Origin: Microthyrium microscopicum
Taxonomy: Eukaryota
DNA: 64,000 bases
Direction: 5' to 3'
Assembly (NCBI GenBank): GCA_010405405.1
Contig: MU004246.1
Span: 1 to 64,000 of the forward strand
This document shows positions 1 to 64,000 of this stretch, piece by piece. Position numbers and translations under genes: made by a program. The notes below the pieces were generated by a model. That model did no database searches. It saw only the letters and a list, made by a program, of their open reading frames with translations, and had not been told where the DNA came from. The number at the start of each line of letters is the position of its first letter. Positions within the stretch are counted from its first letter, which is position 1.

Positions 1-419
1 AGTAGTCTTATTCTTATAAAGGAAGACTTTAATATATACTCTACCTAGATTCTTCTTAATTAGTAAAACTTCTAGCTAGCTTAGCCTAGGTTTAGTATAT
101 ATAAAGCATAGGTTACTAGATATATACTTAAAGGAATAAAACTAGAGTTTAGATTATTTAATAGACTTAAAAATATAAGCTATTTCCTATACTAAGTACG
201 TATAGAATATACTATAAGTATATCTAAATTATAAATAAGAGTTAATTGCGTTATATATACTATTAGTATAATAGTAGGCTTAATCTTAAGGTATCTTTAG
301 CCTATACTAAGTATAAAATAGTCTAGTATAAGCTAGGGTTATAGTAAGTATAAAATAAAAGATAGGATTAAATCTTAAAGAGGTAAATATTAAAAGATTT
401 ATTATAGCTTAAAATAAGT

Positions 420-780
420 AGATAATATAAGTACATATTTATATTACGCTTTTTCTTCTTTAAGTAAAAGATACTAGTTAGTATATACTTACGTTATATT
501 TTTTTTTCTTTAAGTAAGAGATACTAGTTAGTACATACTTTTATTACGTAATTTTTTTATTAAAGTAGAGAAAGGAAATAAATACGTACTAAAGTTATAC
601 TCCTTTTTTTTTAAAAATAAAAGGTAGTAAGTATATACTTAAGCTATGCTTTTCCTTCCTTAAATATAAATATAATAAGTACGTACTTAAGCTACACTCT
701 TTTTTTCTTAAGTAAAAAAGGTAATAAGTACGTACTTAAGTTACGCTCTTTCTTCTTTAAGTAGAAATAATTATAATATA
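420..780 (+). repeat. Degenerate tandem array, ~49-50 bp unit, ~7 copies
   Basis: ATACTAGTTA recurs at 471 and 521; core TAAGTA(C/T)(G/A)TACTTAAG..(C/T)TTTCTTCTTTAAGTA recurs at ~50-bp spacing. Confidence 0.75.
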
Positions 781-2429
781 ATACTACTAATAGTTAAAAG
801 TAAGTATATCTTTATTTAGTACGTACTACTAACTTCTCTTAAAGCTTTATTTTATAAATAGTAAAATAAAATTATATATATAGCTTAGTACGTACTACTA
901 AAATAAACTATACTTTACTTTATTTTTTATATTAATTTAACTATAAGAACTAAAATAAAGTTTATTTTTAATTTATACTACTTAATATTTTTAAAATAAT
1001 ATTATAAAAGTATAAATATAAATTAATAATAAAAGTATAATATATATTTAATCTTTATTTAATTTTTTATAATTTATATTTTTTAATAATTATAGTTAGT
1101 TATAATTATTAATAGAAAATATAAACTTTATATATAATATTAACTATTTTAATAATATTCTTATATAAGTAAAAAAAAAATAAAGCTTTAAGCTTAATAT
1201 ATATTATATATTTCTTTTAAAATATTATTTTATAAAATAAAGAAGAAATTAATAGAAAGCTTAATACATACTATAGGACTATTAAATTATTTTGTTTATT
1301 CTTTATATTAATAATAAATAGCTAAAACTACTAGTTTAAAGCTAATACTTAATATATACTACTATATACTTTTAAAATATTATATAAATTTAAAAATAAA
1401 TTAATAATAAGCTTAGTATATACTATAAACTTACTTTATTTTTTAAGTTATAATATATATTAGTTAAAAATAGCTATAACTAATAATTTAAAGTTAATAT
1501 TTAATACTTACTATCTTTTATTTAAAAAATAGTATTATATTAACTAAAAAAGTAAAATTAAAAATAACTTAATATATATTATAAAAATATTATTATCTTT
1601 TTTTTATTTTTATATTAATTATAACTATATAAATTAATAAATAGCCTATATTTAATATTTAATATTAATCTTATTTATATAATATAATATATATATTATA
1701 AATTATAAAGTTAAGTAAAAATTATTAACTTTAATTATAAAATATAGCTAAAAATAAGTCTAAATAATTAACTTAATATAAACTTTAAATAAATATAAAT
1801 ATTTAACTTAAATTAACTAGTTATAACTTAACTATATAAATTATATATAACTTTAGTATATGCTTAGTATATACTAAGTATATATTTAGTTATAGTTAAA
1901 TATATAATATAAAGTAGAACTTACTAGCTAAAAATATATATTATATAAACTAATTATTAAAGTTTAATAAGACTTAGTATATATTTAGTATATACTTAGT
2001 TATAATTAAGTATATACTACTAAATAGAACTTATTAGTAAAAAGGTTTCTATTTTTATATTAACTATAAAAGTTAAGTAGTTAGACTTAATTTATATTTA
2101 GTATATATATAGTTAAAGTTAAGTTTATATTATTAAATAAGTATATAATTAACTTTCTATAAGTTTATTATATAACTAGACTAGGCTTAGTTTATACTTA
2201 GTTTATATTTAGTATATACGTAGTTAAAGCTAAGTTTATATTACTAAATAATATCTATTAGCTAAAAGTTAACTTCTTATTTATTAACTATATAACTATA
2301 ACTATACTTAGTTTATACTTAGTATATACCTAGTATATACCTAGTATATATCTAGTTTATATTTATATAGAACTATGCTATAGTTTCCTTTTTTAAAAAT
2401 CTTATATATATTAAAAGTTCTATTAAAAG

Positions 2430-2970
2430 AAGAAGAAACGTAGCTTAAGTACGTACTTATTATCTTTTCTATTTTAATAAGAAAGCACCTAATAAGAGTA
2501 GGTACTAACTAGCCTTTTTTACTTAAAAAAATAGAGCGTACCTTAAGTATATGCTTATTACTTTATCTATTTAAAGAAAAAGAAGTAGTAATAGGTATAT
2601 ACTTACTATCTTTTCTATTTAAAGAAGATAGAGTATATCTTAAGTACGTACTAACTTATATCTCTTACTTAAGAAGATAAAGCGTATTTTAAGTACGTAT
2701 TTACTACTTTATCTACTTAAAGAAGAAGGAGTATTAATAAGTATATACTTATTACCTTTTCTACTTAAAGAAGAGAGTATATAATATAAGTATATATTAA
2801 CTAGTATCTTCTAATAAAGAAGATAGTTTATATTTTAAGCTTATACTTATTACTTTATCTATTTAAAAAAGAAGAAGTATTAATAAGTATATACTAGCTA
2901 GTATCTCTTAATAAAGAAAATAGTTTATATCTTAAGTATATACTTATTATCTTTATAGTATATACTTAAC
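2430..2970 (-). repeat. Inverted copy of the ~50-bp tandem array, ~10 copies
   Basis: Units such as TTTACTTAAAAAAATAGAGCGTACCTTAAGTATATGCTTA (~2518) match the reverse complement of the 720-770 unit (TAAGTACGTACTTAAGTTACGCTCTTTCTTCTTTAAGTAGAAA). Confidence 0.7.
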
Positions 2971-5900
2971 ATAAGAAAATTTTAACTTCTTAGTATTACT
3001 CTAGTATACTTTTTTTTTTAACCTCTCTTTTCTTTTCTTTCTCTTTTTCTTTTTCGTTATTATTATCTTTTATATTAGTAATTATAAATAATATAAGTAA
3101 CTCTACTTTCTTTTCCTTAATTTACTATTTAGCTTCTTATTTTTATAATAATTATTATTTCTTTATATTTTATATTAGAAATAAAGAGCTTATTACTTTT
3201 TACTTTAAGCTATATATATATAAAGGTAATAATATATTTATAATAGATATAGAATTAGTATAAAATAAGAATACTTATAGAGTTAAATTTTAAGTTAATA
3301 GCGCTTATAGGCTTAATATATACTTAATCTATATTTACTTACTAACTAGGGTAAATAGTATTTAAGGTAGTAATAAAGAATATATTAGTAGTATTAGTAG
3401 AGAAAAAGATATTTTAAAATACGCTAAGCCTATACTTAACGTATACTTAGTCTAAGTAATAGCTAAATATATATTACTAGGGTAAGCTACTAGATAGTAA
3501 ATAGAAGTTAATTTATCTTATATAGAAAAAAACTAATATTTTACTTTTTACTTATATTAAGTATCTTTCTAGTATATATATTCTAAGAGTTTAATTACCT
3601 TTATTAGTACTACGTAGCTAGTTAGAATCTTAAAACTTACTAACTTAAACTTACTATTAAGTTCTTAAACTATATAGTATAATTTATATATAGTTAGTAT
3701 AGGCTATTATAAAATAATATAATATATACTTTAATACTATATTAAGTAAAAATATTTACCTTTTAATAATATAATTCTTAGTATAATAACTTAATTTAAT
3801 AAGGTTACTTATTTATTTAGTAAGTAGCTACTAAGTAATATTAATCTTAAATATATAAGATATAATTCTTAAGAAAATCTACTTAATTACTTTATACCTA
3901 AAGAATAATTTTATCTTAAGGTATATTAAGTATATAACCTATATATTACGTTATATACTTTCTTTACTATAGGCTTTCTACTAAATAGTATTAAGTTTAT
4001 TTATTAGTATATACTTAAAGAATTTCTTTATTAAATTCTACTTTAAATAGACCTTATAGAACTTTAATACGTACTTAGTATATTTAATTTAATCTTTATT
4101 ATTATCCTTTATCTTAAGATATAGTTTAAGACTTAGACTATTATTAGTATATATCTACTATAAGCTTAGAATAAGTAAACCTTTTACTTATTTTAGGTAT
4201 ATATTAATAGTAATAGCCTAAATTCTAGAGTAACTAATATAGCCCTACTATATAGGTATATAAGTAGTATTATCTAGTTATATAAATAGCTTTATAAATA
4301 TTTACTAATATACCTTAATAGTATTAGTTATTATAAATATATAAATATAGACGTAAATTTCTATATATTAAGGTTAATATATACTAAACATAATATAAAA
4401 TACTTACTTTAGCTCCTTAAGTTATAGCTAATAATAGAATATATATTCTAAGGTTCTTATATTATATAAAATATAAAGTCTATCTAAAATACTAGAACTT
4501 TAGTAAATACTATAGCTTAAGCGTAAGTAAAGTATATAATAAAGTAATTATTTACTAAATTTTTAATATATAAAATTATCTAGATCTACTAGTATTTAGT
4601 ACTATTATAGGCCTTATACTATTATATAAAGTATACTCCTAGCCTATAATTAGCCTATATAGAACCTATATAAAACATAAAATAAATCTTAAAGACTAGT
4701 ATTATATAAATATTACTTAAGTTACTTATAATAAATCTATACTCTAATCTAATTAGTATTTATAAGTAATAGGTAAATCTTAACTAGATTTATTATCTAA
4801 AGAGCTTTATAAACCTTTTAAGCCTCTTAAAATAAGGAAAATCTTTTTATATAAAGTTAGTATATACTATAGTTAGAACTAAGCTATACTTAATATATAT
4901 ATCCTATTATATTAAGTATATTATTTTTAGTAATAACTTAATATATTAAGTTAGAGTACTTTTCTAGAACTAATATAGATAGTAGTAGATAATAATTATA
5001 TACTCTATATATAATAAGTAATATAAATAGATATTTTTACTAATACTTTAGTAAATAAACATTAAATATAGTAGAATATTACTATTCTAGTAGGTCTTTA
5101 GATATATAAATTAATATATTTAGTACTTTATAAGTAACATTATAGTATAGTAATTAGCTTATTCTTAGAGTAATATATATATATAGCTTAATTAGCCTAT
5201 AATAAATATAGAGTAAGTTTATAATAAGCTATTTTAATAACTTAAAATTATATTTATTAGTATTAACGTAAGTTATAAAGTAAAATTCTTTATTATATAG
5301 TATATAGGTATAGTAATAACTAAGGAACTAATTTTATATATATTATTAAAAACTAACTAGTTATATCTTATACTTAATATACCTTATATTAGTTAAATAA
5401 CTAGAATATACGCTATATATATACTAGAATTAGTTACTTATAAGCTATTATATATAAAGAAGTTAGACTTTTATATTAACTCTATATTATAATAAAGAAG
5501 CTATATTTATTAGACTTAGCATAGGTTAAATATAAGTTAATAATAATATACCTTTCTATTCTTTTTCTTAACTATGCTTTTAGCCTTAATATATATCTTT
5601 ATAATTTATAAAGCTTATATAACTTATTTATTTTACTAAAATTAACGTAAGAATATACTAAATCTATACTAAGAATATAAAGATACTAGTACTAATAGAC
5701 TTAAATACCTAAGTATTTCTAATAGTAATAATAAGTATACATTATATTATTATTTTTACTAGTATAGGGTAGAAATTTAAGCATTATAAGCTTAGTACTA
5801 CTAATACTCTAATAGCTAAATTAAACCTAGATATAATTAGTATATACCTAATATCTTCTATTATCTTAGCCTTATAAATAATATAAACTACTTTAAGATA

Positions 5901-6808
5901 TTATTTACTATTCTTAAAGCCTTTAAGTCCTTCTTCTTTATTATAAGCATAGGTTTAAAGTATACTAGCTATAGATTCTATAGTAGAGATACTATATAAA
6001 GAATACTTCTATTAGTAGTATATAGATAAGAAAAAAATATTATATATATTTAGTATTTAAAGACTTATATAGATTTAACATTATTACTACTTATAGTTAA
6101 CCTATACTAAGTAAAATATTCCTATATATTATATTAGTATAGTATATACTAGGTAGAAATATATAAATAGCTTTTAATTAGCTTTAGTTAAATTTAAATA
6201 TCTACTCTTCTTTATCTTTATTCTTAACTTTTATAGGTTTAGTTTTTAAGGATATAAATAATATAGGTAGAGTATATATAAATAATTAGTTATAAAGCCT
6301 AAGTTATAATAAGAGTATAGTTATATAGCAACTTAAGTATATACTAAAGTAATAATATAAAATTAATTAGATTAGTTATAAAGTTTAATATAGCTATACT
6401 ATTATAATTAAATTCTATATATTAAGACTAGTCTATAATAAGTACGTATTAACTATCTACTATAGTAATACTTATATTACGTAACGTATTAGTTTATATA
6501 CTTTTACGTAAAAGCTATATATATTACTTTTATATATATAATATATAGAGGTATAGATTATATAGAGATACTACGCTACTATATACTAAAGATAAGCTAC
6601 GTATAGGTCCTCATGTAGTAGAGATAGCTAATTTTTCTGGCGCGATTTTCCGAGGGTTAGCGGAACCACGTCGTCGGGGAAAGTGCATCTCAAAACAACG
6701 GAAAGTGGGGCAAGAGCAGCTCAAGCTTTGCGCGGCAGGCACAGCCGAAGCCGTCACCAACCAATTTACAGGGATCAAAACACCAAACTCTTGAGATCAA
6801 GTTGATCA

Positions 6809-6820
6809 ACGACGCGTCGT
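6809..6820. promoter_or_regulatory. Possible MCB (ACGCGT) cell-cycle box upstream of CDC23
   Basis: ACGCGT at 6812-6817 inside the palindrome ACGACGCGTCGT, ~90 bp upstream of the ATG. Function is inferred only. Confidence 0.3.
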
Positions 6821-6902
6821 GACTCTTGGACATACCAAATATCGACAATCGCTCTTTCAAGAAATCGGCTGTGGATCCCTCGAATCCCACGAACATGCGG
6901 CA

Positions 6903-9070
6903 ATGAGCAACCTCTCAGAGAAACAAATCACTGAGCTTCAGACCCATCTCGAAGGCGCTGTAATAGGATGCGCTGAGCGAGGACTCTATCAATCTTCAAA
7001 ATGGTGCGCGACTAGCTTCTCTTCGGCGCATCCATGGCTAACTTTAAGCCATCAGGGTCGCTGAACTCCTCAACTCTCTCCCCAAATTCCACGAAGATTC
7101 AGACTCCGATACAGACCCAGACGAACCCAGCGACGCGCCTGAAGCAACTCGATCGCGTCCTCCACAAGACCGTAGAGAGACCCTACTCCAGTCCAAAGAA
7201 TACCACAAGTATCTACTAGCAAAATCATTCTTCGACTGTCGCGAGTATGATCGATGCACGGCAGTCTTCCTCCCCAACACGAAACCGCGCGTGCCTACGG
7301 TAGAAACTGAGTCGACTCCTAAGAAGAGAGTGTCAACCAAGGGCAAGGATAAAGCGACGGCTCTTCCATCTCCACAAGAACCACAAATAGAAGATACCAG
7401 GCTTCCGAAACTCAGTCAAAAGGCCTTGTTCTTTGCCATATACTCCAAATATCTCGCAGGCGAGAAACGAAAAGATGAAGAAAGCGAGATGATACTTGGG
7501 CCTGCAGATGGTGGTGTAACGGTCAACAAGGAATTGACCTCCCTGATAGCTCTGCTTGGAAACTGGTTACAAGAAAGAGAGACCCAAAAACTCAATGGCG
7601 GAGGCTGGCTCGAGTATCTCTACGGTATATTGCTTGCCAAAAACAAATCAGAAGATCTCGCGCGACGATGGTTTTTGAAGAGCGTTCATATTTACCCCTA
7701 TAATTGGGGTGTCTGGCAAGAACTGTCTAATCTGGTGGACGGAGAAGAAGAGGTAAGTTTCCATTCGTGCTAATGCTTTGTTTATAGATACTAATGTTCT
7801 GTAGCTTGCTGCAATATTAGAACAGCTCCCTCGAAACCTCATGACGATAATGTTCATAATATACACCAACCAAGAACTCGGCCAATACGGCGAACAAATC
7901 CACACCGCCCTCGACCAAGTAGAAACCTACTTTCCCCACTCCGCCTTCCTGAAATCCCAACGAGCGCTCCTATTCTATCACGCAAAACAATACGAAGAAT
8001 CATGTTCCATCTTCTCCTCCATCCTCCAAACCGACCCCTACAGACTGGACTCGCTCGACAACTACAGCAACGTCTTGCACGTCAGCAACAAGCGACCTCT
8101 TCTCGCCTTCCTCGCCCAACTCGCCGCCCAAACCGACAAGTTCCGCCCAGAAACATGCTGTATCATCGGTAACTACTACTCCCGCAACTCAGAGCACGAA
8201 AAAGCAGTCATGTACTTCCGCCGCGCCCTCACCCTGGACCGCAACTTCATTTCTGCCTGGACGCTGATGGGCCAAGAATACGTTGAAATGAAAAACACCC
8301 ACGCCGCACTCGAATCGTATCGTCGCGCCATTGACGTGAACCGTAAAGACTACCGTGCCTGGCACGGTCTTGGCATCACCTACGAGCTTCTCGATATGTA
8401 CTCGTATGCACTCTTCTACCACCAGCGCGCTGCTGCGTTGCGCCCATTTGATCCAAAGACATGGCAAGGTGTAGCGAATTGCTTTGCGAGAGTAGGGAAG
8501 ACGCAGAATGCTATCCGGGCATACAAGCGCGCACTCATTGCGGGCAGCTATTATGTCGAGGGTTCGACAGCAGGAAGCTTTGGCGAAGATGGTGGCCCTG
8601 TCCTCGCAGGCGGCGTATTAGACCCCGAATCTCTTTACGCGCTTGCCACTCTATACGAAAAGACTGGCAACATGCGAGAATGTGCTGCATATATGGAGCT
8701 CGTGCTTGCACAAGAAGAAGGGCCTGGTGGACCACTTGATGGCGATGATGACGACTTAGGCGGTCTCCTCAACAATAGCCAACTCAACAACAGTCAACTG
8801 AGCGCGACTGCAGGGAACGCACCGAACATGTCAGCAGGTGGGCAGGCAGCGGGCGGCCAAGGCGTCGGCGTGACAGCAACGACTTCACGAGCACGCATGT
8901 GGTTGGCTCGCTGGGAATTCATCAACCAGAATTATCAGAGAGCTAATGAGTTGGCGAATGAGCTTTGTCAGGATGGGGTGGAAGTTGAGGATGCGAAGGC
9001 GTTGATAAGAGATATTAGGAGCAGAGTGGAGAGTGAGCGGTTGCAGAGCTCTGAGCGACAGCGAGGGTGA
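6903..9070 (+). CDS. CDC23: Anaphase-promoting complex subunit 8 (Cdc23/Cut23), TPR protein; 3 exons (6903-7003, 7056-7752, 7805-9070)
   Basis: N-terminal CAERGLYQSSKW|VAELL, YLAGEKRKDEE, TPR motifs DKFRPETCCIIGNYYS, AWTLMGQEYVEMKNTHAA, DYRAWHGLG. GT..AG introns 7004-7055 and 7753-7804 keep the frame. Confidence 0.95.
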
Positions 9071-10062
9071 TGGGCCCGATTGCATGGTTGGTGTATTTCT
9101 TTTTCTCGAGAATCTTTGTGGTATGAATGAGCATAGCGTATATGATTACGATGAGATGTCTTGTAATGTCTTGTTGATGAATCTTATGTCTTTCATATTT
9201 TCTTTACTGGGTCTTTATCGGTCAATGATGTCTCATAACGCATTGTGACAAAGCACTAATTTTGGCGATTGACTACAGTACACCTTCAGACATGTACAAT
9301 TTCCAGCACGCCTTTACAACTCGAATGAAGTTGCCTGGTCTCAAAGATCAAGATATCTACCCGTTTCCAACCCATCTCAACCCAGCACAAAGTTTTGAGA
9401 ATCCATTCATCGATTGTTCGTGGTCCTGTTTGTGTAAAACCCATGTCATTCGCAAATATGTTCATACAACCACTTCACCATCTCCTACACTCAAGCGAAT
9501 CTGTATTTGTCTAAAGGCAATAGATTGATGTCCGAGGTCAGATTAAGGTTCCAATCGCAACTTCCTTAGTTCATGGGTGCTGTTGCCTACTACATACGCT
9601 AGCCCGATAAACCTTCGTTGAGTTCCATACCTCAGCTTTTTCCACAACTCCCCAACTCCCCCACTCACTTTTCTAGATTTTTGCTTCGTATTCGAGACAA
9701 GACGACATTTTGTTGCTCTGCAGATACCCGACGGAACCAGCCAGATACCCGTCTGGCAAAGATAGCACTCGGTCTTGACCAGAGTAGCTTGTTTTTACGA
9801 CAAGCTTCATTGCTGTTTAGACGGTGTCAACAACAATTACAGTAAAGCATCATTCTTTTGCTTCTGTCCGGTTTTATCCTAAGCAACCTTGCGGTGTCGT
9901 GGCAAGTCATTTCTAGGGACTTAGCACAATCGCTTTTCTCACTACGACCCCTCGAAAATCACCTTTTCTTTTACAATCCACCTTCCTCGTCATTCCCTTC
10001 GCTACTTACTTTCTCAATTGTTCTTCATCGCCCATCTCAATCGTTTCTGCTCAAGGCCCATC

Positions 10063-13000
10063 ATGCCGAGAAGTGGCCTTCTCAAGGGATGGATGGACGC
10101 CCAAGACAACGCGTCGGATACTGGTAAGCTAGCGCGCCTTTAGTCTCGTTTCCTACTTGTCTCCGATAATACCAATCCTCGTACGATGCACTTCGCTAAC
10201 ACTCCTTCTAGAGAGCACCAGTGTGATATCACGAGATGAAACTGCATTCAAGATTGGTGTCGAACGTCTGGAGAAATACCTCGCCGTTCAGAGAGATGCA
10301 GCAGCACAATCATGGCTATCACGACCAGAAGTCCCTTCATCTAACGAGGTTATGGATATATCTGAGCCGTGGGAAAATGTCCCATCCGGCGAGAGTGTAC
10401 CCATCGAACCAAATAGACCGGCTGGACCATTCGATTCTCGTGAAGATTACCTAAAAACTCACTATACTCTTCTTCGTGAGGAAGCAGTGAACCCACTTCG
10501 AGAAGGTGCTGTGGCCATCCGCCATCGTCATGAAGCCAACGAAGATATTTTCGAAACAGATGATATGCGCAATTTGGGCGTCTACACTCACGTCCATGTA
10601 CGCGGCCTGACTCTGACCAACCAAGGTGTTGCTGTCGAAGTTTCTTTCTCCACCAAGAGCTGTCAAAAGAAAATACAATGGGCAATGTCATCTCGACTGT
10701 GTACTGGCAGTATGGTAGCTCTCAGCTTGGATCACTTCCAGAAGCATTGTATTGTGGCAACTGTTGCTGCACGAGATATCGAAAAGTTGATCGAGTCGCC
10801 TCCCCGGATTGACTTGTATTTTGCCAACGCCATGGATCTCGAAATAGATCCAACCCTGGAATTCACTATGATCGAAGAGCGCACAGCTTTCTTGGAAGCT
10901 CAGAGACATACAATGCTTGCCTTTCAGCGTTTGATGAATGAGCCTTTTCCACTTGCCGACATGATTGTGGACTGTGATATGTCTGCCAATGACAACACAC
11001 CGCAGCACATTCTGGACCGACCACAGGCCAATTTGAGCACTGTCTTTGGTCGAGATTACGAAAATCATGATCTTAGAGACCTACCTCCTCCTGAACAATG
11101 CACTCTCGATAAATCTCAGCATGAGGCATTGCAGCATGTCTTGACGAAACCTTTGGCGATCATTCAGGGACCACCAGGCACTGGTAAAACACACATATCT
11201 GTCGAAGCACTCAAAATCCTTCTCGATCGTGTCGATCTTGCCCGAGACCCACCTATAGTCATAGCTTGTCAAACAAATCACGCCCTCGATCAGATTCTGC
11301 GCAAAGTCGCCGAGTTTGAACCCAATAACTTTGCACGTGTTGGCGGACGATCCAAGGATCGCGGATTCATCGAACCACGTACGATGAAGAAACTCCGTGA
11401 GACCATGTCTGACAAAAAGTGGGATCCAGAGAACGCACGCCGAAGAACTGCCAAAGACATTGTCCATCTGAGGGAAGACTTTGGAAAATTACTCGTCCCA
11501 TTCAGTGAAGGACTACAAGCTGTACACTTCCAGATTGCCCAAATAATAGGCAAAGAGCATGTACAGGCACTTGAGGAAGGTGATAAAAAGTGGTCGGGTT
11601 CGACATCCAAACTCCGTGGTGATCAAATTCATGACAATATCCTGGAATGGGTTGGCAAACATCTTGCTCGAGTTGATCCACCCGACTTTGCTGATGATGC
11701 TGTCTACGAGGGCGACGAAGAAGTATTTGAGCCTGAGGCGATACGAGAACGCGAAGCCGAGGCTGCTGGAGGCGATGATGATGTCGACAAACTGAAAGGC
11801 ACTTATATACCGCTCATGCAAGAATGGCGTGGTGTTGAACGAGGAGCTCCTATGGATGACGAGAAAGCTAGAGCGCTCCTTCGGAAGAAGAGTATTTGGG
11901 ACGTACCAACAAATACTCGCGGCGCTTTGTTTAACTGGATGTTGAAATCCTTGAAAGAGACGATTCGGGACTGGACTCGACGACAGGCGGCAAGGTATAT
12001 TGCCAAGTGTGTTCAATTCAAAAAGCTCAACCACAAGAAGGATTTGTGTATCCTCTTTGACCAAAAACTCATTGGCATGACAACGACTGGTTTGAGCAAG
12101 TATCGAGCCTTGGTGGATGCCATTGCTCCTCGCATCGTCATGATTGAGGAAGCCGCTGAATCCCTTGAGGCTCCGGTAGTCTCTGGATGTGTACCCTCTC
12201 TTCAGCAACTGATCCTCGTCGGTGATCACCTGCAATTGAAGCCTAGCTTGGTCAACAAATGGCTCGAAGGCTCCGAATTCTACCTTGACATTTCTCTCTT
12301 TGAGCGCATGGTCAACAACGAGATCGACTACAAAATCCTTCGAACTCAACGCCGTATGATTCCCGAGATCCGTGAAAACCTCTTCCCCATTTATGGCGAT
12401 AAGATCCAGGACCATGTGGATGTTACAAAACGCAAGCCAATCAATGGCATGTCCTATAATTCGTGGATTTGGAGCCATCGATATATGGAGGCCAAGGATG
12501 AGATGAAGTCGAGCTACAATCCTAGCGAAGCAGACATGATCGTTGGCTTTTGCATTTATCTCATCCAGAACGGATACCAGAATGAGCGGATTACGATTTT
12601 GACCTTCTATAACGCGCAGCGCAAGATTATTCACAAGAAGTTGACGGAAGCCATCAACAACCTGCTACATGATGGCAAAACTAACTTTCAACCGAGCGAA
12701 ACACCCTTCAAAATCGTCACTGTCGATTCGTATCAGGGTGAAGAAAACGATATCGTCATTCTTTCTTTGGTCCGAAGCAACGGTAAGTCTCTCCTTCCAC
12801 GTGAAAAAGCACAATCCTCCGCGGACATTCGATATTTCCAGAACGCTTGATGGCGCCCATCGCAGTCGATGGCTACCATTTCATGCTTTGCGACATTCAG
12901 ATGACACTCAAACTCTTCTGTCTTTCGTATTTTCATGCGCTGGCAAGATTTGTCCATCGCATCAAGTCGCTCCCACTTTTATTACATGCTTTGTTATTAC

Positions 13001-14899
13001 ATGCTTTGGAATTACTCTAGCAGCCCTACACACATCTGCTTTCCCCTTTGATCTGACGATCTCCGGTATTGTCATTGCATCTTGTGGTGCCCATCGCAAT
13101 GGATGGCTACCATCGCATGCTCTAATGATATCAGTGCAATCTCAAAATCCTCTAGAATTCCTGGTCTATGAAGCTAGTGAAATACCGACATCGCATCTGG
13201 TGGTTGCCATCGCAGTCGATGTCACTCATTTACCATCAAGCAGTTCTCACAGGTACTGACATATTATAGATTTTTCCTCCATCGGCTTTGCTGGATCTGA
13301 TAACCGTATCTGCGTTGCTCTTTCTCGAGCTCGCAATGGATTTTACATCTTCGGTAACATGGACTGCTTCGTATCGCAAAGCGAGACATGGAATAGTGTC
13401 TATGAGATTATGGCTGAAAAGGGTCACATTGGCCACGAAGAATTTCCAATCTACTGCTCGGCCCATAACGAACAGACAATAATCAAGCACGATGCAGATT
13501 GGGCTAAGGTCAACGGTGGATGTCGTCGCCATTGCGAGGCAGTCCTGGAGTGTGGGCATCGCTGCCCTGCAAAGTGTCACTCGTAAGTTTTCCCATTTCC
13601 ACTCAATCGACTGGCGGACAGAGCAGGTGGCCTCCCATTAATTTTGTTGGTTACTGGTGCAATCTTTGCAAACAAGATGCTATGGCCTCTAGCTCATTTG
13701 CCTGCAATCGAAGCCTTTGGCAGTATGCTCGATGGCCCCATGCACCCAACGCTTCTCACTTACTACCTGTTTGTAATTTGTACTGACTCGCCTATTCCAG
13801 AACCAGCCACGCTGGCGTTCGATGTGCCGCTCCATGTGAGCTGAAGCTCAAACAGTGCGGCCATGAATGCACTAAGAAGTGTGGTCAACGATGCATGTGC
13901 GCGTACTGTATCCCGCCAAAGGAGGTCGTCGAGAAGCAAGTTGAGCAGCCTGAGAGACAAGGCTACGTTCCTATGCAAGAAGCTTATCCACATCGCCCCA
14001 AAGCGCCCATCACTCAAGCTGATCACTCTCCTACTCCTCCACCCCATCGACGAGGATCTCAGGCAGCGAAACATCGAACAGAATCACCGACGCCTCTACC
14101 AACTCGTAGTGGACGCGATACCCGCGCTAGTGCTGTCGTGGATCGCATTGTTCGCCATGATTTGAGTGGTAACGCAGCTCCTACTCGTGGCGTCAATGCA
14201 TTCGGTAGCTCTCCTGTCCGCGGCACGCGTGAAAATGCTTCCCCTGCCAGTCGTTCACCTCAACCCAAAATGGCACGCAATGGGAAGCCATTGGGGGAGT
14301 ATGAACGAAAAGTCCGACAAGATCCACACGGAAATGGAAGGTCCTCGGAAATGGCAGGCATGCCTCCCGTCGCTCAAGCTCCTCCTCCTAGCAGCCAAGC
14401 GCCCGCGCGAACAATCACTATCAACGGGCACGTCTATGTTCTTGCCGACGATGACAACTCTACCCTGGCACCCACGTCAACTCCAGCTCCAGTTGCTAGC
14501 CCAAGCCCTGCTCGAACACAAACTTCCAACATTCCGCACCGTGATCGTGCTGGATTCGGAAGCAAACTGACTCATAGTCCGGTTGCTCGAAAAGGCCCTC
14601 CAAACAATAACTCTCCGAGTAGACGAACCCAGGCGCGAAATTCTCCCCATGTGACACGTACTAACAACTCCCAGTCGAATAGAACAACACTTCCACCAGC
14701 TCCACCAAGTTTTGCTCCAGGTCGCTTTGGTGTTTCAAGTCGTGACCCTTCTCGTCATGGTCCTTTGGGTGGTGGCTGGGATAACGTACCGGAGTCACCA
14801 CCAGAGCCTTGGTCGGATGAAAGCGAGGATGGTAAGGCTTATGCGGATACAGAAGCGAGTGATGACGAAGGTCCGCAAGAACGTCTCGTGGATATCTAA
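10063..14899 (+). CDS. Upf1-like SF1 RNA helicase with NFX1-type Cys/His fingers (ZNFX1 / S. pombe Hrr1 family); exons 10063-10123, 10212-12782, 13270-13582, 13801-14899
   Basis: Walker A QGPPGTGKT, CQTNHALDQ, IEEAAE, LVGDHLQL, SLFERM, QRRM, TVDSYQGEENDI; after splicing IGF..NRICVALSRAR, then LECGHRCPAKCH and QCGHECTKKC fingers; Pro/Ser/Arg-rich tail. All three introns are GT-AG with CTRAC branch sites and keep the frame. Confidence 0.9.
12846..13230 (+). repeat. Three imperfect copies of a hairpin motif (CCATCG-CAGT-CGATGG core) plus a 15-bp tandem duplication inside helicase intron 2
   Basis: Copies at 12850-12879, 13085-13113 and 13201-13225; TTATTACATGCTTTG twice at 12979-13008. Confidence 0.8.
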
Positions 14900-16103
14900 G
14901 CAGTGTGCTCTGTATGGGAGAGTGTGTACAATCAGATTCGGGTTTGACGGCTGGAAGATTGTATTGGATCACATTCACAGAAGGGAATTACCGCAAATAG
15001 GCATTGTCTTGTTGGAAGTTCCAATGACGGAGAGTTATGTAAAATAACGACATCAATGCATAGAGATTATATAACTACCTCTTCTGTGTGAATGCCTCTT
15101 CTCATCATAATAAGTGCGCCCATTAGCTCTCACCCTCCAAGGATATTCCGCCACTTCGAATATCAATACATTCCAACTTTTGAAACATCTGTGAACGAGT
15201 CATCTACTCCTATCGCAACAGCGGCTGCTTCAACCGCGGAGTACACGACCAACGTTGTCCCGATCCTATGAATGGATTGAATATCCTCTCGGTATAAACC
15301 AATGAACCTTTCGGTATTATGCATCAATCTCAACTTGGCTACTCGCCCGAAAAGTCGTTGCGAAGTTTTGGTATGTAATTAGCTTCTGCGCAGCAGCAAA
15401 TTCATGCGCGCTACTATTCAGAGCTCTACTCATGCTAGTAATGACAAAGTACAAGTAAATGAGTTGTTTAAAATTAAACATACTTGCAATGCAAATGAAA
15501 GATCATGAAGTTTCAGCCTGATGATCGGCTTGCCCGAGAAATGTGCGCCAATGAAAGCCGAACACTTCAACCAATCATATTGCTTCGATGAAAACGCGAC
15601 ATCGTCGCCTCGTCGATGATTCAGCTTCAACAACGTCTTCAGCGACTATGACTGGCTTTTTCAACGGTTTGACCGATCAGGAAAGAACAAACTGTCGCGA
15701 CACCGCCTCTACAGATAAGACCACACTCTCGGAATATGCGCTCATCCTTGTGATGCCGGGCCAGCTGAGGCCTCTCAAAGCTCCCTTAGATGTTGCACTG
15801 CCTCAATCTGCATCATCAGAATCCTCTGACCTATCATGGTCATGTCAGTCTTCAAACCAGATGTTCGGGATGCAAGGACCTAGGGGTACTTATCGGAGGT
15901 ATCCCCGATATCCCAGTTTGTTGAGAAGATATATGCTCTCTCATCGGTGAGGCCGGGCGTAAGTAGAAACAGCTCTCACTGTAGCCTGCGGAATCGAGAA
16001 TATCATGAACAAACAATTTCTAACGACTCATCTGCACACTCTGATCACAACATCTTCTTTTAGTTGTGACCTGTGATGTTAGAATACTACCTTCTGCAGA
16101 AGT

Positions 16104-18282
16104 ATGAACAAGTTCGAGGACCAACAAGACGACGACCTGGCATACCAGGACTTTGTCAGCCAAGCTCATGGAGCTGATGCTTTGAATCGTTTCAATCTAT
16201 CGGCATCTTTAGGGGACAGACATCATACTTTTCAATTTCCCTGGCAATCCAACAAACAATCAGGAGCATCCCCTAACGAAGGAGAGTATCATCGCATGTC
16301 AGACCTCTCCATCCCTCGAGACTTTCCAACATCTCAATGCGATCTAATACAACCTGAAGCGAGTAGGAAGTCCGATCCCTCTGTTGTTTACGAACAATTG
16401 CAACCCGACCAATCTACCACACAGATACAAGCCTACAGAGCCCCAGCATGTAGTCCATACTCCGGGATCCTCCTCTTTTTTGCAATGGGCTTTGGCGTAC
16501 TCACTGGAGTTTACGCATCGGGTTCCGCTACCAAGATAATGAACTTTCATTTTCTTTCCTCATCGCCCAGCAACTCACTCCTGGCTCTTCGAATTATATC
16601 AGAAGTGAGCACAATACTCTTGTGGGGACTAGGGGTTGCGAGTCTGGAAGATCTTCAGTGGGCATTGGCGTCAAGAAAGGATGGAATGAACATTTTTCAA
16701 TTTCTTACCTTGGACATGGGAACCGGTATATGGGGTCTTATGAGGCTAGTGATAAGAAGCCCATTCGCATATAAAGGACTTGCACTGCTGCGGTCAGCTC
16801 TACCTAAGCATCAGTATGATCAATGAACTCTGCTAACCAATTCAGAATCATATTTCTTTGCACTATTGCGGTGCCAGGGGTTTTGATTATGAGTGAGTTT
16901 GCAGATACCCATATTCTCGACAGCTTATTGACTTTCAAGGCAACATCTCAATCAACCAAGTCTTCTTCCCGATATCTACGCACCAAGTCTCCGCCGGACT
17001 TGCGCCATTCAATGTATCGTACACTAGAAATCTTGACGAAACCTGGGCAACAGCTTTATGCGCCAATGTGGGTAACCCGGTGTGGTCTAGTCTCAATTCG
17101 ATATCTGTACCGCCTTTACCACGAGGGCAAGGTGGCTGTGATTCTACAACTTCCCTTACACATGAATGGGAACCTTGTCAAGAAGCATATTTTTTGACTG
17201 GTGGGATTGAGAGAGTAGCTCCTCAACCTGCCCTAGGACCAAACATGTCTGCTGCGACTGCGATTGTGGTTGCACATACCCAAGGTTATCACATTGAATT
17301 TGGAAGACTTCGAGATCCACAATTTCTTCAACAAAAGGGTTGCGGTCAACGTGGAGACGAATCTGGTGCTGTGTTTTGGTGCCTTTCCAATGGCCAAGCA
17401 CAAGAATTGACCATGGGTAAGTAGAGAAACCCACTTCGAATCACTGGTACTAAACTCAGCAGCTGGAGTGTACTGTCCTCTTGAATTTCAGAACGACAAT
17501 AGATGCATGAGTGACACGAGCTGGACACAAAGCCTCAATCTCGATACATCAATTTTCATTTACCGACGTTCTGGAACCGTCTACTACGATCGAAGCAATT
17601 TCACAATTCTCCGCGTATCGGATCTAAGTGAGCCAACCATTTTCAACATATCAGCGATCCAAGCCATTATCGCTTTCGACACGGTTATACAAAGCTCAAA
17701 CAATTGTTCTGGCATATCTCATTATGCAGCCACCATATTACCCGCATCAGACAGTCAGAATGCCGCAGTCCTAGCTTTGCGAGAATCTCGTGCAGCTTTT
17801 AGTTTGATGTTGCATTACTTCAATGCCAACACTGTTGGAGCGAGTGACAACGTCTGGACACTGACTGAACCCCGAGCTGGTCTCCCTGATAATATGTACA
17901 CCACCGCCTCCTTTTCGCGGCCAGCATATCAAGCAGTGGCGAGCAGGATATCATTGTGGGCCTTTGTCGGCTGCGAGAGCGCTTTGCTTCTCATATGTGT
18001 TGTGGCAATTTTGTGCGCACGACGAGCAGTTCGGTATCGTCAAATCCGGACAGGGTAGGTTACTTGACCCCCATGATAGTTTCTCGCTTACAACTTTTTA
18101 GGTACCCAAGCCTGGATTTTGCTGTAAATTGTTTAGGAAGAGGCGGGTTGCTGGGAAAAGTTGCAGTGATGCGGGAACATCCGAGCAGAAGCTTACCAGA
18201 AGACTTGGACCACATGCGCATCTGGGCAGGACAAAGAGACATCAACCGAGCATCCGATTCTGAAGTTCATGATGTTCAATAG
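16104..18282 (+). CDS. Uncharacterised multi-exon membrane protein
   Basis: Consecutive + strand ORFs (16104, ~17068, 17468, ~18090) separated by GT..CTRAC..AG introns; several hydrophobic segments, a Cys-containing lumenal part and a C-terminal TM. Exon edges are approximate. Confidence 0.6.
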
Positions 18283-19155
18283 ACGATTGCGCCTGTCGTG
18301 CGAAGTTCGGAAGGTCAACGAATCTGAAATTCGAAAGATACTAGCTGAGTGATCATGCAATCTAATGGGAGTCTTTCGCCAACCTACAATCACCTTTTCT
18401 TTTCAGTGCTTTGAACATAACCCTTTCGAATTACTATCTTCTAACTGATTCTTCAGCTTTGGCTAAGAATCACCTGGGACAAGTCGGCTGGCCGTTCGTT
18501 TTCTCCAACAAATCAATCCCTGCTGGAACGTAACCGACCATCAAATCCAGCCCCCAGGTACCGGTCATGCTGCTCAAATTATATTTGTGCCTTCGTTACT
18601 ACCAGAGTCAAAATAGTTATATCCATAAAGTATTCGAGCCATAATCCTCGCGTCTGCAGTAAACATCCTGAGCTGGCGCTGGAAACCACCAATCACAGTA
18701 TCAAAGCCTGTCAGAAATATCAAACAGGAGTCTTCGCTTAAAACGAATCAAAACATCGCGCCAAGTAAACATCAACATAAGGACGAACTATAATGAGGAG
18801 TGCTGCCGGCAGGCCAGGAAAACGCAATAGCCTGACGAACCCGTAATTTTGAAACCAAAATGTCAGCGTCACGCCTAATTCTTCTGACCGCTAACAGTAC
18901 GCCTAAACTCCCTTCATTGCTAACAGTGCAACTATACTTTTTGCAAGACTCTGGGGAAATATGTATATAAAGTTTCCTGCCAAGAGCCTCCAAGATGTTT
19001 TCCCAGCACAATCGTTCATTCAACTTCAGTCAATTCATTCACTTTACATTCTTTCAGCTACTGGCTAGCAGTCTTTACCACAACTTTCTTACAATTTTTC
19101 AATCGTTTCTTCCACGTTCCAACTAAAGCCTTCTTTAGCCAGCAAATCATTCACT

Positions 19156-19790
19156 ATGCATTTCACCAAGTCGATCATTGCCGCTTCTGTTGTTTCTGGG
19201 GTCTATGCTGCTACGCATCAGATCCAGGTTGGCACTGGCGGCCAGAGAGTCTTTACTCCTGCCACTGTTGACGCTGCTGTTGGAGACACTGTGCAGTTCA
19301 TTTGGGTTGCCGGAGTATGTGACCTACTCACCTCTGCTAAGCTATTGCTGATCGTCGCAGAACCATACCGTCACCTCCGGGGGTGGAAGCAGCAGTGCTG
19401 CCTGCCAGCCTACGGCCCAGTTTAACTCTGGCTTCTTGATTGGAAATGCTGGCCAAACCACCAATCAGCCAACATTTTCCATGACTGTCAAGACCACTGC
19501 GCCAATCACTTTCTACTGTGCCCAGAACCAGAATGACCATTGCCAGGCGAGCATGGTCGGCGCGATCAATCCATCCGCGGATGTATGTGTTGTTCAATGG
19601 TCTTTAGTCAAAGGTTACTAACATATCGCAGAACAACAATGCCAACTCCTTGGTCCAGCTTCAGCGACAGGCGTCCCAGACAAAGGTCGGTAGCAGTGGT
19701 GTTGCCAAGAAAGTCACTGGCGGCACTGTTGGTAAAGGCAATGTCATCAAGCAGAAGAGAGAAGTCGTTCCTTCTCGCTTGTTCAAGTGA
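19156..19790 (+). CDS. Secreted cupredoxin-like (extracellular Ser-rich type) protein; exons 19156-19314, 19361-19582, 19632-19790
   Basis: Signal peptide MHFTKSIIAASVVSGVYA; FTPATVDAAVGDTVQF, NHTVT, FYCAQ..HCQASMVGAINP give His/Cys/His/Met candidate copper ligands; GTATGT..CAG introns keep the frame. Confidence 0.85.
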
Positions 19791-20708
19791 TTGTATTCAC
19801 CAAGTCGCCGGTACGACTATCATGTATTTGTATGATGAGGATCTTGGGGAATGTCTTGTGTTACTAGACGATAAGATGTAAGAACAGCATTTTGTGGAGA
19901 GGATGAGATTTGGCTCTTTAGAAGTTTGAATGCTAGGTTGTTGCACAGGTCACTCTTTCCTGCGACGTGACATGATTGATTAATTGATGATACATATACC
20001 GCGAGCTTGCAAGATCTTCAGGCGAAAGGCGACTCGGCTTGATTGAAGACAAGAGTGTGCCAGGCGGACTTTGACACTAAAAGAGAATTCATCACAACTT
20101 TTAAAACCCAAGTTCAAATGTACAGGACAATATAACGATCACGACGTCAAAAGATCAACGAAACGAACAAAATAAATGAGTCCATAGCTTCCGTTCCCAA
20201 GGGAATTGGCAGGTGTCAGCGGAAACTAGTGCCACCGAACAATGTTTCGTTTCGGAATCAAGTCAAGGCCACTACAAGAAGGAGAATGCGGTATACAGAC
20301 AACACCAATAGGGAGCAATGAAGACAGACAGAAATCACGGCGGTCAAAAATCAAATAGGGTGGCTTACGGAGACTCCGTAGTGGCAAGCCTGATTTGCTC
20401 TCTAGGAGGATCTGAAGGATTGTATTTATTACTCCACCAACACAAATCAGGCTGGTGGTTGTTTGCTTCCATGGAGGCACGACTAATGGCCATAGAAAAA
20501 GGTCTTTAGCACTACAGAAGGATTTCGGATATCAACGACGTCTGACGTCCAAGAGATCACACAGTCATGACAGTGGACTAAATGCAGAGTATAAATGTCA
20601 ACTCCATTCTCATGTTGACAATGACACTCTGCTCAAATAACTCAAAGAAACCAGGAACTTCACTCGAAATCGCATCAAATATTTTCATCACACACTTCCC
20701 GTTACATC

Positions 20709-20949
20709 ATGGTGAAGAGCATTTTCATCAGTCTAATGCTTGCTCTATGTGGTAGGTTGAATGCATCATACATAAATTAGTCTCCTGCTAACGCGACTGC
20801 TAGTATCTGTCACTTTGGCAAGAGGATGCAACAGTCACGATCATGGCCAATTCATTACTGGGCCATGCTGCGCCAATGATGATTGTGCATCAAATTGTTG
20901 CAAAGATTCAGTGTGTAGAGGTATCGCTGTAGGCTGTTCCGGTGCTTAA
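20709..20949 (+). CDS. Small secreted cysteine-rich protein, 62 aa, BAS2-like effector candidate; exons 20709-20751, 20804-20949
   Basis: Spliced translation MVKSIFISLMLALCVSVTLARGCNSHDHGQFITGPCCANDDCASNCCKDSVCRGIAVGCSGA*; 52-nt intron GTAGGT..GCTAAC..TAG; hydrophobic signal peptide, 8 Cys in the mature part; TATAAA at ~20590. Confidence 0.85.
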
Positions 20950-21562
20950 AGATCAACAAGTCGTGGGTGTATTTTGATCACTCGAATGTTCAGTTAGATG
21001 AGTATCGAGACTTTGCAAACTTCTGTATCAGCATGATAGTCAAATGAAGATTTACTGTTGATAGCGCTCTCTTTGAAAACGACGTTTTATTTTGAATGTT
21101 CGATCTTTTTCTACTTCAAAGTCCAAAATGTGCTTGGGCAATAGTATGAATGAATTTCCATGGCAGAGGAATTGATTAGATTCCTACTGCAGTAGCCATC
21201 AAGTATTCTGGGATGTCTTTGTCGTTCGAGCTGCTGTTAGTCTATGCCAGGCTTTCGTACATGCTGCGCGCTCACTATTCTATTCAATCTATTGCCGGGC
21301 TTATGAGTTCCACTCTATAAAGCGAACACTCTTTTGTGCAGTTCATATTCTCTACCATATTTTCTCGCACAAAATTCTTTTTGTAGTCAGCCTGTTAAAG
21401 TAGAGCGAACCATTCAAAATCGTGTGACTGAAACATCAAACTCTTTGTGGCGCCCCCTTTCTCCAACCTCCCTTCTAGTAACATCATTTGAGTTCCATTC
21501 TTTCATCACCATTTGTTGCTCAGTCTTACATCCCCTAAAGAAGTACTATATCAGTCGTCATC

Positions 21563-21913
21563 ATGCCTAGCATTACCGCAGGAACAATCTATATCTTCGG
21601 ACTCACATCGCTTTGTGCAGGCTTCTTCAACATTTTGCGTCCCAGGGATGCTCTGTCAGCATTGGGCTTGCCTAATCTACCTTCAGTCCGCCCGGCTTCG
21701 GATGCAATGGCCTTAGCAGCAATCGCCATGGGGATATACTACCCACTGGCGGCCGCTCAAGAAAATAGAAAGTTCTTTGCTCTCACCGTTGGCATGCGAC
21801 TTCTTACGGCGACCATATTCTGGAAGAATGGTGGACCATGGAGGACTCCGGCATTGTGGGAAGGACTTGGGGCAATCACGACTGGAGTGTCGATGATTTG
21901 GGAGTCTAAATGA
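21563..21913 (+). CDS. Small integral membrane protein (116 aa, about 4 hydrophobic segments), function unknown
   Basis: Single ATG-started ORF with alternating hydrophobic helices, preceded by a pyrimidine-rich 5' region. Confidence 0.7.
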   Translation: MPSITAGTIYIFGLTSLCAGFFNILRPRDALSALGLPNLPSVRPASDAMALAAIAMGIYYPLAAAQENRKFFALTVGMRLLTATIFWKNGGPWRTPALWEGLGAITTGVSMIWESK

Positions 21914-22108
21914 AGTATCTCAGGTAGGCTTTTCTTCACGCTGTCTCGGCTGTAGATATGTTGATGAGCTGATGAATGAAGGAATATGATATTATTGCAT
22001 CTCTGCCAATTATAGATAGATCTAACCGCAAACTGTACATTAAATGCTGGTATAGCCATGAGAAGGTTGACATATGAAAAAGGACTCCTGAACGACCACT
22101 TATGCATG

Positions 22109-23503
22109 CTAATAGTTGTGAGCGGCAAAGCGCATCTCAGCAGCGCCAACATCGAAAGCAACAACAACATTGCTCATGAAAACATCGCCGAGAATGTATG
22201 GGCCGGAACCACCATCCTGTACACCAGAGATACATCCACCAGCTCCGTCAGAAACGATCAAGTCCTTAACGCTGATGCTGAAAGCTTGACCGCCGAGGAC
22301 AACGGCAATGTTCGGTGCAGTTGCTGAGCACGAGACGGAGTAGTATCCATTGCTTACTGTGGCGGCCGGCTTGAAGAGCGCGTTGATGGCCTTGGTGGTT
22401 GCAGTGGAGGCGTAGACGAGGGTTGTGCCGCTGTCGACGATGTATTGATCCTTGACGGTGTGCTTGGCGTTGCCATACTCGAAAGAGTCTGGAGTCAAAG
22501 TGTAGAACTGGTAGTCAGTTTGGGCAGCGTTGCTGTCATCGGTGTCGTCGCTATCGTCGCTTGCTGTTGAGCTGGATGTCATTTGCTGGATTGGAACAGT
22601 AGCCCAGTCTCCAGTGACATTAACTGGTGGGAGACCACCAAAGGCGATGTAGCCACCACCGGTGCCGCGCTCAATGGCCATGCTGAACATTGCAGAAGAC
22701 AAGCCTTGCTTGTACATGTTGGTGAAGATGGGATCATAGGTGATTCGAGTAGTACCATCCTGGTTGGGGTCAGATCCTTGGTACTCAGATGTCAAACCTG
22801 GGTAGGCGAGGCCCAAGAGACCGGAGGAGATTCCGTCACCATTCCAGTAAGCGGAAGTGCCCAGAGCAGCCTGTGTATGTTAGATAAAATGAACAAGTGG
22901 AATAATTTGCAAGTAGCTCACAGTCTGTTGAGGAACGGTGATTCCAGCAATCTCAATATCAGCCTTGCCAAACACACCCGTCACGAATTCGCCATCACCG
23001 TACCCAATGTTGAAGTTGACATTTGGAATCTCCTCCTCGGCTGAAAATGTACCAGGGTATGTTGGTCCAAAGTTGCAAGTCGCCTGGGATACAGCTTGAC
23101 TGTTTGCATCAGTGCACTGGAAGCTGCTCTCAATCAACCAAGTGTCACTGCTACCAGTATCCACAATAAGCTGGAGTGGAGTACCCTCAAACTTGATCTC
23201 AGTAAGGTATTCCTGCCCTTGAAGAGCTGAAGCCAATGATTGTTCTTGTCGCTTTGTTAGGCGTGGGTTTCTTGCAGCTCTCATATGATGTAAGTGCTTG
23301 GAGCTCTTGGTTGCAGATCCAGTCTTCCTTGTCAAAGAAACAAAGTTGTTGGTAACTTCATTGGGAGTGGCACTGGCAAACGCCTTCAAATCTTTATATT
23401 CAGCCTTGAAGTTGCTGGCTGCGCGGCGTTCTGGAACAACGGCCGCCTGCGCAAGGAATGGCGCAGACAGCAGAAGGCATGCAAGGGAGGCTGATCGAGA
23501 CAT
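22109..23503 (-). CDS. Secreted pepsin-like (A1) aspartic protease; exons 23503-22922, 22870-22109
   Basis: Signal peptide, propeptide ending KR, catalytic motifs DTGSSDTW and DSGTT, flap YGDG, C-terminal ILGDVFM; 51-nt intron 22921-22871 keeps the frame. Confidence 0.93.
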
Positions 23504-24775
23504 AATGAGGCAGATGTAGCTAATGATTGGAACTGTGCTGGTGGAATGATTTCGAACTAGAGATGTGATTGAAGAGTTATATACCCATATGCAATGCTAA
23601 CAATTCGACACATGAGTAGTGGAGTCTTTTGTTATCGTCCTTTCTGGCATATCACCTTCTAAAAGATTTTTTGGCATCCAAGTTGCCGATTACGTTACTT
23701 TCCCTCTACAATTCCTCTTCCCAACTAAGTAAGAGAGTTGCGCTAAGTCCAGCCATTGTCCACTCAGGAGGCAAAGTTTGTGGTTTAGGATTTTGTTTAT
23801 CTCTTAACATGACCCGAGCAATAGCCATTAGGGAAAGGTGTGGGGTTTGACGACTCGCGATGACCCCTGGGCAGATCTAGCATGAAGCCCATCGGGAGAC
23901 CTTGTACCCTATCGGGAAGGTCCAGATAGGATTGTACATGGGTGAGAGTCAAGATGTTGAGCTGCGCCTGCGCTTTCAAAAGGAAGTCAGAATGTAAGAG
24001 TAACTTTCCTTAACAGAGAACCTTTCTATAGCGTACGTAGACGTCTCCGTATCTTGTTTCAAACTCCAGAGCTTCATTAGCTGGCTTCCTAAAACAAGGT
24101 GAAGTTGTTGATCTTGGCGGTTTAGGTTGCATTCCTGAGTCCTATCAACAAGCGACCTACGATTCGTCTTGAAGATAGTGGATTAGCTGCTCAACGAAGG
24201 TAGGTGGACAGCACGCGACCTCGCTTCAACCCGATAACTTGAACTCGAAGTCCCCTGTGCACTCATGCTCGGCCTGCCATAGCCATCCCGAATTTAAAAA
24301 GGGGAGCGACAAGCCAGGTAGAGGATGCCATACGAAGAGGTTTTTATAATGGTCTACGCGGTGAAGGCGCGATGTTGACGAGCTGTGGACATAGGAGATT
24401 AAGGAGGTTGAAAATGGAAAGCTTGGAACGCGCGGCAAGCGTGGAACGAAACTTGGCGCGTTGACAGCTCGGCATGCCGATCCGGCCCGACGGATATTCG
24501 GCCATCCCCTGGCGATTTCGGACTAATATCAACAGGATCCATATGTTCAATCAACCACACATCTACCGCGATCGCTGCCGGGGACATTTCAAGTCGGGTT
24601 TTACTGTAGCGAAGGACGAGGCGCGGCTTTATTATTAGACGGCGCAAGAGGGCTCCATGAAAGAATCTGCTTACTACCCGTGATGCTATCGCGTGCTCGA
24701 GTCGTACATTCAAGGTCCCTCTGGTCCAAGCAAACTTCCGCCACCCTTTGTAGATCGTCCATCTTTGTTCCCAGA

Positions 24776-25798
24776 ATGGCATATTCACGATTAGTACGAT
24801 TCATTCCCAAGAGCAGCCCGGGTACTGTTCTTATCGGCCAACCTGTGGATGATAGCCTAGATGTCGGGCTTGCCACGCGCAAGGGTGAGGAGGTGGAAGT
24901 CAGGGTCTTCAGCGGGTCTTCTGCACTGAGTCCTGGTGAATTGACCAACAAACGAGAGAAGGTTGGGACACTGCTTAGTCCGATATCCCGTGAGGAGATT
25001 GGAACGATTCGATGTATCGGTCTTAATGTATGTTCCTTCTTCCCTGTTTCAACCGGTAAAGAGACTGACAGACAAAAGTATAAAGACCATGCGAGGGAAG
25101 TTAAAATGGACTTTCCTAGCGAGCCAATCCTTTTCCTGTAGGGCATGGTCTATTCTCTTCATAAGTTATGTTAGTCCTTAACACTTCTTTCTAGGAAGCC
25201 CAATACTTCGCTGGCCGATCCATATCCGGCTCCAACTATCATTCCCAAGCATACTCTTGCTCACAACACGGCTGACTATGAATCCGAGTTGGCTGTCGTT
25301 ATTGGTAAAGAATGCAAAAATGTCTCTGAAGCAGATGCTCTGAGCTACGTCCTTGGGTATACTGCATGCAACGATGTCAGTAGCCGTACTAGCCAATTGA
25401 GTCAAAGTCAATGGTGCTATAGCAAAGGCTTTGATGGTGCTTGTCCTTTAGGACCTGTTCTTGTCAGTCCAGAGCTGATAAAAGACCCTTCCAAGTTGTG
25501 GATCAAGGGCAAGAAGAACGGTGAAGTTGTTCAGGATTCTGGAATTGAGTAAGTTGCATAATCATCGTTCCATAGAAGTCTTGTTAACAGAATCAGTGAT
25601 TTGATCTTTGAGATCCCAAAGCTCATTAGCTTCTTGTCTCAAGGGACTACGCTTCCGCCGGGAACTACTATTGTAACTGGTACTCCCAAGGGCGTTGGCA
25701 TGGGAACAGAGACTTACCTGAAAGATGGTGATGAAGTTGCTATCGAAGTTTCGCCTCACATTGGCACTCTTATCACGGTCTACCAGGCAGAAAAATAG
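24776..25798 (+). CDS. Fumarylacetoacetate-hydrolase (FAH) superfamily protein; 3 introns
   Basis: IRCIGLN|YK.HA.E, PILFLKP, DYESELAVVIG, NDVSSR, KGFDGACPLGP, TGTPKGVG motifs. Confidence 0.9.
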
Positions 25799-26135
25799 AT
25801 AGAACATGCATTAGAGGGGTACATCTTGAAACGCCAGAAAAAACAGCACTTCTCTCAACAGGATCCATTCTGAAAAGTTCCAGACAACGACTAGCTGTAG
25901 AGATTTTGCCGATTCACTTATATGTAAAATCTAGTCAACTTTAAGGGTTCAAGTATTACATTATTAGTAGACTATAAACTTGTTCTTCTTTAGAGCCTAG
26001 ACGCCACTGATCGTATCAAGGCTAGACTGGTGAAGCTATAATTGTTCGCTCGTACGAATTCGCTCGTAACACCGGCAATACCAACGAACATGTTCCCATC
26101 CTGTCTGAAGCTTTAGCGGTTGGCCACGCCAAAGC

Positions 26136-28229
26136 CTAGAACACAAGTCCAATAGTCTTGTCATAGAATTTCTCCATCTTGGAAGCACTCTCGCCTCTTA
26201 ACGCCTGGTGTTGCAAGAAAATCTCCTCCTCGCGATCAATCGCATCCTTGCCAGTGAACAAATCAGCCTCGTGTGGCTTGATTCCCTTGGTCTTGAACCA
26301 GAATTTGTACCCAAAGAGCATGATCAAATACACCGGGATGCCAATATAGCTGTAGCAATCAGTACAAATTCCTTGTGAATATGGTAGAAAACTTACGATG
26401 TGATAAATTCGGTAGTGAAAGCTTTGCCGTCAAACTCGCCGTTTGGTTTTTTGAGCATAAAAGCCGTGAAGCTCTTGGTAATTGCAATGAGGCAGCAGAA
26501 TCCTAGAGCAATATACGATCCCCAGATACCAAATGGCGATTTGTAGTGCAGTGATTCTTCGGGAATATTCTGGGCTTTCCGTGCTCTCACGAAGTAGATG
26601 TGAGATACCAAAATTGATATCCAAGATAGCAGCCCGAAAATAGTGACGAGGTTGACAAAGTACGTGAATACTTGGGAGGAATCGCTCGACACATTCAAGT
26701 ATGCCAAGAGGCAAAAGCACGCTGAAGTTAGTAGTGCATAGATAGGAACTCCACTATCAGGCTGTTAGCGATGTTTTTGCTACTTATTGAGATTGACATA
26801 CCGTTTATCGGTTTTGCAGAGAAAATGGGGTGCTTTGCCATCCTTTGCGATTCCGTATATTGTTCGGGTCGCAATGTAGAGATCAGAATTGCTTGCGCTC
26901 AGAATGAAGAATAGAATGCAGACATTCAATAGGCCAGGCAATGTACGAATGTTTGCGACCACGATAGCAGCAACAAATGGAGACGCAGATGCAGTGTTCG
27001 CTTTAGCTTTGGTTGCTTTGAGAAGAGCATCGGAGTTGTAAGGAATGATCATGCCCAGGAAGAAGATCAGTACGACGTAGAAGAACAAAATTCGCCAAAA
27101 CGTAAGCTTGATGGCTCGAGGAATATTTCGACGAGGATTTTGAGCCTGAGATCTTGTTAATTTTGCATCTCGGCGAGTTTTTGAAGGATACTTACTTCTC
27201 CTACTGTAACACCAATAAGTTCTGTTCCAAGATATGCAAAGACAGCTATGACCATAACGCTCCAGAATGCCACGAATTTTGCTTTGCTTTCGTTTGCGAT
27301 TCCAGGATATGGTTTGAAAGCTCCGGGATCTTTCCAGTATCGAAATCCTTTTCGGTCATGATCTGGTCCTCCACCCAGCGCGAGAATGATGGTCAAGAGA
27401 ATCAGGCCAAGGAGTACAACAACCTTGAATGATGAGAGCCAGAATTCAAATTCGCCAAACCATCGGATACCGAAGTAATTGATGAAGATTATGACGAGGA
27501 GAAAAACGGTAATGAAGACGCCCGGGTTGACCTTTTCTCGAGGAACCCAGTATTGAATCACTAATGCGGCCGCAGTGAGTTGATTGGGAGTTACGATGAG
27601 ATATTTGAACCAGTATGAGTATCCCAACGCGAATCCAAGTGCTGTGAATTGTCAGTCATAAGTTCCGGTAGTCGTGCCGACATGATTATGAAAGATCTGA
27701 TAATCAGGAAAAGTCCTACCTGGATCGACGAATCTCGTTGCGTAGCCAGCGAATCCTTTACCCAGAGGTAACCTATATCTCGTTAGCTCAATTATCAACC
27801 TCAAATATGTGATAAGACTCACCATGTAGCCATCTCTCCTAGCGCAAACATGACCATAGAAACAATTGCTCCTAGCAAGGGTTAGATGAATAAATTAGAT
27901 GAGTGATTCAATGAACTTACCAACGAAGGCATACGCGATCAATATTGAGCCAGGCCCTGCTGCTGCAAGACTTTTTCCTGTACCGATAATCAAGCCAGTT
28001 CCTGGTATTATTGTCAGCCTTATGATTGCACAATATCTTGCTATTATTACAACATACCGATTGCGCCTCCCAGGGCAATCATGGAAATATGTCTAGCCTT
28101 GAGTCCACGATGAAGCTCTGTACCGACCTCTTCAGGCTTGACTTCCGCCCCATTGACGTTTCCATGATCGTCCGAAACATCAGACTGAACCGGTCCACCC
28201 TTCTCATTCGAATCATATCTACTCGCCAT
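26136..28229 (-). CDS. Amino-acid permease (APC/YAT family, Dip5-like); 7 introns
   Basis: LHRGLKARHISMIALGGAIG, FGEFEFWLSSFKV, GFRYWKDPGAF, AYLGTELIGVTVGE|AQNPRRNIP, SASNSDLYIATRTIYG; multiple TM segments. Confidence 0.92.
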
Positions 28230-29710
28230 TATGGACCATCAAGCCCCGCAAGGCTGGTCCTCAAGCAGTTGGATTGGAGAGGTCCCTGTCGCGCATATGC
28301 TGGCTCTTTTGGTGGCGAGATTTATTTGCTGAAGAGGTGTTTCGTGTTTGTGAGAAAGCTTTCAGCTTCTTAATCGGCGCAAGGAAGATAGGTATCTCAT
28401 TATAAAGAATAATTCTGGTGGGGTTGTCACTTGGCATACAGTACACTTGCCAGGTTGGTCACCAGTTGACAGGTCGTACTTGCCTTTTGCTGTCGGCTGT
28501 GCAACCTTGCTGCCTTTACGGGTGATAATTGGCGTGAGCCTCGTGCCCAGGTGCTATAACCTGTAATGCAACGTCAGGCTGAAGCTTGGCTCTTGGTATT
28601 CTGCTTCAACAACATAATACTTTCTGAAATACTCCGGTGAAAAGCTTGTAATTCTCCGTGATGACTTATATGTCGAAAGTAAGAATCGAAACTGGGGATA
28701 ATATTCTGAAACCAGCCGGATGTAGGTTTATACTTGGAAATATTGATTACATTCTAATATGCCAACAGTAATATCGGACCCTGGCTACATATGTAAGCCT
28801 TGTGCCTGGTCACTGGGCGATCTCTTCACGAGAGAGCCAAGAAGTCCAAAACAGTTCGCTGTAACCCAAGTAGAAGTAGGTTGATCGGAACTTACCGAAC
28901 GAACTCTATTTCTTTTTTCAAATATTTCAATTGGATATGTGATACACAGGCTTCTTGATAAAGTGGACTGTTTAAAAGGTTCACGGTCAACAACGGACCA
29001 AATATGTTGCCACTACTGCATTCCAAACATGCCGATGGCTGCAGAATTTGCAAGGTAGAAGTTTAAAATATTGGGAAATTCAGACTGTTCGTTTTAAAAG
29101 AATTCGAGGGATCGGACTGAGATGCTGGGCCTCTATGGCATCATTCTGCGATGAGCCTCGCCCTTGCCGGTTTGAAAATACCTAGGTTTAGCACGTCCGA
29201 AAGAAGCTGTAGAACTCTATGATTCTGTTTATATAAATAAGATCTCTGAGAAGAAAAGCCGCGAGACTGACTCTAAACAAGCACAATCCCACCTAAACCC
29301 CTCATTTCGCCATCAGGCTGAAAAAACGCCTCATTCAGCCTTGCGAAGTAGTGCATAATACTTATCTTTCTTTCTGGAAGTTCTAACTCGTAGTTTCCTC
29401 AATATGTGCGTCAAAGTGCCAATATGCCTTGCGGAACTGGCCCCAAGATTATCAGGCTGCTGCGCCAGTAAGCAAGCTTGAGTGTTGTGTACTGGTGCGC
29501 GACACAGCCAGGGAATCTTCATTGGACGGATGGCCCGAAGGGGAATGCCCGCTGCAGTTATAGTTGCTTTTTCAGCCTGATATTTTGGTAGCCCAACTTC
29601 ATCTGCTGCGTACAAAGCTAGACTACTACATCAACACTGCGCACAACCTCCGTGTCATCGAATTTTATTCAAACCAGTTCTTGTTGGAGTTCCAGGAACC
29701 GGAACTGAAC

Positions 29711-32271
29711 ATGTCGTCGAGTAAATGGATGGGTACCTCCGTACCAGGTCCCAATCTTGCAGACAGGAGTGACCTCGACAACGATAACGCGCCGACAACT
29801 GAAACCTGCGATGTATGCCGCAAAATTGCTCATGCTATTGCTGGAAATGAGCCGAAGGACGCTCAGACAAGCTCATACGAGAAAATATGGTATCTGGGAC
29901 TTTGGCAAGGTTTTTCTGATAGGAAGCAGTGCCACGATTGTCAGAATATCGTTCAATTCTTCGGCTCTTGTGCAGATGACAAAAGGTCGTTCAGTCCAAC
30001 GTGTTCAATACGGCTTCGAGGGGGTTGGAGGGGTTGGAAACGACGGCCTCGAGGGGGTTGTGATACGTTTACTATAGAGGGAGTGGGAATGCCTTGAAAC
30101 TTGGAGGGATGTCTTGCTGACCATACTTAAAGTTTTGCAAATCTTTCCAAACCTTTGATACTATTAGTCAGATTTGCGGCTGCTACCAACAACTCCGCCT
30201 TGTGCCGGTTGAAAAGAATGGAACACAAGTATCGGAAAACGCGAGATGTCTTTCTCTGACATCGGAATTTATCAGCATACCTTTGCTCATCGGCTGGGCA
30301 CAACAGTGCCACGAAGAGCATGGAGGAGTATGCCATGATTTAACAGAGCGAAGTCGCATTTCTTTACCGTCTGATCTGATCTTGATCGATGTGAGGAAAT
30401 CATGTTTGGTACATGTTCCCACAGTCAGTTCAGAAAGATATGTTGCAATATCATACGTTTGTGAGTTCTCCTTTTGCTTATACTGTTCTCCCCGCATCTT
30501 CAATTTACTTCGATGCTACCAACACCCGCTGTGGTACCCAGGTCCTCCTGTATAAACTGGCACTGATTAGCAGAGGGCGCTCTGGCCCAACTTCCAAGAA
30601 AATCGTCCTTTTTAAAAGCCACAGGATGCAATCCCACACTAATCCAGTTTAGGGGGGAAGAAATCTGGGGATATCAGATTGACTATGAAAACACGGGATT
30701 TCCTCTTTACTGAAAACTCTCTAATGAGAATGAAAGAGCGCATACCAAGAACAATACAAGATGCGATGACCGTGGTGGCAGCAATGGAGCTCCAGTATCT
30801 ATGGGTCGATCGCTTATGCATCATTCAAGATCAAAAAGAAGGTTTGAATCAGCAGTTACATCAAATGGCATCGGTTTATGCGAATTCATACTTCACTATC
30901 GTCGCAGCAGATGGCCGAGATGCGGACCAAGGACTTACTGGTGTAAAGCCTCATGGTCGAAGTATCGCTTTCCAATTCAGCGGGGAAGTCAAGACGGTAG
31001 AAGACCCAGATTACATTCGGCGAACGGACGGATCAGTATGGAATACACGTGCATGGACTTTTCAAGAAAGTACTTTGTCATTAAAGCAAATGATCTTTAT
31101 TGGAAGCAGTGTCTACTGGAGATGCCAAAAGATGGACAAGGATGAGACCGGTGGGGATATGTTCAGACTCGGAGCAGACAATTCTAGTGACTATGGCCAG
31201 GGCCTGGGAGGAGCATGTCCTCCCTGGCCGAATCTGGAACGTTATTGTGATCTAGTTACTGGCTACACTGTTCGCAATCTCACGTTCGAAACCGACGCTC
31301 TTCGTGCCTTTTCGGCAATCACTACGGCGCTTAGTGGGTCGTTTCCTGGAGGATTTCTTTTTGGTCTGCCAGTGTTCTTGTTTGATATCGGACTGCTCTG
31401 GACCGGTGCCCCCGATCGTCTAGTGTTAGCTAAACGGCGGAAGTCCTTTCCAAGCTGGTCATGGTTAGGTTGGACCGGCAGGACTACATGGGATGTGAAA
31501 TATGAAGCCGGCTGGAGTCCGTTACATGTTGTATGGAGGCAAAGTCCATATCCAACTAATTTCAAACCACTCATAGACTGGCACGCAATTCGTTTGGATG
31601 GAATGCGAACGACAATAGACAACTCTTATCATTCGTACAAGATAGATTTGCGGGATCCTGATCTTTGCCTGCCAACTGGCTGGAGTCTGGCCAATTCGGG
31701 CTGCGACGAGAAAACACTGGTCGTTCAATCAGACCAGATACGTCCAAGATGGGATTACGACGCTAAAGGATACTACGAGCAGCAGTTTAACTTTCCCGTT
31801 CCACTGTTCCCGTCCCCAACAGATGACGAGTCTCATCTGTTTTCTGGCAAGCTTGAGTTCCAAGCTGAGACCTGTACCATCACCTGCTCCCGAGGTCACG
31901 ACTATGATGTCCATGGTCGCATATTTCTGGATCTTTGCGATGATAGTGGCCGTTGGATTGGGGCCATTGACACGAATGAAGTTATGAATGATGAGGAAAG
32001 GTCTGGAGCAAACTACTGCCAGCTAATCGGTTTATCTTACGGACATGTGCTGTTAGGCATTCCTCGAGTTCAGTATGATCACAGGTTGCAGAAGGACTTT
32101 CCCGAGGTGGAGATGTACGATCATCTAAAGACCCTGAAAGAGTACAATTTCTACAACGTGATGTGGATTGAATGGATCGATGGCGTAGCTTATCGAAAGG
32201 GGGTCGGTCGAGTGTGGGAGGAGGCTTGGAAGCTACAGAATCGCACGATGATAGACGTTGTACTTGGATGA
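29711..32271 (+). CDS. HET (heterokaryon incompatibility) domain protein; probable exons 29711-30082, 30133-30460, 30653-32271
   Basis: YVAISYV|WG after splicing, IPRTIQDAM, YLWVDRLCIIQD, QMASVYANSYFTIVAA, WNTRAWTFQE, FPSWSWLGW. The first intron donor (GTGGGA) is weak. Confidence 0.85.
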
Positions 32272-32480
32272 CTTGCGAACTTGATGGAGCTACAGGCTAT
32301 AAGGGCATCATATCCCTGATACTAGCAAACCAGGATGTTTACTGCTTCTTTGGGCATGAAGACAAGAACTGAAATTGAAAGTGTGTATATTTGAGATCAA
32401 AATGCAACGCTTCCTAGCCAAACCCAAAATCTATGCCATCCCATCCATCCCGGCTCATCTATCCCTCTCCCATATCGCCC

Positions 32481-33815
32481 CTATTTCTTCAAAGCCTTCT
32501 CAGGATCCTTATCAAAAGCTAAACACCACTTATCCCACTCCCGCGCCGCCTTCTTCATAGTCTGCCTCAAATCATCCTTAACCTCCTGAATCTCCCACTG
32601 TTCGTCCTCCCAGTTCCTCTCTTCTCCCTGCACACCACTCGGCGCCCAACCTAGTGCCTCCAACACTTCCGTTTCCGTCGGCGCTGGTCCTGAGGACTTG
32701 AACAGTCCGTAGTCTCGTTTCACGCACTCAGCGGTGAGGTACCGAGTCAGCACGTCGAGACGTGGTGAAGGTGCAAATGTGAGTTTTAGCTCAGATTCGT
32801 GGCCCGCGGTAGGAGAGGGCGAGTTCAAGCGCTTCGTAACGCTCCTCGCTGTCTTTGCACCACGGATGGAGCTATACGCCCAAACACCATCCATTTCAAG
32901 CAACCCGCCAAACGGCCAAACCGGCGTAGCCAGCAAATCGATCGCCGCAGAAACAGGAATGAGACCCGTAGCAAGCACAGCATCCCGATCAGCTTTACTC
33001 TTCGTTCTCAACATACTAGCCAAAAATTCCGCCCTAACCTCCTCCGCACTATGCCTCAAACTCGCCGGATGAACCAACACCAACTCCGTCAACCCCACTG
33101 TCGCTTTCGTCGTCTCCGCCTGATGTAAACCATCCTCATGATGTCTATCGCCCGCTGGATCCGGTGTGATGGGTCTAGGAGGAAGGCTTGGCGCATTTGG
33201 ATCCGTCTGCGCATGCGGATTGAGAGTACTTGCGGAGCCAGTTGCGTTTGCATTAACTTTCTTGTTGGACGACGGCGGTCCAGGGACGCGGTTGAGGAAG
33301 TCAAGAGAGGAACTTGTAGTCCAACCCACAGCTTTACTAATGCCCTTGGTAGCTCTTCCTTTGATACCCTGCCAACTCGCGACCTTTGCATCGCTTGTTT
33401 TGGCTTTTCTGACTTCTTCCTGCCACTTCCGCTGTACTTTGTGGAATTTCTCTTCCTTCTCGCCTTCTTTTGGCGCTTTGAGTGGTGGAGGGGGCGGCGT
33501 ATACATGAGAAATCTATCAGGAATGGTGTCGGCGCCTTTGATAGCGTGGATGCTGGGCTTCGGGAAGGGAACGAGGTAGGCGATTAGTTTGTGTGGATCG
33601 CGCGTGTAGTGGACTGGGGAGCTGATATCTTGATCGAAGGCGGCGAACTCGGCGGGCTTTTGGAGAGGCGGGGGGAAGTAGGTGTCGTCGTATGCTGGTG
33701 GTGGGCCTGAGCTTGCGATTGTGGTTTGTTGTTGATGTCGTGGTGGGAGCGGTGGTTGAATCTCATATTCTGCTTCTGGCGCTGGTTGAGCGCCGGTCAT
33801 TTTGATATCGGACAT
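32481..33815 (-). CDS. Hypothetical fungal protein (444 aa, Pro-rich N-terminus), intronless
   Basis: Long ATG-started ORF with protein-like composition; no family recognised. Confidence 0.75.
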   Translation of the reverse strand: MSDIKMTGAQPAPEAEYEIQPPLPPRHQQQTTIASSGPPPAYDDTYFPPPLQKPAEFAAFDQDISSPVHYTRDPHKLIAYLVPFPKPSIHAIKGADTIPDRFLMYTPPPPPLKAPKEGEKEEKFHKVQRKWQEEVRKAKTSDAKVASWQGIKGRATKGISKAVGWTTSSSLDFLNRVPGPPSSNKKVNANATGSASTLNPHAQTDPNAPSLPPRPITPDPAGDRHHEDGLHQAETTKATVGLTELVLVHPASLRHSAEEVRAEFLASMLRTKSKADRDAVLATGLIPVSAAIDLLATPVWPFGGLLEMDGVWAYSSIRGAKTARSVTKRLNSPSPTAGHESELKLTFAPSPRLDVLTRYLTAECVKRDYGLFKSSGPAPTETEVLEALGWAPSGVQGEERNWEDEQWEIQEVKDDLRQTMKKAAREWDKWCLAFDKDPEKALKK

Positions 33816-34516
33816 GCTTCGTCTCTAAAAACCAATCGTTTGTAAGTGGGAATGGTGAATTTGGCTGATTGTATTGTTGTATGATATTTCTCTGCCAAGT
33901 TTGGGTCGTTGGTGTTTTTATACTGGAAATGGGTGATGTCACCGACCCCTGTCAAGCGAAGCTATCCGCAGCACGCAGATCTCGTCTCCACGTCCTGATA
34001 GAGCTTCGCGTCCACCACTGCGCCCCAATCATCGCTTGCGAAATACACACGGAAGCCCATTGGAAAAAGAGCTTAAACGTCTGCCTGTTATTTCGCTAAG
34101 CTGCGGTTACGTTGTTGACGACGACTTCAAAAATAACATAGTCGGCTAGGCTTTTTGTGCTAATGCACTTTGAGGCGTGTAGACGAGAGAACCTCAATTG
34201 CGGTCGAAATCTAACTGGTGATTATCAGAGTGTGTCGGATCCGCAGTAAATGGCATAGTTAGGCATCAATATAGATCACTAGAATGGAGATTAGTCGAGC
34301 AAATTGAAGAGATCAGATGAGAAAGAAAATGCAAGTCCATTCCAAACAGGTTGTTGTACAGTAATTTAGCCCAAAACCCCGAAGTACCAAAGCCGAAGTG
34401 AGCTAGGCCCATCATTTGGTGGATGTGTGAGCTTTTCTTTTCTTCGCAACGGGGAAGACCAGATCAAAACGACCAGCCGGAGTCCAATTTTCCCAAAATC
34501 TCCTTTTCATGCTGAT

Positions 34517-35990
34517 TCAGATCTCATCGTCCATGTTGACATCGGCCTCGGCAGTTGTCGCAGCACCTTCAGTCGCGCCCTCACCACCACCTCCCCAGTA
34601 ATCGGCCATCTCCGCATCTAATTCCTCTGCCGTCTTGCGCGGTCGACCACCGACAAGCGCATGGCCTTCTGTGTCAGAGCGTTCGCGAGGCGCTGGCTGT
34701 CTCCGCTGGCCAGGGCGGCGAGTACCACGGTCATTGCGACGAGGTGATCGACGTCTGCTATCGTTGCGAGGAGCACCTCCATTCTGCCCAGGCACATATC
34801 GATCGATATTATCGGGAGCAGCTCGCTGTACGTTGCTGCGTCGCGGATTGTCGTCGTCCGAGTCGGCACCTACGCGATTACGGCGCTCATTGGCAGCAAT
34901 ACGCTCGAGAATGCTTGGTGGTTGCCGTTCGGCGGTGCGGCGAGCTTCAGGCAGGTTTGAGACTAAACTGATGCGGATGGGTTGCCCATTTGCATTGGCT
35001 CCGTCAAATTCTTCGATTGCTGCGCGAGCGTAGCGGGCGTCTGGCAGAACTACAAAGGCGATGCCTCTGCTGCGATCTTGTTTGTCGTATACCAAGCTAA
35101 CCGAGGTCACTGGTCCAATCCGTTCAAAGAGTTCCTGTGGCTGGTTAGATTTGTTGGGAACTCGAGAGTATGGCGCATACCCTAATATCGTCTTCCGTCA
35201 GATCATAATGAATGTTCTCGACTTTCAGCTTTGAGCCAATCTGGGGCCTGTTTTTGCGTTAGGTCCGAACGCGATTTGGTGGAGTGACTCTACGTACGAA
35301 GCGTAAGGATCGCGGCGAGTTATTCGCACAGGATGCGTTTCGCGATGGTGCGGTCGTCCTACATGCTAATCAGATCTGTGAATCATATCATTGTATCAGG
35401 TGCCGTACCAGCTTCTTCATCGTCATCGAATCGATCGTGAACCCAATCGCTGAACTGGTGTTAGCTCCATAATAATCCAGCCGAGGAAAGAGAAAGTTGT
35501 CTTGTATTACCGGTCCATGTTTCTGTTATCTTCGCGGCGATAACTCTATTCATCAGTCGACCAGGTCAGCGTCATTCACTTGTTATATAAGGCGGATTAG
35601 TCTCCGAGTGCCGGCGCAGTAAGCAGGCAACCATGGCTTCGACATTGACGTTTGACGTTGGAGGATTGTCAGGTTGCGTTTGTTCTGCCGTAAGGAGAGG
35701 TATGGTTGCGCATGCGTAAAGACATCGGAAAAAGTCGAGAATTATAGAGGAGGATATGAGGGGTGAGGAAAAAGCACCTGTTGGGAGATGTCAGCGGTTG
35801 TAGCGTTTAACAAGTAAGCTCGCGTACCTTTTTGATACCGTCACGGGGTGGTCGACGGTCACGAGCTTGGCCGCGAGAGTTGTTCCGGTCACGATGCTGT
35901 TTCTCATGTCAATTACTAGAAATCGAATACAAGTAGTGTATTACGAACCTGCTGTCGTTCAGCGATGACATCGTCTAGACTGCGATCCAT
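34517..35990 (-). CDS. ALYREF/Yra1/THOC4-family RRM mRNA-export adaptor; 7 exons (35990-35949, 35896-35828, 35545-35511, 35449-35409, 35358-35298, 35247-35181, 35134-34517)
   Basis: N-box MDRSLDDVIAER, DWVHDRF, RRM (LKVENIHYDLTEDDIR..DRSRGIAFV..FDGANANGQPIRISL), C-box RKTAEELDAEMADYW. All six introns are GT-AG and keep the frame. Confidence 0.9.
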
Positions 35991-37799
35991 GGTGATAAAT
36001 CGGGTGGTGAGAGGTCTGCGAAGACGAAGAAAGCGAAGCTAGCGTAGTAGGTTTAGGAAGAGTTCAAGATGATGGCTTTTATGAACGAGAAGTAGGCAAT
36101 TTAAGCTGAGAGATCGATGGTGTTGATGAAGAAATGATGGAAGAGCGCAGCAAATGCGATGCTCAGTTGGTGGTGTTGGTTAATGGTTTGCATCAGCGGT
36201 CTGGACTAGCACCAATTCGGCTAAGCGCCTTCAACCCCTGTTTGCTCTGAAAAGACCTCGATTTTGCTTCACAGCTGCTTATTTTTTTGTGTTCTTTCAC
36301 TGCCAATGATTCTATTCATTCACATTATCGCCTGGTGCGCCTTACATGAACAGAAATTAGAGGCTCATCAGTATGCGAGCTAGTGGCCTCTAGTATCGTA
36401 CTGCTTGTTACCTGTCAAGACACGCTCATTTCCTGAGCGGATAGGCGCAGTAGTTACGAGCAGTTCTCACCACTGTTATTGGGCTGGCCGATGGAAATGC
36501 CAGCCCTACCGAAAACTTCTGTTAAAACGCATTATGCTAGCGTGCCTATTTGGATTAGATAAGGCTTTTTGGCTTGCGCTAGAAGGGGTAAAAGGGGTTA
36601 GGAAGGGTATTAATAAGAATAATTCTCTTCTAAATATAGATTACTTACTATATTAACTTATTTATTAATCTTTATAAAAGCAAATAGAGATATAAAAAAG
36701 GCTTCTAGGAAACTCTTTTTAAGCTAATAACCTTAAGTTTTTAAAGCCTCTATTATAATTATTAGCCTATATAACGTCTTTATTTAGAGAATATATTATA
36801 ATATAAGATAGAATTTTAAAAAGGAGAAAGATTAAAAGAATAAAGAAAAATAGTTACTTTAAATAGTAAATTATAAGTACTTAATCTTTTTTTATTCTCT
36901 AATAAGAACTTTAATTACTTATTAAAATAGTAAATCTTTCTACCTTATTTTCTTAAAAGATATAAGTAAAGAAGTTTTAGCTTCTAATAAGAATACCTAC
37001 TATAAAAGTCTTTTAAAATACTTTAGATTATTACTAATATCTAAGTTATTTATATTTTAAGATATAAAAAACTCTAGCTATAGTAGCTATAAATATAATT
37101 AGTAGTAAAACTCCTATACTAGTAAAGAGAATAGAGAAAAAAGGATATTAATAAAGTATAAAAGAGCAAATCTTTATACTTAACTAGTAACTTACTTAGT
37201 AAATTTAGGTTTCTAATAAATACCTTTTAGCTAAGTAAGGACTAGGTCTTAGTTACTAAATAGATAAAGATATAGAATAACTTTATTAATCTACTAATTT
37301 TATAGAGATAGCTAGATATTTTAAAGTATTTTTATTAACTATTTAACGCTAGTATTACTAATAAATATTTTTAAATTAGGTTCTAAATAGAGATAAACGC
37401 GTTAATTAGACTAAGCAAAAGTAGTTTTCTACTTTAGAAAAGGCTATCTATAATATATTTATTTAGAAAATAACTAAAGACTATAAAGTTTCTATTAACT
37501 AGTTTAAATATAAAATTTAATAATAATAGGCTATTCTTTATACTAATTAAATTAGTAATACCTCCTTTTTAGTAAGGCTAAACCTCTTAGCTAACTAGTA
37601 CTAGCTATTCTTTTAATAATATAATATTATATAGCATAAAGTAATTTATATTACTTAGAAAAAGTCTCCTAATTAAAGGAACTAAGTAGTATCCTTTTAT
37701 TCTTTTATTAGATAAGTTTAGCATAGTATTATTACTTTATAAAAAGTTTATTTAAATTTACCTTAACTAAAAGATATTTTATTATATAGTTTAATACTA

Positions 37800-39080
37800 G
37801 ATTACTTTAAGTATAATATTAATAAAATACTTATAAGCTATAAGTATCTTACTAGCTAGGTTTATACTAAAAAAAAAGTATAAATAGTAACCTAAACTAC
37901 TACTTAGAGTAGCTAGAAAAAGAGATAATTTATAATTATACTATATATCTTTACTAATAGTATATAATAAGTTAAGCCTTTAATTATCTTTAAAGAAGAG
38001 CTAATAAATAGAACTAGCTAAATTTTTAATAAAGAAGATAAAAACTATTTAAATAAAGTTATTATTAAGTTTAATCTAACTACTTAGGAAAATAAGAAAT
38101 TAATTCTAAAGTAGCTAAATAAGTAATACTTACTAGTTATTAAAGATTATATTTATTAATAGCTATAACGCTATAAAGAAGTAAAAGATTCTTCTTTATA
38201 GCAAAAGGCTATTTATAATACCTTTCCTAAGTTTAAAACTCTATTTAATAAATATAATACTTAGATTTAAAATACTTCTTAATTAGAAGATTACCTTACT
38301 ATAATTAGTATATTTACTATTCTAGCTTATTACTTACTAGAATCTTTCTTAGTTATAGACTATACTTCTTTTTATAAAGGTCTTAGAGTTAAGTAATAGT
38401 ATTAATTTTATTAGACTATTATTTATATTATTCTTCTTAGAATAACCTCCTTATTATAACCTCTAAATATTAGCTATAATAAGCCTTTTAAGGCTAAAGT
38501 TATAAACCTTATAAAAGAATAAGCCTATAATAATAATCTAAATATAGATATTACTAACTAAGAAGTTAGACTTTACTATATCCTAATTATCTTTATTATT
38601 ATTAAAGTAGATAAGGTATTATATATAGATAAAAAAAAGATAATTCTTTAGTCTTTTAAATATACTAGTATTTTAATTCTAGCTAATAGCTTAGATAATC
38701 TTATATAACTAAGTATTAAAGGTATTATACCTAGGGAGCTAAACCTCTTAGACTAAAGAACTATTCCTCCTTATTATTACTAAGATAAGGAACCTAAGTA
38801 GAATCCTTTTATACTTTATAGTAATTAACTAGCTAAAGACTTCTATCTAAAAGATAATAATAATAAGGATACTCTAATAGATTTAAGAGTATTAATTCTC
38901 TTTACTAACTAGTAAGCATTATTCTTAGATAATACTAAAGAATTTATCTCTTATAAAAATAATACCTTAATAGATCTAATTTCTTTTAATAATAACAAGC
39001 TAGTTAATAAGCCTATTAATAAGCCTATTAATAAGCTTATTAAAGAGCTTATTAAAGAGCTTATTAATAAGCCTAATACT
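37800..39080 (+). pseudogene. RIP-destroyed DDE_1 (pogo/Fot1-like) transposase remnant; full ORF probably extends further both ways
   Basis: Four segments in one frame. 37812 YNINKIL (de-RIP ~N.DETP); 37929 FIIILYIFTNSI**VKPLIIFKE (~TV.LCIFADG...KPL.IFKG); 38343 SFLVIDYTSFYK (~LVMD..SFH); 38427 IILLRITSLL*PLNISYNKPFK (~IPPG.TSLLQPLD...NKPFK). De-RIP readings are inferred by reversing C>T/G>A changes. Confidence 0.8.
39006..39077 (+). repeat. 12-bp tandem repeat x6 (AATAAGCCTATT/AAAGAGCTTATT), in frame with the transposase
   Basis: Six consecutive 12-mers starting at 39006; de-RIP suggests D/E-E-P-V/I tetrapeptides. Confidence 0.75.
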
Positions 39081-39420
39081 AAACTATTACTAAATTTCTA
39101 GTAGTTATTTACTAATACTAATATTAACCTTAACTTATTTAATAATCTTTAAGAACTTACCTTTAAGATAGCTATAGCTAAATCTAGTCTACCTATTACT
39201 ATTAAAAAAAAGAAATAGAAGAAATAACTAATAAAACGTAAAGTATTAGTAAAATATAAAGCACTAGCAAAAGAGTTTACTACTAAACTAGCTATAAAAA
39301 GGGCTAAAAAGGCTTCTAAAAAATTAATATCTATATATATATATAGGAATAGCTAATCTTAACCTTTTATAATTCTTAATAACGATACTACTACTTTGTC
39401 TTAAACTAGTCTTTAGGCTC

Positions 39421-39525
39421 CTCTCTAGTTAGGTCCTCTTTAGCTAAGTTCTCTCTAGCTAAGTTCTCTCTAGCTAGCTTCTCTCTAGCTAGCTCCTCTC
39501 TAACTAGCTCCTCTTTAATTAGCTC
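39421..39525. repeat. 15-bp tandem repeat x7 (CTCTCTAGCTAGCTC consensus)
   Basis: Seven consecutive 15-mers differing mainly by transitions. Confidence 0.8.
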
Positions 39526-41684
39526 TTTGCTAGATAAATATACCTTTAGTAGTCCTCTCTTAACTACCTCTTTATTAATTAGTTAACTCTTAATTAAATA
39601 TAGCTTTACCTCTAGTTCTAAATAGCTTCTAACCCTTATCTTCCTATATTCTATAGAGTTATATACTAATAGTTAGCTCCTAATTCTAGCTAATAATATA
39701 TTACTCTCTATTATATTAATAGCCTACTAATAACTAGAATTATACTATAAGTAATAGATTACCTAGAAGATATTATCCTATCTTATTTTATCTATAGAGC
39801 TTAAACTAGTTATCTTAAGAAATATACGTAACTAGTTATTAAGCGCCTATTTAATTTACTAATAATCTCTTTTCTAAACCTAACTATAGTAGATAGTATA
39901 ATTATTATTAATAGAACTAGTTAAATAAATTATAATCCTATATTTAATCCTTATATACTTATTAGTAGTTACTTACTATAGTAGAAAGTATTTATTATTA
40001 ATACAAAATATACGTAAAAGAGTATAATTATAGGTTATATCTAGCTAATTTAATTTTATATAGATTTTTAAGAGCTAAGAATACTTATAAATAATTTCAT
40101 ATCTACCTTACTTACTTCTTATATTTAATACTATTAAATCTACGTTCCTATTAATTAAGTTAGTAAAGAATTAATAATAGAGAAATTAATAAACGTTAAT
40201 AAATTTAGAGCTAAGATTAGTTCTAAAAAGAGCTAAGGAAGGATACCTTAGAAAACCTAGAAAGAGAGAGAAAAAGAGTCTTAAGTAGAATTATCTCATA
40301 AAGCTAATTTTAAAAGATATTCTATATAAATTATAAATCTAGTCTAAAACGTAAAGCATCTAAAGTTAGTAAACTAAAGGAAATCTATTATATAATTATA
40401 GGTACTTAGTAATTAATAAAAGAGCTAAAGAACTATATAAGTTTAAACTAATAATTAGTCTAGAAATTCACCTTAGTATAAAACATTCATACTAGGATTT
40501 AATAACTTTTATATTTACTAGCGTTAAGATTAATATTTTGCTATTCTTATCTTTTCTCTTTTACTAAGAATATAAATAATATAAAATACTAATATTTTTA
40601 CTTACCCCTTTAAAAACCTTAATATAAGCCTATAATTCTTAGTAATAGTTTATATAAAGCAACGTAAAATATAAAGAAGCTCTTCTTAGTATAATATATA
40701 AAGTACTACTATCTACTAGTTCTTATAATTACTACTTTATATATTTATATTCTTATTCTAAGTTTTATAATTATAACGTTTAGTTACTAAGGAATATATA
40801 ATATTTAAATACTTAATATATTATATACGCTTAGATAGACTTATAAATATAAAAAGTATTTACTAGCTTAAAATATTTAATTATATTCTAACGTCTAAAT
40901 TAAATAAAAAGCCTTTCTTAATTCTTTCTATCTATAAATATAAGTCCTTAGTATAAGTATAATACTAAAGTATAAACTACCTAACTATTATACGTCTATA
41001 AAAGAATTATACTTTAAACTAAAACCTTAAAACTAATATTAACTTAATAAAGACTAATAAATCTATTATAAGTATAATACTAATTAAAGTATAGACTTTT
41101 AACTTTTTATATTAGTATAATAATAAGTCTATATAAAGCTTTTTAGTATATTACTTTACTTACGTTTTACTTTTAGATTAATATATTCTATATTACTACT
41201 AAACTAATATTATAGGCAGTTTCTAAATACTTAAATAGCCTTAAAAAGATAATAAGTAAGACTAAACTAATCCTAGTTATTACTTTATAAGTATCTAAAG
41301 AAATTAAGCTAAAAGTAGCTACTAATTTTAAATTATATTAAAATATATTCTAAAACTAGTATTTATAACTATATAGCTATAAATATAGAATTATAGCTAC
41401 TAAATTTACTAGAAATACTAACTTTAGTACTTACGTTATAGTTCTTCTATCTTAAACTTATATTATAAATAAGTAAGAACTAGTAATTTCTATAGCTTTC
41501 CTTTCTAATAACTAAGGCTACTAATATTAGTACTATTACTAATCCTTTTTATCTATAACGTTTATTATAGAGTACTAGCAATTAATAAATTCCTACTACT
41601 TTTATCTATAGTAATTATTTACTAGGTATTTAGAAACTAAATAATAAAAAGAAAAAAATAAACTAATATTTAATTCTTTAGAAA

Positions 41685-41903
41685 ATATACTACCCTTATA
41701 TTTTATACTTAGAAACTAAGTAAAAATAAACCCTTATAAAATCTCTAGATATATTGCCCCTATATTTTATACTTAGAAACTAAGTAAAAATAAATCCTTA
41801 TAAAATTTCTAGATATACTATCCCTATATTTTATACTTAGAAACTAAGTAAAAATAAATTCTTATAAAATTTCTAGATATACTACCTTTATATTTTATAC
41901 TTA
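41685..41903. repeat. 64-bp tandem repeat, ~3.4 copies
   Basis: TTTTATACTTA recurs at 41701, 41765, 41829 and 41893. Confidence 0.9.
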
Positions 41904-42649
41904 AGTAGACTTAATATAAATAGAAAGTACTAAAATATAATTTTATTTTATCTTTTAAGATAAATAAAACATAGCTAATATAGAGTATTTATAATACTTA
42001 TAAGTAGAACTAAACTACTTTTTTTTATAGTAAAAGTAAACTATTTTTTCCTTAAGTAGTTTTACTACTTACTTAAATAGATTTAACTATTAAAAACTAA
42101 TATATTACCTAATAATCTTATAAAGAAAGTAGAATAAAACATAGTTCTAATATTAATACTAAGCTAACTAATAAAAGTTAACTAATAAGAAAATAACTTT
42201 TAAGAAAAAGTATTTCTTATAAAAATATAAATATTTATTTCTAAGCTACCCTAAAAGAATAAACTATAAAATATATTATACTCTTTACTAAAGACCCTAA
42301 AAGGGTTTTAGAGATAATCTAGTAGCTAATATTATTAAGCTAGCTAGATAGTAGATTCTTATCTACTTTTTATATAAAGCTTTATAATTATACTAACTAT
42401 AAGCTATATATAAAATCTAACTTAATAATAAACTATCCTAAACTTAAGTCTAGTTTATAGTAACTAGTCTAGCTAACGCTAAATTTAGTAGAAATATATC
42501 TAATTTCTAAAAAATTAAGACTTAGTAAATATATCTCTAAACTATAGCTAAGAATAGAATTTACTTAAGAATTAACTAGAATTACTATAAGAATTAGTAG
42601 GTATAATTACTAATCTTATAGAATCCTAGCTAAATTCTTATCTTTTTTA

Positions 42650-44070
42650 TAAAGTAGCTAAAAATACAATCTTCTAAAGCCCTTATAGCTTAGAGATTAG
42701 CTATAGTAAAATACTAAAATATGCTCCTACTATTATACATTCTACTATAAACTAGCTTAGGACTTAAGAGCCTTAAGTCTATAAAGCTAGACTAATCTAG
42801 GACTAGCTTTAAATCTAGCCCTTTATATCTAAAGGGCTAGATTATCCTATAGTAGCTACTTAAGCTATTTAAATCTATAGTATTTAATACGTAATATTAA
42901 GATCTAGGAATTACTAGATCTTAATATTGTAATTACGTATCGTTATATGCCCTATTATATATTAGATTACGTTATCTAACCCTTTATATTTTTAAAGAGC
43001 TAGATTATCTTATAGTAGCTAAAAATAACGCATTTTTAAATAATAGCTATTTTAGCTACTAATAGCTAATATTAGCTACTAGTAACTAATATTATAGCTA
43101 GTATTAGCCTAAAATCCCCTTTTTAAAAAAGCTAAAAATACGATCCCCTAAAGCCCTTATAGCTTAGGGATTAGCTATAGCGAAATACTAAAATATACCC
43201 CTACTACTATACATTCTACTATAAAGTAACTTAGGACTTAAGAGCCTTAAGTCTATAGAGCTAGACTAATCTAGGACTAGCTTTAAATCTAGCCCTTTAC
43301 ATCTAAAGGGCTAGATTATTCCATAGCAGCTACTTAAGCTATTTAAATCTATAGTATTTAATACGTAATATTAAGATCTAGGAATTACTAGATCTTAATA
43401 TTTAGATCACGTGCCGTTATATGTCCTATTATGTAAGATTACGTACTAGATTACGTAATCTAGCCCTTTATATCTAAAGAGCTAGATTATCCTATAGTAG
43501 CTACTTAAGCTATTTAAATCCATAGTATTTAATATATAGTATTAAGATCTAGGAATTACTAGATCTTAATATTTAGATTATATGTCGTCACGTGCCCTGT
43601 TACGTAATATTACGTGCTAGATTATATAATCTAGCCCTTTAGATTTAAAGGGCTAGATTATTCTATAGTAGCTACTTAAGCTATTTAAATCTATAGTATT
43701 CAATACGCAACATTAAGATCTAGGAATTACTAGATCTTAATATTATAATCATGTGCCGTCACGTGCCCTGTCACGTGCTAGATCACGTTATCTAACCCTT
43801 TATATTTTTAAAGAGCTAGATTATCTTACAGTAGCTAAAAATAACGCATTTTTAGATAGTAGCTATTTTAGCTACTAATAGCTAATATTAGCTATTAGTA
43901 GCTAATATTATAACTAATTTTAGTAGGCGCCCCTAATCCTCTTTATTAAAAAGCTAAAAATACTATTTTTTGAAGCCCTTATAGCTTAGGGATTAGCTAT
44001 AGCAAAGTACTAAAATGTGCCCCTACTACTATATATTCTACCATAAACTAGCTTAGGAGTTAAGCTATTA
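42650..44070. repeat. Hierarchical subterminal array of palindromic units (~171-bp subunits within ~474-bp units)
   Basis: Hairpin A ATCTAGCCCTTTA-N4-TAAAGGGCTAGAT at 42813, 42974, 43287, 43458, 43629, 43790; hairpin B AATATTAAGATCTAG-GAATTA-CTAGATCTTAATATT at 42893, 43367, 43538, 43709; unit head GCTAAAAATAC at 42657, 43131, 43953. Confidence 0.9.
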
Positions 44071-46346
44071 TCTCTATATACCTTACTACTATACTATTAT
44101 TCCTTTTAATTATACTCTATAGCTATTATTCCTATATTCTACTATAGTAACTATTTATCCCTTTTAATTACGCCTAATCGTTATCCTTTTTAATTATACT
44201 ATACTATTATCCCTTTTAATTACGCTCTATAGCTATCCCTTTTAATTATACTCTATAACTATTCCTTTAGTAGAGTACGCTATAGGCATCTTTATAGGTA
44301 CCTTTATAGGGGCCCCTATAGTATGCCCTACTAAAGGGCCTATAGGTACCCCTATAGCGTGCTCTACTAAAAGGCCTTAAAATAAGCCCCTATAGGGGCA
44401 TGCTATAGCTACTAATAGGGGGTACAAAAGGGACAAATAATCACTAATAGGGGCAGCGCCTGCTAAATTTAGTAGGACCATGACCTAAATAGGCACGCTA
44501 GCATAATGCGTTTCAACAGAAGTTTTCGGTATAAGCTAAGTCAAGGAATACGATACATCACTACATACAATCTGCATGTCTTCAAAGACTGCCGATCATA
44601 TTGGACTTGTTTGAGACTCGAACATTCAAAATTCATTGTCAAACATGGAGATGCTTTAGCAAGGCTGACATTTGACAACTTTATTGGGGTTAATTGCCGC
44701 TCCCAAGAACCGAGCCCCTGGGACAACGGTGTACAGATTCGGGATTCACTGTGACAAGATAGCTGGCCTCTTGGCCTAGAGTACTTTATCAATAGCGATG
44801 ACTAAGGGCGAAGACAAATTTAGCTATGGTGTTGAGAATGGATAACTTTCCATCCTAATCCTCGCATTTTAAGAATTAACATTTCACTTATTGTACCAAG
44901 GATCACCATGTATTCTAAACTTGTAGATGAGTTGATATTATGATTGAGCAACCATGCTGATCATCCAGTCATCAATTGGGCTGAGTGTAGTTTGTCTTAA
45001 TGGCAGCCTGAACTATTCCAGCTTGACAGGGAAAGGTTATGACGAAGTTGAGGATGACAAGTGGAGCATGCATATAAGCCGGATGATATGAAGAGTCAAA
45101 GACGCATGTCTGACTGGAAAGATATGATACTATTAACCTTCTCAATCTGCAGACATATCAAAGTTGCTGCAAGACAAGGCAATGAATCAGTAGTTGGGTT
45201 GTTCAAGGGAAGCGGACCTTGCAATCGATCATTGGCATCAAGACGGAATCGCCGTTAACTCCTCGGGAAGCCGGGGTATTTCAGACTACTGACATGTTGC
45301 TGCAGACGCGGAGTACCTGGTTATAGACGTGAATCAATGTTGAGGTAACACCGTAGGGAACGCCGATATTGATAAAAAGTTGACAATTGATGTACCGACA
45401 AGGCAGAGAAGTGACCGATGCATCGTAAGAGTAATCTTGGCATACATACAGGCTGTTCTCAATGAAGTGATGAGAAGACGCCGAGATCTAGGCTTGCATT
45501 AATACTTGAGGCTAGGTAAAATGGGTACATGTTATGCTTGTTGGCAATTGGCAAGATCGCAGGCAACTGGTTCAAGGGATGCATATGGACCAATTCAAGG
45601 TAAGCGTAAAGCAGAAAAGAAGATGAGAAGTATGTTAGGTGTGGCCAGTCTTGTACCTTTATTGTACAGAATAATATTCTATCAATTTCAAAGCTCGGAG
45701 TAGTAAGCACCCGTCCCTCAGCCGCCCCGAGTCCCGACCACCTGGGAGTTTGATCTTTGTCAGAGATAACTTGTGGATTATCTATGATCCAACAGCTGCG
45801 AGCCTGGCGAGCCTGGATAGTTGGGAACGATCTTGATTGAGATTATACCGGATTTGAGATTATACCGGATTTGATGATTGTAGGCTGATCTTGATCTGTA
45901 TTTCTATACTCTGCAACTGGATTGTAGAGCGGGCATTGGGCAAGAGCAATTGGCTGTGACTGCCCAGACCAGCCTACAAGCCCATCACAGTACGGTAGCG
46001 ATCGCTCCTGCCAACATCTCCATCCAGACCCATCACGCATCTCCTCAAACCCCAACCTCACTCTCTCCACATCGCCTCCAAAACACCATCAACATCTAAT
46101 TATCCCCAGTCGACATTCGACATTCTCCTACCTCGCGCGCATCCGTTCCTTCCATGCCGCCGACGCAACTCATGCTCCCATGAGGCCGATGCGCTGCTAT
46201 TGCTCTACAGCCTACCTCTAAGAGCCTTCCTGCCCCCACCGACCACGTCGTTTGCTTGACCGTCTCACCATCAACTGTCTCTCCCGCCATTACCACGACC
46301 GCCGTCTCAAACATCTCCTCGAGTGCTTCTTCACTCTCTTCAAACC

Positions 46347-49300
46347 ATGGCGCACTACCAGAACGGTGGATATCCTCATTACCCTAATACCAATGCTCCG
46401 CTCCCGCCGCTACCTCCCCAGCCGAACCAGCAAAGACAAGATGGTTACGACCCGAATACGCCGCCACCTCTTTCATACCCCAACGGAGTCCAATATTCTG
46501 ACGCAAACTATGGAGCGCCTGGCAGACATGGTAGTTTAGCTTCGCGACAGGAGTCGGAATTATTCATGGGTGGTAGTGCACCTCCTCCTCCACCGCAAAG
46601 ATATGGCAGCACAGCTGGATCATCATACAATCCTGCTGCTTATGCTACTCAACCATCTCCAACTTCTTATCAACCCACAGGTTCTCCTCAAATAGACCGT
46701 CGGCCGAGCGCACCTGGTCATCAACCGTATAATCCAGCCGCTTATGCGCCCACCAATTCACCAGGCTATGGTTATTCTCCTGTATACCCAACTGGCCAAT
46801 CGCCGCTACACATGCCCTCTCCACCTTTGCATCAATCTCCCTCCACATCACGACCACTTTCGATGCATAGTGCAAGACCTACTGTTTCGACTGGATATTC
46901 TTCTCAATACGGCCCAACAGGAGCCCCACCACTGCCTGCCATACCAAGCGCTGGTGATTCTCCAAGTGCTGATTGGGGTAGGATTCCAGGGAATTTAGGC
47001 CGATATGGTACTCGAAGATATCCTCAGTCTTCCAATCAAGCTCCACTCCCTTCTCCTGGTCAAAATCATTCTAGAAACAATTCATCGGGCCTTGCGCAGT
47101 CTTTTTCGCCCACCTCTTCCGAACTGTCTCCTGGTATCCCACCGCCACCTCCTCCACATCGAGCCGGCTCAATCGCACGATCAGATTCACAGCGACCTTT
47201 ACCTCCGCCACCACCCGGCGAAGCGCTAGAGAGTCCTGGATATTTCTCGCCTAATAGTGGTGGAGGATATGATTCCAGTAGGCAGCAGGAATTAGAAAAT
47301 CAGATATCGTCACTCGTTGGCGTCGGTAGCAGTGGGGAGAGTGATGACGAGCTTGCTCTTGCAGGACTGCAGGCAATGGAAGAGGCTGATAAGCAAGAGC
47401 AAGAAGAAGCAGCAAGAAGAGCAAGCGGCCAAAGTACATTATTCGCCAACGTGGGCGTCGGGAGAAATAGCTCCGTACAAACAACAAACACATATGTTGA
47501 TAGCGACAGCGAAGGACCACAAGTAGATCTCTCGATGTATGGAGGCGGCTGGGGCGTACCACCAGGGGGCATGTCTTACGGCGGCGACCCCAATGCACTC
47601 GCTATCGATCGGAACAACTCCTTGCATGAGCGGCACAACAGCCAGACTGTCTCGTCTTCCGGATCATTTCGACATGCTGCGGAGTCCGAAGATAAACCTC
47701 ACTCCTACGCCCAGGTTGACGCTTTTGGCACTGGAGGTTTAACGGACCCCAGCGCGCCTCGGAGAATGAGTTTCGACGAAGGAGATGAGCTTGATCTAAT
47801 TGCCGATGCGCCAGAGCAGTTTCCAGAGATGTTTTATCACCCAGGAATCACGAACCGGCCGTTACCATCGCTGCCTCAAGGCAGTCAGTCCTCACCATAC
47901 ATTCCCTATCCGACTGATGCTAGGTACGACCAAATACCGTACCCAGGGACCTCGCCATATCCTATCAATCAAGCGCATCTTCTACAATCTCCTGGGCCTG
48001 GTCGCCACTTGTCGTTGGTCAACCACTCGTCGAGTCCACAAGCCATCACTCCTATCCGCGCAAAAACTGACGCCGAAGAACGGCGGAAAGCTGCCATGCG
48101 GCATTCTTCATATATCGATAGTACTGGTAACACAACCGCAGGCGCAAGTCAAGTCACCATCGATCTACCGGAGCTTACCAAACGGTATAACCCCGACAAG
48201 TTGACAGCAAGGGATTTTGATCGATGCTACGAACCGTGGGCACTTAGTTCACTTGCAGGATGGCTCAGACAAATAGCTGGAGACGAACAGGATTTGACCA
48301 GTAAATCACTATCCAAAGGCCTGCTCAACCTCATCGCCTATAAAGCTCCAACGCTGGAAATTGCCGATGGAGAAGCTTTGGCCTCCGGAATCATTGATAA
48401 GCTGCTGGAAGAGGGCACTCTGGTTCAGGAAGAAGAATGGTTACTATTCAAGGACGTTCCTGCATCCGGTGTCATCTATCAGCTCACAGGACGAGGATGT
48501 TATTCTTCGAAACTACACGACTACAATAGCCCTTATCGCTGTTACTCAGATCACTGCCAGCGTACAGAGCAGAAATATGATCTCCTCGATGGCGATGTCG
48601 TAGTGGAGGAGGACTGGACCAAGTTTTACAAATTCACCGTTAAGGACGTTGAAAAGTTTGACAGAAAAGAAGTCGCCCGCCAGAACGTTCTTCACGAATT
48701 GGTTACCAAGGAGGATAATTATGTTCGCGAACTCGGTGTAATAATCAGTGTGTTCCGGGATCCACTAGCTCGACAGAATCCGCCTATAATAGCACCCAAG
48801 AAATTGCCTGGATTTATAAAAGACGTCTTTAGTAAGGTCGAGGCAGTCAAAAAGGCCGATGAAGAATATTTGCTTCCACAGCTAAAGTACCGCCAGCAAA
48901 AGCAAGGGCCCTGGATTCAAGGCTTTAGTGACATCCTTCGCAACTGGATACGCAAAGCTCGCACGTCCTATGTTGACTATGCATCCGCGTATTCCCTGGC
49001 TGTTCATCGGATTCGGCACGAGTTGTCCAAGAACATGCTATTCGGGAAGTTTATCGAGGAAACGATACTCAACAAGCAGACTAAGAGATTGCCATGGACT
49101 CATTTCATCAAACTTCCTTTAAGCAGATTGCAACAAGTCATTCTCCTCCTGGAAACGGCTTTGAAGGCATCTATTAAGGATAATGACGAGAAGCGAAACC
49201 TACAGGCGGCCATTGAGGAAATCAAGGAAGTCACTCGCGAATGCGATGCGCGTGTAGGCGAAGAAAGCAAGAAGGTGGAACTGAGAGTCTTATCAACCAG

Positions 49301-51232
49301 ACTCAAGTTGCGACCTGAGATGCAACAAATTGATCTTCACTTGGATCATCTGGGTCGAGAACTGGTTTTTCAAGGAGACCTTTTACGTACCACTGGCACA
49401 GGTATTGGAGGTTTGACCAAATTCACCAACTCGCATGCAATTCTCTTTGATCATTATCTTGTTTTGGCCAAGATGTCTACTCAAAAGACACCAGAAGGAG
49501 TGATACGATCGGATCAATATGATGTATCTCGAGCTGTAAGTTGTTGTCTTACTATTACGCGTGTTATATACTGACTACTTCCAGCCTATACCGATGGATC
49601 TACTAGTCCTGGAGAGCGATAATGATGATCCAGTCATAAGAGGAGCGTATGGTGTCGCAAGAGTTGACCGTCTACAGAAGACTACTAGCAATCAACCCGG
49701 TGCCTTGCAGCATAGTCGCACCAGCACGTCTCTCAACTCCATGGGCTCTAGTCAATCAGCTCCACCACTAATCAACACAAACGCCATTGATGGGGCCAAG
49801 GACGAGAAAATTCTGTACCCTTTCAAAGTAAGACATCTTGGTAAAGATACATATACTCTATACGCGAATTCATCACAGGGTCGAGATGAGTGGTGTACAA
49901 AAATCATTGAGGCCAAGACGAAGCACGCGCGAGCACTTTTCGTTCAAAATGCAGAGCCTTTCAAGATGAAGGTCATAGCCGATACCGCATTTGCTTATGA
50001 GGCAGTGCCGACCGGACAAACCAGCATCATCATTAAAGGCACACCACTCGATCGAGCTATTCGGGAAGTGGAGGCATTATACGTAAATTCTGGGCGACCC
50101 AGCCCAATTTGCCGAGCCAAGGTTCATGCTGCTACCTCATTTCGAGATCCCAGCGGGAGAGCCATGGTTGCCATTGGCACTGATTATGGTGTATATGTCT
50201 CGGAAGAGAACAACCCAAGAGCTTGGCATAAGGTTTGTTCTATGACATTTTTGTCTCATCACAAGGCTAACCCTTGATAGGTTATCGCTAACAACAAGGT
50301 GACTCAAGTTACAGTACTGGAGGATTTCTCCATCTTCCTTATCCTAGCCGAGAAATCCGTCATTGCCTATCACCTTGACGTTGTCTGCCCACCAAACGGC
50401 GTTGGAACCGCCAACGATTCCTCTCGACGGGCACCCCAAAAGCTCTCTGGTAGCCGTGACGTAGGATTCATGGCCGTTGGTAAGATGAAGGATAGAACAC
50501 TTGTCTTTTACAAGAAGAAGGATGTGTCATCCTCCACTTTCAAGGTAATAACTGTATGTACCCCACGCCACGGATATGTAACTGACGGCGTTTGCTAATA
50601 AGGTTCTCGAGCCCGTCATCCAACGCTCCACCGAGAAGAAGTCGCGCTTCGCACCTCTTCGATCCGGCAAAACCGAATTCTTCCGCGACTATGACGACTT
50701 TTACATCCCGACTGCTTGTACGGGCATGAACATCTTCCACTCTTCCATCTCTATCCACACGACGAAGACGTTTGAGGTTCTAAACCTCGATCGTAAACTC
50801 CCTGTTACCGTCCCCGTCGACATCGAACAGCCACATACAAAACAAATCGCCGACCGCATTAGTGGCCAGGAACCGCGCGGCATGTTCCGTCTCTCCGAAC
50901 AAGAATTCCTCCTCTGCTATCAGACGTGTGCTGTATATATCAACAAACACGGCGATATCTCTCGCTCTGCCATTCTCGAATTTGTCGGCACCGCACACTC
51001 TGCTGCTCTGTACGGCCCCTACGTTCTACTCTTCGATAGCGACTTTGTCGAGATTAGAAATGCGGAGAATGGCCGTTTAAGGCAAGTCATTGCTGGCCGC
51101 GATGTCAAGTGTCTGGATGATGGCAGTGCAGGCGGTGCGAAGAGGACAGTTAAGATGAGTATGCAGCATCCTGAGATTGAAAAGAATCAGATTGTCGTCG
51201 AGTTGGTTCTTAATGAGGGCCTACGGGAGTAG
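46347..51232 (+). CDS. Rho guanine-nucleotide exchange factor, DH-PH-CNH architecture (Rom2/Tus1/Rgf3 family); exons 46347-49535, 49585-50232, 50281-50544, 50603-51232
   Basis: Pro-rich N-terminus; DH domain RQNVLHELVTKEDNYVREL..PLSRLQQVILLLE; PH domain LFDHYLVLAK..PIPMDLL; CNH domain VTQVTVLEDFSIFLILA..EFLLCY..FVEIRN. Three GT-AG introns keep the frame. Confidence 0.92.

Positions 51233-64000: not shown

Follow-up and report, generated by a model that had tools for sequence, protein, structure and literature searches.

The window analysed here is a 64,000-nucleotide stretch of Microthyrium microscopicum (contig MU004246.1, positions 1 to 64,000). It contains an AT-rich block of 8025 bp (36507..44531) bounded by inverted repeats (TIRs), whose arms span 36507-36551 and 44487-44531, that is, 45 nt including a TA (Table 1). 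The arms are 98% complementary and differ by a single A/G substitution, with G at that site in most other copies. The block has a GC content of 0.23, a TpA/ApT ratio of 1.68 and a (CpA+TpG)/(ApC+GpT) ratio of 0.14; the 3-kb flanks give 0.50/0.66/1.21 and 0.48/0.68/1.42 for the same three measures. This RIP signature switches within the 250-bp bins containing the TIRs, so the damage stops at the TIRs. Both the arm match and the compositional switch bear out the proposal of an earlier note that 43-bp TIRs with TA bracket the RIP-damaged block. TA flanks the window copy on either side, as it does the other long copies and 13 out of 13 MITEs inspected, and from these many TA-flanked copies we infer a TA target-site duplication (TSD).

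Table 1. Features of the element, with positions in the window.
Feature	Position	Strand	Basis or remark
Left TA, putative TSD	36507..36508		TA at both ends of element
Left TIR, 43 bp, starts CCG	36509..36551	+	inverted-repeat match; 19 genomic TIR pairs at 0-1 mismatch
ORF1, predicted RIP-killed pogo-type transposase, start not fixed	37002..39350	+	cross-copy alignment, motifs, period-3 signal
12-bp tandem repeat, low-complexity C-terminal tail within ORF1 frame	39004..39093	+	repeat scan
15-bp tandem repeat between conserved parts of ORF1 and ORF2; acidic/basic repeat in ORF2 frame	39414..39525		repeat scan
ORF2, conserved core of ~130 codons, convergent with ORF1; start and stop not fixed	39706..40092	-	cross-family protein matches; intact relative P0007
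Middle DNA	40150..41650		seen in the C9 copy and both family-A copies only; a weak test gave no coding signal
64-bp tandem repeat, 3.4 copies	41685..41903		repeat scan; different number of units in the C9 copy
Palindrome module, in each of the 8 long copies (three TIR families)	42001..44063		cross-family alignment
Subterminal 13/26-bp and 36-bp repeat tracts	44087..44377		repeat scan
Right TIR, 43 bp	44487..44529	-	inverted-repeat match
Right TA, putative TSD	44530..44531		TA at both ends of element

The claim that the block is a single element held up. A second family-A copy with the same TIRs (C2, 7664 bp) is colinear and 91% identical, and its alignment with the window copy runs the full length at 87-94% per 500 bp (556 transitions, 43 transversions). 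Among the 19 TIR pairs, 17 belong to MITEs of 146-352 bp, the ten longer of which are internal deletions that retain both native ends. Same-TIR copies of 2-3 kb would have counted against the earlier note's claim, but no TIR pair has that spacing; nor did the extra 5 kb resolve into nested elements with their own termini and TSDs. Nested insertions, with TG..CA ends and 5-bp TSDs, do occur in two other copies. In all, eight long copies fall under three TIR types (families A, B and C), a number that is a lower bound, as are all repeat searches of this one genome, the source of all the element evidence; they make this a multi-copy group of large elements. Families B and C (6.9-7.4 kb net) each have their own TIRs and their own MITEs. 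TIRs across these elements measure 31-43 bp, starting with CCGAA in family A and with CCGTA in families D and E.

A search for the empty site against 32000-49000, using run X2 (possibly source DNA), the spliced, RNA-like run X5 and the low-depth run X6, returned no TSD-to-TSD joint among the 15/20 joints listed, a result that bears neither way. Depth in X5 was ~470-530 on the flanking genes and zero over most element bins, with a few depth 2-4 contigs at right ends; these were not counted as evidence of expression.

ORF1 carries transposase motifs in order in one plus-strand frame: a putative HTH region (~37245-37557), a first-D motif (37812-37832, D at ~37821), a motif at 37971-37994, the second D at 38358, the third-D position at 38466 and a basic tail to ~39323. 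The second-to-third D spacing is 35 residues in all nine aligned rows that cover both. At the triad, the window copy has N, D and N, and each D is present in some natural copy. Purine period-3 power is 15.5 over 37246-39406. A Pfam search recovered DDE_1 in 3 of 16 aligned ORF1 pieces, all from 3.2-kb relatives (best E 0.0019), and found no family in the six window frames or the window-copy ORF1 pieces, nor any (including BrkDBD) in the RIP-damaged N-terminus. Of the four ordered DDE_1 remnants reported by the earlier note, then, the order and spacing of the motifs were seen, but Pfam finds no DDE_1 in the window copy. A PDB sequence search and a word-based homolog search with the transposase alignment also gave no match. 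Family placement therefore goes by motifs, which mark ORF1 as a DD35D transposase of pogo type. The HTH region matched a host protein with a score of 73 (shuffle maximum 47); that protein's own match to HTH_Tnp_Tc5 is weak, at 21.5 bits just below the cut-off of 22.2.

ORF2 gives protein matches of 30-44% between families on the minus strand. Each of the six TA-CCG families examined keeps it, the 3.2-kb relatives among them, in which it adjoins the right TIR, and because of this conservation we regard it as a core second gene of the clade, not cargo. Conceivably, ORF2 is not a gene but an antisense shadow of a plus-strand C-terminal transposase exon, or conserved non-coding DNA: one plus frame shares wobble positions with the ORF2 frame, and splicing is plausible in this clade because family B ORF1 has an intron-like 49-nt frame shift. 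However, of 31 cross-family ORF2 pairs (drawn from nine copies in five groups, and hence not independent), 29 scored higher in the minus frame and two in the plus frame, whereas the ORF1 control favored plus in 31/31. Moreover, the A-B protein match persists, with gaps that keep the frame, despite 26% transversions in the DNA. P0007, a metagenomic relative known as protein alone, is open for 139 residues in the ORF2 frame and scored 72-138 against ORF2 copies in 9/9 tested (shuffle maxima 37-46), although it is an automatic gene call with a low Atlas recognition score. Period-3 power over ORF2 is weak (3.1-3.3 in family A, 0.7-2.6 in other families). On balance, we consider the antisense or non-coding reading unlikely, and proceed with ORF2 as a gene.

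No family was assigned to ORF2 in Pfam, PHROGs or NCBIfam (E values of 0.11 in Pfam, for P0009, and 0.062 in NCBIfam were taken as chance), and PDB sequences, the ESM Atlas, phage/plasmid records and longer proteins gave no usable match. A profile search returned six matches, among which P0002 and P0003 were kept; P0001 and P0004 were dismissed on inspection as repeat-protein noise. Searches of metagenome, viral and prokaryote contigs yielded no locus of a P0007-type gene. AlphaFold models of ORF2 were poor (pLDDT 33.5 and 35.1), and fold searches gave no E <0.001 and no Z >3.6. A likeness to HIRAN (PF08797), which we assumed by eye, found no support: there was no Pfam match, and hhalign probability was 0.1-0.2 against 1, 2 and 6 HIRAN sequences, with shallow profiles. 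Tentatively, ORF2 may encode a putative accessory nucleic-acid-binding protein that aids transposition or expression, with the palindrome module as non-coding cis-acting DNA.

The extra 5 kb consists of ORF2, 1.5 kb without assignment and ~2.5 kb of repeats. The earlier note described it as repeat-coded remnants and structured arrays. The arrays are real, with tandem units of 12, 15, 64, 171 and 26 bp and a 474-bp duplication, as are the hairpins (fold z -13.6; 0/100 shuffles equally stable), but the 12-bp 'repeat-coded remnant' sits in the tail of the transposase frame. Internal duplication accounts for 1846 bp. Rfam returned just four sub-threshold miRNA-like hairpin matches.

Could the extra DNA once have been captured host or accessory genes of a large cargo-carrying DDE transposon, now unreadable through RIP? 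The 7-8 kb size in eight copies is in keeping with this, as are two unassigned stretches that differ from each other, ~1.5 kb in family A and about as long in family B. The coding test on the middle segment has low power because host-gene controls reached only 3.6 and 4.5. Nevertheless, Pfam and genome comparison, within the detection limits set by RIP damage, revealed no captured host gene: neither the window copy nor the B copy least damaged by RIP matched Pfam in any frame, bar one hit at E 0.14. The middle segment has no single-copy host source in the genome (best outside match 55.4 bits versus a shuffle maximum of 54.5), and no A-B protein match crosses the middle region. The sole extra ORF is also present in the 3.2-kb relatives, and much of the added length comes from internal duplication and a repeat module. 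We therefore did not retain the description of the element as cargo-carrying in the Starship sense, and judge former gene cargo improbable. Starships, found in filamentous ascomycetes, rely on a tyrosine recombinase, range in size from tens to hundreds of kb and contain host-type genes. The element resembles them as large mobile DNA in such fungi, but it is bounded by TIRs and a TA TSD, its enzyme is of the DDD type and no host gene was found in it; the finding does not establish a new gene-carrying vehicle of that kind.

The 2-kb palindrome module begins with short repeats, followed by a unique 0.5 kb and then by 474-bp and 162-171-bp units that form long palindromes with clustered TCACGT/CACGTG motifs. 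In the genome searches it turned up only inside the long elements and in one 1.4-kb contig, and it lies at an identical position and orientation in three families. Its edges grade into repeat tracts, with neither termini nor TSD seen. Divergence was compared by transversions, since RIP makes none. Between A and B, these amount to 33% in ORF1, 26% in ORF2 and 5% in the module; between A and C, to 8%, 0-1% and 2%, respectively. Among the long families, the module thus diverges by 2-6% and the transposases by 8-33%, and hence the module appears to have been swapped between lineages. By this measure, the module has been exchanged among A, B and C, and the whole right 5 kb between A and C.

A module far less diverged than the surrounding transposases might also be a non-autonomous repeat (e.g. 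Helitron- or foldback-like), whose typical hairpins it has, inserted into an ordinary 3-kb pogo element, either separately in each family or once and then spread. However, no free copy of the module was found in the genome, its one position and orientation recur in three families, it has no TSD or sharp termini, weaker similarity (69-75%) runs past its left edge, and the family-A TIR is on no 2-3-kb element. The composite origin is weakened by these points, and we hold it to be improbable as well. Exchange between transposon families is the reading that we carry forward.

Pogo elements are recognized by TIRs with a TA (or TAA/TAAA) TSD, a DDD triad or DDE_1 domain with DD29-59D spacing, and an N-terminal HTH_Tnp_Tc5/CENP-B-type domain; the element here has TIRs with TA and a DDD triad with 35-residue spacing. 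The style of its third-D motif is one that we take to be Passer-like. The superfamily is described as 1.2-5.2 kb long, with ORFs that encode the transposase (PMC7386202), so the 8025 and 7664 bp of family A and the net lengths of B and C lie above the published range, as the earlier note had anticipated in calling the element several-fold larger than usual. Passer/TC2 elements are 1.6-4.0 kb long, with a single ORF and TIRs mostly <30 bp, in animals and stramenopiles, and published Passer TIR primers begin TA-CCGTA (PMC7386202; PMC9976928; PMC7325037). As far as these excerpted accounts go, the element shares with them DD35D, a TA TSD, a TIR start of CCG and, ahead of the catalytic domain, a putative HTH_Tnp_Tc5-like region, families D and E sharing the full TA-CCGTA; it differs in its fungal host, 31-43 bp TIRs, second convergent ORF and 7-8 kb length. 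Fot elements have a TAA TSD in 341/385 cases, TA in FotC and FotD, and TIRs of 40-60 bp (PMC7386202); Trem elements are 1.85-2.33 kb (PMC2836289). Fungal host, DD35D, TIRs of 40-60 bp and the TA of FotC/FotD are points of likeness, whereas most Fot have TAA. The excerpted Fot and Trem accounts (PMC7386202; PMC2836289) describe no convergent non-transposase ORF and no palindrome module. Of the original pogo/Fot1 assignment, the pogo part stands, but in its TIR ends the element is no closer to Fot1 than to Passer/Tc2.

Extra ORFs are known from the ciliate TBE/Tec elements of the ITm group, which have DD34E and three ORFs, TBE with one of no known function and Tec with one on the opposite strand (PMC7325037). 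Compared by that partial description only, the likeness lies in extra ORFs in an ITm-group element, and the contrast in DD34E, three ORFs and ciliate hosts. VANDAL elements are Mutator-like, a different superfamily; in a VANC-type anti-silencing system, the accessory protein recognizes repeat motifs of its element and relieves silencing. In Arabidopsis, VANDAL/VANC combines an accessory gene with non-coding tandem-repeat DNA, which is not the same from one related family to the next (PMC5735166). In the excerpted account this is an analogy only: here, ORF2 is also found in module-less 3.2-kb relatives, and the module is common to families with differing ORF2. Among the papers listed and passages covered by our literature search, none describes a fungal pogo element with a second convergent ORF. 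A fungal clade of two-gene pogo transposons is likely, and may be undescribed, although related families may already be catalogued because Repbase and most subscription papers fell outside the search.

Collectively, sequence comparison suggests that the 8025-bp block is probably a single RIP-inactivated cut-and-paste transposon of the pogo superfamily, belonging to this two-gene fungal clade and grown by duplication and inter-family recombination. By analogy with pogo biology, the element would have moved as one unit, through binding of the TIRs by its transposase, excision and insertion at a TA. In this clade, the transposase would occupy the left end, with a small ORF2 convergent to it, and the 7-8-kb families would have gained 4-5 kb upstream of ORF2 through tandem duplication and recombination between co-resident families. 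Through such recombination, A, B and C would have traded the palindrome module, and A and C also the entire right-hand 5 kb.

A bolder proposal, which we consider unlikely, is that ORF2 represents a new family of small DNA-binding proteins, and that the palindrome/CACGTG array is a putative exchangeable cis-acting cassette bound by ORF2 or a host factor. If true, such binding might preserve the element's expression or mobility in the face of silencing, and its usefulness might have spread the cassette across families with unrelated TIRs. The module itself would clearly exemplify how transposon lineages have recently exchanged non-coding DNA. In two surveys, in the parts excerpted, pogo elements measure 1.2-5.2 kb and carry the transposase alone; six diverged families that all retain a second, convergent gene would add an orphan protein family tied to transposons. 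AT blocks erased by RIP may thus be readable through family comparison.

The 45-nt inverted arms of the element, including the TA, are mismatched at a single position and enclose an interior with a GC content of 0.23, compared to 0.48–0.50 in the flanks. The TpA/ApT ratio is 1.68 inside the element versus 0.66–0.68 in the flanks, and the CpA+TpG index is 0.14 versus about 1.2–1.4. Such a skew in base composition is the signature of RIP in filamentous ascomycetes. Here, the signal ends at the TIRs, and the TIR-bounded RIP block described in the earlier note is real. The element was inserted into the intergenic region that separates an RRM gene from a RhoGEF gene; no empty site was seen among the joints listed from the sequencing runs. 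We also noted a loose-end contig of run X2 (possible source DNA) that starts in the right subterminal repeats' region and leads into a family C-type TIR with a differing inner part, which suggests further TIR variants on one right end. A second RIP block (GC 0.10–0.22) lies near the contig end and contains tandem arrays of 49, 97, 110, and 152 bp in an inverted arrangement; it had no match to the 8-kb element among the matches listed.

Positions of the features discussed (window positions unless a contig is named)
Feature	Position	Strand	Remarks
Element	36507–44531		8025 bp
Inverted arms	36507–36551, 44487–44531		
ORF2 core	39706–40092	minus	
Middle segment	40150–41650		
Module	42001–44063		
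HET-domain gene	30643–32271		
RRM_1 protein gene	34517–35949	minus	several introns, joints in run X5 (spliced, RNA-like); divergent from RhoGEF gene
RhoGEF gene	46260–49574	plus	WH_RGF3 domain; other flank of element
Second RIP block	1–6500		
X2 loose-end contig	~44500		
Second family-A copy	C2:3410621–3418284		
Family-C-TIR MITE, example	C1:2401042–2401192		
Family-D-like relative	C10:1327645–1329666		L165
475-codon frame	C17:221013–221573	minus	L089:1255–2682
Insertion, family-C copy	C9:1883662–1884713		L062
Insertion, family-B copy	C19:74275–81855		
Insertion, another family-B copy	C6:2407542–2410480		~2.9 kb

A search of the 37-Mb genome, in which counts of TIR pairs and copies are lower bounds, identified a second copy with the identical TIR type and TA flanks on contig C2 (7664 bp; family A, together with the window copy). 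The two are colinear, at 87–94% per 500-bp bin (556 transitions, 43 transversions), and the array region accounts for their difference in length. The family-A TIR pattern gave at least 38 matches at 0–1 mismatch, that is, 19 pairs: two long and 17 of 146–352 bp. TA flanks were present in all 13 of the 17 MITEs inspected, and ten of 306–352 bp retain the left 140–240 bp and the right 80–110 bp of the long element. No 2–3-kb copy with this TIR was found among these lower-bound counts. Six more long copies have different TIRs that likewise start TA-CCG: one in family C, on contig C9 (8474 bp, of which 1.05 kb is an insertion), and five in family B (6.9–7.3 kb; insertions have enlarged two of these). 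The earlier note's proposal of one long pogo element is upheld, as is its membership in a multi-copy group, with eight long copies. Families B and C each have MITEs of their own: family-C TIRs bound 24 short pairs (23 of ~150 bp, one of ~310 bp) versus one long copy, and family B has ~4 short pairs, each ~235 bp. With a protein search, we recovered seven shorter relatives of 3.2 kb, which fall into families D, E, and F. On contig C10, a larger AT-rich block contains another TA-CCG relative, whose similarity to family D is 69% across 2.1 kb.

ORF1, on the plus strand, is very probably a pogo transposase. Its frame has a purine period-3 power of 15.5, and each of the three catalytic positions is a D in at least one natural copy. 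In the window copy, these positions are N, D, and N, as G-to-A changes would give. Pfam returned no family for the window copy's transposase, and DDE_1 in three of 16 ORF1 pieces (best E 0.0019), each belonging to family D or E. The CCG start of the TIRs is shared with the Passer primers published in PMC9976928 (Table S2), while TIR length and fungal host fit Fot (PMC7386202). A +1 frame shift in family-B ORF1 (locus L069, ~1530–1578 from the left end) is accounted for by 49 nt that resemble an intron, with GT..AG ends and a CTAAC branch motif; family A keeps a single frame there. Separately, a 475-codon frame without stops on contig C17 has a weak HTH_Tnp_Tc5 match, a Q/P-rich N-terminus, an acidic tail, and no DDE match; its protein is 27% like the N-terminus of the family-B transposase, and it has the appearance of a domesticated host gene of the CENP-B type.

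Over the first 5.3 kb, blastp between families A and B recovered ORF1 on the plus strand (27–33%) and one further segment, ORF2, on the minus strand (38%). ORF2 is also found close to the right TIR in families D, E, and F. Its minus frame outscored the plus frame in 29/31 cross-family pairs, which are not independent; in the ORF1 control, plus was favored in 31/31. A profile of 15 natural copies gave six matches among 1.8 billion proteins, two of them short intact relatives. The cluster of one of these contains a 139-residue form, P0007, known here from its protein sequence, which scored 72–138 against all nine ORF2 copies tested (shuffle maxima 37–46). A weak period-3 signal counts against a gene, yet the minus-frame scores, the presence in families D, E, and F, and the P0007 matches make it likely that ORF2 is a real gene, and probably a core part of the clade. 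No library tried gave a family match. A suspected HIRAN identity found no support, the profile and structure-model tests being weak. The gene cargo proposed in the earlier note was not supported: the extra ORF2 also occurs in 3.2-kb relatives. No coding signal was seen in the middle segment (power 0.3 in a weak test, with host-gene controls at just 3.6 and 4.5). This segment is present in family-A and -C copies only, and its matches outside the elements reach shuffle level only.

By contrast with the middle segment, the module is common to all eight long copies. It opens with short repeats, followed by 0.5 kb of unique sequence and then by 474-bp and 162–171-bp units with long palindromes. Its hairpin folding is far beyond that of shuffles (z −11.6 and −13.6), an Rfam search gave no family above threshold, and all nine CACGTG sites of the least-RIPped copy lie within its 1.3-kb array part. 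Internal direct duplications span 1846 bp of the window copy. Since RIP does not create transversions, we used these to date the parts. Between families A and B, they amount to 33% in ORF1, 26% in ORF2, and 5% in the module; between A and C, to 8%, 0–1%, and 2%, respectively. Similarity of the C9 copy to family A is 64–78% in the left 3 kb and rises to ~90% across most of the right part. In the genome search, the module occurred in the long elements and one 1.4-kb contig, nowhere else. Its edges merge into repeat tracts, with no termini or TSD seen, unlike the insertions that are genuinely nested (in copies C9 and C19), which have TG..CA ends and 5-bp TSDs. From this difference and the unequal transversion levels, we infer that the module spread by recombination between co-resident families rather than by nesting. 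The C9 insertion itself (1.05 kb, 214-bp direct repeats) looks like a TRIM-type element, and its interior escaped RIP (GC ~50%); the one on C19 measures 7.6 kb and is bounded by LTR-type ends, with a TSD of 5 bp.

PMC7386202 gives pogo elements as 1.2–5.2 kb, with ORFs encoding transposase, and PMC9976928 gives Passer as 1.6–4.0 kb with one ORF, fungi being absent from its main text. Among the papers searched, mostly open-access ones, none listed dealt with a pogo element of fungi that has a second, convergent gene. Building on the directly supported features (TIRs with flanking TA, the further copies and MITEs, RIP, both conserved frames, and the mosaic pattern), a DD35D transposase would, by analogy with pogo biology, cut and paste the whole 8 kb. 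Transcription of ORF2 would run from the right part in the direction of the transposase, and its product might, tentatively, act as an accessory nucleic-acid-binding protein. VANDAL/VANC (PMC5735166) may serve as an analogy for ORF2 and the module, an imperfect one because ORF2 occurs without the module too and the module crosses ORF2 lineages. The module itself would act in cis instead of being carried along passively.
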